The notes under the pieces are model-generated. The model did not search any database. It saw nothing but the letters and a program-made list of their open reading frames with translations, and had not been told where the DNA came from. Positions 1-64,000 of a stretch of 64,000 bases of DNA are shown here, one piece after another. Every line of letters begins with the position of its first letter. Position 1 is the stretch's first letter. The stretch comes from Ylistrum balloti (lineage: Eukaryota). The stretch covers positions 1,488,001 to 1,552,000 of the forward strand of contig NW_026782356.1 in assembly GCF_031769215.1 (NCBI RefSeq). The letters are read 5' to 3'. The position numbers and the translations under genes were made by a program.

Positions 1-1749
1 TTGTGAAAGTAAAGTAACATATATATAGGACTTGTGCGAATGAACATATCATTTGCAATTATCATCAAGTAAACGCTTAATTCAAGAGTAGATACTATCA
101 ATACTTTCATTTCTGAGAACAATCTAATTTAAGACGAGGAAATCCCCACGGGGTTTAAGGAGTGCTTTCATTTTAATATGCCTTATCGAAAATGAATGAA
201 ATATTTCAAAGTTACAATTTTATCCTATTTCAATTACACTAAATGTCTTCATCAAATTTCACGATTTATCAATATTCTTCATATCAGCTACATCTACGCT
301 GACAGTACCATTGGATTGTTATAATATTAAGTCATTAAAGTACAGGCACTGCCAAACACTGTCCTTTCACACTTCTACTATTTCCTATGTGAACATTGTA
401 AAAATTGAATATTTCCGTGAAATGACTATTACAAAATACGGAAATTTTTCCATGACATGTGAGTCTATAAATACACCCAACACACTTTGTGACTCTAAAA
501 CATTTTCACACTTTTAACACTGAAATACAACTAAAATGTGAAAGTTAACCAGTCTATCTACCACTGTAAGATGTATGTTGTATGTACCAATACTTGCCTG
601 TTCGACGGGTCTTCTTAATGATGTCCAAAATAATAAATAATGCTATCACCCTTATACAGCTAAATACGTCTGTTGTCGAAGTAGTTCTAATAATAGAACC
701 AGGTAACTCCGGGAAAAACCACGTATGTACACTGTATGTTTGTACTTCCTGTTTGACACTCGTATCAGCTACGAGGTCTGTTGGGCCTAGTTATTCGAGA
801 ACAACATAGACGTCGCCGTATCGGTGGGGATTGATACTCATTTATTACGAAATTCATTATATCGACGGAAACTGAAACTGGCTTGAACATTCAATTACCC
901 AAAAGGTACATGTATACCACATCGTCTGCCGTCGCTATGGACGCTTTCATAAACTGTCATACTTAATTGTCACCAGGGAGTTAATTGAAGTTAATTTTAA
1001 ATAGTATTTCCCTTAAAATAATTAGGTTGTATATGTATATATATATCTCATGATATGGAAAGGTAACACGTAGTTACTTGTCTAAAACTATCAATATATT
1101 GCACACAAAAAAAGGATCGATAATTTGAGATCACCGAGACGGATTATTTAAATCATTTCCATTCTGTTATGGCGTATATATAATACCTTTGAATACTACA
1201 AACATAAACAAGCCATGTACGGCCCTCCATAGGGTTTACAACAGTTATCGTTTGATACTGAAGGTACCGATTATGTATATTAATAGTATAATTGATAGTC
1301 TTGAATCACTCTACAATAACATTACAACTCTATATTCGTATATCTTTAGTAGTCGTGAAGTTCACAATCATTTTGGTGTACTTTAAACGATATTGTATTC
1401 AATACGAGACTTTATTCAGTCGCCCCATAAGGTAAATATGCTAATATATAATTTTAATGTAGTAGGATTGCACGTTACGCATGATTAAGGGATTCCTGTC
1501 AGTTCTTTTGATGATATAGAATTTCCTCCAATATGTTTACATCAAGTTAAACGATGTTTTTATTATTATTTAGAATCTTATTAATTGTAGTTCATATCTA
1601 TGTAAATTAAAAAATGAATATAATGTATTATTCAAAATTGTACCATTTATTAAAACGTAAAAAACTCAAGATGCATAATAAATAATTTAATTTTGACTTG
1701 AATTTGAAAGTTTGTATTCGAAAATATATATATATATATATCATATATA

Positions 1750-2587
1750 ACAGAAATACATACAATTGGTAGGTAGTACCACACAGAAATACATAAAATA
1801 CAAACAATCGGTAGTTATGACTAAGTACCACACAGAAATACATACAATTGGTAGTTATGACTAAGTACCACACAGAAATACAAACAATCGGTAGTTATGA
1901 CTAAGTACCACACAGAAATACATACAATTGGTAGGTATGACTAAGTACCACACAGAAATACATACAATTGGTAGGTATGACTATGTACCACACAGAAATA
2001 CAAACAATCGGTAGTTATGACAAAATACCACACAGAAATACATACAATTGGTAGGTAAGACTATGTACCACACAGAAATACATACAATTGGTAGGTGTGA
2101 CTATGTACCACACAGAATACATACAATTGGTAGTTATGACAAAGTACCACACAGAAATACATACAATTGGTAGGTATGACTATGTACCACACAGAAATAC
2201 ATACAATTGGTAGGTATGACTAAGTACCACACAGAAATACATACAATTGGTAGGTATGACTATGTACCACACAGAAATACATAGAACTAAGTATCACACA
2301 GAAATAACAATTGGTAGGTATGACTATGTACCACACAGAAATACAAACACACACACAGAAATACAAACAATTGGTAAATACCACACAGAAATACATACAA
2401 TTGGTAGTTATGTACCACACACAAAATACCACACAGAAATACATACAATTGGTAGGTATGACTATGTACCACACAGAAATACATATCAATTGGTAGGTAT
2501 GACTATGTACCACACAGAAATACATACAATTGGTAGGTATGACTATGTACCACACAGAAATACATACAATTGGTAGTTATGACTAAG
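1750..2587. repeat. Minisatellite, ~40-bp unit (CACAGAAATACATACAATTGGTAGGTATGACTATGTACCA), ~21 copies
   Basis: Head-to-tail copies are directly visible, with small variants. It explains the repetitive ORFs at 2220-2576. Confidence 0.97.
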
Positions 2588-2774
2588 TTAGTTCTCAGAC
2601 TCATGAATCCGAAACATTAAGCGAGTACGTTCGATCAATAATGACATAGAAAATGTTGAATATAAAAGTGAGAAAAAATTATACAGCATTTATTAAACGT
2701 ACGTATCTTTGTTAGTTTCAAACAACATGGTAACCAAATCTTTACTCGATGATTCATTTTGTTGCAGTGGTAAA

Positions 2775-3682
2775 ATGGCGGCTTCACTGCATGAAAGTGA
2801 TAAAGTTTTAGGATTCCTGGGAAATACCTCTTCACAGGAGAACCAAAAGGACGCTAAAAGTGTCAGGTCTAAACCTCTCAAAGCTGTATATAGTTTACAG
2901 TTCTCAACTAAGATTCCTTTCGACTTCCATCAAGGGATGTCCGAGGTTCAAAAAATTGTAGCTTTACCAGGTGATTCGGTGATAGCGCTGGATCGCGCCA
3001 ACAGGAAACTGAAGCTTTTCAGTGCTGATTTGCAGTTTTTGCATTACATTGATGTCGGTGTTGCTCCGGCAGGTTTGACTGTGGTAAACAATTCTACAGT
3101 GGCGGTATCCTCTGGTGACATTAAAAACCACCTCACACTCTTTAAGGTATATGATGGTACCCTACACCAGGTCAAAGATATAGAATGGGAGAATGAGAAC
3201 CATGCTGTTTGTGATATCACTTACATTGATGGTCATTTTGTATGTCTAACATCGAAATATGACACTACTGGAGTCAGCGAGATATCTGTAGAACGAATTG
3301 ATATGGACGGTAAAAAATGTACCGTTTTCACGGAGAAAGGAAATGCTCACTTAGGCTACAACCTTATATCGGGAGATGGAAACCGCTTCTATGTATGTGT
3401 AAGAATAAAGTAAGATGTATGTCCAATGAAGGAAAAATATTGTGGGAAGTTACAACATCCAGAGGTCCTCTCGGAATAGCCTTGGTGAAGGGAAACATTT
3501 GCGTGTCATCATTTGCAGAAGGCTTGGTATGTCAGATATCCCTAGATGGACATTTACATAGCCGTCCCGTCATACAGGAGTTAACTAAACCTGGCAGTAT
3601 ATGTTATCAAAAAAAGCGTAAGAGACTTCTAGTGTCACGATCCGACACGGGTAATCCAATCAGGGTCTATAATATTGACTGA
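2775..3682 (+). pseudogene. TRIM-type C-terminal beta-propeller (NHL-like) ORF, ~301 aa if repaired, broken by a frameshift near 3399-3400 (pseudogene, null allele or assembly error)
   Basis: ORFs 2709-3413 and 3317-3682 join if one GT is removed from TATGTATGTGTAAG, giving ...RFYVCKNKVRCMSNEGKILWEV.... Motifs IVALPGDSVIALDRANRKLKLFS, PAGLTV and PLGIAL resemble the C-terminal domains of the two TRIMs in this window. Acceptor-like TTTTGTTGCAG ends at 2767 and ATG (AAAATGGCG) is at 2775. Confidence 0.75.
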
Positions 3683-5392
3683 TATGTTCCGGAATTTAGG
3701 ATGATACTTAATTAAAAACAGAAGAAATGTGCAATAAATAGTCGATTGACAGTTTGTATGTTACTATTCTTTTATTGACCTTGCCTTTTATACAGGTCTC
3801 GTTAGCACAACGCGGTTATTGAAAATGTTACATAAAACAGATGTAGTATTATCAAGCATTGTCCTGTCTCCAGTTGGCAGTCATAGACATATAAAAGTCA
3901 ACAGGAAAAGTGAAAATACTTTGTTGCATACTAGCTGCTGAATTTGCCTTTATGCAGATTGCATTTATAATGTCCAGGGTTGCCAACTAAAAACTGTTCA
4001 ATAATTACATTTGTCATTTCCAAACTTTACGTTATAAGGGGAGGAAACTCTCAATATTCTTACGCCGTCAGCAGCTCATGTGCTGATAATACATCACTTT
4101 GGCAAAGTTGACAGCAACGTATCACAAGCAATCGCGTATTTCTGGAAACCGATCGACAAACATCACAATAAGTAGGTACATAGAATCATTTGGTGAAGAC
4201 AAAATGTTTGAAGTTGTTTACTTGGAGCGCGAAACATTCTAGAAACCATCGGTTGCATAATTATCAACAGAAATTATAGCTTAAGATGGTATTTGTGATG
4301 GAATCAACTTTATTTGTTTTTGGTTGAAAAACTGCAAAATACAGAATAATACAATGTGTCAAAAATGTAAATATAAAAATGGAATTTAACATTTTATACT
4401 CATCACACTAATCACATCTATTAACTTGGAGTGGTTTCATATACATGCATATAAATATACTATGTAACCCCGTTACCGTAATCGGGGGCAAATAAATTTA
4501 GCATCTATGTCAAACTAATCTAAATTGTTAAACTAAATCCACTATTTGGAATTACACTTTGTTGAAAGAAACGAAATTATGATTAAATTTTCCAAGCATG
4601 TTATAAAAAATAAATGAGCAGTGTATGACGGACATACCGGATGGATTTGACCTGAAGATCTATTTTTAAATCTAGGTATCAATTATCACATTACAGTGTA
4701 TTACTAATAAATTGAATTAAACTGGAATCAAATAGTTGAGTATAAACCGATATCAGATAGGAATGATATAATAAACTTACACGATAGTTGCCTTAAGATG
4801 TTTTGATTATCATGAAGCATGCACGGTGCAACTATTTAACAAAAGAGTGGTAAAAAGGGAGATATCTCTTAATACAAACTGAAAGGGAAGGTATCAAGAC
4901 AGCGCAGTATTGGACTTGGTCAAACTCCCTCTCTAAGTCAATCGTTACTTTGATGTACCTGTACTGTATCGTGTTACCATTTGTTATTGTAATTAAGATT
5001 CGGTTAACTGTTGGTTTTGAAATAAAATTTATTTCTTAATTATTGTTTTCAAATATCAACACGCATTTGAAAATATTCATGGAAAATTAAGTCACGAAGT
5101 TTTGTTTTAACACAAAAAAGAGTAATAAGTATCATATTGTGGAAATTAACATTTTTGTTATGTACATATCATGTCGGTATTTTGAAGACTCGTCAGTATT
5201 TGTAACATGCTAGTAGTATCATACATACAGATGATAGGTGATAAGCAATAAATATAAAGAGAATCCTGACACTTACCTGTTCTGCAGACAAACGATTTCT
5301 CTTATCAGTTGTCAAGTAATCACGAGATTGTTCCTTGTACTTGCTTCCTATTTAGTTACTCGAGTTGGGTTCGGTACTTACAGTGATCATTA

Positions 5393-6498
5393 ATGGAGTT
5401 GCCTTCTTTGTTTATGCTGGTTTTGTTGTGTAGGATAGAATTATGCACAGGAGAAAATAAGGATGGATATGACGAATTAATTACTGTCGCGGACATGAAG
5501 AAGTTCATGGTGGAGACTTCAGCTTCTCTTCGTTATTACCAACAGAAGACAGAGTCTTTACAAAATATTGTAACAAAACAGGAACGTGAAATACAGGTCC
5601 TGAAAACAGACCTCTCGAGACTGACATCGGGAAAATGTGACGACATGAGAAATATTGATAAAGGAGGTAAGAGGTACACAACATGACACACACGTATATA
5701 TATAAATAGATAATTATTGATTCTTGATGGGACTTTCTGACTCAAAATCACGGGACGATATGTACCAGAATGTGCTGCGGTACAGAATATGTTTGCTATA
5801 TGTGTTTAATATATCTCTTTAATAATAGTTATTTCAATCGAACTCCGCTGTTTCATATAATGACGTTTAAACTACTCATTGACTGGGAAACAAACAAAAT
5901 AAATTCATACCATTATGAACTTAAAAACATCTTGTTTATAAATTATCACTACCTACCGAGTTGGTGAACTATCAGTCCTTACATTCATTCTCTGAAGCGT
6001 GGATATTTTGATTATATACTGCGTATCGAATACACCTTTGTTCATCATTGCTGTTCTCACTTTAAAGGTATCAAACGAGTTGCAGAGTTGAATAATCAAA
6101 CTGTGGGTGTTGCGTTCTACGCCCAGCTATCCACCGACCAGTCCACTTTTGGTACTCACCAGACCGTCATATTTGACCAAGTACGGACCAACATCGGGAA
6201 TGCCTTTAACCACGATGATGGAGTGTTCACGGCGCCATCTGCCGGAGTATATGTTTTCTTCTGGACAACAACAAATCGAGATAGAACACACATGCAGACG
6301 GAGCTGGTTATCAATGGGGTACAGTATGGAAGAGCATGGGCCGACTCGGGGAATCATGATGACGTTTCAATGGCTTCTAATACAGTGGTCGTATCGCTTG
6401 TGCAAGGGGACACCGTTTGGATCCGATCTGATACTATACATTCCGGTTTCACAAATGGACAGAACTTTGCAACGTTCTCTGGCTGGTTGTTACATTAA
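5393..6498 (+). CDS. Secreted C1q domain-containing protein (signal peptide, short coiled coil, gC1q), 2 coding exons, 234 aa
   Basis: Exons 5393-5666 (GAG|GTAAGA) and 6068-6498 (TTTAAAG|GT), with matching phase 1. Hydrophobic N-terminus MELPSLFMLVLLCRIELC; heptad segment LQNIVTKQEREIQVLKTDL; gC1q motifs VAFYAQL, VIFDQVRTNIGNAFNHDDGVFTAPSAGVYVFFW, LVQGDTVWI, TFSGWLL. AATAAA follows the stop. Confidence 0.95.
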
Positions 6499-7130
6499 AT
6501 AATAAAGGAATAAAACAGATACAACCAGCATTATTTTTCTGGTACTGATTGGTGTCATGTCTTTGATAGATTTGAAACCTCACACAAAAAACATTATCTT
6601 TGGTTGAGATATAAGCTCAAATTATAAATATACGTTACTTAACTGAGGAGTGGTATTATACCATTATTTTATATCCCGATATTGTTCTTACCATTATTAC
6701 TGAAAAGAATAATAAATAAGAATAAGAAAAAATAGCCAAACCCTGTATACAAGATATCGCACGAACTCTTAATAGATTTGATTTATATTCACACACACCA
6801 TATTGCATTATGCTACTGAGGTGAACAAGTTATTAAATTAAGGTAGTCGTCGGTCAAGGTGAAAGTTCACGGATCCTTCTTGACCATTTCTAACCAGGAG
6901 TGGGGTATATATTAACCTCTGTTCACTTTGGTTTTATTAAAACTTTTCAAGTTGATGAAACAACAGTGAATATGAAAAAAATGCCAAGATGGCCGTATAA
7001 TCATAATTCAAACTCAAATACCATAAAGCGAGGGCAAATAAGAACAAAAGATTTACAATGAGACTCCTGAAAATAAGCCTTTTCTACTTCATCGACGACA
7101 CCCGCCATGCAAAAGCTTGGTCAGTCCAAC

Positions 7131-7159
7131 AAAAAAAAAGAAGAAAAAAAAAAAGGGGT

Positions 7160-7196
<37 letters not shown>
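7131..7196 (+). repeat. A-rich tract followed by a G homopolymer (37 uninterrupted G, 7160-7196)
   Basis: Direct reading of the sequence. Confidence 0.95.
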
Positions 7197-7197
<1 letters not shown>

Positions 7198-7289
7198 ATA
7201 CAGCAACGGAACCAACAGTCAAACCAATGATTATCAAATACATCCAGCTTCCAGGCCCTTGAATATCGAATCGACTGTGATATGTAAAT

Positions 7290-8230
7290 ACCATAGTTTG
7301 GTTATGCAAGGATAATGCTATTCAGAAATGGAAAAAAGGGAAATTGAAATCATCATATTTATCATACATATCATCGAAAGCTGTCCATGTCGGTTTCGTT
7401 GAAGGAAAAGATCGAGATAAGCAGCTGATGTAGAAGAGTCTGTCGTATCTTTAATTTCCAGTTCTGTGTATATCAGCGATGGACGTATTCAATAAATTTC
7501 TTGTTTTACTTAAAGACACGACATCATCAATATATCTGGAGGTGAAAGTAAACGACTTTGCAAGGTCTTTGTGACCTGTTTTAATACGCTCTTCAATAAA
7601 TTAAAAATTGTATGAAACAAGTCAACCAACAGAGAAGCGCAGCTAGTATGCCAATAGTCTATAGGATCTTGCCACCAAACTCGACGAAGATGTTGTCAAG
7701 CAAATACACGATCATTTTTATTATTTCATCCTCTGTATGTTTCTTCTGTTGTTTGGACGTAAATTTTACTTTACGAAAAATGCTTCAGTATAGTTCACAA
7801 CCTTTTATTTATACCGCTCTTTACCGTTTTTGAAGAAGAAAGCTCTAATGACAAGAGAACGAAGGCATATGGTGTTGTACATGGTGGAAGATTTACACGA
7901 ATACCCTTGTAGGCATTTCCTACCACAATAGGTAGATGGTATTCAATTCCCAAGGCATTAATTAATCATTTCCACTGTTGTTTTATGTTAATCATCCAAT
8001 AAGAAGTTCATGATTGATTTTGTAATAATTTCATCTATATTTGGATTTCTATTTATTTTGTATTTCGAAGATAACAAACCAATTTCCTTCTAGTTTTAAA
8101 TTGTAAGAATGTAGTTCTGATTTCTGGAATCGGCAGTTTTTTTTATAATTGTTAGCGGTATTTCTCTAAATGTCATGCACGTAATAGTAGGTGGCATGGC
8201 ACTACATACGATGTTGTTACAAATGCATGC
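7290..8230 (-). mobile_element. Degraded Penelope-like retroelement RT fragment (may extend weakly to ~9250)
   Basis: Minus-strand translation across stops and frameshifts gives STMYNTI, LVIRAFFFKNGKERYK, EIIKMIVYLLDNIFVEFGGKI, LAKSFTFTSRYIDDVVSL, ELEIKDTTDSSTSAAYLDL and YDKYDDFNF. These match the PLE RT core as I recall it from invertebrate genomes. Confidence 0.8.
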
Positions 8231-9755
8231 ATACAAAAAATATGAAATTGTATATCTTTACTGAAGAATTTGACAGCGATATATGTTATACCTTGATATT
8301 TTAGATGTTTAGACATTCTTCCAGCTTGAAAATCTGGTATATCCCATTACAAATTACAATTGAGATCGTCATAACTTTAATATTGTTATTGCTTTTTTAT
8401 ACGTCCAGCTATGTCTATACGGCATCCCGATATTCACAGTTGATTTCAAATGTCCAGCTCGACCACTAGTTTGGTTCGGGAAACCCCTCTTACAGTTAGA
8501 GCTGATATAAGTTATAGTTTTTAAAACGAGGAAATTAATTTTGTAAACGCAAGCACATTGACGGCATTTGTGGCAAATGTTATTTGCTAATTCTAAGTCA
8601 GAACTCAGATTCAGAATTACGAATTGAGTGACATTCATTGTTGTGACTGATTCAGGGGGATAGTCATTTTTGTTTCCTGTCAACGGTGTTTGCGCGCTTG
8701 CGTTATCGTATATCAAAAATATATATCCAGACTATTGATCAACATATTTCTTTTTCATGATTGTCAATTAACCTCTTTTAGAACAAATTTCAGTGAAAAC
8801 GAACAGTCGTTGTTTATGAGGTGATACATTTGATATATGTGGAAAATCTCTTAAGGAAATCAGTAAAATATCGTTTCACCATGATGTCGTCACTGTGGTT
8901 GTATCTATTATTTCCAGCACTAACGATAAGAAGATTGATATGAAATACTACATCAAAATACTTCATCAATAAAATGTATTGTTGGACAAGGCGAAATAAT
9001 CATCATTTCTCGTTTACATGTTTAGATGACTAGGATGTTGGATGTTCTAATGTGTAAATCTCTTTACTTTTACGTAAGTTTGTTCTTTACATTTGTTTTT
9101 CTTTGTAATATGTATTAATGTTAGCCATCTCGCTTACAAACCCATGCTGTCTGCCGACCATGTTTCATTATGAAGGATGATATTGGACCTGGCAACTTGA
9201 AAAGAGAAAATCTTCTAATACTGTCTTGTTTAAATATAATTTATTTTCTCAAATTCTTCACAAAATCTATTTCTTGATTCATTTTTAAGAGTATTTCGGT
9301 TAATGGTAACTTTCGAGAATGCCAAGTCCTACAAAGTTACATGTTCTTCCAATCTGTCCGATCCCTGTACACAACCAAGTACATAATGTGCTAAAGCTTT
9401 AACAATGGACGACACTTGATAGACCACGAAGTATGAGTAATTAAATTTCGCGCCATTTGATGATGGCCGAAGATGAACATCTATTATGCCATTAGTATTT
9501 GAAGTACTATACATATTATATATTTCATTTTATAACTAGTTCCTGAAATACCAGAGTAGTCTCCTCATTATATCGAACATTATACCGGAATATTTTGGCG
9601 GTACTCAGCTTGGAACACTACATGATATTAGCTAATCTCAGAACAAAGAAATGAGAATAGTTTAATATTTGCATTTTCCATAACAAAAATATTATTATTA
9701 AATGACAGTACATATTGATGTTTAACACGAAATGGATTATTTCGATAGTGCTCTT

Positions 9756-12700
9756 CTATGGAGTACCAGCGCCTCTCATTGGTAACGCCACCTTGCAAAA
9801 GGATATTTGAATCTGCAAATAGGAGAGTATTTATGTGTGTGTACAAAAAGACATATACACATTAGAAACAAAAATGATCTTATTTGCATGATGATTCATA
9901 AATTTAAATAGCTACAACTGCAGACCAAATGTGGCGTATTTTCAAGAATTATTTTCAATACAGAATTGACTCCCGTTTAAAACATGTTAAGTATTATGCA
10001 AACAATAGAAAAAAACGTATTTTAAGACGTATTGATAAATTTGAATTTGTCGTAAGACAACTTACCTCATCAATGAAAGCATAGAGTCCATCGACGAAAT
10101 CTGTACAAGACCCAATCCTCAACGGGCCAACACTGGTCATCATGTTTCCTGTAAAACAACTCGGACTTTCAAATGTAACCTTCATTTTAAACATTATTCG
10201 AAGTGGGTCATCGAATTCATTAAACTTGGTTAAACAGATTGTCATTAATTCTTGTTCCGCTTCATCATTACTTTACTATTTAGCATCGCATAATATTGTT
10301 TATTTTATGAAGAGATAGTTCATAGGACATAAAAGTGAATAACTCCGAAGGAATAAGGCATTGATTTGTAAATGACGCTTAGGACAATCATTGTTGAAAC
10401 TACAAATCATATATTTTCATGGGACACAGATTTCGTAATTTCGGACAAGATAAAGTGCGGACGGACGGAGGGACGGACTGAAACAATGGGGAATCGCGAG
10501 ACATTCCTGATATATGTCAAAATATACTTAGTCCACTTGGTAGTGAGTTGACACCAGAGTTGAGGACGCTTTACCTGAGAAAGCCACTTTTCCTTTATCC
10601 TCCTGAACTTTTCCTGTACCCTTGTTGATATGTTGCAACGTCCCGTGTAGGAATGACCCGTCAAATCGGAACAGCACGTTGGTCCATTCTTGGATCTGGA
10701 AGAATCAGACCATACCGCGATTAACTATAGATTTTGGCAAATAATAAATATTTAACAGAGACAACGGGAAGCTGTTGTGTTTCATTGTTCTTACATTTTC
10801 TTATCAATTGCCCAATAAAAGAATTTATTTTTTGACAACAACGGCAAATCATAAATTTTGCAAAGGACTTACTTTTATCGGAAGAGCTAAAGTTGTGACA
10901 GTATTATCATTGTTTACTATTCGGATGTGGATGCCGGACCCTGAAGTCGTCCTATTGATGTAAATTTCGAGTGAAGATGCATCCGGATATCTCGAAGTAT
11001 CTCTATCGCAATTTGTCAGCAATATTTGTTTGGACGGTCCCTGTGCCATTACGTAAATCCTAATTTGGATTCCAAACTTCCGGGAAAGATTATCATTTCC
11101 ACTGTAAAAAGGAATGGTAACAGAACTGTTTCCCCGGAACTGACCGTAACCTTTGATCTTATCGATTGATTTTGTGTATATCCACACCGGGGATTCGGCT
11201 TCGTTTTTCACTATCTTGCTCTTAATATCATTGAAGGTAATATGAACTTCCAACTGACACACTGGAAACAGGAAAAAATGATTGTGAAAACACAAACTAC
11301 GAGAGAAATGAGATAGTATTTATACGCGTCTTCTCCAATGCTCTTTTGACACAGTTGAAGAATACATATGGTCATCGGCAACCGTGAAACGTCAAAACAA
11401 GTAAACTTTCACGTTTTTGAAGACTTCACGCTAGAAGCTGGAATATATGTTTCTTGTAAATCATTCTAGACACATTATCATTTCGATTCTTTTGTAAAAT
11501 CATTGCAAAAACTGCGGCGCGTTAACGTTAGAAATTATCAAATTTTATCTGCTTTATTATGGTAGACTTTTGGTGCTGAATTTGTATTTTCCACTTACGA
11601 CTTAACTAGATTCCAAGAAAAAAGCAAAATGTTTAAACGAAGTGAATACATTTAACCTTATTTAATTGTTACTTACATGGTGCAACACTTCCAGATCGTA
11701 CGCACGTGCATAGCTCGGCATCAAATCTGGTGCCGTGACCACACTTTTGTATCTCGGCGACGTTTGCCTCGTTGTAGAACGTCTTGCCATCCTTGCTTTT
11801 AAGGTTACACCCTGGCAATAATGATTTAAATTCTTTCATTAAAAGTATAATACTTCCCCGTAATGTATTGATGTGGACTTAATTGTTTTATTCTGAACCT
11901 GTATAGAGTTTATGACGACTAATTGTAATAATTGTTGCACCTAATTGATAGCCCTCGTGGTTGGTTAAGTGGTAATTACACAATGCAAATGTGCATATAT
12001 TCTTAATATATAACTTTTACAAAAAAAGGAAAAAACATCATTTTCAATACATGAGAATGAAACCTAACATGATCCACTGGACAGGAGGTAACAATGAAAT
12101 GATGAGATAAGGCATCAACTAATGCATAACAAAAGCTGCTGCAAAAGTATAAATACTTTTAAATATTGATTTAATTTAATGTTCCTAGATCAAGATAAAA
12201 AGGTTTGCAAGTTTAACCTTACCTGGTTTACAAGTGTATTCGACCTGCAAATATTTATCTATTCCTGGACAGGGATCAGTATAGAGAGAGGGGTCAGCTG
12301 TCACAGAACAGGATTGCTTTCCTGCACATTGGCTTCTTAGTGCTGTGAGAGCGGACCGCGTGGAGCACGGTTTAGTGACGGGTGGAGACGGGCCGCAGGT
12401 TTTAGCATTAACACGCCCATAAAACACTTCATTGATGCGAACTTCCATACGAAGGGGACATTTTAGCGTCTTGACATTACCGTTACACACTGTCACTTGA
12501 CTGTCTGTATCTGTAAGTTTAACTTCAGATTATTACAATTTGTATTGACAAATTATATCTGCTGTATGATTATGAGAATAAAGCGATGAAGTATATGTGA
12601 AGTCAACCAGCAGACTTGATAGTGTGTATTGATTGCGTGCCTGAATGCAATAGTAGATACGAGATGTTAGTATGATATCATGTCCTTATTCCTAATGGAT

Positions 12701-14265
12701 AAAGGCACTTAACTAAACATGTATGTCTATTATCATTCCTTCACATAGAAACAAAATTAGCTAAGCATTCCATTTTCTGGAAGGTCTAAGAGTCCGTACA
12801 TACCAGACTGTATTGCTTAACTGTAACACAAATCAGCTAAAAATCATATAAATTGAAAAAGTCCATACCTTTATCAACCTGAGTATCTTGATTTCTTGGA
12901 CAGGAAGCATTACATGCTTTATCCTTTACGCATGCGCCGTCTTTTCCGCTGTAGGCAGTCCCTTCCGGACAACATTCTGCAGCAGAATAATTGCCGTTAC
13001 ACCTCCAGTAGTAGCGACAGTTGGGCTCCTTGATCCTGAAGTCTTGGTACGACACCAGATTGGGATATCGGGGATCAGAGCACGGATCTGTAAGAAAACA
13101 TAACAGCTGAATAATGTAGCCATTGCTGATTTTGGTCACTTCCATTTTTGGTTTTCTTTTTCGAGCGGAGTTAGCGAAAAATACTGGTAAATTATATAAA
13201 GGTCTTGTTTACAATTTAAAAAAAAGTATTGTCATGATAATGCAAATTTCAAACACTGGACAAAAAAAGATAAAATAACCGGATGAGATAGAAAAATGTT
13301 ATGTAAATGTGTAGCCCTTGTAAATACTGAACGCAATATACCGCTCGGCTAGAGAGAACATTTCTTTAGCTCGATCGGTTGAGTGTCAGACTAGTAAGCC
13401 AGAGATAACGAGTTCGAATATCTGCGGAGGCATTATAATAAATGGTGACTTCTGTTTCAATTGACCAAACATTTTTTTCTGTGTTGGTTGGTATCTGTAG
13501 AGTTAGATACTAAATCATAGCGAGTTTACACGTGACGCTCGTCCACATTGTGCTCTGGTCCTGTAGATCTACTACATTGTGCACTGGCTAAAAGTAAATC
13601 AGGTACCACAGGCTGAGACCTGACCACTCCAATGTGTAAGTAAAGCCTTGTATAGTGATAACGACAAAATAGGACTACCGTCGAGGTGACCAATGAGGAA
13701 GCAGTTGAAGGTGTTATTTCTTTTACAGATGGACTCTTTTTCCTTTATATTCTTTTCATTTGGAGACAAAGTAAATGTCATAATGCGTTTAATCATTTGA
13801 TATATATTAAAGAGATCACTGAAAGGGAGCCGTGTACAGCTAGGCTCTTTTTCATGACGAATGTCATCTTCGCGGGCCAAGAGTGTTCAGTGCGATAGGA
13901 AATGATTGTAAGCCCTGGTTGATAGAGGATGGGGAATTGTTAACAATGCCAACCATTACGATAGTTCATCATACAATAGATACCTTAGACATACTTATTG
14001 TGGTGTCTAACACACAGTTATTAAATATATAACACATACACATCAAAATCAAGTAAACAGCAAGTAACAACCACCTCACCTCTTGCGCATTTGATGATAG
14101 AGGGGAAATCACATCGGTTTTCTTTCTCGTTGTAGAAGGTTCCGAACGGACACCTGAGTTGTGTTGGTTGTCGTCCGGACTCGCAAACAACATACGCGCC
14201 ACAGTCGTTTGGAATACCAAGTGTACACACAACAGACTTACAACTGCTACATAAAGCCTTCAGAC
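9756..14265 (-). CDS. Pif/BMSP-like chitin-binding protein: CBM14 (ChtBD2) x2, SUEL/Gal-lectin domain, partial CBM14, LamG/ConA-like domain; 5' exons not resolved
   Basis: GT-AG exons with consistent phases: 14265-14080, 13087-12869, 12510-12223, 11811-11677, 11261-10873, 10695-10575, 10148-10066, 9812-9756 (TAG). Total 1478 nt, about 492 codons. CBM14: CGAYVVC...CPFGTFYNEKENRCDFPSIIKC and CRYYWRC...CCPEGTAY. SUEL: CNGNVKTLKCP...EVFYGR...CAGKQSCSV...DPCPGIDKYLQVEYTC. LamG-like: EWTNVLFRFDG, PLRIGSC, AFIDEIQISFC. Confidence 0.9.
13361..13432 (+). mobile_element. tRNA-derived SINE head or tRNA pseudogene (Thr-AGT-like loop)
   Basis: A-box-like TAGCTCGATCGG, loop CTAGTAA, B-box-like GAGTTCGAAT. 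The stems do not pair well, so it is not a functional tRNA. It is intronic in the Pif-like gene. Confidence 0.6.
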
Positions 14266-15199
14266 CTGTATAGGAGAGTAATCGTTTTCAGGGTGTGACA
14301 TGCCCTGCTTCCACAACAATAAAAGTAAATATTACTTAGCACTTATGATGACAGAAAAGAATTGTATTTTGTACTGGGGAAATGATGTGACAAGTTCCTT
14401 GTATCTGACGTAGAAATACGTCTTTTTTGTGACGGTCTGATGAATATATCTGAATATACATTGCCCTGGCACCGACCGTAAACATTCTTCTGTAGATTAA
14501 TATCTCTTGAACATTTCTGAATATTCATTGGCCCGGTTTCTACCGTAAAATTCTGTGGGAGAACATCTTTTTTTTAAATACTTCAATGGGTGAAGATCTT
14601 TTGAACATTTATTTCACAACAATAAACGTTTACATTAAATGTATCAGTATATGCAAAACGTGCATGTCATAGTATATCTAATACGTTCATTATATATTGT
14701 ATAACATCTTTTAATGATCAATTATTACAAAAAATTATTATTTCCCGCACGAAACATTAATTAACAAAGAATAATTAAAAATTTCGGTAACGTTTTTGCT
14801 ATAGTGCATATACTAAACAACTGTTACTCTTGTAAACTAGGTGGATTAAAAGTTCTAATCGTGGATACTGAAAGAAAAGTTTCAGTTATGAATCCAAAAG
14901 GTAAATTGAATTAAAGCATGTATTCCGTTCCACTAGAACAATAAAGATAGCTCTTTGTATCACAAAAATAAACAAACCTGCTATAAATTTATACAAATAA
15001 TATCTTAATAAACACTCCTATTACACATTGGCTGTATACATGTCTTGGTATTTTAGAACAGACATATAATTGCAGCAGGCGATGGAATTTCAAAAGTCTT
15101 TTAGCACAATGATATTCAGATAATTGATGAGACTTTGCGTTCTTTTACTGTAAATGTAAACAAATGTTACGGTTCATTTTCAGCTTCACACCAGGTAAG

Positions 15200-17745
15200 T
15201 TCAAGCAGTTGATACTTCTGATGAGACGGAGTAGATTACCTGTCAGGAGGCAAACCACAGTACTGGAGATCTGTTTGCTGATGAATCACCTCACAGCGAT
15301 GGCCCTGGTTGGAGTGGGGATGATGGAGCCCAGGAAACAGAAGCCACGGAGACTATAACACTACGGAAAGCGAGGGTCAACTGGCCCAGAATGTCATATG
15401 GGAAGGAATGGAAGGCATTTTATGAAGAGTATTAGAGATAACGATGCAGGGAAGTGTTGATGACAAGAAGCTATATATCCTTGTAACCAGAATACACGAA
15501 AGACGCAGCAGAGAGAGAATAAAAGGGAAAGGGAAATTAGAAGCATATGGAGAGAAAAACCCTGAAACGCAGATTGCGAACAGCATCACAGGAAGAAGGT
15601 ACCACCAGAGACAAACGTAAGAAACTAAGAAAGGCTGAGAGAATACGAGCTGGTAGTAAGACAAGGACGCAGTTTATCAAGGATCTTTTGCTAAAATAAA
15701 AGTTGGAAGAAGACCGTTCAGGTCAGCTGGAAAGCTCCAGGATAGAGATAGAACACCATTGTGAGCTAGACAAGGCTACACCGCTGGGAGACTGTCCTGT
15801 GGTAATAGAAGATCAACCACCAAGTACTCTTGAGGCAGAAAGTACAGGAAGTGGTGAGGTAAGAAGCGCTGTAGTATATTCACGATCAGCACTTGGTCCA
15901 AGTGGACTGCCACATTCTGTTCAGAAATGCCCAAGGGTGTTGCGACGGCTGTGGATGCTCCTGATGAAGATGTGGAAGACAGGAACGATTCCCGACATTT
16001 GGAAGAAGGCAAAAGGTTGATTGGCCCGACATAGGACTCGACATCTGTGGAGCAGTTCAGAATTATCCCCTTGCTCAGTATCGAATGTAGATCTTCACTG
16101 TGATGGCTACGCGGCAAACACATCAGCTCAGAAGGAAGCAACACATGGGTTCCTTGAATGCGTAGAGCACACTAGCGTTCAGAGCCAGACGATTCGCGAG
16201 GATAAAGCGATTTGGCAGTGGTTTGGTTTGACATAGCCAATGCATATTGAAGAATCCCTCCCAAGCTCATTTAGGGAGCGATGCAATGTTATCTCATTCC
16301 AGAACATGTCATCAGCGTGAAGAAGTGTAACGTATGCTGTTCGGGATTGTTGCACCACACGAGGAGACTATTCTATTTACATTTTTGTTACAATATTTAA
16401 AAAGACTTTACCCTGCATTTACTTACAGATACCTCACACACCGATCATTTTACCTCACACACAACTATCCCTTACGCACATGTAGATATGAAATATGAAT
16501 ATGTATGACCGCACTATAAAATGTCACTGTGAGGCCACCGAAGCTCTTCACACAATGTCGCAGTCAACTGATATTCCAGTATGATTCCTCGGCTCCATGC
16601 TTGTCGACGAAATAACTGGTCATTTATTACGTCATAAGTCACTCAACATGGTGCGGCACCCAGGATGTAACGAACTATGATCTTCGCAACGATCACTGTC
16701 CCACACGTAGTGTTCATTTCATGTACAACAAAAGAAACATCATATAGAACGGAAACTCTACGTCAGCTGTGATGTTCCCAAGAAGAAGTGTAAATACTGT
16801 GACGTCATATCACTACACTGTACGCTATATATGCTGATGGTAGACAGCTCAGGTTCACCACAAATAGCTTCACCAAAGCCTTTCAGGATTTAAGAAGGGA
16901 ATAGTGACAGGTTGGTCTTGTCGCCTATCCTGTTTGTGATGGGTATGAACATCAACATAAAAGCTGTTGAAAGAGAGACTGGAGGGCAAAGAATGAACGC
17001 AAGAATCTACCAACCTTCGAATAGATGATTCATGGATTACAACAACAACCCATGTTCGAGCACGGTGGATACTATATGCACCTGATGGTGTCGTGGGCTC
17101 GGAAGAAGTTTGAGCCGAAGAAACACGGTGTATGATCATCAGGAAGAGGCGGTTGACAAATCCCTGTAAAATGCTAAGGGAATAGGTATGACGGCACCCT
17201 GTTGGAGGTTGGAGAGAATGTAGAAGAATGGCTGAATAGGATTGATAAATCAGAACTGCTCAAGATGATGTTCTTCCTAGGTTATCTTGGACCCTTATGC
17301 TGTACGAATTACCACTGACAGCGGTTAAACCCCTTATGACAGCAGGAAGCTTTGATCGTGGCCTGGAGTTCCTACAAGTCGTAGAGGTATGACTATACAA
17401 CAAGGTCACAGGGACAGGCAGGAAATGGTCAACTGGTGTGGTGTGCAGAAAGCAAATCCAAGATACACTGGAGCTCCAGGACATTGTAGGAAACAGCTTT
17501 GTTGGCAGACGAAGACTGAGAGTCGATTGTCAGACATATGGAGAATGGAACTAAATACCAGGAGTTAGCAGAGCAATGCAGACAGAGGGATGGAACACCT
17601 GGCTGTTCCCAGTAGAGGTAGGTACCAGAGGGTTCCCTGCACAGTCAGTATGGAAATGGATCCAGAAAGTGGAACTGACAGGCGAAAGGCAGCTATTAAG
17701 ACCATAGCCAAGAAGGCTGGTTATGGTGCAGACGAGATGGGCCAA
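15200..17745 (+). mobile_element. Degraded R2-superfamily (HERO-like) non-LTR retrotransposon: RT plus restriction-like endonuclease remnants, interrupted at ~16340-16829
   Basis: Fragments RKARVNWP, SRSALGPSGLP...CPRVLRRLW...IPDIWKKAKG, QFRIIPLLS, CVEHTSV, VWFDIANAY.RIPPKLI, QLRFTTNSFT, KGIVTG...LSPILFVMGMN and TKYQELAEQC...GWNTWLFPVEVGTRGFPAQSVW match the HERO-type RT/RLE layout from memory. Many stops and frameshifts; 5' boundary approximate. Confidence 0.85.
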
Positions 17746-18915
17746 AATGTCAAATATATTAAATATTTCTCATTGTTTTCGGATAGGATTTTGCGGAATG
17801 CAGCAGTAAAAGCCAATAGATTTGCAGAATATCGTGGATGTCAGTTTACAAATGACCTCCAATCGGGAACTGATATTTCTTCCCAGACCAAGCATGGTAC
17901 ATAATGAAAAAGCCCACCACAAATTAATATTAGACTGACATTTACAAATATTTGCATATATGTTATTACTTAATGGCAATACCTACTCCCCAATCCCTGG
18001 TTCTGTCGGGCAACATCCCCCGGGGGTGGGTCCACAACTGTTAGAACTGTCAAAAAAGAAGGAACAGCATGCTGCAGTGTACACGGGATTGTGAAGCAAT
18101 ATGTGCATGCATGTGAATCAGGGAAATAGGTATAGTAGTACTAGTAATTGATTATCTGATTCGAGATGGTATGGTGGTAGGAATTTCATATGTGTAAGGA
18201 AATATATAGTGCAACTGTATCACACAACCGCAAGGGTCTTTCAAAACTAGCAGGGTCAAACAAATCCAGTTCGATAAATAACTTAAATATGGTATAATAG
18301 AAATATAGTCACACAGGAATCATTGCCAGTGTACATCAGTTCATAAAAGCTTAAAAACAAATAGAATCAGCTATTATGAGGAAAATAGTTTTTTTATATA
18401 CAAATTTATTAAAATTATTTCTATTGTGAGTATTTGGACATACTTTTAAATGATTGCACAGTGCGCGGCGTAGTAGGAATTTAAAACAACTTGCCTTAGT
18501 ATAAAAAATTCAAACCCGCACATTTTTAATACATGATGTAAACAAGAGAATGCACATAATTAGCTATTTAACAGGTTAAAGTCGATGGGGCATTTAGATG
18601 TTTACTTTACCGGAGATGATTAATATCGCTTACAGACTTACCTCCCCCTGTCGACAGAGTTTCCTGAGATAAAATACACCAACAACACGCGGACAACAAT
18701 AATAAATGGATTTCTGTGGTCAGCTTCATCTATGATATAAAGTAATAATAAGTTAATAGTTATTATTGTGATTTAATGGTTATTTGGTTTCAATATTGAA
18801 GTAATCATCGATGATTACTGAAACGTTCATAATGAGGATTGAAATCTTAACAGAAATAGCAGACAAAAACAAATCGAAATGCCAAACAGCAATAAAAAAA
18901 CACACAAACAAAAAC

Positions 18916-18934
18916 AAAAAAAAAAAAAAAAAAA

Positions 18935-18972
<38 letters not shown>
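18916..18972 (+). repeat. A19 followed by G38 homopolymer tract
   Basis: Direct reading of the sequence. Confidence 0.95.
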
Positions 18973-18973
<1 letters not shown>

Positions 18974-19599
18974 GATAACGAGTACTGCAAGAAAGTTTTT
19001 TTCTTCTTCTCAATTTTCCTAACTAGATTTATGTTCTAGTTTAGTTACAAATAAAACACAACACACACGTAGAGCACGTGTTTGGCCTGATTGAAACGAT
19101 CGATCCATAGAAAAAGCTTGTATGGTCAGTACACATCATCAAATATAATTATATCCATGATACATTATTACAATATACCTGTGTATATATTGTCACCAAT
19201 AGTTTGCGAAATATTAATTATGCTTTCACTTATAGCGACCTACAGGCCTCAGCTTATACGACGAAGTAGACTCAGTAAAGACCGACAAGAAAATTGTGAC
19301 GTCACAATACATTGGGGTATTACGTTGGTCGTACTGATGTAATACATGGGAGCGGACAAATGTTGATATACAACGATAATTAGTACAAATTATGGAGCAC
19401 AGATGACAGCTTCCACACGTTATAAACATACTACCATAATACAACGCATTCTGCCAAACAATAAAGATGTTTGTTAAACACAAAACAATATTTCGGAATA
19501 TTACAGTTTTAATCTGGTTAAATCGAACAGTGTTCGGTACGCTGTATACCTTGTTCATACGTTGAAGGCCAGCACGTGTTAAGGATGTACTCCTTTAAG

Positions 19600-20045
19600 A
19601 AATAAAAACGTTCCATTATTAATGTTTTTTTCTGATGATGGTTTTGTGGAAGTTTTGATCTTAGAGAGAAGATTAAAAGCAAAACAACAATATGTTTCTG
19701 TGGTTCAGAATAACAAGAAATAATTCATTGTCCAAAAATGATCCATTTTTTTTTATTTGACTATCTTCTAGTATTAAACTTTTTTTTTAAACACTTAATA
19801 CTTTGATAGAGAAATTTTCGATGATGTTTTTCATGATTAAAAAAGAGTGTGTCACTGTGCTTTATGTTTGGAAATTTCATCCAAATAGTCATTTTTTCCT
19901 ATATCAAGAAACAAACTGAATTAATTTTTTCCTGGTCCTAAAAATCCGAGAAAGTGATCCGCCAAGTTGGATTTTACACAATTGAAATCTGTGATTTGTG
20001 GTGATCACTAGTGCAGAATTTCGTTGAAATCTACCAAAGATTTCA
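19600..20045 (+). mobile_element. Interspersed AT-rich repeat, diverged homologue of 37705-38370
   Basis: Shared collinear blocks GTTTTGATCTTAGA..GATTAAAAG..AATATGTT.CTG, CTTTGATAGAGAAATTTT and GAAAGTGATCC. Confidence 0.7.
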
Positions 20046-20924
20046 AGGGTTAAGCACAAGAGAAGGACCTTAACAACAAGAAAACGTTGAAATTGTTGAT
20101 GGTAATAACCGAATCACGCTGTCAAATATGCCGTCAAAAAAGTAGTCCATAGGTGAAATTTCTCCAAAACATCATAAAATAACTCTTTTTATGTTTATAA
20201 GTACATATATCAAAGTGTATAAGGCTACCAAAGTCCAAGATATTATGCTGGAATTCATTTAATATTGAATTATGTCTTACTTCCGGTCGAAACTTGAAAG
20301 CAGTACATCGTTAAACCATATCATTATTTGCTTATTCAATCATAGGCTAAATGATATACATACATATTTGAATTTTAAGGATATTATGTAAACGTATAAA
20401 TACCGCGGAAACAATGACATGTCCGCATTCTTGTTACTGTAGGAGGAAATGTCAACCAAACCCTACACACCAAAGTGATACAACACTAAAACCAGCTGTT
20501 AGGAATTTTACTATAACAGCCTGTTACATGTTAGGGATACACTGACGACGAAATTTACGAGCAAAAAAGATCCAGGTATTTAACATAAATTAGTATAAAT
20601 GCCACTTTTCCGACACCATGTATTTCTCTTAGATTTTTAACTGAAACGAAAGTTACATACGCTGTAGTGAATATTCATTTGTCATCACGGTTCGTATTGT
20701 TTACAACGGAATTACATCCGACTCAGAATTACATGACAATTATTGTGTTTTATCTTGTTTCATACCTGTCCGTCGATATGTAATGATGTTTAATTTGTTC
20801 CCTAAGTTTTAATAACAGCATATTGTGACGGACGCATCATACATCTAAAAAAAACGTTTAACATGGCCTAACCATACATGTCTAGCTTTTTTTTATATCC
20901 ACATTGTGGAAACATCTCATATTA

Positions 20925-21020
20925 ATGAAACTGTATCATACAGCTGTTTCATCCTTCTAATACTCGCTAATGAAACTGCATCATACAGCTGTTTCATCCT
21001 TCTAATACTCGTTAATGATG
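20925..21020. repeat. Tandem duplication of a ~45-bp unit (AATGAAACTG.ATCATACAGCTGTTTCATCCTTCTAATACTCG)
   Basis: Two near-identical adjacent copies. Confidence 0.85.
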
Positions 21021-22319
21021 CTAAGGGCCAAAATGTGAAACCCAGGAGAGGACCGGGTTGAATCCAAAGTGAATGACAGAAATGTCAGAATCTAGACGGA
21101 GAGGTAAAGTCAGTAAATTTCGTAATATTCGTGTATCTGATAATTTAAGAAAAACGTCATGTACATGTTTTTTTTTTAATTGTTAACCGTGCCACTTTTC
21201 GACTGAATTTAAACTATGATCGGGACAAGCTCCTTCAGAGATATGTATTATATAATAATATAAATATATATACTCTTTATGTCGTCATTTGAGAAAACAA
21301 AACTCATATTAACCGAACAGAAGCTGTCGATGTAATTGGAATTTTTAAAAATGTTGTGTTGAATTGAATATACAATAATATTTTTTAACACCTACGCTGA
21401 TGTGATGTTGTCATTCCGCCCATCTATTTCACGGCTGATGAATTAAATGCATTAGGTGTTAAGGAAATCAGCGTTTCAACAATCTCTTTCGTTCATCCAC
21501 AGTGTTGGATTAAGTGATCGATTTGTTTATTGATGTGAATTCTGTACATTAACCCGTGACATCCATTACCTGATGTCGTTAATCGTCAATGTCGTTAATC
21601 GTTAGACGACAGTAAGATATATCTGTGGTTTATGATGACGTGTATCAAACAGACAACGGAACATTGTAGGCATGTTTTACACCACAAAACCAGTCACTTA
21701 CAGTACATACATTGATAAATAATTCATGGATACTTGGCATTGTTTTTGTCTCTGAAACGCTGCATAGGTAGAATGATAAGCGTCTCCGACTTACATATCG
21801 TGCACCACACCCAGGGTGTATGATTCATCCAAACGCTTACCAGAATACTCTATGCCTTCTATACACCTTGCGATAGAATAGCTTGATGTGTGTGCGATTA
21901 GCGAAGGTCCCAGTGGCCAACATTTCTTATCTTTAACCTTTGTTTTATGATTTCTGAAAGGTTAGATTTTCATTGAAAGGTACTTAAAAAGCAAAATATT
22001 ACTTATATAGCTGCGCTTTATTTTCCAATACCGGAATATACAACAAAGTACTATTATTTTTTGCATCTTATTATTAGGTTTTTCCTGAACAACGAACTTC
22101 ATTTGTTATTTTCCGAGCGATCTTTTCTATCAATGAATTAATCATTTCATTAACATGCTAGAAAATGATTGGATGTTAAGGAAAAAAGAATGTTAAATTG
22201 TGACCAAATAAAAATAAACGCAAACTGACACGATTTTTGTGGGTCCTATATAAAAGAAAGTGGTCCACCAAGTCATTCAACGTTTGTTTCTTATAAACGT
22301 AAACTGATCACAAGTACTT

Positions 22320-22490
22320 TTTAGCAACGGAAAATGCCGACAATTACATCATCAAAACGTTCCTTAGCAACGGAAAAACGCCGACAACTAAATCATCAAA
22401 ACGTTCCTTAGCAACGGGAAAGTGCCGACAACTACATCAACACGTTCCTTAGCAACGGAAAAACGCCGACAACTACATCATCAAAACAAT
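22320..22490. repeat. Short minisatellite, ~43-bp unit (TTAGCAACGGAAAAACGCCGACAACTACATCATCAAAACGTTCC), ~4 copies
   Basis: Directly visible tandem copies. Confidence 0.9.
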
Positions 22491-25178
22491 CAATAGTTTT
22501 TGTATTTTTGTCTTCTTCTCGTGTCTAAACCAAATTCAACATCCAATCTACAGTACATGCATAAAGTCAATCATAGCCACTTTAATTCATGTATCATGAT
22601 AGATATTTCGTTTATATGACAGACCAACAACATCTTCAAGCCGACACATTCATGGTTTTACAGAAAAGATTAAATAATCCCGTTTTGAAAGTCCTTACAT
22701 TCAGTCAAAAGTCCACTTCTGGTCTTTAAAGACACGAGACAAAAATGAGTCATCATGATATTTCTGAAGTCATGAAAGTATATTAAATTGTACTACGACC
22801 TGATTTTAGTGATAGGACTAAACTTTAGAGAAACATGTTTGTAAATGTTCTAGACAGGTACTTGTCGCCCAAAGACATCTGAACGTGATGTGATTGGCTT
22901 AGTTTTACATAGCCGGTTCATGTCGATGTAGCAGAAGACAATTACTCTTAAGTTTTCTCAAATGTATCCATGTTAACCTTTATTTAACTCTCGTGCAATC
23001 ATTTTTGTTAAATTTGACATACGCCTCTTGTTTAAAAAAGTCGATATTAGCTTTCTATTTTTTTTTTTTTTTTTTGTCGAACAGAATATTTTAATTCATT
23101 GTTGTGGCACTTGAGCATTCATTTGATGTTCACTTAAGTTAAAACGAGTGAAATGATAAGCATCACATCTTACTTTACCGAATCATCCTGTGTCAACAGT
23201 CTTTTTATTTATCCGTTTTTCATTGATTAATTTATCATCGTGTTTATTGACGTCATTTCAGTGTTTGTCTGTGTAAATATACGTGTATTCATATAATCCC
23301 TCGTTGTTTAAATCTTTAAGGAAACATTGCATAGTTCTGGTAGATGCACATGCATCCTTCTGTCGACCTTGACCTCTCCGTACATTCTTAGCTTCCTGTT
23401 CAGACATTGCACGTCAATGACCTTTTTTTGTCCGTGCATGTACATAAACATACAATAAACGTATACATATAGCTAATTGATATGTACATCGCGCCAGGAG
23501 TTTCCTCGGAAGAGGGTCGTCTCCGAAGGAATGTCTGTTTGGTCTAGCTTAGGGTTAAGTGGTTGACAAGCCATCACATAGGTCATAAATATGTCCCTGG
23601 ACAAGAAATCTCAATATGTAGTCTGCCCATGGTCAATATAGCGCCTCTTGCGTTTGTTGAGAGGGAATTTTACAATATGCCTTCTAAATTACACTAACAA
23701 AGTATATTCATCAATAAAGATGTGTTGAATCTTTCCTATGACTAAAACATGAAAACATTTATAATATTTGCACTGACAATTTTTATAGTGTTACACCATT
23801 CTACCCTTCGCCATCCAATGGACATGTATACATTTCCCACTATGTTTTCGTGTTGATTGAAAAAGAAAAATATTTTCCTTATAATATTCAAAATAGTCAG
23901 ATGTTGTCAAATTTAAAAAGGTGTTAATATTTGAAGTGTCGTCTTATCTTTAAAGCTTGTTAAATAATATTGATTTTCGTTATTAGCCATTAGCCTATGT
24001 CCTTAGCTTCAATGACGAGTCATTGAAGGCCAAAACAGTTGTATAAACACTATCTTATTTCTTATTTGAACTGAATGTTCTGTTCACTTGCGTGTCTTTT
24101 GAACATTCTCCTTGAAAGTTTGATACATCAATATCACCCACATTTTGTAATATTTCTTAACCCCCGTTTAAGCGAAGTGGCGTCATAGCGCCTTTCATTT
24201 ACTGAAATACATGTATTGTCGGAGAAACAAGATAATTCCTCTTCGAATTTTATACGTTCTTTTCATTTTACTGGTAATCTACAGGTAGAATAACACAAAT
24301 TGTAATGTAGTTATTGATATTTATTCTTTCAGACTAATATTGATTACTTTCTATGATTAGTAAAATTATAATTACAAACATCGTAAAACAGTAAGTAGAT
24401 TACATATATACCGGTCTAAGGTACACGGAACAAGATATATGTTCATACAGCATTTTTACACCAATCATAATGGTAAGACCTCAGTTCAGATATGCATGGG
24501 CGTCTAGAACAACGGTGATAAAAATAAAAAAAAATAATGCCATTAAATAATTAAAAGATAAAGAGTAATAAAAAAAATAACAGCGATTGGGTAAAAAAAT
24601 CACGGTGATTAAGTAGAAAAGTATTAGGACAAGGCCGGTATATATCCTTAAAACATCGATCCATTCACTGATTTTCTAGCTAGTGACTTCAATGAAACAA
24701 CCAAAATCAACTTACCATCACTTTGATGATCCCAGATAGAACGAATTTACAACCAACTCTCTTAATATAATAAAAGCGGTTTCTTAAAAATTGGTAGAAC
24801 TACACACAATTATACGAGTTCCTTCCTCACACAAGTATGTGTTTTTGCATAGCGCACTTGGTCCCATATAATTGACGGTACACAAATATATCATATAGAC
24901 ATACTAGCCGGGGGCAGATGATGTTAGTCTGACAATGATCTGTCCGATTGTCTCCGCCTAAACCCTCTGGCAAAAAACATATTTGTCACCTTGGTTTATT
25001 AATGGGACAAAGATTTAATGGTAATTAAAACAACAATAATAAATATTAATTAATTATCATATCTACATCATTAGGCGTTTAATTGCCCTCGCGTGTTATC
25101 CGGTGTTAAGCATACTTCGTAAAACTAAGTGTGTGTATTGTGGACGGGGTTGTGGGGGTGTCATATGCATGTACACAT

Positions 25179-26300
25179 CTTAAACAATGTGAGGCCACAG
25201 CTATCACTTAAACAACGTAGGGCCACAGCTATCACTTAAACAATGTATGGCCACAGTTATCACTTAAACAACGTATGGCCACAGCTATCACTTAAACAAT
25301 GTATGGCCACAGCTATCACTTAAACAATGTATGGCCACAGCTATCACTTAAACAATGTATGGCCACAGCTATCACTTAAACAATGTATGGCCACAGTTAT
25401 TACTAAAACAACGTATAGCCACAGCTATCACTTAAACAATGTATGGCCACAGTTATTACTTAAACAACGTATAGCCACAGCTATCACTTAAACAACGTAT
25501 GGCCACAGCTATCACTTAAACAACGTATAGCCACAACTATCACTTAAACAATGTATGGTCACAGCTATCACTTAAACAATGTATGGTCACAGCTATCACT
25601 TAAACAATGTATGGCCACAGCTATCACTTAAACAACGTATGGACACAGCTATCACTTAAACAATGTATGGCCACAGCTATCACTTAAACAATGTATGGAC
25701 ACAGCTATCACTTAAACAACGTATGGACACAGCTATCACTTAAACAACGTATGGCCACAGCTATCACTTAACCAATGTATGGACACAGCTATCACTTAAA
25801 CAACGTATGGCCACAGCTATCACTTACACAACGTATGGCCACAGCTATCACTTAACCAATGTATGGCCACAGTTATTACTAAAAAACGTATGGCCACAGC
25901 TATCACTTAAACAATGTATGGCCACAGCTATCACTTAAACAATGTATGGACACAGTTATTACTTAAACAACGTATGGCCACAGCTATCACTTAAACAATG
26001 TATGGCCACAGCTATCACTTTAACAATGTATGGCCACAGTTATTACTTAAACAACGTATGGCCACAGCTATCACTTAACCAATGTATGGCCACAGTTATT
26101 ACTTAAACAACGTATGGCCACAGCTATCACTTAAACAATGTATGGCCACAGTTATTACTAAAACAATGTATGGCTACAGCTATCACTTAAACAATGTATG
26201 ACCACAGCTATCACTTAAACAATGTATGGCCACAGCTATAACTTAAATAATGTATGGCCACAGCTATAACTTAAATAATGTATAGTTACACCTATTACTT
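25179..26300. repeat. Minisatellite, 28-bp unit (CACTTAAACAATGTATGGCCACAGCTAT), ~40 copies
   Basis: Directly visible tandem copies with AATG/AACG and CTATC/TTATT variants. Confidence 0.97.
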
Positions 26301-26389
26301 TAATACAATGTATTACTTATCTGGTTAATTAAGCTATTCTGCCATTTAATAAAGAATTTCAAATATGACAAATGATTTCTGATATAAGT

Positions 26390-26935
26390 TAGGGATTGGG
26401 TACCACCCTCCCACCCTTGTGGTCGAAAAGAGGTCACTATTCATGAAAATTTATTCAGACCAAACCTGGACAATATCCTTGTATGGAAGGATTTTAAAGA
26501 ACTTACAACTCCCCAATGGGGTCCACATCTCCAACTCAAAGGGGCCTGGATACATCGTTTATACAGAGATTCGTCCTCTTCACCCAAGAATACTTTAGAC
26601 CAACATTGGGCAATAAGCTTTTATTCTTACAGGAGGAGTTATATGCTTAAGAACATGTAAAATGTCACCTTTTGGGCCCCGCCCTGAAGGCCCCATGGGA
26701 ACTGAAAACCAATACTTACACAAACTTTGTTTCTCTTCACCCTAGGCTACTTCTGACTAAATGTGGGCGATATCTTATCATTTCTAATGGAGAAGAAGGA
26801 TTTAAATAATTTACCCTATATCCCCATTGGGCCCCACCCCTCCCGCTAAAGGGGGCGAGACCCCCTTTTGTATAAAACTGATTTCCCTTCATCCAATAAT
26901 GCTTCAACCAGATTTGGGCAAAATGTAGGATTTGT
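26390..26935. mobile_element. Probable non-autonomous interspersed element (HINE-like) with two diverged internal modules
   Basis: GC-richer island with a repeated module GGATTT.AA..A.TTAC...CCCCA.TGGG..C.CA...C...AAAGGGG about 300 bp apart. The family assignment is inference. Confidence 0.35.
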
Positions 26936-28074
26936 TAGATGAATGCCTTGTTATATTCAGCTTATCGTAGTAAGAATAGTTACATACATAATATAGTAGA
27001 ATTCTTCAATGCATCGTTTTCTCCTAAAAAAAAAAGAACAAATTACATCTACTGTAAATCTAAGAAGAGCAGAGTTACTTCCCTTGAAAAGATATCCGAT
27101 GACCACTCGTATTTGAAGAAAACGGAATTTCCTACACCATTGAGAAACACAGCAATTTTCATGGGTTTTGTGTTCAAACAAATGAAAGATATTTTCAAAT
27201 TCAGATAACTTACCATTGGAGAAAAACGTAAATTTTTACTATTTATATAATAAGATACGAAATCAACGACCTGAGCGAACTGTTTTTCATGACCCTTGAC
27301 AAATGCAATCACTGCCAGGATTATCCATAATATGTTTTACTTATTTGTTTTAGGGACTGTACATCAACATCTAATAATTTCTTAAAATAACTGAAATACG
27401 TCGGAACAATATATCACATGCTGTCAACTTTTATTTAACGCAGGTACAATGAGGTTTTGAATATGTTATAATGCATAAAAGAAAAAAAGGAAAACAAAGT
27501 GAAAAGATACTTCGCCCATGGCCGATAGAATACATACTTAAACTGATGATAAGTGCTGTTAAACCTTTCGGAACACTAGGCCCAAATTGCTAAAATCTTG
27601 GTTGGAGTTAACTAGCGGTTTGAGATTTTTAAAAATATGATTAAACAAATGTGAGGACCTTTTCGTCGTTTCATATCAAAACATTTTGAGATATGACAAT
27701 TTGATATTTTTTTATTGTCAATTATGCTTTTGAAGTATTTTGTGTTTTCAGTGGCAACAATATTTTTTTTCACTAACCGCTGGCTTACATCTCTTACCAA
27801 GTTTAGAGCAACTGGGAGCTGACCTTATTCTCCTTGTCCTTTTGCAGGTGTCTACATGTAAATCTTTCTATGTTCATATCGAGAATATATTTTGAATTTA
27901 TATTCTGTTGATATGTTAGTATTTTCTTTGTTTTCATTAATTAACTAAAGAATTAATTAATTAACACATATGGTTATTAATGCTTTGATAAACGGTATCT
28001 TCATCAATCAATTCATCAATTGTGAATTCAAAGGGAAATAAGTGTTCTTTTTAAAAAAATTATTTCAAAATAGA

Positions 28075-28590
28075 ATATTATCTATACACATGCATAACAC
28101 AAATATATGTAGACGTATGAGTGATCTTTAGCTTCGTTCTGAAAAATATACCTCTTTACCAATTATAGTCACAACTCATTCATGTAAATGGAAACAAATA
28201 AAAAGTTCATTTTAAAATAAAATATTAGGCATAACACAATGTTGTATTAAAAAGTTCAATGTTATATTAAAAAGTTCATTTTAAAATAAAATATTAGCTA
28301 TACACATGCATAACACAAATATATGAAGATGCATGTTATATTAAAAAGTTCATTTTAAAATAAAATATCTGCATTAGCTTCATTCTTAAAAAATACCTCT
28401 TTACCAATTATAGTCACAACTCATTCATGTAAATGGAAACAATGGGAAACAATGTTGTATTAAAAAGTTCATTTTAAAATAAAATATTAGCTATACACAT
28501 GCATAACACAAATATATGAAGATGCATGAATGATCTTTAGCTTCATTCTTAAAAAATACCTCTTTACCAATTATAGTCATAACTCATTAA
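28075..28590. repeat. Complex tandem duplications of AT-rich modules
   Basis: CTATACACATGCATAACACAAATATATG, TACCTCTTTACCAATTATAGTCA and ATTAAAAAGTTCATTTTAAAATAAAATAT each recur 3-4 times. Confidence 0.8.
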
Positions 28591-30129
28591 TGCATATGCA
28601 GTTTGATAAAACATTTTTTTTATCATTATGGCAAGGAGGTGGCTACATTTTCAATAAGGTGCTCTGTTACTTGTCCTCTTTTTGTGTCAAAGATTGTACA
28701 AGAACCATAAATGTGAAAAGCACCTTTAAATAATGTAAAGTTAGCTACAGCAGAGCCAAACAATGAAGTAAGTTGTTTCATCCTTCTAGAATTTTGAAGC
28801 CTATTGAGGCAGTTGAGGAAAATCCAAAATGTTAGAAAGTCAAAATATAGCCCAGTAGTTTTATAAATTATTTTCAGATATTTTTGACGGCATCAATAGG
28901 CATGAATATGCTGAACCGTGCCAATATTCGAATGAATTAGTGTGGCATGTAGGTTACAGCAAACCTCGAGGACTTGAAGTCCACCAGCAGTATTTGCAAG
29001 CAGTACGAAATATTTTCACAAGCAATATGGGTACATGTTGTAAACAAATACTACTGATGAAACCTAGGAATTTTGAGCTGATCTGAACAAAATATAAGTA
29101 TGCATACATTGAAATATCAAGAAAAATAGATCTATTAACAAGGACACAGACTTTGCAAATCTGACTAATTTTGCACTAGTAAATCTTTATGATACAATAT
29201 ATATGAATATATATTATTGAAAAGCAACAGTGTATATGGGTTTTTTTTTTTTCTCAGACAGAATGTCACCAATGTGCATCATCAATGTAAGGATTGGTGA
29301 TTCATAAGGACTACAGAATATAGTATTTCTTTATCTATAAATATCTCAGTGGTCCACTGCGATCCACTATTCCTATCAGGGGTTTCATAAAGAAGTCTCA
29401 AGTGTAGAGATTGCCCTTAGCATTAAACCAAACAGAAATTAAGCTGAGGTGTGAAGAACACATTATCTTTGTAATAAAGGTGGAATGACAACAACTTCAC
29501 AAATCTTTGTTCCTGAATGTTCATCCCCCCATGATCCATTAAATAAACCCTATATATAGTGCATGGGCAAGCTTCCCAACCAAATATACTTTCTGGACAA
29601 ATTCCGGTCTCTTACATTTTCTCTATATCTATCACTGAATCCTTTGTCTAAATATATTACTTTCATCCAAAATCCTGACATTTTCCTTTCCTATTCTATC
29701 TTTATCCTTCTGTCAAAGAGTCTAGTCCCTACACTTAAAATACTAGTAATTTTTCCTCCAGATGGAATCCAAAAATCAAAACTGTACATTTTATGTCTGG
29801 TCTACTCAGCATGTCTCATGCCCATGTACTAGAACCAGCCTATGAACACAGTTCAGTGATGCAATATAGTACAATGCTATTAACTATAGTTCTGCCTAAC
29901 CTGTACATATATTATTCTACTTAACTGACACACACATATTCCTAATTAATAAATAACTAATTAATTAATAATTAAATATTTATATATTAAACACATTCAA
30001 AGTACATTATTAAATAAATAACATTAATCTGACCCATGTCAGTAATATAAAATGAACATTCTTTGTTCTTCAGAAGTTGGATGTTTTTCTTTCTTTTTTA
30101 TCATTTCCTATGCTCTTGCCCTCGTTTAT

Positions 30130-30470
30130 ATGAATTTTGAAAATTTCTTCAGAAATAGCATTTTAACCGTCAAATCCAAGATGGTTTCCTGTAGTCTGTT
30201 TCGATTTTATGATTAAGTTGATGAAGACATAACCAGTATTTCGCAAGAAATAGCTAAGACCGTGAATGTTTCATTGCCAAAACCCATGATGGCATCAAGT
30301 GAAAAGGGCACGACTCCAGACCAATTGGAACCTAGGCAGGTAATTTGGGACAGATCTAACCATAACGTCCCAAGAAATACTCTTCCATTGTCGAAATCCA
30401 AGATAGCCGCCTTTCAGCCATTTTTGTTCTGATCAGTCCAAAGATCATAAGGTCACAAAAATATATTACC
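30130..30470. mobile_element. Degraded HINE-like repeat related to 36268-36662
   Basis: Shares CCAAGAT.GCC.CC.TT...CCATTTT.GTT..CTGATCAGTCC and CAAGAAATAG motifs with the 36.3 kb element. Confidence 0.4.
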
Positions 30471-31966
30471 ACAACATTTCTATCCTGAAACATGAAATGG
30501 CTAAAGATGTTCACATATTCTGCTACTGTGTTCATTGTGATCGATATTCATTACACGTTAAATACTGATGGATTCACAGCAATTACATTTTATTTAACTG
30601 CCCCCCCCCCTTGCCCCGAAATGCTCCTAGTTCATAACAAATGTATGGCTCGCCTAACTACAAATGTATTTTCTAATACCTAAGAAAAACGCGATAATGG
30701 ATAACTATATGAATAGGTTTCGCTAAGGTCATAAACAAGAAGATTGGAAAACTTGACATAGCTTTAGTGAATTGACAAGTACAAACTAAACAATTCTTGA
30801 TAATCCTTTCAGATACAATGATATATATAATCAGTTACGTGTACACTATAACAAAACTCTACATGCAGTGGAATGCTATCCACGTTACTGAGAGTGATGA
30901 GGTATCCGTTGTTCGAAGGCACACAGCATTATAATATCCAGTGGTAAGTGAGACAAGAAAGAAAACAGACTTGGTAACAGAATATTAATACACACATAAA
31001 TTGGATACTATGGTAAAATAAGAGCTGCATATATATTTACACAGAGACCCCTGAGACTAGTTTTTTCGAAAGGTTGAGTGCCTTCTACTTTGTCAACGAC
31101 ATCTGCCATGTAAATCTAGGTATTTCCAAGTTATCAGTATTCACATTCCCAAATTAAAACAATGTAAATATGAACGAAACCATCAGACAAACTGATGATC
31201 ATCGTACAGTTCAAGTTTCAATGAGATTATTAAAACTACCATAAAACTTCACCATCTCTCAAAACCTTGTATTATCAAATTGTCAGTTGCTGCCTTCTTG
31301 CATGAGAATGGTGGTAATGGGAACAGGTCCTACACTATCAAATCAGCTGCCACATGTAAACAGGTAAATAGTTAGAGTTGCATGAATGTTAAACTGTTCA
31401 CAGATAAATGGAACAACATTCTTTACTATACTATACAGCTGGATACATATTGAAACAGGTCAGATTGATATATTTTGGGTATTGAATTTGCCTTATATGC
31501 AATTTGAATTCTTCACCAACCACTTGTTTGAAAAACTGGGGCATGGTTTCCAAGTTTTAGAAGCCACCAGAACATTCCGACCCCTATTCATTTAGTCAAA
31601 GATTGGTTTGATTTTTGAGTTTGCGAAAAAGTGATATTGTTGCCACTGAAAAAGACTTTGACTTTAAAGCAAAAATGGCATTAAAAACCCAAGCAAATCT
31701 GCAACTGTGAAATATTCCAAGTTTGCTTAAATTTACATCTTGTTTTCCTAACCACTGGTTACTTCTAAATAGTATTTAAGCAACCAAAGTAAGGCCTTAA
31801 CGTCTGTTCCTAAAAAATAACTTTTAGGGCAAAAGCTGTTTGTAGCCTTTATAAATATTCTGATGTCAAATTATGTTTGGACTGTAGATAAGTATGTGGT
31901 ATAGAAAGCCATTGAACAAGACACACAAGTAATAACACCTTTAAAAGAATCTCAGTTTCACCAGTT

Positions 31967-34243
31967 TTACATGTATCTGATTTCATAGAACGAGATTTTG
32001 CCCTTGTAGTGGGCCACTGCAAGGATTTTCTGGTCGTTACTAACACTGATGGTATACTGCACCTCGTGACCACCTAGTCGTTCCCTTTTAATATCTCCAT
32101 GCACAACCTTGCGTGCATGACCTGAATAAGATGTTATAAACACATTGCCGGATGAAGCGTCTAGTATGAGAATACTTTTCAGTACAGGCAGTAAAGCGAT
32201 TCCTTGTGGATCTTTTAGTGAATCATGCCCATAACGCCGCACAACTTCAGGAGAGTTTTTGCTATTTTTTATGTCATAGACCTCCACTTCATTTTTACGC
32301 ACATCACAAAACACAAGAAATGTGGTTGTAGACATAAGAAGACTCCTCGGAACTGTCATTGAGAACATAAGGTCAATTTTCTGTACGATATCTCCACGCA
32401 TAGTTAAAATATCAATCCTTGCAGCAGAGAATGGTGGTCCTCTTCCACAAATGAGTCTGTCTTTGTCTCTACAGTAACCTATACTAATGTACTTTCCAGT
32501 TTCCATCACAAACTCTAGCTTAGCTGGTGTTTCACCAGGTGTATCTGCAAAGGATACAAAGAGTATATCACCTTCTTCCGGAGCAGTCACAACACAGAGA
32601 GTGTCTGATATACCAGCGACATCCCATGGCTCCGATGCACAGTAGAATTGGTCAACTAAGGAACCAAACCCATCACTTCTGAAGCGTTTAAGGCACTTGT
32701 TTTTTTTGTCTGCCACGACAAAGAATTCTCCTAAAGACACAATGCCCATCAAGGAAGGATTAAACTCGTCTTTGTCTGTTACTGTATCAATCTTTGTTAG
32801 ATACTTAAACATGGTGACCGTTTGTGCATTTAGAGGAATTGGTGTAAAAGTGGATTCCTGTGGGGAATCAAATGGTTCAGACGATGCACTCAGGGACAGC
32901 GGGGGCGCAGATGGTTGCACAGTGGAGCGACCGTCAGCAGAAGGGTAATGGACTTGTGTGGAGGGACTATAATGAAGACGGGAAGAGGGTCCAGGCATAT
33001 CATCAAGGGCCGACAATGGTGGGGCAGATGCTGAAGGCTGGCGTCGAATAACCGATGAGTTCAAAGGACGCCGTCTTTGTATGAAGGATTGTCGAGCTAC
33101 ACTATTATAAGTCGGTGGTGGTTCCTCAGGTGGAAGGGGGGGCGACATTTCTTCATGTTGTGTGGTCATTAACGAAGACCTATCAGGAGTTGACAATGCA
33201 GAATCCAGTTCGGCGCGTACCTGCTGGTCAACAACAGCATCTTCCTGGAAAGTAACAGCACAAGCATCCATATGACAGCAATCAACAATTTCGATCTTCA
33301 CGATGTCCGTGTCGGCCAATTTGTCCTCCAACTCTGTGTTGACAATGAATCGTACATTATATTCTGTGTCGATATCTGATTGTAGTTGTGAAAACATCGT
33401 TTTAAATCTTTCCAAATTTTTCCTTAAATGGTTCGTTACAACTAAATTTTGCGGTGCATGTGTAGTAATTTGTTTTTGTACAGCAAGTGCAAGTTCCTGT
33501 TGTAATTTTACAGATGACGCCATCTTATCACAAACCACAGCGTCGCGCTCTAAGTATGCTATCTCATTCTCTCGAAGTTCTTTTGCTTTCTCTAGTACTT
33601 TCCTCTCTTGCTCTGCCAGGTACTGAACAACTTTTTCTCGTAATTCTGAATAATACAACTTGATTGTTTCATCATGTGTTGCAGGGTCAGGGACGATGTT
33701 TCCTATTTTTGTGTTAAGAATGTTGTGTAATTCTTCAGTTTCAGACAGAAAGTTAGTTAGTTGTTCTGCGACTTCCTTGCTATTGTTGAATGCTTTCATA
33801 TGCATACCCTTGTCAATCTTGTGTAGCTCACAACGTACATGCATCTCTCGTCTGCATTTATGGCAAGCAAGCATGTTGCAATTCACACAGAAGTAATCGT
33901 ACATATATTCATCGTGAAGATTACATGATACTGGAATCATATTATTCACACTATACATCGCTTCAGGTTCTTCGCCATTTTTGAAAAACTGCTGGACATC
34001 CTTCATAAGAGTATCTTCCTCTAGTATCAGTAATGTATCCTGTGAAACAACCGATTCTTGTTCCTCGGGCAAATGTTTATATCCGCATACTGGACAAGGA
34101 AACGAAGCTTTGCCATAGAATTCAGTGATGTAAAGTACCAAACATTCATGGCAAAAAACGTGCTGACATCTGAGTTTCTTCGGGTAGGTAATAGGTTCAT
34201 CACAAATCCTACATCGGTAAAATTCCTTGAGTACCTCTTCCAT
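31967..34243 (-). CDS. TRIM-family E3 ligase, 758 aa, intronless CDS: RING (C3HC4), B-box2, coiled coil, Pro-rich linker with PPTY and PSAP, beta-propeller (NHL-like)
   Basis: RING CRIC-x11-CQHVFCHEC-x15-CPVC; B-box CNLH...FCVNCNMLACHKC...H; helical region; C-terminal repeats LMGIVSLGEFFVVADKKNKCLKRF, EPWDVAGI, DPQGIALL. An acceptor at 34321-34322 indicates a 5'-UTR intron. Confidence 0.95.
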   Translation of the reverse strand: MEEVLKEFYRCRICDEPITYPKKLRCQHVFCHECLVLYITEFYGKASFPCPVCGYKHLPEEQESVVSQDTLLILEEDTLMKDVQQFFKNGEEPEAMYSVNNMIPVSCNLHDEYMYDYFCVNCNMLACHKCRREMHVRCELHKIDKGMHMKAFNNSKEVAEQLTNFLSETEELHNILNTKIGNIVPDPATHDETIKLYYSELREKVVQYLAEQERKVLEKAKELRENEIAYLERDAVVCDKMASSVKLQQELALAVQKQITTHAPQNLVVTNHLRKNLERFKTMFSQLQSDIDTEYNVRFIVNTELEDKLADTDIVKIEIVDCCHMDACAVTFQEDAVVDQQVRAELDSALSTPDRSSLMTTQHEEMSPPLPPEEPPPTYNSVARQSFIQRRRPLNSSVIRRQPSASAPPLSALDDMPGPSSRLHYSPSTQVHYPSADGRSTVQPSAPPLSLSASSEPFDSPQESTFTPIPLNAQTVTMFKYLTKIDTVTDKDEFNPSLMGIVSLGEFFVVADKKNKCLKRFRSDGFGSLVDQFYCASEPWDVAGISDTLCVVTAPEEGDILFVSFADTPGETPAKLEFVMETGKYISIGYCRDKDRLICGRGPPFSAARIDILTMRGDIVQKIDLMFSMTVPRSLLMSTTTFLVFCDVRKNEVEVYDIKNSKNSPEVVRRYGHDSLKDPQGIALLPVLKSILILDASSGNVFITSYSGHARKVVHGDIKRERLGGHEVQYTISVSNDQKILAVAHYKGKISFYEIRYM

Positions 34244-36267
34244 GTTGTAGGAGTTAAATCAAGTAGCTCTGAGCCTTTCGTTTTATATGGTCATTTCCCC
34301 CATGTCTATATTTATGACATCTGTAAAATAAAAGAGTAAATCTAATAAGAATTTTGACTACATCATTTTACATTGTACAAAAGGAATTTATCATGATAGT
34401 TTCCAATACCGTCAGGCTGAAAAAGGACTATATTTAAATGTTAGTTTTAATACAAAAGTATAATAAATTAAATAGAACTTTTACCAAAGTACACTGAGTG
34501 CAATCTTTCGATGAAAAAAGTAATAGATGCATGTCGACTTATTTAAACAAGTGATCACATCAAGAAATTGTTTTTTTCTTGGTCTATTTATTCCCAAGAA
34601 ATAGCATTTATAAAATGTTAAAATTCATATCTATGATGGTCAACTTGCAGCTATTTCTTCCCAGTCTCAAAGTTAACAGATTGAGAAATATCCTCCAGTA
34701 CTTCTCTAGAAATAGCAATAACAGAGACTGTTTGGTGTATATATGAACAATGTACTTAGTACTCCGGCTGGTATCAGATGTCACAAGACCTTAAAAGTCA
34801 TATACTTTTTGTAACAACTACTTGGCATTTTGTGTACACAAAACATTCCATATTTGCATTTTTTTTTAAATGTCTGAGGTTTTTATTTCTTTTTGTCTTC
34901 CAGTAATGCCAAGTTCACACATACTTTATGACAACAATACCAAAACACATCAGTTGATTTATAAAACTAAATTAACATTTATTCTAAAATGGTTTTCTTA
35001 ATTTAACAAAAGTGTCCAGGCATTTGTACTATTTCACTGATCTGTTTTAACATTAATTTTTAATAATGATAATAAATAAACCTTTTATCTATCCAGGGCT
35101 ACATATTTAGGCATGTCCAATTTACAATATGGCCCTGCAGTAACATATATACAGATATCACAGTAAGCTTTCAGATACATATTATATAAAAAAAATAACA
35201 TATGAAGTTTAAGATTCAGTAAACCTACAATACATAGAAGATGAAAATATCACATATGAATTTATACTTACTAAGATATATAATGACCTATACACTTCTA
35301 ATCAAAGTAGCATAATACATCAGATATATTTGGTACAAATCTAAAAAAATTTTGGGGGAAAAATCCTTGACATATTTATGTTTCAAAGCAATTACACTAT
35401 CAGCAATTTTCTAATATTTTCACTTATAAGATTTATCAAAACTGAACATTAAAAATAGTTAGTTCTAGCTGAAGGAATATACAATTTTATTTGTTGGAAA
35501 CAGAAGACCTACTATTGAACTAAAGGTAAAATTTCAACTATATCTTCCAATATTTGATATAAAATATTAAATCAAAACTGCCATTCAAGACACGTTTTGT
35601 CAGAATGACAATTACAAATGACAGGTAATGATGGTATTCCTTATAAAATCTATAATATGGAATTATCATAGAATCTCAGTTTTATGTACAACTTATATTA
35701 TTTATTTGTACACATGCATTAAATCCTAAAATCTTTGTGTTGTGACATTCAAAGAAAGCAAACTGTCATCTGAATGAAGCATGGATAATATCTTATTCAA
35801 TGATGCAACCCCTTCACACAATGTATACAGTAGAATGACAATACAAACGTTGTTCATACAAAGCAATAAAACGAATCCTGAAAAACACTTGTAAAAGAAA
35901 GATATACCCTCACATACACACGGTAAACAACACCAAAATGAATTGAGGGTCATTATATTCATACACAACACTAAAACCAGAGATGTACATAACACATATA
36001 TATGTTTCTGCTAAAACAAATCATGAAAATCAATTGAACAAGAAATAATAATACATGTACCAATAACATTCATTACAGTGTTTTATTATACAACAAACTG
36101 GACATACAAGTCTCTACAATATGTGTAGATCGAAACAACTGCCTATAGGAAAGCGGAGGTCAAAGCTATGTTGGTCATGATGCAATAATTTAAGAATTCA
36201 CAGAGTACAGCAGAACAGATATTAGATCAATAATTTACAACAAAATATATAGATGATTTAATAATAC

Positions 36268-36662
36268 CCAAAATCAAATGGGCCCGACTAGGGACCAAGG
36301 GGAACCTACATATGAAATTTATGAAAGATCCATAAAATACTTCTCAAGAAATAGTGATAACAAAACTTTCAAAGTAAAAACCCAAGATGGCCACCTTTTG
36401 GCCATTTTTTGTTTTTCTGATCAGTCCCAAAATTACATGGGCACAACTAGAGACCAGGGGGAACCTACATGTGAAATTTAAGAGAGATCCATCTGTTACT
36501 TTTCATGAAATAGCGATAACTTTATTGAAAAAATCAAAGATGCCTACCTGTCTGCCATTTTGCTTTTCTGATCAGGCCCAAAATCAAATGGGCACAACTA
36601 GGTACCAAGGGCCACGGACGCAGAGCAATTTAAACCCACCATCTCATGATGGTGGGCTAAAA
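36268..36662 (-). mobile_element. Helentron-associated (HINE-like) element with ~155-bp internal repeats and a terminal hairpin
   Basis: The end AAACCCACCATCTCATGATGGTGGGCTAAAAA is a palindromic terminus. Three modules CCAAAATCAAATGGGC.C.ACTAG..ACCA.GGG. It is the reverse-complement homologue of 59793-60290. Confidence 0.7.
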
Positions 36663-36667
36663 ATCTC

Positions 36668-37050
36668 AATTAATGAAATGCTGAGCAACTGAAAACCTTG
36701 CAGGACACTCACTCCTACATGGTAGGTCATTATTTTGTTAGTTGTGCATGCTCTGCGTCAAGTACAGCAGTGTAATTCAATATTTTTCAGTCTGTCAATC
36801 AGAACCATTTCTTGCATGTTGGTAGACATTGGTGTAAAGTATATAATACAAAATGAATTATTAAAAAGTCTTTATTAATGAAATGCCCGGCATGTGAGAG
36901 TCTCAAAGGACACTTACTCCTACTAGGTAGTTCAGTATAGTGTTAGTTGTGCACACTCCGCATCAACTTCGGCAGTGTATTTCAATACTTTTCTGTCGGT
37001 TAATCAGAACAATTTTTTGCATGTTGATAGACGTTGGTGAAAAGTGAATA
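36668..37050. repeat. Diverged tandem duplication (~205-bp period); each copy ends in a minus-strand splice-donor-like site
   Basis: Over a 105-nt core I count 20 differences and no indels. Both copies have GTAGGA|GT(G/A)AGTGTCC on the minus strand (donors at 36712 and 36917). Confidence 0.8.
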
Positions 37051-37052
37051 AT

Positions 37053-37229
37053 CAGGGCTCTCTCACCCCATTTTGGGACTGGGGCCCGGGGCCCTTAGAA
37101 GTGGGAAAAATAATGGTGTTTTCCTTAGAATTGGGAGAACTTGGGGTCTAAATTGGGAAAAAAAAGATACTATTTTGCATTGGGAATGGGGCCAAATATC
37201 GCCCCAAATCTGGCAGATCGAGAGCCCTG
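37053..37229. mobile_element. MITE, 177 bp, TIR CAGGGCTCTC...GAGAGCCCTG, 5-bp TSD ATAAT
   Basis: TIRs and the flanking ATAAT direct repeat were read directly. A second copy is at 53894-54033. Confidence 0.9.
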
Positions 37230-37704
37230 ATAATACCAAAAAAAGAAAAAAAAAACACAAAATGATCTTTATTAATGAACTGGTGGGTGCTAAATATGTC
37301 ACAGGACACTCCCAAGACACTCATTCCTCCCAGGACACTCATTAGGACCTCTCATTTTCATGGGGTCGGGTCCAGGGACCAAGTGTAAACAAATGGCCCA
37401 TGTTCATAGTAAATGTAAGGCTTTATGTGAATCATGCCTCTTTTTGGGGTAAAACTGATGTATTCAAAATCAAATAAGTATAATTATTGTTTGGAATTTT
37501 TAAAATTCTGAAATCAAACCATATGATAGCTGTAATTTGCAAAACCTTAAAAAATTTCACAGTTGAGAATGGCGTACACAATTCATCTCCATCCAAGTTG
37601 TTACCTGTAACCTCTGTTACCTCTTCATAGACACAACTTGTTAGCTTATCTCAGCCAATTGAGGCGCATTTAGAGTTGTAGCTATTTTAAGAATGTATAA
37701 AGAC

Positions 37705-38370
37705 AAAAAAAAATTCCCGTATTAAACTTTTTTATGAGTTTTTGAAAGGTTTTGATCTTAGAAAGTTGATTAAAAGTAAAAAATCAATATGTTGCTGCAC
37801 CACTTTTTCCAGCGCAGACGTCAGAATATATATTAGAACAGGTAATTATTCAATTCCACATATAATTCTTGTTTCTTCGCTGAATAACAGACATACTTTG
37901 TTATTTCCGAAGTAACCATTTTTTGAATAATTTTTTTTCCTTTATTACAAAGTAAGGGATATTAAGGAGAAAAAAGTTCTGTGAAAATGCTAAGTTTTCA
38001 CCTAATTTAAAGAGCTTTAATCTCCATAGCAACCAAAAAAAAAAAAACAAAGAAAATGCTCCAAAATTACATCTATCTTATATTTGACCATTTTCTAATA
38101 TCAAACTTTTAATGACATAAGGCTTTGATAGAGAAATTTTTGAGGATACTTTTCGTGTTAAAAAAGGAAAGGTCTCTGTGCTTAATTTTCTGTAATTTTC
38201 ACCTAAACATAAAGTTTTTCAAGATCAAGAAACAATCACAAATGTTTATTTTTCTTTGCAAAAAAAACCTGGGAAAGTGATCCAACCATGTCGGAACTCA
38301 GGAATTCGAAACCTGTAATTCGTGTAATAATTCATGCAAATTTTAGTTGTATCCTATCCAAGATTTCCAG
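37705..38370 (+). mobile_element. Interspersed AT-rich repeat, homologue of 19600-20045
   Basis: Collinear shared blocks, as listed for 19600-20045. Confidence 0.7.
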
Positions 38371-38672
38371 AGTTATCCTCAAGAGAAATATCTTGATAAC
38401 AGGGAAATGCTGAAAATGTCGAAGCTATTAACCGAATTACTTATCTTGGTATCCCTAAGTTGACCGCATATCTGGGCAATATCAACACTACATGCAAAGT
38501 TATTGCAGAAATTTTGGCTATATTTGCAATAGTGCCATCGATTTATATATATAAAAGTAACTTTACCCATATCGTGTAAATTCGGCAAAGTCAACGAGTG
38601 TCCTGTGTGCGTCAGCTATAAAGAGAACCAAAGGCGTGAACTGTTAAAGTTACAATTGCAGGGCGTCCTACT

Positions 38673-39881
38673 AATGTCAGGAATTCCTGCCAATGAATGG
38701 CAGGAAAGTCAGGAAATGACAGGAATGCATGTTAGTGGATTAAGTTTGTGTTTTATGAATTAAAATAAACAATTCTAAGTTAATTAAAGTATTTTACATG
38801 TTATTTTAATGTTTTACAGATTTCATTATATTTTAGATTGCGCTTTGAGAACTAATGTGCAAGTCGTGATAAGTAGGCCTACTACTATAGTAAGTAATGG
38901 CGGCCGTCGATATTCATGGTAATATCGACACTTTATTGAAATGATTTTTGATGATCAAATATTTGAATTGATGTCAATGCAGGTGATCCTATGAAGATGA
39001 TATGGGGTTTATATAGATCTATTTGAATTTAATTATGTTTTCGTGTGTCCCAGAGGAGGCATACCAATATCATTGTCACATTATTTGGCATTAATTCTTA
39101 ATCATATTGCATAAGCATCATTATTGCCAAATATCAATGTTCTAGGATATTTCTAAGTTGTCTTTTCAAAGACCACTGAAATTTCAGGACAAAACATTTT
39201 GAGACAAACTATAGTGAATTTTTATCAGTAATCAAATTTGGTAATTTTAAAGTATAAAGTTTTTGTTATTTCTATTAGAACACAGAATAAATTATTATTT
39301 ATAAAAAAAACAATATGGACTCTTGGTAGAACTACGTAGAACACCCCGTCGTTGAGTCTGGTAACATTTGAAGAAAAAATTCAAATGGCTAAATGTTCTA
39401 CACAGCAATAATCAAAATGTGCAGGTCATAAGTATGTAGACCTGTCCGAGTTATGTCCCTTCCTGCCACTAGCGTGAGATAAACAAAGTCAGATATTCGA
39501 AGCCTGGTTCGTAAAAATAACAATAATTTCAATTATTATATTTCACAAATTTGTGAACAAAACACTCACTTTTCACATATTTCTCACAAACAAACAGAAT
39601 GCCTGAATAAAACAAACGACTTGTGATGTTTGAGGTTGCCCACTCGCTGTCGCAGGGCCCTATCATGGCCTATGCCGCGGTGTACATATGTGTTAGTAAA
39701 CACGTTAAAAAATTTCTTTAAATGCTTAAAATACACCAAAAACATTACAAAAATGTATTATTTGAAGTAATTTTAAGGTTTGAATACGATACGAAATATT
39801 GTTAGCTTAAACACGGAGCAATGTAAGTTTCCTGCCATTTCCTGACTTTCCTGCCATTCATTGGCAGGAATTCCTGACATT
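38673..39881. mobile_element. ~1.2-kb non-autonomous element with ~55-bp terminal inverted repeats
   Basis: Left AATGTCAGGAATTCCTGCCAATGAATGGCAGGAAAGTCAGGAAATGACAGGAA is the reverse complement of right TTCCTGCCATTTTCCTGACTTTCCTGCCATTCATTGGCAGGAATTCCTGACATT. No coding capacity inside; no TSD evident. Confidence 0.85.
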
Positions 39882-41559
39882 GCAATGCAGGCGCATTCGA
39901 TCATTTTAGACTTACACAAGTCCCCTTTTCACAATATTACAACTTGTAGGTACAAAGGTTGAAGTAATTAGTTTTTTTTATATAGCTTAAGTTCTAATTG
40001 CAGAAAGTCATGTTACTGTAACGTAATTGCGATAGTAATGTTACATCAGGGATGTAAAAAGCGTCCCTGGTGATTTACATACATGTCACCTATAAGTAAT
40101 TTTACTCCTCCGGAACACTTCTAGCACTTTTTCATGAGTCTCCCTGCAAATCTTTCTTTTGTTCATTTTTTTTTTATTGAATTCGAGTTTCGATTATGAT
40201 TATGAACTGAAATTTACAGTTTATTCATAGTTTGCCCCGTTTAAATCCATTTAGATAATCTATTCGCTATTCACAACTGGAACATTGCATTTGTAGATGA
40301 ATTAAACACCAACTAATATTACTCACTCCTAGTCCTCTTTCTCCTTTCCTAATCCATGTAATGTGTTTATATTGAAAAATTTATAGCAAACTATGTTCGA
40401 AGAATTAATGCACTGAGACATCTTTAAAATGTAATTTTGTTTTGAGGGGGGATGTTGTATATATATATATATATAATGGGTGAAGTGATGGGAAATAATT
40501 GTTTGGTCTTATCGCTCCATCGCTCATTGGATTAGGTACGATTCAGCATTTAGTTTTATTGATATTGGAACTCTTTGGTATAAAAAGTTGCGAAAAGGAA
40601 TAAAAATAAATTGAAAAGAGGGACTCAGCACTCTGGACAGGTTTGTTTATTGTCATTTGTTACCCTACCGAATTCCCCGACCACATTAGATATGCCTCTG
40701 AAAGATGATGTATCGAAACACTTAACAAACGGATAAAATCTACAATTTAACTATATACTACATGTCTTCAAGTTCAACTGAAACATTGAAGAAATTTGAA
40801 TTATTTTTGCCAGTCCTTTAACAACCAAGATACTTATAAATGTACCAAGTTGACACTTTATTCCCAAACTTTTGGACGGTTAGGGTGGGTGAGAGATAAC
40901 TTTGACTCCATTTGGACATCGCTTGATATTCAGTGTCCTATATCTATTCAGAAAAAAAAACTGTATATAACGTCAATCCTTCGTGTATCTTAAACGTTGA
41001 GCGGAAACTAAAGTTAGGCAGGTATTTTGTATTACCGTTCACACGTATGATGTTTACATGTCACAGGCGAATCGATGTGCGAGGGATTATTCCCAATACC
41101 ACAATTTTCTTCTAGATGTCGACATGTTCATTACTCTCCATGTGATTTTTTTTCTTTAATACTTTGTCCTTATTTTAATCAGGGACGTAGATAACAAAAT
41201 TTTCGCTTCAGTTAATATATATTACTATTCCCGGAGTCAGTAATGTTGTATACATTAGCCTATGGAAATAATTCTTTTGAAACGAAATATGAAGTGTTTG
41301 ATAGATTAAAAAGTGGAAATGGGACCATTAAATGTACACGAGATGGCCAATTTGCTGGAATATGTTATCAATGTATTATTCGATCGTGAGAGTTATTTCC
41401 ACTGATGTAATTTTCTGGATATTAATAAACGTTTTCGTTTTCATTTTATTACTATTTACCTGGTTCAGGCTATAATGTTCATAAATGATTGTTATGTAAT
41501 AGCGATAATGTGCTTAGAGTTACTTAAAGTTTGTTTCCAGTACAGAAACTCACTGTTCC

Positions 41560-42560
41560 TCTTCACTGGTCTCGATACTTTGTTCGGATTCTAGGGTGGG
41601 TCTGTCACTTCCTGATGTCACTGCTTTTATTTTTGCCCTATAGTTGTACAGCAGCCCTTGGTTTTTCTATATAACTTATCCAGTCTGTTTTTGAAGGTAT
41701 TTGAATTTGGTGCCGTGACCACCTCTTCTGCAAGGTTGTTCCATATTCTACGCACTCTCAACGAGAATAAAGTTTTGTCTTGAGCTTGTTCTTGCCCTCT
41801 CTGGAAATAACTTCTTGGACCTACCTCTGGAGCTGTTCCTGGCAGTGACACAGTCCCAAGGTTTAAGAATATTATCACTTTCTCTGTCATATACATGTTG
41901 ACAACCTTGTAGGATTCTATCACCTTGCAGGCACCAGTAAGCTAATGTGGGTAGCCACAACTTCCTCCGTCTTTCCTCATACATGAGATCCTTCAACCCT
42001 GGGATTTGCTTTGTAGCACTTCTCGGTACCCCTTCCACCGTTTAAGTGTATTGTTAAGGAGACCAGACGGAGCTGGCAAAATCTAGACGATCCCATACTA
42101 ACGTTTTATTTACTTTTCACTAAAAAGGTTTTGGAAGGCAAGATTTGAGTCCACCAATATGCCTACACATGGAGTTTGCTTTATTTACTTTTCACTAATA
42201 TGGTCTTGGAAGGTGAGATTTTGAGTCCAATATGCCTACATATGGAGTTTGCTTTATTTAATTTTCACTAATATGGTCTTGGAATGTGAGATTTGAGTCC
42301 ACCAATATGCCTACACACAGAGTTTGCTTTATTTACTTTTCACTAATATGGTCTAGGAAGGTGAAATTTGAGTCCACCAATATGCCTACATATGGAGTTT
42401 GCTTTATTTAATTTTCACTAATATGGTCGTGGAAGGTGAGATTCGAGTCCACCAATATGCCTATATCCTTTTTGCTGTGTGGGCAAGCACTTGGTTACAT
42501 ATAGTTTTCCTCGATACACTTGTGCTTACATTTTTCGAATGCTTGGGAAATATTACTGAA
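41560..42560 (-). mobile_element. CR1-clade LINE, degraded 3' RT fragment
   Basis: QKDIGILVDSNLTF.DHISEK.VNKANS; LVWDRLDFASSVWSP; VPRSATKQIPGLKDLMYEERRRKLWLPTLAY...GD; FSLRVRRIWNNLAEEVVTAPNSNTFKNRLDKLY, the typical CR1/L2 C-terminus. Confidence 0.9.
42104..42468. repeat. Minisatellite, ~75-bp unit, ~5 copies, derived from CR1 RT coding sequence
   Basis: Unit CTTTATTTACTTTTCACTAATATGGTCTTGGAAGGTGAGATTTGAGTCCACCAATATGCCTACACATGGAGTTTG. Its reverse complement encodes GILVDSNxTFxDHISEK/(K)VNKANS. Confidence 0.9.
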
Positions 42561-45500
42561 ATCATGACAGGTAGAGTTTTCTTTCTATTTTGTTTCTCAA
42601 ATTTTCTTATATTTTATAATCATAAGACTGGTATTTACAAAGAAGTGAGTTTTTTAGCAAACAGTATTGTAAATATTAACAATTAGTCATTTAAAAGTGT
42701 ACCAATTGTAAAATGTAATGCAATTAATTGGTTTATAGTTGAAGGGAGCTTATTTATCGCCCCTCTTAAAAACTGGCATCACTACAGTATGTTTCCATCA
42801 TGAAGGAAAAGATGTCTCCAAAGAAGGATCTAAAATAAAAGGCAAGGAGAGGCTTTAAAGCATAATGTAATTACTGGTAATTTATTATTTCTTCAACGTG
42901 TGTATAGGAGATTGGAAATGGAGAAGTTTACTGTCCCATCTGGAGTACCACAATCTTTACAGACTTCTAACCATCTAGGAATATTGTCAGCTATTGATAT
43001 ATTGAGATAAGTCTATAAAATACAGCCTACATCAAACTACAAAACTACATGCTCTTGGTAAGACAACTAACTTCTAAGACTACAAATATTTGAATAAAAA
43101 TAATATCTTTAGAATGACCACTGGGACCTGGGTTTGGACGAATGTCTTAACTAGGAAACAGTAGATGCAAAATTAAAAAAAAAAAAAAATTCAACAATGC
43201 TAGACAAGAACAACTGAGCAGTACATGCTAATTTTACTGTAGTATTCATCATACAAGACCTGAACCTGCATAATAATTCAGGGAGATTAACATGAACTTA
43301 CTGTTGAATATCAAATATAAAAAAAGTTATCATTACACAACGTACAATGAAAATCCTTTGAACAGGGAGGAAGAAATTGTCACCTGTAAAGCAGATTGTG
43401 ACATTTCGAAGTGTTTAATAGGGTGTGGCTATCAGGATTATGAATGTAATCAAATTCAAGGAAATATTATCTAGGTTACAGAGGTTGATGATGACATACA
43501 ATTCTTGATAGTTGGACAATCAGAAAATAATTTTATCTATTAGAATAGACAACAGAACATATAATTAGCTTATATTTTAATAGCAGTAATTCAAGTTTGT
43601 ACATTTATACCCTTTCCGATACCCCGAACCTGCAGTGTACATTTTATCATACGATACATATGATACAGTTATAACAAAGGTAGATATCTTACGCAGGTTA
43701 ATAGGTTAAATGATAACACTTCCATACAATAAAGCAGTTCCATTTAGAAATTTCTTTGAATTACCCAAGATTAACAAGTTAAGCTCTCAACATCCATATT
43801 TCCAATCGCCATAATTTTTTTTTTTACACAAAGTTAAAAGTTCTACAAAAAATACTTAGAAATCCGTTTAAGTCATGAAGGCATTATTTTACTATCTTGT
43901 CTCGTGATAGGTCGAAGTTTAGACTTGACACAAAATTAACTATTTCATAGGCTTTTCACAACATCTTACCTCAAGTTCAATAATTCAAGCAGTTTATATA
44001 TTACATATTTAGACTCTAGACTGTACAACTCCAGATCATTTATTTGTATTACCTGAAGAAAACCTTTCTAAACATGACCCCTTCTTAAACCCAGAAGAGG
44101 ACATTTGATACTATTTTCTTACTACTACCAAAAGCAAATGTATGCAATATGCAAATGATGAAATATCATCACAGTTACTGAAAAAAAAGTCATTTCAAAT
44201 AACTTAACAAAAATGACCCATGTAACCTTAAAAACAAGTCAAAATCATTCATATTATCCAAACTGCAGGCTAACGACCAGATGGTCTTACATGTGAAATC
44301 CGAAAAAGCCATTTTAAACTTTGACCCCTATCAAGAACTGGAAGTTGAAATTATACAAAAAATGTTTCCCGAGAAATGTTATTTATTTGTTATTTTACGT
44401 CACATAAGATGAATCCAATATGTTCATTTGTTATTGCAACTTGAGGCAAAATCTGATATGATGCCATTTTGTTTTTTGATGAAGTTGAAAACGTCACTAA
44501 ATGGTAGACAATGACATCTTGGTAAACCTTTCCCATAATAATTAAACAAAATAAAAGTATTTGATATAGGTCTAAAACAAGTTTTACCAATATGTCAGCA
44601 TTTTAAAAGACCAAAAGAAAATTCAAAATGGGTCCAACGTTAAATGTAAATGCTTAAGAAAAACTGAAGATATCAAATTCATTAGAATGACATTTGTCAT
44701 CTTTCTGTTGAAGAATTTAAAAAAATAAAACAATTTTTTTTTAAAAAATGAATAAAAAAAAAAAGGAAAAAATGAAAAAATTAAAATTTGTGACCTTTTA
44801 CCCAACAGTAAGCTTTCTTTAAATGACTTATTCTGTATTAACATATAATGTAAAAAAGTTAGATATGGGAATTATCTACAAATAATATATATGATTGAAT
44901 TCTGTATAATCAACAATTTTCGTGATATGGCTACTTTAAAATTCTTACCATATGACGTCGATGGTGGTCATATTGGATTTATGACCAACTTAAAAATACT
45001 ACATCTACAGATATGTACCCATAAAGAACTAAAGAGGCTGTAAACCTATCTCTTACTGATCATAAATTTGGACTCCACAAATTTCAGAATGATAATAATA
45101 AAAAGAAACATAAATTTCAGAATAATATTAATAAAAAGAAACATAACAATAACAATGTCTTTTCACCAGATAGTGAAAAGCCCTGATAACAATGTAAATT
45201 TATCTTGTGAACAACTAACAAAGTGACAAGATATTGTATAAGGCAATATAAAGGCGATAGTTTACATATAATCTTCATATGTTGTGTACGTTATGTTTAT
45301 ACAATTGTATTGTTATAGAAGGAATGAACATTGGGAACAACAGGCAAAACTAAATCAGTCGCTTCTATGGAATGAGTATGAAACAGTGAACGCATTCAAT
45401 GATAACAATCTTGAAATGACTTTGTATCAATTTAAATGACACAGGTTCTCGCAAGGATTGAGATGGAAGGGGCCAGGTACATAGAATATAGGAAGACAGA

Positions 45501-46448
45501 CCAATGGAAGTAAAAGATTGGAAGACAAAACGAGGAACATAGGTATGACCTATACAGTGCTCCAGATAACTTTTTGACATGTGGGGTTTTCACTCCTACC
45601 TTTATAAATTGAGGGGTTTTTTCACCCCTGCCTTCATCAAGTGTATGGGTTTTTCCATATTAGGGTAACACTGAATTTGTAAACATTTTTGAGAGCGCCA
45701 TATTTGCTATGCGACTGGTTTATAATCACGATCAAGTAAGCGCTTGTTACGAGTTTCGTTTACTTGATAAGTGTCTGTTTTCTAACTACGTAATATTGGA
45801 GCCGGACATTGACGCAGAGTCCGGATTTCGCACTGGTTTTCCTAGCGTGAAATTAGAAATATTGTGCGTGAAAACGCATTCACGTAGGCTATCTGGAGCA
45901 CTGCTATATCTATGCAACATCCGAAGCATATATACAGCATTGATGAAGTTAATACATCATTATAAAATATGTGTTCTATTCCATTAAGTAGTAAGTGGTC
46001 TGCTATTATCAGTATTAAGAAATATAAAAAATAAATATATGTCTGGCTGTTGTTTTAATCCTCACCCATTCTCTTACTTCATTATGATCATTGGGTGCGA
46101 TCGATGACAACTTCATCTACTATCTACAAGTAACTTTTGAATTTCTAATCTTGTACATTTATAATGGTGATCTTGTTGGACTTCAATGGTGATGTTTTCG
46201 ACTTTCATTTATAACGAGCTTCTGAATTTGTATAAAGACGAGCCTTCCATTGTAAATTAACATTTTAGAATGTCAACAGAATTAATTACAATATTGATAA
46301 CATCTACCTGTAACTTAAGTGTATTCAGAATTCATATCACAGATACCTGAAAATAATCCATTACATTCAAAATACTTTCCAAAAATTTCCAATGAACTAA
46401 ATCTGGTTTAAATCTGGATCTGCAGCCTTACAAACTCTTGTAAATTTT

Positions 46449-48695
46449 CTAGACCTGGGTAACAGATGGGAGATAGGAATACTCTATATCATAGAGTGAC
46501 ACAAATCCATCAGCACTGGTTACTGCTAGAGTCGTCCCGTCCATACTCGTGCACATTTGAGTGTCTATTTCAGCCGATCCTTCCACCGAAATCTGATTAG
46601 GAAGGACCTTTACAAGTTGTCCTGAAAATGATGCTACTGTAAGATCTCCATTTCTGCTGTCTAAAATTAGAAGCAAATCCATTTCATCAACTATGGCAAT
46701 GCCTTGTTGTTTTGAAAAACTCAATGCAGCATGCCCAACAAAAGTCTTCTTATTAATATGGTTTGTATCACTGGATTTGAAGAATATTACCTTTGATTTA
46801 TCAAGGTCACTAAGTATTAGATCAAAAGGTTTTGTCACAACAATGTTACGTGGGCTTTGGCAATAATCTACAGGAATCTTTCTCCTAACGCGTCCTTGTA
46901 AGTCAATCACATCAATTCTTGTGGAACAAAATGGTGGACATAAGCAACCAATTAAAAGCTCTGTCTCTTTATGAAAGGCTATGTAAGCATACTGACCCGT
47001 TGTTAGAGCCTTGCGAACACTGATTTCCTCACCTTGTTTCAAAGCTGGATCACGGAGGAAAAGCAACTGTTTTTGTTTTGGAGCAGTGACAACGCATTCG
47101 ACATCAGATACAGCAGCAACATCCCAAGGTTCCACATATCCAAAATCATGGACATTCAACAACCCTCCATGTTGACTGAGAACTTTCATGCAATAGTTCG
47201 ACCGGTCGAGTACAACAAATGTGTCACCAACAGTTGCTATAGCTACTAGAGAAGGGATATTAATGTCCCCAGAAAGCTGGATATCAATGTAGTCCTTGTA
47301 CTGTAACCTTGCGATCCCATCTTTGACATGTGGATCAACTGCGGACTCTGCATTGTTAGCCAATGATCTGTCGGATACAATATTGCTGTGGTCAATAGTA
47401 GATTCAGAAGATCCTGTAGAGTGATAATAATGGCTGCCAGGACCACTCCTTAGTTCAGATTCTGGAAGTGGTGGAGCTGATGGCTGTGTGAGAGTAGTGG
47501 AAGGGAGATTCATGTTTTGTGGTAATGTCATAGGTGGAGCTGTAGGAAGAGGGCGCTGGCCAGAAGATGGACAATTTATTTCCAGGGAGGGCTGTTGTAA
47601 TACACATTCATATGTAGGTAGGCCTTCTTCATCTTCACCTAGTAAACCTGACTCTGATATGCCATCTTCTCCAGGAGAATCAGGATTTTCATTGTCTTCA
47701 AAGGTCACAATATAGGGTCCTGAGTGGCAGCTGTCAATCACTTCAATATTAACAATGTCTACGTTTGTCATTTTGTCCTCAAGTTCTGTATTAATCATAA
47801 ATCTCAAGTCAAATGACTTCATCAAATCGGACTCTAAATCAGGTAAAATATCTGTAAATGATCCCATAATCTTGGACAAATCTCCTGCAAGAATCATGTT
47901 CTGTGATGGTTTTATTGACGTCTGAAGCAGCAAAGCTATGATTAGTTTCTGATGAGCATCTAAAGAAGTAAGCAGTGAAGAACATACAGAGATGTCATCA
48001 TCTAGGTACATTTTCTCTTTTTCTTCTAATTCTTTTGCCTTTTTCAATATTTTATCTTCTTGTTGTTCCAGATAGTGAATAACATTTTCCTTCAAATCTG
48101 CATAATATGCCTTCACTGTTGATTCCGTATTTTCTCGGTCAGGGATGGCATGTTCTAGTTTTGATACCAATTTTCCATGAAGCAACTGAGTACGTGACTT
48201 AACCGTCTCTATGTCTGTCGAAATTTGCCGCATCCTGTTGTAGCAACTGGTTTCCATGGTTTTTGTGATGGTCTCGAGATGACATCCTCGATGCATGTTT
48301 ACTCTACACCGAGGACATACGAGTACGTTGCATGCCTCACAATAATACGAGCAACGGTTCCTTGGATGAATGGAACACAATGGAGACAATACACCATTTG
48401 ACGATTGGATAGCAGGTCGTTCATTTTCGTCACTGTAAAATTGGCGTAAGTTTCTTGTCAGGGAATCCTCTTCTAAGGCTGACAGCATAGTGTCACTCAC
48501 TTCTGTTTCTGGTTCCTGTGGTGTATGCTTATACTTGCAAACAGGACAGTGGAATAATGTCTGACCGAAGTATTCACTGATATAGCCAATCAAACATTCA
48601 TGGCAGAAGATATGCTGGCACTTTAGCTTTTTGGGATAACTTACAGACTCGTGGCATATACCACACTGGCATAAAGATTGAAGTATCACATCCAT
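46449..48695 (-). CDS. TRIM-family E3 ligase paralogue, 748 aa, intronless CDS: RING, B-box2, coiled coil, linker with LPTY, PTAP and PSAP, beta-propeller
   Basis: The first in-frame ATG is at 48695 (MDVILQSLCQCGIC...). The track's TTG start adds 16 aa after an in-frame TAA. RING CGIC...CQHIFCHEC...CPVC; B-box CSIH...YCEACNVLVCPRC...H; propeller IPSLVAIATVGDTFVVLDRSNYCMKV, EPWDVAAV, QQGIAIV. Acceptor at 48801-48802. Confidence 0.95.
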   Translation of the reverse strand: MDVILQSLCQCGICHESVSYPKKLKCQHIFCHECLIGYISEYFGQTLFHCPVCKYKHTPQEPETEVSDTMLSALEEDSLTRNLRQFYSDENERPAIQSSNGVLSPLCSIHPRNRCSYYCEACNVLVCPRCRVNMHRGCHLETITKTMETSCYNRMRQISTDIETVKSRTQLLHGKLVSKLEHAIPDRENTESTVKAYYADLKENVIHYLEQQEDKILKKAKELEEKEKMYLDDDISVCSSLLTSLDAHQKLIIALLLQTSIKPSQNMILAGDLSKIMGSFTDILPDLESDLMKSFDLRFMINTELEDKMTNVDIVNIEVIDSCHSGPYIVTFEDNENPDSPGEDGISESGLLGEDEEGLPTYECVLQQPSLEINCPSSGQRPLPTAPPMTLPQNMNLPSTTLTQPSAPPLPESELRSGPGSHYYHSTGSSESTIDHSNIVSDRSLANNAESAVDPHVKDGIARLQYKDYIDIQLSGDINIPSLVAIATVGDTFVVLDRSNYCMKVLSQHGGLLNVHDFGYVEPWDVAAVSDVECVVTAPKQKQLLFLRDPALKQGEEISVRKALTTGQYAYIAFHKETELLIGCLCPPFCSTRIDVIDLQGRVRRKIPVDYCQSPRNIVVTKPFDLILSDLDKSKVIFFKSSDTNHINKKTFVGHAALSFSKQQGIAIVDEMDLLLILDSRNGDLTVASFSGQLVKVLPNQISVEGSAEIDTQMCTSMDGTTLAVTSADGFVSLYDIEYSYLPSVTQV

Positions 48696-49649
48696 ATTGG
48701 TTCTATTATATCCTTTTTTCCTTATTCTGTTGTTTTGAATCAATGAAACTTTTTATAGCTTGGTTCCGATCCATGCAGCGTGTTGTTGTCTTCATTCATT
48801 CTGAAATGCAAAAATAATTTAGTAAACATTTACAGTGGTGAATGATTGTGGTTTAATTGGTACATATTTAATTATTACAATGTAGATGTTGCGATGTATG
48901 TATATATATATTTCAATTCATTTATAGAAGGACTGAAAATGTTAGCAATTACTAGATTACGTGCTGTTGATTTTTATGTCTACACATTAAGACATGCCTA
49001 ACTATACCGTAAGTGTAGAGCATGCTGTAAATGAGACTATTTCTTGTACATGTTCATGTAACCAGTTTTGAACATCCAAATACTTTAATACAAAAGAGCA
49101 ATTTTGTATAAGGCTTTATACCAGAACTACAATACAACAATGCAGACTAAAATATGGTAGACCTATCACCAAACAATCATAATTTAATCTTAACATTATG
49201 CCTTTATCAACAAAACATAACTCCTACTTTTATTATTTTCTTTATTCACGATGAGAAAAAACATATTTTTTTCCATGTCATACACGTACATGCTATGTAT
49301 AATTTCTCGTTGGATTTCTATTCTGTTCCTTTTCTGTTCAAAATACATCAAATGATTATTTTAGAAACAGAAATTTTCGGTCTATGTAATATGTCTATGT
49401 AATGCATATAGTTTTTAATTTAAATAATGAAATGTTAACATAATGACAACAAATGTTGATTTTTTTTCTCGCGAGTGTAGTTTACAACATTTGGAAGAAA
49501 AAAAATCAAATATTTATAAAAATGAGAACACAAAATGACCAATTCACAATAACTGATGAAGACATGTGTAAATTATAACACGTCTTCATCAGTTCTTGTG
49601 AATTGGTCATTTTGAGCTCTTAATCTTTTAAAAGCATTTAATGACTTAC

Positions 49650-50160
49650 CTGTCAGGTACACAAGTTCTGAGGGGAAATCATTCTCGGAGAGCAGAGGCG
49701 TAGCAATAATGTATGCTTGTATGCTTAAACATATACTCGAATTCCCATTGAGATATATTTGCCCTACTTTTTTAACGTTACTGCGCCCCTAGACCCCCTT
49801 AACCGGGGCTTCGCCCTTGGATCCTCTCTTGAAAGCATACACTCTTAAAAATGTTTTGCTACGCCACTGGAGAGGACGAGATGCTGATGGCGTTCCACGT
49901 ACATAATCAAAATTCAAGGATCTTCCAACCTGACAAGTAGTCTGTTTAAGTGTTTATGGAGACAGTCATTTTATTCCGTATACAAACCTGCAAATACGCC
50001 CACAGTTCATCATTAAATTTCATACCTGTTGCAAGAGCTTTTTTACATCTGCAGAAAAAGCGGTGGCTTTTCGGAACTCCTCGCCACATGAAAGCGTCTG
50101 TGCGACCGTGATCCTGTTGAAAGCACGTGGAAGATTTTCTCAAAATGTCAACAGAAGGGA
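49650..50160. promoter_or_regulatory. Candidate bidirectional promoter between the TRIM paralogue (-) and POLR1B (+)
   Basis: Consensus minus-strand donor CAG|GTAAGT at 49649. Locally CpG-richer DNA, E-box CACGTG at 50124-50129, and a plus-strand ATG (50145) followed by a GTAAGC donor at 50161. No transcript evidence. Confidence 0.5.
49693..49869. mobile_element. MITE, 177 bp, TIR CAGAGGCGTAGCAA...TTGCTACGCCACTG, 5-bp TSD GAGAG
   Basis: 13/14 TIR match; GAGAG at 49688-49692 and 49870-49874; internal GC-rich GGGGCTTCGCCC motif. Confidence 0.9.
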
Positions 50161-50621
50161 GTAAGCAACCGTCTTTTAAGAATCTAACGACGGTTAATTA
50201 TGCCATTCCAAAAGAATATCAGCATTTGGTATGATACTTATTTGTATTTTTACTGTTACTCTACTTGTTTCCCAAATACTGGTAATGTTACAGAGAGCAG
50301 AGTGTGTTCTTTTAAAGTGTTTGTCTACTCATCGTTTCTACCACATAACCAGGTTGGCTTATATTAGAGTCATACAATGCAGGTTCCAATTCTTAAGATC
50401 CGTTTTGTTCAGTAATAGATACCTAACTGTGGAGACGTGAAGGTCTATTAGGCAAAATCAAGGAAAAAGACCAATCTTGCATAGAACTAATACTGATACT
50501 ACAAAGATGGGTGAAAAAGGAAGCTTTCTGTGATCTCGTGCATTTTTGTTTTGTTTCACAAATATCTGTTACATATATGCCATGAAGATGTTTGTATGTT
50601 TTTCATTTTGTGTCATTACAG

Positions 50622-53600
50622 CCTTTGCAGGAACTGACGAAACCTCATGTAGAATCATTTAACTTTTTCTTGAAGGAAGGCTTATCTACAGCAGTCAAGG
50701 TAGGTTTATAGATTAAAGATCAACCAGTAGTGTGTAATCACTTAATATTAATCCTGAGAGACGTTTATGAAGTTGTAAATATTCTCAGTAGCCAAATCAA
50801 TAGTGGTAAATTTCATACCATGGAACATTAGGCCAACAAAAAATATTAATCTTTTCCTGCAGCCCTACCTACCCAATCTATTTTGCACACACACATATAT
50901 ATATATATACCTATACAATTGTTTTGAGACAATTTTCTAAAGTCAAGATCTTTCAGCTTAAAAAAATTCAAATATATATTACAGAAAACACATTTTTGGC
51001 TGGCCTAAAATAGATATGAATATAGCTCCATCTGAACGAAATAACACTTAAGTTCATGCTTTACTGACTACCATGCTGTCAACAATACATACAAGATTTA
51101 ATTATGATCCCTTCACAGAAATTACGGAGATGATATAGCATCACAGTTATTGGTCTGTATATTGTATATGTGTCTGTTTGTCTCACCAGTGTGTAAACCT
51201 TGAATCTTTGAACAAAAATTTGGTTACTTATTGCTTAACTAAATTTTACCTAAACTAAATCAGATAATAGGTAAATTATAGTTTACTGTATATTAATATA
51301 CAATTTTGTATATCTATGTACATCAAAACTGTTTTTTCTTCAGAATATTCCATCTACAGAGTTTGCTTTACCAAATGGAGACCGTGTCAGGTTTAAAGTG
51401 TTGGTAAGATTTCTACATCTTTGCTTTTTACAATTCTTCATGATTTGATGATGTCATCATAATCTCTGAAATGGATATATTTTCTTTTGTTATAAACGTA
51501 TCATTCTGACTCTAACATTATACTTACTCAAAATTTCAGTATTGTTACACAATTCAAACATTGGTAATAATGAATGAAGTCTGTTTATCCTAGTCAGTGT
51601 TTTTATTGCTACAAGAGATTTAAAGAAATTTTCTGAGAATCCTGGAAGTGAATACTTCTTTGTTTTAGTTTAGATTGGAATACACTGAAGGATACTATGA
51701 GGTTATTTTTTTATGAAGGAAAGTTGGTCAGTTTTTTTTATTTATGTATACTTACCATTGTACATTCAATGTCTTACAGAACTGAATTTAACAGATGGAA
51801 AGATTACTTATTATCAATGTTATTTGCCTTGAACATAGAGTGTATTACCTCTAACATTAATTCTAGCTTTTGTTTCTTTTATATTTGTTAAGTCAAAATA
51901 CTAGTGAAGAAGGAATGACAGTCTGATTATAAAATCAATGTCAATGCTAAAGTTAAAGTTGAAAGAAATATTTAAAAAAAAAAGTGAAATCTTTCTATTT
52001 GTTTGCATTTGATCAGGATGCCACCTTATATCAGCCCAGGGTTGCTCAGGGCAACAATTACGCTGTTACACAAAGAGTGTACCCAGCTGAGGTAATGTAA
52101 AGTGCATATTTTAAAAGCAGTATATACCATTTTTAAAAGGAATCAGAAATTTTCAATATATATTTTAATATATTCATATTCAGCTTTTGTCATGTCAGTT
52201 ATTCTCTTCAATATTCATTTAAAATTGTTAGATGATTTAAGGTACATGTAAAGCATTCTGAAATCAATACATTTTTGTATAATTACACGCTTGCATGTAT
52301 GTTTTGTGAAATACTTTTTATGATAAGGGTATTCAATTTTTTTAAAAATTCAGTTAAACACTGTTCGTGACATGCACATTCCTGTAATTAAGTAAGAAGA
52401 CCTTTAGGTTTCATTGCTTGTTACAGTACATACATTGTACTAGGTCAGTTCTAAATTACTGATAGTTTATACATAATGTTTTATTTTCTCATTGCTGACA
52501 GAAAAGTGAAGAAATAAGCATACCAGGTTGCTGATATTTGAATAAGAATTACATGATGGTCAATAAAATGCTGCATATTTAATAAATGAGGTTGTGTTTT
52601 AGTGTCGGGAGAGAGGTGTTACGTACAAAGGGTCTCTGAAAATACAGCTTATGTGGTCAGTCAATGACAACATCAGTGGGACTCTAGATAAAGAAATTGG
52701 AACCATCCCTATCATGGTCAAGGTAACTCACAGAAAATGTCAAGATCATTTCATCTTGTATGGACAATAACAACCTCCTTGTCTACCAGCTGTCATTTTG
52801 GATTTTATCACACTTCTCAATAATTACTGAAACGATCTTATCAAACCTAAGTGTGTTTGGGTCTAAGTTGTGCCACACATTTCAGATTTTGACTTTTGAA
52901 GGTATTATCATTATTTACCAAAGGGATTATCTAGAATGTTTTATATGAAAAAATTAAATCAGACCAATGAAAGGGACATCATGGTAAAAATTTTGTTATG
53001 ATTGGACATGCTTTATACATTTCTTGTTACATGCGTTTCTATGCTATCTCAATATTCACAGTCCATTTCCATCAGCCATCTTGACCACTTCTTTGGTTTA
53101 GGAAACCTCTCTCACATTTAGCAATGATAATATCACACCATAATTTTGAAATCAAGGCAGTTCATTTGTAAACACAAAAAAATAATGGCAGGCAGAAATG
53201 ACAGTAGTAACACAGTCAATAAAATTCTGTTTGTCAGCGCCAGATTTTGTAATGGTTTTGGAAAATATTATTTGAAAACTCTTAAGTCAATTCAGAATTA
53301 TGAGATAAGTAACATTAATCGCCTACATATTTGGCAGGAAAGCTATTTCTGTTTACAGGTGACAGTGTTTTGTGCGTATGTGTTATTATGTATGAGGCAA
53401 AAATGTACATATCCAGAGTGTTCGTGAACATTTAAGGATTTCATTTTTGTTATTGTTAATTAACATTTTCATGTGCATACTTCAGCAATAACCAACTATC
53501 ATTCTTCATAAGGTGATACACTTGATATTCATATATATGCAATGATAAAAAAATCTGTAAAGAAAATTGCTTTACTGTGATATCGTTGTAAGAATGACTT

Positions 53601-56600
53601 GCTTTATAAAGGATTCATGGTTTAATGTGCTTGTCAGTCCTTTGTAATCTTAAGATGATCATTTTTACAGACCATTGTTAAGCTAGTAATGAAGATTTCT
53701 GCCATATTAATCTAAAAAAAAACCTGACAATTATACATAGTTTATATTACTTCAGATAATATATATCAAAGTTGATAATTGGTATAAAATTAATTACAGG
53801 TGATAATGTATATTTGTGAATACAATGTACATATATATTATATATTATCATTTGGAATTGCGTAGTTGATGTACTCAATCACTTGATTGTTTGCAGGGCT
53901 CTCACACCCCATTTTGGGACTGGGGCCTGGGCCCGGGGCCCTTAGAATTTGGAAAATTAATGGTGTTTTCCTTAGAATTGGGAAAATTTGGGGGCCGAAT
54001 ATCGGCCCCAAATCTTGCAGATCGAGAGCCCTGGTTTATATGTACAAACACTGTCATGGTGTCCATGTGTCGATGTCCTATTGATGTTCATATGGTTGGA
54101 CATGTTAGGTATTGCATCAACTTTTATTTGCCTTTGTAAATGGCGTTGACTATAATTGGTCGGGCGGATGTTAGTTTACCTGCTTGTCATACTATCTATT
54201 TCATGTGAGTGAGGGAAAGCATGGAAGTAAGATTTTAAAACAACCTTGCTGGTGGTGTTCAGGGCTTTTTGGGTGATACCTCATCGCTGTCCTGGACGTA
54301 TCCATTGTCGTCCTTGATGACACTGTACAGACAACCTCACAAAGCTATGTACAGCTTTGGAAGGGCTAATCTCTGTCGTATTTTGAAATAAATATACAAT
54401 AAACAAGGGAAACATGAGTTGTGTTTCATCCCTATGACATGTATGTATATGTATATTTCAGTGTACATTGTAAATGAAATCTTATGTAGAGTATATATTC
54501 ATGCCACATGTATGTTGTGTTGATGTTTTTACTTTTTCTCCTTTTAGTCTGATGGCTGTAACTTGAGTAAGCTGAGTCCAGCTGATCTGATAAAGAGAGG
54601 CGAGGAAGCAGAGGTACATAGTAATGTTATAATACTGTGTGATTAACTTCTACCAGATATTCTAATCAACATTATAATACTCACTGCACAGGTGAAGAGA
54701 TATTCTAACCCTGTCAATGTTGATTTTCCACTGCTACTACAATGACTTTTCTAGGTCACAGCTTTATGAATAAATGTGCTAATGAGGAAGAAATCTTGTA
54801 TCATCTTCACATTTTTATACAGCAGGCCATTAAGCTCAGCCATCGTGACAAGAATTGCATTTTTTTCCCCCTGAACAGCTGTTTTATTCAACTGTATTTG
54901 GAAGAGTTATTTCCACTTGTTTCATATTTATTATTGTCTGAAATCTCTTGTTATAGCACGTTTTGAAAGTTTTTGCTTTTTGCAGCATCTTAACTCTTGT
55001 CCAGAGATTTTTTATTGTTCCGTATGGTTTTCGATGTTAATTCTATCATTTTTGTGTAAATTTGAAAAATAACTGCAGCATTCAAATATGCAGATTTTTC
55101 ATATAATATTATTGAGATCAGAGAGTTTTTCTTGTTTTTGTTTTCCTTGTTTTTTCATGTTTTATTTTTGATTACAGGAGATGGGAGGTTATTTTGTAGT
55201 AAATGGACTGGAAAAAGTGGTCAGAATGCTTGTAATGCCCAGACGTAATTATGTAGGTATATAGATTGTACATATATTGGTAAATTGTTACCACTTATCA
55301 ATATCCATGGTTGGATTTTATTAGATTTTTCAGGAATTTACTATTAGACAACAAATGAAATTCTATTTCTAATAAACCTTTGTTTATCAATTTCACTTAT
55401 GCAAATATTTGAAATAACATTCACTTCTGAAAGACCCCAGTATGACATCTCAGATAATGCACATATCCTTTCTACTCCAAAAGCTTATACATATCTACTA
55501 CCTGTATATGATAATATCCTTCATTGCTATTTAAATAACCCATCTGCATGACACACAAGCACAATGTCAAGCACTAGTTACTGTAATTGATATTTTGTAG
55601 AACTTTTTTTCGGCAGGTCAGGAACACCATTTCTGAAATATCGATGAATCCATTGCAAAGAAATTTAATGGGTTAGATCTGAGTGAATTTCACAGGAAAA
55701 TTGCAATGAGTCAAAGACTCAAATATTTAATTTCCAAAGATTACTGTAGTAAGCTATCTGCATTATATTTGCTGTCCACCTGTTATAACTTATGAATTAA
55801 ATGTATGTAGAGCATTGTTATCTTGATACCTTTCTGTTTGACAGCCAACCTGCATGACACGCCCATCCTGGAAGAACCGGGGCAAACAATATACAGAGTA
55901 TGGTGTATCAATCCGATGTGTTCTTGATGATCAAAGTGGCATTGTAAGTGATTTTGCTGACACAGTGTCACACAACAACATGACACATGGTATTTGATTT
56001 TCTCCCTCCAAGTTTAATTTACTTGGAGTTGTTACATAGTCTGTCCTTCACTCTGCTCCCTATTCACTTCCTCTGCTTATGTGCGGAACTTATCATTCTC
56101 AGACTCCAATGATCTACCATGGTAGTTTTTTTCATCCAGTTTACTTCACACATGCTGGACTGACAGAGAGTGAGTACCTGTCTGCTTTATTCAATCACAC
56201 CACCGGTATATAGCCATGATGTATCACACTGGAGTACACATCCCTCCCGTTATCAGACTTGCAACAGTGCCTGTCCCTCATGGGTTTTTTTTACCTTGAT
56301 CCAGTGTTACATGACTTTTGACCTAAATGCCACTCTCTATGATAACCACCATTTGAAATTTACAGTTATTTACTTATTGTCACTCATATTTGTTGACATA
56401 GATGTTTGATTCGCTGTAGAACACTATGTAGGGCAAGAAAGCATAATGTCAGAGGTTTGGTGAAAAAGAATGATTGTTAAGACTTCTCTGTCTGTGTAAT
56501 GTTAAATTAGTGGGTACTGCGAGTAGTGAATTACAGTATTGGGTATGTGTATCTACCATAATAAGTGTTTTTGTTACAGACTAACATTCTACACTACCTG

Positions 56601-59600
56601 TCGAACGGGATGGCAACACTCAGCTTCACTTACAACAAGGAAATGTTCTTTGTACCTGTCATGTTTATTCTCAAGGTGAGCAACGCTCTCATTCATAAAG
56701 TAAAAATGTGATGCTTACGTACAGAAAATTCAAACTGGGAAGGAATAAAGAATCTTATTTGTTGATAGATTTATCATTATCAGCTTCTGATATTCATCAT
56801 TTACATGTCTATATAAACACGTCCCCTTTATTAGTAACTTTTCTATGGTGCACTTTGTACTTTTATTATTGTTGTACACGTTGTAGAAGTAAGTTTATTT
56901 TTGGCACATTTCAAGTTGACAGTATTGTTAAGATATGATTACTCTTCTTACAATTTTTTTATGTCATATATATAAAAGAACAGTGGTGCTAATTTCCCAA
57001 AAAATGATATTGCGTTTAAATTTGATGGCATCAAATGAAAGTATGTTTACAGGTTCTGTACAAGATTTGAAGTTCATGTACACATCCACAGACTATGTTC
57101 TTGAAATGATTTGAGGCAGATTTGCATAGATATTTGTGTATGTGTTTGGCAGGCTCTGTTAACAGTCACGGACAAATACATCTATGATGAGCTGATCCAG
57201 GGGAAAGAAGATGACACTTATTATAAGGGGTAATTCTCTACTAAGTATCACTGTAAACAGAATAACTCATCGTTAGTATTACTGAATGATTATTATATGT
57301 GAATATTATTGAAATCTTGAAAATACTACTACTGCTTATCAAATATGTTTGATGAGAAATTGGAGACGGAACTGTTACCTATATGAGAATTGTACATGGC
57401 ATCAGTAAAATGAATCTGCGGCTCCTGTATAGGGTAAGTAGGTTTAATACTAAATTTGATTTCATGTAGTCTACTGATATTTATTACAAGATATATGCAT
57501 TTCTACCTCTATCACTAAACATAATTATCTTTGTTACCACTTTATCACTAGTTGTATGGTAGCAATGCTACGGCAGGCACAGGATGAAGGCCTTCTGACT
57601 CAGTCCAGCATCTTGAAGCTAATCGGGGAACGCTTCCGCATCAAACTTGATCTCCCAGTGTGGTATTCTGATACAGACGTAGCCAGATACCTGTTAAAGT
57701 AAGTGTTTGTGTATAAAGACTTGTGCTGAATGCTTTGTGTTTGAAATTACCAAGAAATGTGTCTGGCTGTTGTGGGAAGGTGTAACTTTGAACGTCAAGA
57801 ACCTTGAAGTTTTATTAGGCAGATGTCAGAGAGTGGATGTGAATAGAAGGACTGTAGGTTGACAGATTGTACAGAGCATTGAGGTGGATATTAGGATTTT
57901 GGGTTGATGGATTGTCCAGAGAGTGGAAGCGGATGTCAGGATGTTTAGTGGAGGGATTGTACAGATAGTGGAAGTGGATGTCAGGTTGTTTAGTGGAGGG
58001 ATTGTACAGATAGTGGAAGTGGATGTCAGGTTGTTTAGTGGAGGGATTGTACAGAGAGTAGAAGTGGATGTCAGGATGTTTAGTGGAGGGATTGTACAGA
58101 GAGTGGAATTGGATGTCAGATGTTTGGTTGAGAAATTATACCGAGAGTGGAAGTGGATGTCAGGGTGTTTGGTAGAGGGATTGTACAGAGAGAAGAAGTG
58201 GATGTCAGTATGTTTAGTTGAGAGATTGTACAGAGAGTGGAAGTGGATGTCAGGATGTTTGGTTGAGAGATTGTACAGAGAGTGGAAGTGGATGTCAGGA
58301 TGTTTGGTTGAGAGATTGTACAGAGAGTGGAATTGGATGTCTGAACTTTTGGTTGAGAGATTGTACAAAAGTGGATGTGGATGTTAGGAGACTAGGGTGA
58401 CAGATTGTAGAGCGAGTCGATGTAAGGACTTTGGGTGGACAGATTGTACAGAAAGTGTGTGTGGATGTCAGGACATGTGTTGACAATTGTAAAGAGAGTA
58501 GAGGTGAATGCAGGACTTTGGGTTGATGGATTGTGCAGAGAATGGCAGTGGGTGTCAAGACATTGGGTTGAAAATTGTATAGAGTGAGTGGAAGTGGGTG
58601 TCAGGACTTTGGGTTATGATATTGTTTAGAGAGTGGAGTTGGATGTCAGGACTTTAGGTTGTGATATTGTATAGAGAGTGGAGGTGGATGTCAGGACTTT
58701 GGGTTGAATTATTATGGTGAGAGTGGAGGTGGATGTCAGGATTTTGGGTTGAAATGTTATAGTGAGAGTGGAGGTGGATGTCAGGACTTTGGGTTGTGAT
58801 ATTGTATAGAGAGTGGATGTGGATGTCAGGACTTTGAGTTATGATATTGTATAGAGAGTGGATGTGGATGTCAGGACTTTGGGTTGTGATATTGTATAGA
58901 GAGTGGAGGTGGATGTCAGGACTTTAGGTTGTGATATTGTATAGAGAGTGGATGTGGATGTCAGGACTTTGGGTTATGATATTGTATAGAGAGTGGAGGT
59001 GGATGTCAGGACTTTGGGTTATGATATTGTATAGAGAGTGGAGGTGGATGTCAGGACTTTAGGTTGTGATATTGTATAGAGAGTGGATGTGGATGTCAGG
59101 ACTTTGGGTTGTGATATTGTATAGAGAGTGGATGTGGATGTCAGGACTTTGAGTTATGATATTGTATAGAGAGTGGATGTGGATGTCAGGACTTTGGGTT
59201 GTGATATTGTATAGAGAGTGGAGGTGGATGTCGGGATTTTCGGTTGTGATATTGTATAGAGAGTGGAGGTGGATGTCAGGACTTTGGGTTGAAATATTAT
59301 GGTGAGAGTAGAGGTGGATGTCAGGATTTTGGGTTGAAACCAAACTGAAAACATTTTGATTCATTAAATTCAGAAATATCTTTCTTCTTCAGGCATTGCA
59401 TTGCAATTCACTTGGATTCCAATACTGATAAGTTCAACCTTTTATTGTAAGTATAAGCTGTTGAAAAATCCAATGTTTAGAGCAAGGATTATTGTGTTCT
59501 TAAAAGGTCCATACAGATATGTTAGTATGGTCACTATAGACTTTGTGCAGGTTTTGTAATACTCATGTAAACATACAATCATCTTATGATTACTTGGTAG

Positions 59601-62600
59601 TACTTAAACAATTGATTTCAATATATGCTGATACAGGCTTTATAATTTTCAATTATCGATTGCTGTTATTACTAATTATTTAAACAACTTTTAATGTACT
59701 GCTGATATTTAAACAACTTATCATGTACTACTGATATTTAGTCTGATATAATTATTTCAGTATGTAGTAACCACATTCAAAGGTGTACATTTTTAGCCCA
59801 CCATCATCAGATGCTGGGCTATTCAAATTGCCTAAGTCTGTGGTCATTGGTCCATCCATACGTCCTGTCCATCGTGCGTCTGCTGTCCGCCCATAAACCA
59901 ATATTGTTATTGCTATTTCTTGAGAAGCACTGGATGGATCTTTCATATTTCATATTTCATATGTAGGTACCCCTTGGTCCCTAGTTGTGCCCATTTGATT
60001 TTGGGTCTGATCAGAAAAACAAAATGACTGACAGGCAGCCATTCTGGATTTTGACTTTGCGAGATTCTTATCGCTATTTCTGAAGAACTACGACATAGAT
60101 CTTTCTCCAATTTTGTGTGTTTGTTTCCTTTGATATCTAGGTGTGCATCTTTGATTTTGGCACTGATCAGAAAAATAATAACCAACAGGTGGCCTTCTTG
60201 GATTCAAAAGTTTGTTATTGATATTTCTCTCAAATTTCTTTTATAGGTTAATCTTGGTCCCATTTTGTGCCTGTTTGATTTTGGGACTGGTCATAAAAAA
60301 AGAAATTGCTTTCAGGTGACCAGGTTTGATCTGGCAGGTAAAGATTATCATTGCAATTTTTGCAAAGGAATGTTCAAATTTCTTATCATTAAGAGCAAAA
60401 ACAGAGAAGAGAAGAGAAAAAAGTGAAAAGATCTAACTTTCAAAGAGCAAATAAAGATCAAACGACAGTGGGCGACAATATCTCTCTGGGATCTCTTGTT
60501 ATGGATGATCAGGTGGTGCAGTGGTAATGCTTTTCACTTAGCTATTCAGGGATGCACTTCCCAGAATGGACATGAATAGGTATGGGGTCACCTGCTGGAT
60601 TGTGTGGGTTTTCCCCGGGTACTTTGGTTTCCTCCCACAGTAAGACCTCTGTGCACACTTCCATAAAGGCCAACAAGAGTGATTAATATAAGCTGATAGC
60701 TTGTATCACAATTGTTGTAAAATAAGTAAAGTTTATATATATTTATCTATATATACATTTAAAAGTCATTCATACAAGTATAATAACTGAATAGATACTA
60801 CATTAGGGATAGTTCTATAACTGATCTATGTATTGTTGTCAGATACATGACAAGAAAGCTGTTTGCATTTGCTCGAGGAGAATGTGCAGAGGAAAGTGCT
60901 GACAATACTATGTATCAGGAGGTGCTACTCAGTGGTCATCTCTTCTGTATGTTTGTCAAGGTTAGTAAGAGGTTTCCAATAGATTTACTATTTTCATATC
61001 TTTTGTCATGTACATACTTTCATTCTATTCTAGGAAAGTTCTTTAATTTATAGAGATAATTTTAGATAAGGAGTGGGACAGAACCAACCTTCTGGTTGTC
61101 CTTAGTTGTAGATTTGTATTTGTTGTAGGAATCATAGATGGAAAGCTAAAAGTATTCACTAGAGTCCCTTGGGAAAGTAAATACAAAGTATACAGGAGAG
61201 AGAGTTTCAACATCCAGATTTCATACATTTGTAGTTTTTATGCCCAGTTTACATGTTCCATCCACCTAGGCTAGATGTCTGACTTCTAGCTTTGTGACCT
61301 GAAACGTGAAAACCAAGAATTAAATTATGAAATCCAGGTATTGATGCTCCACCTTCAGTAACTTTTGTACAGACATACTTTGAATTAAAATGATGACAAA
61401 AATATTAATAAAATTGACTGATAAAAGTTTTATTTTGCAGGAGAAAATTCATGACTGGGTGAGAAGTCTAAGAATGCAGGTAGAGAAAGAAGCAAAGCTG
61501 AAGGACAAAGCAGGCAACAGCTATAGTGTAAATGATTGTAAATATTGTTTTCTTTTTTCTGAAAATGTCACTATATTCCTTGGTATATTTCTGAATTCTT
61601 TGATAAATAATGTGAAAAACAGATGACTGAAAAGGATGCTAGTTTAGTATTGTTTTCAAAATGTAATTTTTTTTCTCAAACTGAATGAAAAAGAACACTG
61701 AATATTTCCTATTTCTGCATGCATAAACACACTAGATATAGATGTTTCAAAACAGAAAAAAAACCACACATTTCAAACTTGGAAAGTTGTGAATTTTCAA
61801 TCCATTAGCTACCATACGTATACTGGACGTTTTCAAGGCAGGCAGTGGATAGAAGAACTCCTTATATGCCATTTTTACTTCATTTATTTCACATGTTGTC
61901 ATTATTTTGTAGTCATAACAAATCTTGGCAATAACGAAACTTGCTTGTGGCTAGTCCGCTACAGTAAATTGATGCAAACTACCCACAAAAACCAATTTAT
62001 CTGCCCCTCCTACTCACACATTTAATTTTGGAACTTCCCTAAATTTATCATATGGAATATCCTTAATTCTTTATTTGACAAACATTTTGATACAAATGGG
62101 CTTTTGAATTCATTCACTGTATATTGACTAGGTTAGTAGAAAGAGGTTTATTTCAAAACAAAAATGCTTTTGTTCTTTTTGTAGCTTCTTTACAAAATAC
62201 CAGTCGCCGTGTCGATGCAATTACAAGGTCTGTGGAGTATTTGATGACCACAGGAAACCTGATATCTCGAACGGGACTGGGACTGATGCAGGTATTAGAA
62301 CAGTTCTGATTGTATGACCAGCCTATTGGTTTTACATGGTTGAACATAGTCCAGGGATCAACTTCATATCATATCACATAGTATTGTCTCCTACCATTAC
62401 TGGATAATTCTGTAGAGAATGATACATAAATCCCAATCTCCATTTGAAAGAAACATGTTGACAACTTTGGAGGAGTCTCCAGTCACGATCACTTGTCAAT
62501 GCCTCTCCAAAATATCACTTGTTTTATCTGTCTACTTTTGTGAATAAATACCTTTACAGATCTAAAGTCGACATAAATTTTTTAGGGTACATACACCAAG

Positions 62601-63512
62601 AATCAATGTAAACAACAATTTAGACAGATAATCCAGGCAGAGATACAAACCTTTTCATATGTCTCAGCTTCCTGATTCTCTTTAACAACTAGACTGGAAT
62701 GTGGGTGGGGCTTTTACGTCATCAATGGTTGAAAGGGACATTTTGATTGGCTAAAAACAAATTAGGGACCTTTTAAAACAAAATTGCACAGTTCTCAGTT
62801 TTTATTTAATTTTGTTCATACTGTGTTAATTACATTGTTTTTAGGCACAGATTATTTTAGAATAGACATGGTGTGTTTGTATGATGCATATACTGCAGAT
62901 TAGATCTTGATTTTGTCATTTTAACACTTGACTTTTTTTGTGTCGAAACAAATTCATGATCTTATCTCCAGTATCTGCTTAAAAACAAGCATTCTATCCC
63001 CTAAAATGCAATGTATATTTGTTATATTTTACACAAAAGGTGCATATTTTCTAGTTATTTGCACATTCTATTAATCCTTTACAGTAACTGTCGTAAATTG
63101 AATAAGTTCCTCAAGTTCATTGTTAAAAGTATTTAAATATTTTGAAAAATGTTTTCCAAGGATGGAGAAGTTGATCATTGATGGAATGTTGAAATAGGAA
63201 CCATCAACATATTAAACTAATTTGTAAACATTCCTTGGTAATTCATGGGTTACATGAAGAAGTTGTCCTACATATATTATCTGTGATGTTGTGCCTCCTA
63301 CTACTAGGTTACTTCTATTGTCGACAGACTGTTGTTAGAGCAATCATGTAATGTTCATCTTTGCTTATTCCTTCAGGCGTCAGGTCTAACCATTGTTGCA
63401 GACAAGTTGAACTTTCTGCGGTATATCTCTCATTTCCGCTGTATACACAGAGGTTCCTTCTTCGCAGAGATGAGAACCACTGCTGTCAGGAAAATGTTAC
63501 CAGAATCCTGGG
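50622..63512 (+). CDS. POLR1B: DNA-directed RNA polymerase I subunit RPA2 (second-largest subunit), partial: first exon unresolved, 3' part beyond the window
   Basis: 15 GT-AG exons with consistent phases: 50622-50699, 51344-51403, 52017-52091, 52603-52722, 54548-54613, 55178-55252, 55845-55943, 56580-56675, 57153-57229, 57552-57698, 59393-59446, 60843-60960, 61441-61537, 62185-62291, 63377-63512. Peptides [70 protein letters not shown] and [60 protein letters not shown] match RPA2/RPA135. Confidence 0.97.
53894..54033. mobile_element. MITE, 140 bp, second copy of the CAGGGCTCTC family (intronic in POLR1B)
   Basis: Same TIRs and internal sequence as 37053-37229, but shorter internally. Flanks are GTTTG / GTTTA (4/5 TSD match). 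Confidence 0.9.
57815..59340. repeat. Intronic minisatellite, ~45-bp G-rich unit (GATATTGTATAGAGAGTGGATGTGGATGTCAGGACTTTGGGTTGT), ~34 copies
   Basis: Directly visible. It lies between POLR1B exons 57698 and 59393 and explains the ORFs at 57826-59364. Confidence 0.97.
59793..60290 (+). mobile_element. HINE-like element (same family as 36268-36662), intronic in POLR1B
   Basis: 5' hairpin TAGCCCACCATCATCAGATGCTGGGCTA, GTCC-rich microsatellite-like segment, and repeated modules TTGATTTTGG..CTG.TCA.AAAAA. Confidence 0.7.
60508..60740 (+). mobile_element. tRNA-headed V-domain SINE remnant
   Basis: A-box TGGTGCAGTGG, degenerate B-box, central GTGGGTTTTCCCCGGGTACTTTGGTTTCCTCCCACA resembling the V-SINE conserved domain, and an AT-rich tail. 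Confidence 0.7.
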
Positions 63513-63576
63513 GTAAGAAGATATCTTGTAACTTGTGTGTTTAAAACAAATTGATCTGAAAGGGAAAAAAATCAAT

Positions 63577-63727
63577 CTGTTAAATAAATTTGTTGATTAA
63601 TGATATATTTTTATTTTTACATTTGCATGACAATGAAAGAAAAGTATACTGGAATAATCTGTAATCCCTGTTAAATAAATTTGTTGATTAATGATATATT
63701 TTTATTTTTACATTTGCATGACAATGT
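63577..63727. repeat. Local direct duplication of ~59 bp
   Basis: CTGTTAAATAAATTTGTTGATTAATGATATATTTTTATTTTTACATTTGCATGACAATG occurs twice, ~91 bp apart. Confidence 0.9.
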
Positions 63728-64000
63728 CATTATTTAAGTTAAGAGAGATTTGTGTACATAGGGTTAAGATGCCAAACATTATAAAATAGGTTTCGTTGCC
63801 ATGACAAACATCAGTGTTTAGGCAAGCTGTGGCCCTTGTGATTCAATTGTATTGACTCTCTTGATCATGAACAACATGTATTCCACCCATTCTGATTTCC
63901 AGAAATGCAGGCACATGCAGAATATGTCAATTACTCTCAGAATAACACTTTAACTTATCCATTGACTCGTTGCAGTGTGCGAGGGGTATTGGTCAGCTAC

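What the first reader, a model, noticed from the sequence alone, without database searches (positions are those of the whole stretch)
9756..14265. Pif/BMSP-like chitin-binding LamG protein with an embedded SUEL (rhamnose/galactose-binding) lectin domain
Seen: spliced architecture CBM14-CBM14-SUEL-partial CBM14-LamG/ConA. Established: the molluscan shell-matrix proteins Pif97 and BMSP combine VWA, peritrophin-A chitin-binding and ConA/LamG-like domains; SUEL (Gal_Lectin, PF02140) domains bind L-rhamnose or D-galactose. Inference: a SUEL domain inside the chitin-binding array is not an arrangement I recognise. It would give a secreted protein able to bridge chitin and galactosylated or rhamnosylated glycans, either in shell organic-matrix assembly or in trapping microbes on chitinous or mucosal surfaces. 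No VWA exon was found in the window.
Basis: partly seen in the sequence, partly recalled or inferred. Interest (0 to 1): 0.7.

Follow-up and report, generated by a model that had tools for sequence, protein, structure and literature searches.

The report
Scallop Pif-like protein with lectin insert
This is a real, already annotated but unstudied scallop gene for a secreted chitin-binding protein of the Pif shell-matrix family that has gained a lectin-type module, and that module has lost two of its three usual sugar-contact residues.

Summary
A 10-exon minus-strand gene (window 18729-9756) encodes a 541-aa protein: signal peptide, linker, CBM14, CBM14, SUEL lectin, a short CB-like module, and a C-terminal ConA/LamG-like jelly roll. 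The jelly roll is seen only by fold. There is no VWA domain.

It is RefSeq XP_060076784.1 (LOC132556394, Ylistrum balloti, "uncharacterized protein"). Orthologues at 84-88% identity exist in Argopecten, Pecten and Mizuhopecten. A second SUEL-bearing paralogue and a SUEL-less "protein PIF-like" paralogue lie on the same contig.

The SUEL exon is phase 1-1. It sits where the SUEL-less paralogue has a single phase-1 intron. Its splice sites are kept in two other genera, and its dN/dS is about 0.1. It is therefore a true coding exon.

The gene belongs to the published "LamG3" class of Pif homologues (CB + LG, no VWA). The SUEL insert looks undescribed and was found only in scallops.

Of the Glu/Asn/Asp sugar triad of SUL-I, this protein has Asn/Pro/Asp. 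Nineteen of 19 other SUEL exons in this genome keep the Glu.

Tissue, shell presence and ligand are untested, because no RNA runs were available. Verdict: a lineage-restricted domain-shuffle variant of a known family, of moderate interest.

The parts
18642..18729 (-). Exon 1: start codon at 18729, hydrophobic signal-peptide-like N-terminus, ends in phase 1
   Evidence: Exact match to P0001 residues 1-29; GT donor
17987..18046 (-). Exon 2: acidic Pro-rich linker, phase 1-1; absent from both paralogue groups
   Evidence: Exact match to P0001 residues 31-49; AG/GT; alignment A1
14080..14265 (-). Exon 3: first peritrophin-A chitin-binding module (CBM14a), phase 1-1
   Evidence: Pfam CBM_14 E 3.2e-8; dN/dS 0.01-0.04
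12869..13087 (-). Exon 4: second peritrophin-A module (CBM14b), phase 1-1
   Evidence: Pfam CBM_14 E 6.1e-5; dN/dS 0.03-0.06
12223..12510 (-). Exon 5: SUEL / rhamnose-binding-lectin-type module, phase 1-1. It has 8 Cys and keeps the YGR, DPC and KYL motifs, but the sugar triad reads Asn194/Pro258/Asp263
   Evidence: Pfam SUEL_Lectin E 4.1e-20; PDB 5h4s E 5e-41; dN/dS 0.08-0.11 and conserved splice sites; triad comparison
11677..11811 (-). Exon 6: CB-like (half-CBM14) 4-Cys module, phase 1-1; the most conserved part of the protein
   Evidence: Pfam CBM_14 E 0.036; hhalign P 0.0026; dN/dS 0.01-0.02
10873..11261 (-). Exon 7: first and largest part of the ConA/LamG-like jelly-roll domain
   Evidence: Fold search; only 5 clusters hit among 1.84 billion representatives
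10575..10695 (-). Exon 8: LG domain, part 2
   Evidence: Exact match to P0001 residues 456-495; conserved in paralogues
10066..10148 (-). Exon 9: LG domain, part 3
   Evidence: Exact match to P0001 residues 497-523
9756..9812 (-). Exon 10: end of the LG domain and TAG stop (9758-9756)
   Evidence: Exact match to P0001 residues 524-541

Best explanation
The locus is an intact scallop gene under purifying selection (LOC132556394, Ylistrum balloti). It encodes a secreted, basic (pI about 8.5), cysteine-rich extracellular matrix protein of the Pif family, in the VWA-less 'LamG3' class.

Shown here:
- The gene model and its domain order: signal-like N-terminus, linker, CBM14, CBM14, SUEL, CB-like, ConA/LamG-like jelly roll.
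- Conservation of the gene in four pectinid genera, and two further paralogue groups clustered with it.
- The SUEL module is one symmetric phase-1 exon. It lies exactly where the SUEL-less paralogue has a single phase-1 intron. This is the signature of exon shuffling, although gain followed by loss cannot be told from other orders of events.

Inferred mechanism:
- The two peritrophin-A modules anchor the protein to chitin.
- The strongly conserved CB-like + LG core does what it does in other Pif/LamG3 proteins, namely engage other matrix components or mineral.
- The SUEL module adds one more binding surface. Its canonical sugar pocket is remodelled (Glu to Asn, Asn to Pro or Lys) yet the domain stays under constraint. 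So it most likely recognises something other than classical L-rhamnose/D-galactose: either a different glycan or a protein partner, as latrophilin's SUEL-type domain does with teneurin (that example is from my own knowledge, not a tool result).

The most likely site of action is the mantle-secreted chitinous shell matrix, but this is not shown.
For: Gene model:
- Each exon peptide is an exact substring of P0001, all splice sites are AG/GT, and the CDS is 1626 nt.
- Domain calls.

Orthologues and paralogues:
- Identified.
- Exon-by-exon colinearity with two paralogues on the same contig, one with and one without SUEL.

Selection:
- dN/dS is 0.04-0.06 over the whole CDS and 0.08-0.11 over the SUEL exon, with dS above 1.
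- Splice sites of the SUEL exon are conserved in Mizuhopecten and Pecten.
- The 3 CDS differences in a second individual are all synonymous, against 34 non-coding ones.

Exon shuffling:
- The SUEL-less paralogue has a phase-1 intron at the same spot.

Pif kinship:
- The family HMM hits the CBM14, CB-like and LG exons of a gene on C218 that also carries a VWA domain (Pfam E 2.5e-29) and a poly-Thr linker.
- The LamG3 class is defined in PMC10543319.

Remodelled pocket.

Shell lead: a 'Gal-lectin' protein is among the 46 Pecten maximus shell-matrix proteins (PMC5854119).
Against: - There is no expression or proteomic evidence for this gene. No RNA run was available, and the only run found is DNA.
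- The identity of the Pecten shell 'Gal-lectin' could not be checked, because no supplement is held.
- The protein is basic. It has no acidic low-complexity insert and no furin-type site, unlike Pif80. A direct mineral-binding role like Pif80's is therefore not supported.
- PMC10543319 notes that many Pif/LamG3 genes are not mantle-enriched.
- The residue mapping of the sugar triad rests on sequence alignment in a loop that is known to vary. A neighbouring Asp257 might substitute for the missing Asn.
Confidence: 0.5

Rival explanations
1. It is a humoral or mucosal pattern-recognition lectin rather than a shell-matrix protein. The CBM14 modules would bind chitin of fungi, parasites or a gut or gill lining, and the SUEL module would bind microbial glycans, so the protein agglutinates or traps microbes.
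For: - SUEL-type lectins of bivalves agglutinate bacteria and bind LPS (text of PMC8878817; the GYL-R abstract in PMC10817417).
- Lectins found in shell proteomes were themselves read as immune components (PMC5854119).
- The window also holds a C1q-domain exon and two RING/B-box ORFs, which belong to families often tied to immunity. This is weak, because it rests on mere proximity.
Against: - The nearest relatives are Pif-like/LamG3 proteins, not free lectins.
- Two of the three canonical sugar-contact residues are replaced, and the invariant Glu is lost only in this lineage.
- There is a single lectin module, so the protein has no multivalency of its own for agglutination.
Confidence: 0.25
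2. The SUEL module still works as a classical galactoside/rhamnoside binder, and bridges chitin to galactosylated matrix glycoproteins. The Asn and a neighbouring Asp would stand in for the missing Glu and Asn.
For: - The fold-defining features are intact: 8 Cys and the YGR, DPC and KYL motifs.
- Asp263 is kept, and Asn194 can still form hydrogen bonds.
- The domain is under purifying selection.
- UniProt's automatic name is 'D-galactoside-specific lectin'.
Against: - Glu is kept in 19 of 19 other SUEL exons of this genome and in all PDB relatives aligned.
- The Asn71 position is Pro in three orthologues and Lys in one, so it is not even conserved.
- The sister SUEL-bearing paralogue has lost YGR, DPC and KYL as well.
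Confidence: 0.2
3. The architecture is a gene-model artefact. The SUEL exon would belong to another transcript, or would normally be skipped, which is possible because skipping it keeps the reading frame.
For: - No RNA evidence could be obtained.
- The exon is 288 nt and phase 1-1, so skipping it would be in frame.
- All the supporting protein records are computational predictions.
Against: - No other SUEL-type exon or partner exon lies nearby. The exon is unique in the genome; the next best match has 39% identity.
- The position, phase and splice sites are the same in Pecten and Mizuhopecten and in the paralogue.
- dN/dS is about 0.1 with saturated dS.
- No isoform lacking the exon is among the proteins returned.
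Confidence: 0.04

Closest known systems
LamG3 proteins (Pif homologues with CB and LG domains but no VWA; Bai et al. 2023, BMC Biol, PMC10543319)
   Same: Signal peptide, peritrophin-A chitin-binding modules followed by a ConA/LamG-like domain, and no VWA. These genes arose by duplication and domain loss or gain, and they occur in clusters with Pif genes.
   Different: None is described with a SUEL lectin module. The oyster LamG3 proteins shown to be shell-matrix proteins belong to an Ostreidae-specific clade. The LG1 exon of the scallop family found no oyster protein at E 0.001 or better.
Pif (Pinctada fucata Pif97/Pif80) and BMSP (Mytilus); Pif/BMSP family as classified in PMC11291548
   Same: CB modules, then a CB-like module, then an LG domain, in the same order. 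The family profile recognises the core of a canonical VWA-bearing Pif-like gene of the same genome.
   Different: - No VWA domain.
- The LG domain is uninterrupted, whereas Pif/BMSP have partial LG sequences around low-complexity acidic or basic inserts.
- No furin-type cleavage site, and the protein is basic.
- It carries a SUEL insert.
PifCCP subfamily / oyster Pif-e (Pif with Sushi/SCR repeats gained by domain shuffling; PMC11291548, PMC10543319)
   Same: A Pif-family protein that acquired a foreign extracellular binding module by shuffling.
   Different: [quoted passage not shown] Here it is SUEL, placed between CB2 and the CB-like module.
Rhamnose-binding (SUEL-type) lectins SUL-I (PDB 5h4s) and CSL3 (2zx0)
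   Same: The same domain family: E 5e-41 and 6.6e-21 respectively, four-disulfide pattern, and the YGR, DPC and KYL motifs.
   Different: Those are free lectins made of 2-3 tandem SUEL domains, each with a Glu/Asn/Asp sugar triad. Here there is a single embedded domain that reads Asn/Pro/Asp.
Lectin (RBL) domain of latrophilins/ADGRL (PDB 2jx9, 5afb)
   Same: A single SUEL-type domain embedded in a multidomain extracellular protein (E about 1e-11).
   Different: That is a membrane receptor context. Its use as a protein-binding (teneurin) surface is from my own knowledge and was not tested here.

Membership tests
Pif/BMSP family (VWA + CB + LG shell matrix proteins) | N-terminal von Willebrand factor A domain(s) | tested here: not met
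   Pfam scan of the complete 541-aa protein gives only SUEL_Lectin and CBM_14. The CDS starts with a signal-like peptide. In the same genome, the gene on C218 does carry VWA (E 2.5e-29).
Pif/BMSP family (VWA + CB + LG shell matrix proteins) | Peritrophin-A (CBM_14) chitin-binding modules followed by a CB-like module | tested here: met
   Two CBM_14 hits lie above Pfam's gathering score. The CB-like module is weak (E 0.036; hhalign P 0.0026) but invariant in position across the family.
Pif/BMSP family (VWA + CB + LG shell matrix proteins) | LG (ConA-like) domain downstream of the CB modules, homologous to that of Pif | tested here: met
   The fold is a ConA/LamG jelly roll. The family profile hits the LG exon of the VWA-bearing Pif-like gene at C218 (E 2.5e-11 and 1.3e-11).
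Pif/BMSP family (VWA + CB + LG shell matrix proteins) | Charged low-complexity insert in the LG region and proteolytic split (Pif97/Pif80) | tested here: not met
   The LG domain is uninterrupted. No R-x-K/R-R motif is present. D+E is 9.4% and pI is 8.5.
Pif/BMSP family (VWA + CB + LG shell matrix proteins) | Presence in the shell matrix / mantle expression | not testable with these tools
   No RNA run was available. The shell 'Gal-lectin' of Pecten maximus (PMC5854119) could not be identified, because no supplement is held.
LamG3 class (PMC10543319) | CB and LG domains together, without VWA | tested here: met
   the class definition was read.
LamG3 class (PMC10543319) | Shared origin with Pif genes (clade or cluster membership) | tested here: inconclusive
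   In the LG1-exon tree the three scallop orthogroups form one clade (96/96), apart from the canonical Pif-like and other CB-LG genes of the genome. No oyster LamG3 sequence was available for comparison.
SUEL / rhamnose-binding lectin domain (PF02140) | Domain profile match over the full length | tested here: met
   E 4.1e-20, 72.4 bits against a cut-off of 31.4, profile positions 1-80 of 80.
SUEL / rhamnose-binding lectin domain (PF02140) | Eight cysteines and the YGR, DPC and KYL motifs | tested here: met
   Seen directly in the exon peptide and in the alignments to 5h4s, 9vwi and 2zx0.
SUEL / rhamnose-binding lectin domain (PF02140) | Sugar-contact triad Glu/Asn/Asp (SUL-I Glu7, Asn71, Asp76) | tested here: not met
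   The aligned residues are Asn194, Pro258 and Asp263. The orthologues read N / P or K / D. Other SUEL exons of the genome keep Glu in 19 of 19, Asn in 15 of 20 and Asp in 20 of 20.
SUEL / rhamnose-binding lectin domain (PF02140) | Binding of L-rhamnose or D-galactosides | not testable with these tools
   This needs recombinant protein.
Laminin G (Pfam Laminin_G_1/2/3) | Sequence-profile match | tested here: not met
   No Pfam family at E up to 10 for the C-terminal 211-232 aa of three family members.
ConA-like lectin/glucanase (LamG-like jelly roll) fold | Two-sheet jelly-roll sandwich that superposes on solved members | tested here: met
   Z is 17.4 against the lectin-like N-terminal subdomains of clostridial NTNH/Hc proteins (fold only, 8-14% identity). 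Z is 14.2 for collagen IX NC4, 12.2 for the thrombospondin-1 N-terminal domain and 12.1 for laminin LG5 and perlecan LG3. Foldseek gives E 5e-8.

The most novel reading that the evidence does not exclude
The embedded SUEL module is a remodelled, non-canonical binding domain, with its invariant Glu replaced in every member of this lineage. It would recruit a specific partner, either an unusual glycan or a protein, to the chitin scaffold. Under this reading it is a pectinid-specific innovation of the Pif/LamG3 toolkit, tied to scallop shell microstructure (foliated calcite). It would also be an example of a lectin fold being converted into a matrix cross-linker.
Probability: 0.2. Interest if true: 0.55.

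Novelty: new variant of a known kind. Interest (0 to 1): 0.36.

Why it matters
Shell-matrix proteins are a textbook case of rapid evolution by domain shuffling. This locus gives a clean example at exon level: one phase-1 lectin exon lies inside an intron of the conserved Pif core. A SUEL-less sister gene and a degenerating SUEL-bearing sister gene lie in the same cluster, and the arrangement is kept across scallop genera whose divergence is put at more than 100 million years (time range from the supplement of PMC10543319).

If the protein is in the shell, it may be the unexplained 'Gal-lectin' of the Pecten shell proteome. That would move the protein from 'immune contaminant' to a member of the Pif toolkit.

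The loss of the otherwise invariant Glu in a domain that remains constrained also offers a simple test of how far SUEL folds can drift from sugar binding.

The gene is nevertheless already annotated, the family is known, and such shuffles are expected in it, so the surprise is moderate.

Tried and rejected
- **RNA evidence.** The search for RNA runs found none. The only holder, X1, proved to be genomic DNA of another individual: its contigs are colinear through the introns and show no joints. Splicing could therefore not be checked directly.
- **LG domain by sequence.** Pfam gave nothing on single exons or on the whole C-terminus. The protein-atlas feature search gave only hints.
- **Relatives outside scallops.**
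  - HMMER of the LG1 exon against 1.84 billion representatives returned 5 clusters: three scallop groups and two short metagenome or Logan fragments.
  - Three word-index searches (whole protein, family alignment, residues 112-330) returned only the family.
  - These searches cannot exclude distant CBM14 + SUEL combinations elsewhere. The word index is insensitive, and a proper InterPro architecture query was not possible.
- **Literature.** Accession numbers of the orthologues occur in no searchable paper. The supplement of the Pecten shell proteome is not held. The gene lists of PMC10543319 are not in the stored supplements.
- **Relic of a SUEL exon in the SUEL-less paralogue.** None was found in its intron (best E 0.45). 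The LG1 tree leaves the order of the three orthogroups unresolved. So a single gain followed by loss cannot be told from gain after the first duplication.
- **Toxin relationship.** The top fold hits are the lectin-like subdomains of clostridial neurotoxin complexes. This is a shared ConA-like fold at 8-14% identity. Collagen, thrombospondin, laminin and sialidase CBM40 domains come close behind, so there is no sign of toxin kinship.
- **Joined exons.** A joined spliced translation was never built or sent to any tool. Exons were searched one by one by reference, and the full-length work used the database protein P0001 by its id.
Full report
**What is there**

The region is eukaryotic, AT-rich and intron-bearing. 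On the minus strand I defined ten exons with AG/GT boundaries:

| Exon | Coordinates | Content |
|---|---|---|
| 1 | 18729-18642 | start codon, signal-like N-terminus |
| 2 | 18046-17987 | linker |
| 3 | 14265-14080 | CBM14a |
| 4 | 13087-12869 | CBM14b |
| 5 | 12510-12223 | SUEL |
| 6 | 11811-11677 | CB-like |
| 7 | 11261-10873 | LG part 1 |
| 8 | 10695-10575 | LG part 2 |
| 9 | 10148-10066 | LG part 3 |
| 10 | 9812-9756 | LG end, TAG stop |

The total is 1626 nt, or 541 codons plus the stop.

Each exon was searched by reference. An HMMER search with exon 7 returned a database protein of 541 aa, P0001. Every exon peptide is an exact substring of it, in order, with one split-codon residue between neighbours. 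All full-length work used P0001 by id.

**Domains**

- Pfam on single exons: CBM_14 E 3.2e-8, CBM_14 E 6.1e-5, SUEL_Lectin E 4.1e-20 covering the whole profile, and for exon 6 only E 0.036 to the C-terminal half of CBM_14.
- A profile comparison of the exon 6 module with the family's CBM14a gave P 0.0026 over the C-x-G-T-x-F...C stretch. 'Partial CBM14' is therefore plausible but weak. The Pif literature knows such modules as 'CB-like' (PMC11291548).
- The C-terminal 218 aa match no Pfam family, even at E 10.
- An AlphaFold2 model built on a 10-sequence alignment (pLDDT 75, pTM 0.78, all-beta) superposes on ConA-like jelly rolls:
  - Foldseek E about 5e-8.
  - VIA-align Z 17.4 down to 11, including collagen IX NC4 (14.2), the thrombospondin-1 N-domain (12.2), laminin alpha2 LG5 and perlecan LG3 (12.1), neurexins and pentraxins.
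  - ESM-Atlas matches of TM 0.64-0.77, mostly clusters carrying Laminin_G_3.
- The highest Z values are to the lectin-like subdomain of clostridial NTNH/Hc proteins. This is a fold resemblance at 8-14% identity and nothing more.
- The whole protein has no VWA domain.

**Identity and relatives**

P0001 is XP_060076784.1, 'uncharacterized protein LOC132556394' of the scallop Ylistrum balloti. The window is G000:C499:1488001-1552000.

| Species | Accession | Length | Identity |
|---|---|---|---|
| Argopecten irradians | XP_069110628.1 | 542 aa | 88% |
| Pecten maximus | XP_033762395.1 | 540 aa | 86% |
| Mizuhopecten yessoensis | XP_021363907.1 / OWF45391.1 | 541 aa | 84% |

UniProt names the Mizuhopecten protein 'D-galactoside-specific lectin'.

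On the same contig lie two paralogues with colinear exons:

- One at about C499:1.657-1.666 Mb has a SUEL exon. Its Pecten orthologue is XP_033762970.1, 516 aa.
- One at about C499:1.592-1.599 Mb has none. It and its orthologues (423-428 aa) are named 'protein PIF-like'.

Among 1.84 billion representative proteins, exon 7 hit only these three groups and two short fragments. Three word-index searches added nothing.

**Is the SUEL exon really part of the gene?**

No RNA run was on offer, and the one run that holds the locus is DNA. The case therefore rests on evolution:

1. Exons 2 to 6 are all phase 1-1, so the SUEL exon fits the frame.
2. The same exon, in the same place and with the same AG...GTAAG sites, is present in Mizuhopecten and Pecten.
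3. dN/dS of the SUEL exon is 0.11 and 0.08, with dS above 1. This compares with 0.06 and 0.04 for the whole CDS.
4. In a second individual, the three differences that fall in coding sequence are all synonymous. The other 34 fall outside it.
5. The exon has no close copy elsewhere in the genome; the next best match has 39% identity.
6. The SUEL-less paralogue has one phase-1 intron exactly where the other two genes have intron-SUEL exon-intron. That intron holds no relic of a SUEL exon.

This is the pattern expected of exon shuffling into a phase-1 intron. A tree of the LG1 exon groups the three orthogroups together (96/96) but does not order them. One gain followed by loss in the PIF-like line cannot be told from a later gain.

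**Place in the Pif family**

A profile of the family finds further CBM14 / CB-like / LG exon sets in the genome, on C113, C190 and C218.

The C218 gene carries, upstream of these exons, a VWA domain (Pfam E 2.5e-29) and a poly-Thr linker. That is the canonical Pif layout described in PMC11291548. In that gene CBM14b and the CB-like module share one open stretch. The ancestral state therefore had them adjacent.

Bai et al. 2023 (PMC10543319) define 'LamG3' proteins as Pif homologues with CB and LG domains but no VWA. They show that such genes arose repeatedly by domain loss, sit in clusters with Pif genes, and include shell-matrix proteins in oysters. The window gene fits that class.

Neither that paper nor PMC11291548 mentions a lectin insert. 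They do describe gain of Sushi/SCR repeats by shuffling.

Unlike Pif80, the LG domain here is uninterrupted and there is no R-x-K/R-R site. The protein is also basic (pI 8.5). The SUEL-less paralogues are acidic, at pI 5.6-5.9.

**The lectin module**

It is a good SUEL domain by sequence:

- E 5e-41 to the three-domain lectin SUL-I (5h4s).
- E 6.6e-21 to 5.5e-22 to CSL3 and CSL2.
- E about 1e-11 to latrophilin lectin domains.
- Eight cysteines and the YGR, DPC and KYL motifs are present.

In SUL-I, rhamnose is held by Glu7, Asn71 and Asp76 (PMC10377782, figure 4 legend). In the gap-free alignment to SUL-I domain 1 these positions are Asn194, Pro258 and Asp263 of the scallop protein. Alignments to CSL3 give the same mapping.

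- The four orthologues read N / P, K, P, P / D.
- The SUEL-bearing paralogue reads R / gap / D and has also lost YGR, DPC and KYL.
- Of 20 other SUEL exons fetched from the same genome, Glu is kept in 19 of the 19 that cover the position, Asn in 15 of 20 and Asp in 20 of 20.

The canonical pocket is therefore altered specifically in the Pif-embedded lineage, while the domain stays under purifying selection. It points to an altered ligand. It does not prove loss of sugar binding, because the Asn71 position lies in a variable loop and an Asp precedes the Pro.

**Function**

- Shown: a conserved, secreted-type, multidomain protein with two bona fide chitin-binding modules, a constrained SUEL fold and a Pif-type CB-like + LG core.
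- Inferred: it anchors to chitin through the CBM14 pair and links it to other matrix components through the LG core and the SUEL surface.
- Site of action: I favour the mantle-secreted shell matrix. The reasons are the family kinship and the fact that a 'Gal-lectin' protein is among the 46 shell-matrix proteins of Pecten maximus (PMC5854119). That protein's identity could not be checked. The same literature also notes that many Pif/LamG3 genes are not mantle-specific.
- An immune or mucosal lectin role remains a real rival.

**Novelty and verdict**

The gene and its architecture are already in RefSeq for four scallops, but they are uncharacterised. The class (LamG3/Pif) is known, and domain shuffling in it is known.

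What appears new is the SUEL insert, its restriction to scallops as far as these searches reach, and its remodelled sugar triad. I rate it a new variant of a known kind, of moderate interest.

Two earlier notes of this scan concern the same genome. They record other SUEL and reduced four-cysteine peritrophin-like architectures elsewhere in it. They are context only and were not tested here.

Noticed in passing
G000:C499 about 1657500-1666300 (+) (L001/L003) and about 1592000-1598700 (+) (L002/L004): Two paralogues of the window gene lie on the same contig, 45-110 kb beyond the window. One has a SUEL exon whose YGR, DPC and KYL motifs have decayed (YGG, DRC/DHC, KQV). The other has none and is named 'protein PIF-like'. 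In Pecten maximus the orthologues of the two SUEL-bearing genes lie about 23.6 Mb apart on one chromosome (LR736852.1), so the cluster has been broken or was built differently there.
   Followed up: partly
G000:C218:163001-183000 (L011, L012), minus strand: The canonical Pif-like gene of this genome. It has a VWA domain (L012:1953-2567, Pfam E 2.5e-29), a poly-Thr linker (L012:1574-1807), CBM14 (L012:59-337), CBM14 + CB-like in one open stretch (L011:8254-8670) and an LG exon (L011:7564-8013).
   Followed up: partly
G000:C113:249001-289000 (L005-L008), plus strand: Three tandem LG-type exons lie at about 258.9, 278.4 and 287.8 kb. The first gene has CBM14 exons preceded by a 1164-aa open stretch rich in Ser, Thr and Asn (L005:3873-7364) with no Pfam hit. 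This looks like a mucin-type N-terminus in place of VWA.
   Followed up: no
window 5968-6495 (+): An open stretch encoding a complete C1q domain (Pfam E 1.4e-24). It is probably the last exon of a C1q-domain-containing gene just downstream of the Pif-like gene, on the other strand.
   Followed up: no
window 31970-34258 (-) and 46452-48752 (-): Two long uninterrupted ORFs (763 and 767 aa) with an N-terminal RING finger and B-box (Pfam E about 1e-5). They look like intronless TRIM-like paralogues 14 kb apart. The C-terminal 600 aa have no Pfam hit.
   Followed up: no
window 13354-13406 (intron between CBM14a and CBM14b exons): A short element with very high word depth in the DNA run X1 (about 1200, against 11 for the flanks), and many contigs ending in it. 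The loose ends carry tRNA-like GGTTCGAATCC motifs, which suggests a SINE-type repeat.
   Followed up: no
window 57800-59400: A block of tandem repeats with strong GC skew (0.53). It is open in several frames on both strands, with repeating units such as '[15 protein letters not shown]'. There is no convincing Pfam hit.
   Followed up: no
window 15700-17800 (intron 2 of the gene): A GC-richer stretch (0.44, against about 0.35 for the window). It has several 100-130-aa open stretches on both strands with no Pfam hit, and may be an old mobile element.
   Followed up: no
P0001 vs P0008/P0003/P0007: The SUEL-bearing proteins are basic (pI 8.0-8.8). The SUEL-less PIF-like paralogues are acidic (pI 5.6-5.9) and carry a Gln/Thr/Pro-rich linker where the SUEL module would be.
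   Followed up: partly
L015 (ENA metagenome scaffold, 3538 bp): A host-derived scaffold in a metagenome carries a CBM14b-like exon directly followed by LG exons of this subfamily, with no SUEL exon between them. It groups with the scallop clade in the LG1 tree. The source organism is unknown.
   Followed up: partly

What the first reader, a model, noticed from the sequence alone, without database searches (positions are those of the whole stretch)
32903..47621. Two TRIM E3 ligases conserve paired late-domain-like motifs (PY plus P[T/S]AP): candidate NEDD4/ESCRT-recruiting TRIMs
Seen: the linker between coiled coil and propeller is poorly conserved between the paralogues except for three collinear motifs. 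TRIM-A: EEPPPTYNSV (PPTY 33107-33118), PSASAPP, QPSAPPL (PSAP 32903-32914). TRIM-B: EEGLPTYECV (LPTY 47610-47621), LPTAPP (47535-47546), QPSAPPL (47472-47483). In both, the PY tyrosine also starts a YxxV (YxxPhi) sequence. Established: (L/P)PxY binds the WW domains of NEDD4-family HECT ligases; P(T/S)AP binds the TSG101 UEV domain of ESCRT-I; this pairing is characteristic of viral late domains and of adaptors such as ARRDC1 and LITAF/SIMPLE. Inference: these may be RING ligases that couple propeller-bound cargo to HECT-ligase and ESCRT sorting, or compete with enveloped viruses for the budding machinery. I do not know this combination as a described TRIM subtype.
Basis: partly seen in the sequence, partly recalled or inferred. 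Interest (0 to 1): 0.8.

Follow-up and report, generated by a model that had tools for sequence, protein, structure and literature searches.

The report
Scallop TRIM ligases with PY/PSAP motifs
Two neighbouring scallop genes encode RING ubiquitin ligases whose floppy middle section keeps, across molluscs, the two short peptide signals that cells (and budding viruses) use to dock onto NEDD4-type ligases and the ESCRT sorting machinery; real and apparently undescribed for TRIM proteins, but partner binding is untested.

Summary
Two intronless tandem paralogues on the minus strand (TRIM-A 31967-34243, 758 aa; TRIM-B 46449-48695, 748 aa; 32% identical) encode RING, B-box, coiled coil, a disordered linker and a six-bladed NHL-like propeller. 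Across nine pectinid sequences the roughly 200 linker columns contain only seven invariant columns, and all seven lie in the three motifs. In 29 further close relatives, [LP]PxY occurs in 23 (2.6 expected), P[ST]AP in 20 (0.8 expected) and both in 18 (0.07 expected). All looked-up relatives that carry a source name are bivalves or gastropods. Motif order and position shift between lineages while motif type is kept. Other letter orders and ten other short-motif classes, including YxxPhi, sit at or near background; only PPLP rises, because it overlaps PSAPPLP. Both linkers are predicted disordered. These are therefore selected short linear motifs of the WW-ligand and TSG101-UEV-ligand classes. 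Docking to NEDD4-family ligases and ESCRT-I is the best reading, but binding is untested. RING ligases with one such motif are known (LRSAM1, MGRN1, RNF11); the paired motifs in a TRIM-NHL clade look like a new variant. The antiviral-decoy idea has no support.

The parts
31967..34243 (-). TRIM-A coding sequence, single exon, 758 aa plus stop
   Evidence: ORF; full-length 56% match to Pecten maximus LOC117343380
34085..34213 (-). TRIM-A RING finger (aa 11-53), C3HC4 ligands intact
   Evidence: Pfam zf-RING_UBOX/zf-C3HC4; ligand pattern; TRIM2/TRIM3 RING-B-box are the best PDB sequence matches
33821..33925 (-). TRIM-A B-box (aa 107-141)
   Evidence: Pfam zf-B_box at 19.5 bits, below the 24.1 cut-off; Cys/His pattern intact
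33368..33811 (-). TRIM-A coiled coil (aa 145-292)
   Evidence: Long helices in the AF2 model
33245..33358 (-). Conserved block after the coiled coil (aa 296-333), function unknown
   Evidence: Column identity 0.7-0.9 across both paralogue clades; low AF2 confidence
32819..33244 (-). TRIM-A disordered linker (aa 334-475)
   Evidence: pLDDT below 50 for aa 297-467; poorly conserved outside the motifs
33107..33118 (-). TRIM-A PY motif PPTY (aa 376-379), preceded by acidic residues
   Evidence: P and Y invariant in 9/9 pectinid sequences
33017..33034 (-). TRIM-A middle motif SASAPP (aa 404-409), a degenerate non-canonical counterpart of the PTAP in TRIM-B
   Evidence: only the last P of the core is invariant
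32903..32914 (-). TRIM-A PSAP motif (aa 444-447), in a QPSAPPL context
   Evidence: P, A, P, P invariant in 9/9
31973..32818 (-). TRIM-A six-bladed NHL-like beta-propeller (aa 476-757)
   Evidence: 24 strands with confident pLDDT; Foldseek best matches are Brat/TRIM2/TRIM3/Mei-P26 NHL domains, TM 0.75-0.80
46449..48695 (-). TRIM-B coding sequence from the first ATG, single exon, 748 aa plus stop
   Evidence: ORF; 65-70% full-length matches to Pecten, Mizuhopecten and Argopecten proteins, two of them named TRIM55-like
48537..48665 (-). TRIM-B RING finger (aa 11-53)
48279..48377 (-). TRIM-B B-box (aa 107-139)
   Evidence: Pfam zf-B_box at 25.7 bits, above the cut-off; ligand pattern
47316..47696 (-). 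TRIM-B disordered linker (aa 334-460)
   Evidence: pLDDT below 50 for aa 312-456
47610..47621 (-). TRIM-B PY motif LPTY (aa 359-362)
   Evidence: conserved columns in the 20-sequence alignment
47535..47546 (-). TRIM-B PTAP motif (aa 384-387)
   Evidence: canonical in all four B-clade orthologues
47472..47483 (-). TRIM-B PSAP motif (aa 405-408), in a QPSAPPLP context
46479..47315 (-). TRIM-B NHL-like beta-propeller (aa 461-739)
   Evidence: Propeller HMM; confident AF2 model

Best explanation
TRIM-A and TRIM-B are tandem paralogues of a clade of TRIM-NHL-like RING E3 ligases; every member that carries a source name is a mollusc. The disordered linker between coiled coil and propeller carries short linear motifs under selection: an acidic-flanked PY motif ([LP]PxY) and one or two P[ST]AP(P) motifs. 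Shown here: the domain architecture, the predicted disorder of the linker, and conservation and enrichment of exactly these two motif classes. Inferred from the established specificity of the motif classes: the PY motif is read by WW domains of NEDD4-family HECT ligases, and P[ST]AP is read by the UEV domain of the ESCRT-I subunit TSG101. The coiled-coil dimer would present the motifs multivalently. That would place the RING ligase at endosomal or plasma-membrane ESCRT sites. There it would ubiquitinate propeller-bound clients or ESCRT-I itself, as LRSAM1 and MGRN1 do with TSG101. It would also cooperate with, or be modified by, a HECT ligase, as RNF11 is. The expected outcome is control of multivesicular-body or vesicle sorting.
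For: Architecture:
- RING, B-box, coiled coil and a six-bladed propeller are present.

Pectinid conservation:
- All 7 invariant linker columns fall in the three motifs.
- In a 20-sequence bivalve and gastropod alignment at 19-72% identity, the only linker columns shared by at least 70% of rows are motif positions.

Family enrichment among 29 further close relatives:
- PY occurs in 23, against 2.6 expected.
- P[ST]AP occurs in 20, against 0.8 expected.
- Both occur in 18, against 0.07 expected.

Specificity:
- P[ST]AP gives 37 sites. Every other order of the same letters gives 0-2, apart from [ST]APP, which overlaps PSAPP.
- Of 14 motif patterns tested, only PY, P[ST]AP and the overlapping PPLP exceed shuffles.

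Positional mobility with retention of motif type:
- PY comes first in 23 proteins and PSAP first in 10.
- PSAP or PTAP sits in a tail after the propeller in seven relatives.

Accessibility:
- All motifs lie in regions with pLDDT below 50.

Precedents:
- The LRSAM1 PTAP motif takes part in substrate interaction (PMC7874611).
- The MGRN1 PSAP motif binds the TSG101 UEV domain and promotes TSG101 monoubiquitination (PMC4670916).
- The RNF11 PPxY motif binds HECT WW domains on endosomes (PMC7697665).
- The ARRDC1 PSAP motif recruits TSG101 (PMC9105457).
- TRIM3 belongs to the Hrs-containing CART endosomal complex (PMC3782429).
- PY motifs are defined as PPxY/LPxY (PMC8509885, PMC2824488).
Against: - No binding, localisation or expression evidence exists for these proteins.
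- PPxY is also read by non-HECT WW proteins, so the partner is not fixed by sequence.
- The proteins have no membrane anchor or lipidation signal. Membrane recruitment would depend entirely on partners.
- One subgroup (Mya, Mercenaria and unnamed relatives) has three PPPY motifs and no P[ST]AP. The pairing is therefore not obligatory.
- The middle motif of the TRIM-A clade is degenerate (ASAP type). An ASAP variant was reported as non-functional in another RING protein context (PMC3509680).
- The relatives are not statistically independent, so the enrichment figures overstate the number of independent events.
Confidence: 0.55

Rival explanations
1. The TRIM is only a client. The PY motif makes it a substrate of a NEDD4-family ligase, and the P[ST]AP motif routes the ubiquitinated TRIM into multivesicular bodies. 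The motifs then act as a turnover or disposal signal that sets ligase abundance, not as an adaptor function.
For: PY motifs are the classical substrate-recognition signal of NEDD4-family ligases (PMC2824488, PMC8509885). RNF11 is itself modified by HECT ligases (PMC7697665). The sequence data fit this reading as well as the adaptor reading.
Against: Known RING ligases with P[ST]AP act on TSG101 and are not merely sorted by it. Multiple motifs on a dimeric scaffold with an intact RING and a conserved propeller suggest an active role.
Confidence: 0.17
2. The motifs are functional but are read by other modules. PPxY would be read by non-HECT group I WW proteins such as the Yorkie/YAP, Kibra or WWOX classes. 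PSAPP(L/P) would be read by an SH3 or group II WW domain. The TRIM would then be a signalling scaffold or regulator unrelated to ESCRT.
For: PPLP, the group II WW ligand, is enriched at 8/38 against 0.8 expected, because the B-clade motif reads PSAPPLP. P follows the P[ST]AP core in 69% of sites and a hydrophobic residue comes next, so the conserved unit is longer than the four-residue core.
Against: SH3 class I and class II patterns are at background. The strictly invariant letters are exactly P, [ST], A and P, and other orders are absent. PPLP itself is absent from the TRIM-A clade and from most relatives. Recurrent co-occurrence of PY with P[ST]AP matches known ESCRT-linked proteins.
Confidence: 0.15
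3. Antiviral decoy. The TRIMs present late-domain-like motifs to compete with enveloped viruses for TSG101 and NEDD4, or to bring the ligase to budding sites.
For: The only support is the formal likeness of the motif pair to viral late domains (PMC3509680; PMC8402826), and the general fact, from my own knowledge, that TRIM families often act in innate immunity. A C1q-domain ORF lies in the same window, but that is not evidence of linkage.
Against: Nothing in the sequence points to immune induction or to arms-race evolution. The motifs are stably conserved across relatives that share only 19-27% identity with TRIM-B and span bivalves and gastropods, which fits a housekeeping cellular interaction. 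The nearest solved relatives by sequence are TRIM2 and TRIM3, which are not antiviral TRIMs.
Confidence: 0.05
4. Chance or compositional by-product of Pro/Ser-rich linkers, with no function.
For: The linkers are 12-19% proline and 10-20% serine, so single motif hits occur by chance in 2-27% of shuffles.
Against: Aligned invariance. Family-wide excess of 18 observed against 0.07 expected for both motifs. Absence of other letter orders. Background levels for ten other motif classes in the same regions.
Confidence: 0.01

Closest known systems
Class VII TRIM-NHL ligases (TRIM2, TRIM3/BERP, TRIM32, TRIM71; Drosophila Brat, Mei-P26, Thin)
   Same: RING, B-box, coiled coil and a C-terminal six-bladed propeller. 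TRIM2 and TRIM3 RING-B-box are the best PDB sequence matches (E 9e-15 and 4e-12). Brat, TRIM2, TRIM3 and Mei-P26 NHL domains are the best fold matches (TM 0.75-0.80). TRIM3 is part of the Hrs-containing CART complex on recycling endosomes (PMC3782429).
   Different: No filamin/Ig domain was found between the coiled coil and the propeller. A 120-180 residue disordered linker with PY and P[ST]AP motifs sits there instead. Pfam NHL repeats are below threshold in TRIM-A and TRIM-B, though above it in the relatives P0014 and P0029. I found no report of PY plus P[ST]AP motifs in these proteins.
LRSAM1 / Tal (TSG101-associated ligase)
   Same: A RING E3 with coiled coils and a P[ST]AP motif involved in substrate (TSG101) interaction (PMC7874611, PMC6364939).
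   Different: Not homologous outside the RING. LRSAM1 has LRR and SAM domains and a C-terminal RING, with no B-box, no propeller and no PY motif mentioned in that source.
MGRN1 (Mahogunin RING finger 1)
   Same: A RING E3 whose PSAP motif binds the TSG101 UEV domain and promotes TSG101 monoubiquitination (PMC4670916).
   Different: A different architecture, not a TRIM and without a propeller. It is an analogy of mechanism only.
RNF11
   Same: A RING ligase with a PPxY motif that binds WW domains of NEDD4-family HECT ligases on endosomes and modulates them (PMC7697665).
   Different: A small (154 aa) acylated RING-H2 protein. That source describes no P[ST]AP motif, B-box, coiled coil or propeller.
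ARRDC1 and other PY/PSAP adaptors
   Same: A folded cargo-binding domain plus a disordered tail whose PSAP motif recruits TSG101; ARRDC1 localises with the HECT ligase ITCH and drives microvesicle release (PMC9105457). That ARRDC1 and LITAF also carry PPxY motifs is my own recollection, not checked here.
   Different: These adaptors have no ligase domain of their own. Here the adaptor-like motifs sit inside a RING ligase.
Arenavirus Z matrix protein (known only from the literature; no sequence fetched or used)
   Same: A RING protein with P[T/S]AP and PPxY motifs in a disordered arm that are linked to Tsg101 and Nedd4 (PMC3509680).
   Different: A viral, myristoylated protein of about 90-99 aa with no B-box, coiled coil or propeller. 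There is no evidence of common descent; the likeness is convergent use of the same motifs.

Membership tests
TRIM / RBCC proteins | N-terminal RING finger with a complete zinc-ligand set | tested here: met
   Pfam RING models above cut-off in both proteins; the C3HC4 pattern matches at aa 11-53
TRIM / RBCC proteins | B-box zinc finger after the RING | tested here: met
   TRIM-B scores 25.7 bits against a 24.1 cut-off. TRIM-A scores 19.5 bits, below the cut-off, but its Cys/His pattern is intact. The profile matches TRIM2/TRIM3 RING-B-box chains
TRIM / RBCC proteins | Coiled coil following the B-box | tested here: met
   AF2 helices at aa 145-292 in both models. This is a prediction, and no coiled-coil program was run
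TRIM-NHL (class VII) | C-terminal six-bladed NHL beta-propeller | tested here: met
   24 strands forming six blades. The best Foldseek matches are Brat, TRIM2, TRIM3, Mei-P26 and Thin NHL domains. By sequence, the Pfam NHL repeat scores only 12 bits against a cut-off of 20 in A and B, but 29 bits in the relatives P0014 and P0029
TRIM-NHL (class VII) | Filamin/Ig domain between coiled coil and NHL (present in TRIM2, TRIM3 and TRIM71; absent in TRIM32, from my own knowledge) | tested here: not met
   No filamin hit in Pfam. The region is a 38-residue conserved block followed by a disordered linker
PY-motif ligands of group I WW domains (NEDD4 family) | Core [LP]PxY | tested here: met
   PPTY in TRIM-A and LPTY in TRIM-B; present in 9/9 pectinid sequences
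PY-motif ligands of group I WW domains (NEDD4 family) | Located in an accessible disordered region and conserved above background | tested here: met
   pLDDT below 50; 32/38 proteins against 3.6 +/- 1.7 in shuffles
PY-motif ligands of group I WW domains (NEDD4 family) | Physical binding to a WW domain | not testable with these tools
   No partner sequence was in hand, and the structure tool predicts single chains only
P[ST]AP ligands of the TSG101 UEV domain | Core P[ST]AP | tested here: met
   One site in TRIM-A and two in TRIM-B. The middle site of TRIM-A is ASAP and fails the core
P[ST]AP ligands of the TSG101 UEV domain | Located in an accessible disordered region and conserved above background | tested here: met
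   29/38 proteins against 1.2 +/- 1.1 in shuffles; other letter orders absent
P[ST]AP ligands of the TSG101 UEV domain | Physical binding to the UEV domain | not testable with these tools
   Same limitation as for the WW domains
YxxPhi tyrosine-based sorting signals | Conserved YxxPhi in the cytosolic tail of a membrane protein | tested here: not met
   Y-x-x-[VI] is kept in the 9 pectinid sequences, but family-wide it is near background at 29/38 against 23.9 +/- 2.6. There is no clear transmembrane segment: the highest hydropathy window is 1.48 in A and 1.74 in B, both within propeller strands
Late domains in the functional sense (promote ESCRT-dependent release) | Motif-dependent release activity | not testable with these tools
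   This is a functional property. The corresponding assay lies outside what this report may propose

The most novel reading that the evidence does not exclude
This clade may be a self-contained ubiquitin-and-budding module. A TRIM-NHL dimer would use its PY and P[ST]AP motifs, as ARRDC1 does, to drive ESCRT-dependent formation of extracellular or intraluminal vesicles, and would load them with whatever its NHL propeller binds. The propeller fold is the one that binds RNA in Brat (PDB 4zlr and 5ex7) and, from my own knowledge, in Mei-P26 and LIN-41, so the cargo could be RNA. That would be an endogenous ligase-coupled export pathway not described in any animal.
Probability: 0.1. Interest if true: 0.85.

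Novelty: new variant of a known kind. Interest (0 to 1): 0.55.

Why it matters
TRIM proteins are usually thought to find their targets through the C-terminal domain alone. Here a whole clade, whose named members are all molluscs, has in addition kept docking signals for a second class of ubiquitin ligase and for ESCRT-I in its linker.

If the signals are read as their sequence predicts, these proteins link RING ligases, HECT ligases and ESCRT in one polypeptide. They would then be a natural system for studying how ubiquitination is coupled to membrane sorting outside vertebrates and yeast.

The case also shows clearly how short linear motifs evolve. Motif type is retained while position and order change, within otherwise unalignable disorder. 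It also gives a sequence signature that can be used to annotate this subfamily within the large TRIM expansions of molluscs.

Tried and rejected
- **Third copy or pseudogene in the window.** tblastn with both proteins and six-frame HMM searches found only the two genes.
- **Synteny in Pecten maximus.** The 22-kb locus L001 around the TRIM-A orthologue holds only that gene. That P0002, P0004 and P0006 share one chromosome-scale contig, and P0005 and P0010 one scaffold, comes from the tables.
- **YxxPhi, ALIX-type YPxL, clathrin box, di-leucine, NPF, DPF/W, SH3, 14-3-3 and TRAF motifs.** All are at or near background in the disordered regions, so they were rejected as family features.
- **dN/dS between window genes and orthologues.** Not attempted. 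The closest available orthologues are 56% (A) and 70% (B) identical at protein level, so synonymous sites would be saturated.
- **Complex prediction with TSG101 UEV or NEDD4 WW domains.** Not possible. The structure tool takes single chains, and no partner sequence was returned by any tool.
- **Literature.** Searches for a TRIM or TRIM-NHL with PPxY and P[ST]AP found nothing relevant. That library omits most subscription-journal papers.
- **Taxon coverage.** Names were looked up for only 30 of the relatives, and many are unnamed Logan or ENA assemblies. 'Mollusc-wide' and 'mollusc-restricted' rest on the named members only.
- **Searches not run.** The third word-index protein search was left unused as not decisive.
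Full report
**1. What is in the sequence**

The region holds two long single-exon ORFs on the minus strand, 12.2 kb apart and in the same orientation.
- TRIM-A spans 31967-34243 and encodes 758 aa.
- TRIM-B is listed as 46449-48743, but the listed TTG start is an artefact of the bacterial start rule. The first ATG is at 48695, which gives 748 aa and aligns with the TRIM-A start.
- The window has no N runs and no third copy or fragment of the family.

- TRIM-A: PPTY at 33107-33118, SASAPP at 33017-33034, PSAP at 32903-32914.
- TRIM-B: LPTY at 47610-47621, PTAP at 47535-47546, PSAP at 47472-47483.

**2. Architecture**

- Pfam finds a RING finger in both proteins. It finds a B-box above the cut-off in TRIM-B and just below it in TRIM-A. 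The C3HC4 and B-box Cys/His patterns are intact in both.
- A profile of the family matches TRIM2 and TRIM3 RING-B-box chains best among solved structures (E 9e-15 and 4e-12).
- AlphaFold2 models of TRIM-A (9-sequence alignment) and TRIM-B (20-sequence alignment) agree. Each shows long helices at about aa 145-292 and a confident C-terminal propeller of 24 strands, that is six blades.
- Between the helices and the propeller lies a stretch with pLDDT below 50: aa 297-467 in A and aa 312-456 in B. All three motifs of each protein lie inside it.
- By Foldseek the propeller is closest to the NHL domains of Brat, TRIM2, TRIM3, Mei-P26 and Thin (TM 0.75-0.80 on the target, 14-16% identity).
- Pfam NHL repeats are below threshold in A and B, but above it in two relatives.
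- No filamin domain, clear transmembrane segment or N-terminal Gly for myristoylation is present.
- These are therefore divergent TRIM-NHL-like ligases with a long disordered linker.

**3. Is the motif conservation more than chance?**

Word-index searches returned orthologues only from scallops: Pecten maximus, Mizuhopecten yessoensis, Argopecten irradians and one unnamed assembly. Each paralogue has its own orthologues, so the duplication predates the divergence of these scallops.

In the nine-sequence alignment:
- The linker spans about 200 columns with mean column identity of 0.2-0.5.
- Its only seven invariant columns are the P and Y of [LP]PxY, the last P of the middle motif, and P, A, P, P of P[ST]APP.
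- If seven invariant columns were scattered at random, the chance that all fall in about 14 motif columns is ~1.5e-9.
- Shuffling each linker yields both motif classes in 0.1-1.7% of trials.

The middle motif is canonical (PTAP or PSAP) only in the B clade. The A clade has ASAP, ASVP or ASNP.

**4. The signal extends well beyond the two paralogues**

It gave 1582 hits at E <= 1e-3 and 26 at E <= 1e-30.

- Scanning the best 150 showed that nearly all close relatives carry an acidic-flanked [LP]PxY in the linker.
- Most also carry P[ST]AP, usually followed by P and a hydrophobic residue. It lies either in the linker or, in seven relatives, in a short tail after the propeller.
- One subgroup has three PPPY motifs and no P[ST]AP.
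- More distant TRIM-propeller hits mostly have neither motif; 11 of 76 have PY and 8 have P[ST]AP.
- Every relative that carries a source name is a mollusc. The bivalves are Pecten, Argopecten, Mizuhopecten, Ostrea, Saccostrea, Pinctada, Mytilus, Mya, Mercenaria and Potamilus. The gastropods are Littorina, Patella, Nucella, Batillaria, Haliotis and Gigantopelta.

**5. Controls**

- Among 29 close relatives, excluding the nine pectinid sequences, PY occurs in 23 (2.6 expected from composition-preserving shuffles). P[ST]AP occurs in 20 (0.8 expected) and both occur in 18 (0.07 expected).
- In 8984 non-domain residues of 38 close proteins, P[ST]AP occurs 37 times. All other orders of the same letters occur 0-2 times, except [ST]APP, which is the overlap with PSAPP.
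- Of 14 short-motif patterns tested in the same regions, only PY exceeds the shuffles (32/38 against 3.6 +/- 1.7), together with P[ST]AP (29/38 against 1.2 +/- 1.1) and the overlapping PPLP.
- YxxPhi (29 against 23.9 +/- 2.6), ALIX-type YPxL, clathrin box, di-leucine, NPF, DPF/W, SH3 class I and II, 14-3-3 and TRAF motifs are at or near background.
- In a 20-sequence bivalve and gastropod alignment (19-72% identity to TRIM-B), the only linker columns shared by at least 70% of rows are motif positions.
- Motif order is not fixed: PY comes first in 23 proteins and PSAP first in 10.
- Retention of motif type with changing position is what selection on short linear motifs produces.
- Caveat: the relatives share ancestry, so the counts are not independent events.

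**6. Mechanism**

Shown: these are TRIM-type RING ligases, and their disordered linker carries two selected motif classes.

From established knowledge of those classes:
- PPxY and LPxY are the ligands of WW domains of NEDD4-family HECT ligases (PMC8509885, PMC2824488).
- P[ST]AP is the ligand of the TSG101 UEV domain of ESCRT-I, used by the cellular protein Hrs (PMC2172688).

Precedents:
- LRSAM1/Tal carries a P[ST]AP motif used for substrate interaction (PMC7874611).
- The PSAP motif of MGRN1 binds the UEV domain and promotes TSG101 monoubiquitination (PMC4670916).
- The PPxY motif of RNF11 binds HECT WW domains on endosomes (PMC7697665).
- ARRDC1 uses a PSAP motif to recruit TSG101 and localises with the HECT ligase ITCH in microvesicles (PMC9105457).

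My inference (confidence about 0.55) is that the coiled-coil dimer presents the motifs multivalently and is docked at ESCRT-I and NEDD4 sites. There the RING ubiquitinates propeller-bound clients or ESCRT-I itself. Whether the TRIM acts as adaptor, as regulator of TSG101 or merely as a NEDD4 client cannot be decided from sequence. The antiviral-decoy idea has no specific support. For the degenerate middle motif of TRIM-A, an ASAP variant in another RING protein was reported to have no role (PMC3509680).

**7. Comparison and novelty**

The proteins meet the RING, B-box, coiled-coil and NHL-fold criteria of TRIM-NHL ligases, but they lack the filamin domain of TRIM2, TRIM3 and TRIM71. They are analogous, not homologous, to LRSAM1, MGRN1, RNF11 and ARRDC1. 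Full-text searches found no TRIM described with paired PY and P[ST]AP motifs, within the limits of that library. I rate this a new variant of a known kind: a RING ligase with ESCRT and NEDD4 docking motifs. It defines a clade whose named members are all molluscs, and is not a curiosity of two genes.

**8. Limits**

- There are no binding, localisation or expression data.
- Only 30 relatives were checked for taxon names.
- dN/dS was not attempted because of saturation.

Noticed in passing
window 6088-6498 (+): An ORF of 136 aa encodes a complete C1q domain (Pfam PF00386, E 5e-25). It is probably an exon of a C1q-domain-containing gene, a family greatly expanded in bivalves (the expansion is from my own knowledge).
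   Followed up: partly
window 57827-59337: A satellite of 45-bp units with about 34 copies. The ORFs at 57826-58368 (-) and 57923-58387 (+) lie inside it and are artefacts of the repeat.
   Followed up: partly
window 1750-2588, 25179-26313 and 42105-42463: Further tandem arrays: 40 bp x21, 28 bp x40 (90% matches) and 75 bp x4.8. The last one lies between the two TRIM genes.
   Followed up: no
window 2709-3682 (+): An ORF of 234 aa (2709-3413) has no Pfam hit. An overlapping ORF in another frame (3317-3682) gives a weak beta-propeller hit far below the cut-off (E 0.0026). It is not related to the TRIM propeller by HMM search.
   Followed up: partly
window 33245-33358 (TRIM-A aa 296-333) and the aligned stretch of TRIM-B: A block of about 38 residues directly after the coiled coil is among the best conserved parts of both paralogue clades (column identity 0.7-0.9). 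AF2 models it with low confidence and Pfam finds no domain. Its role is unknown.
   Followed up: partly
window 33050-33097 (TRIM-A aa 383-398): In the TRIM-A clade the PY motif is followed by a conserved basic stretch that ends in an Arg-rich run. The TRIM-B clade has a different conserved stretch there. The PY motif is thus embedded in a longer clade-specific segment.
   Followed up: no
relatives P0026, P0028, P0029, P0031, P0039, P0042 (Mya, Mercenaria and unnamed): A subgroup with very long linkers carries three closely spaced PPPY motifs and no P[ST]AP. Multiple PY motifs are also seen in known NEDD4 adaptors such as LAPTM5 (PMC2064599).
   Followed up: partly
relatives P0020, P0035, P0036, P0037, P0050, P0056, P0061: In these relatives the P[ST]AP motif lies in a short tail after the propeller instead of in the linker. 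In P0020 and P0056 a PY motif lies there as well.
   Followed up: partly
relative P0019 (Littorina saxatilis, 1280 aa): The PTAP-PPPY-PSAP segment with identical flanks occurs twice (aa 457-485 and 931-959), and the propeller HMM match spans aa 552-1200. This is either a tandem internal duplication or two neighbouring genes fused in the gene model.
   Followed up: no
relatives P0061, P0130, P0135: These propeller relatives carry PSAP or PTAP plus PPPY but have no Pfam-detectable RING or B-box. They may have lost the ligase domain or carry a divergent N-terminus.
   Followed up: partly
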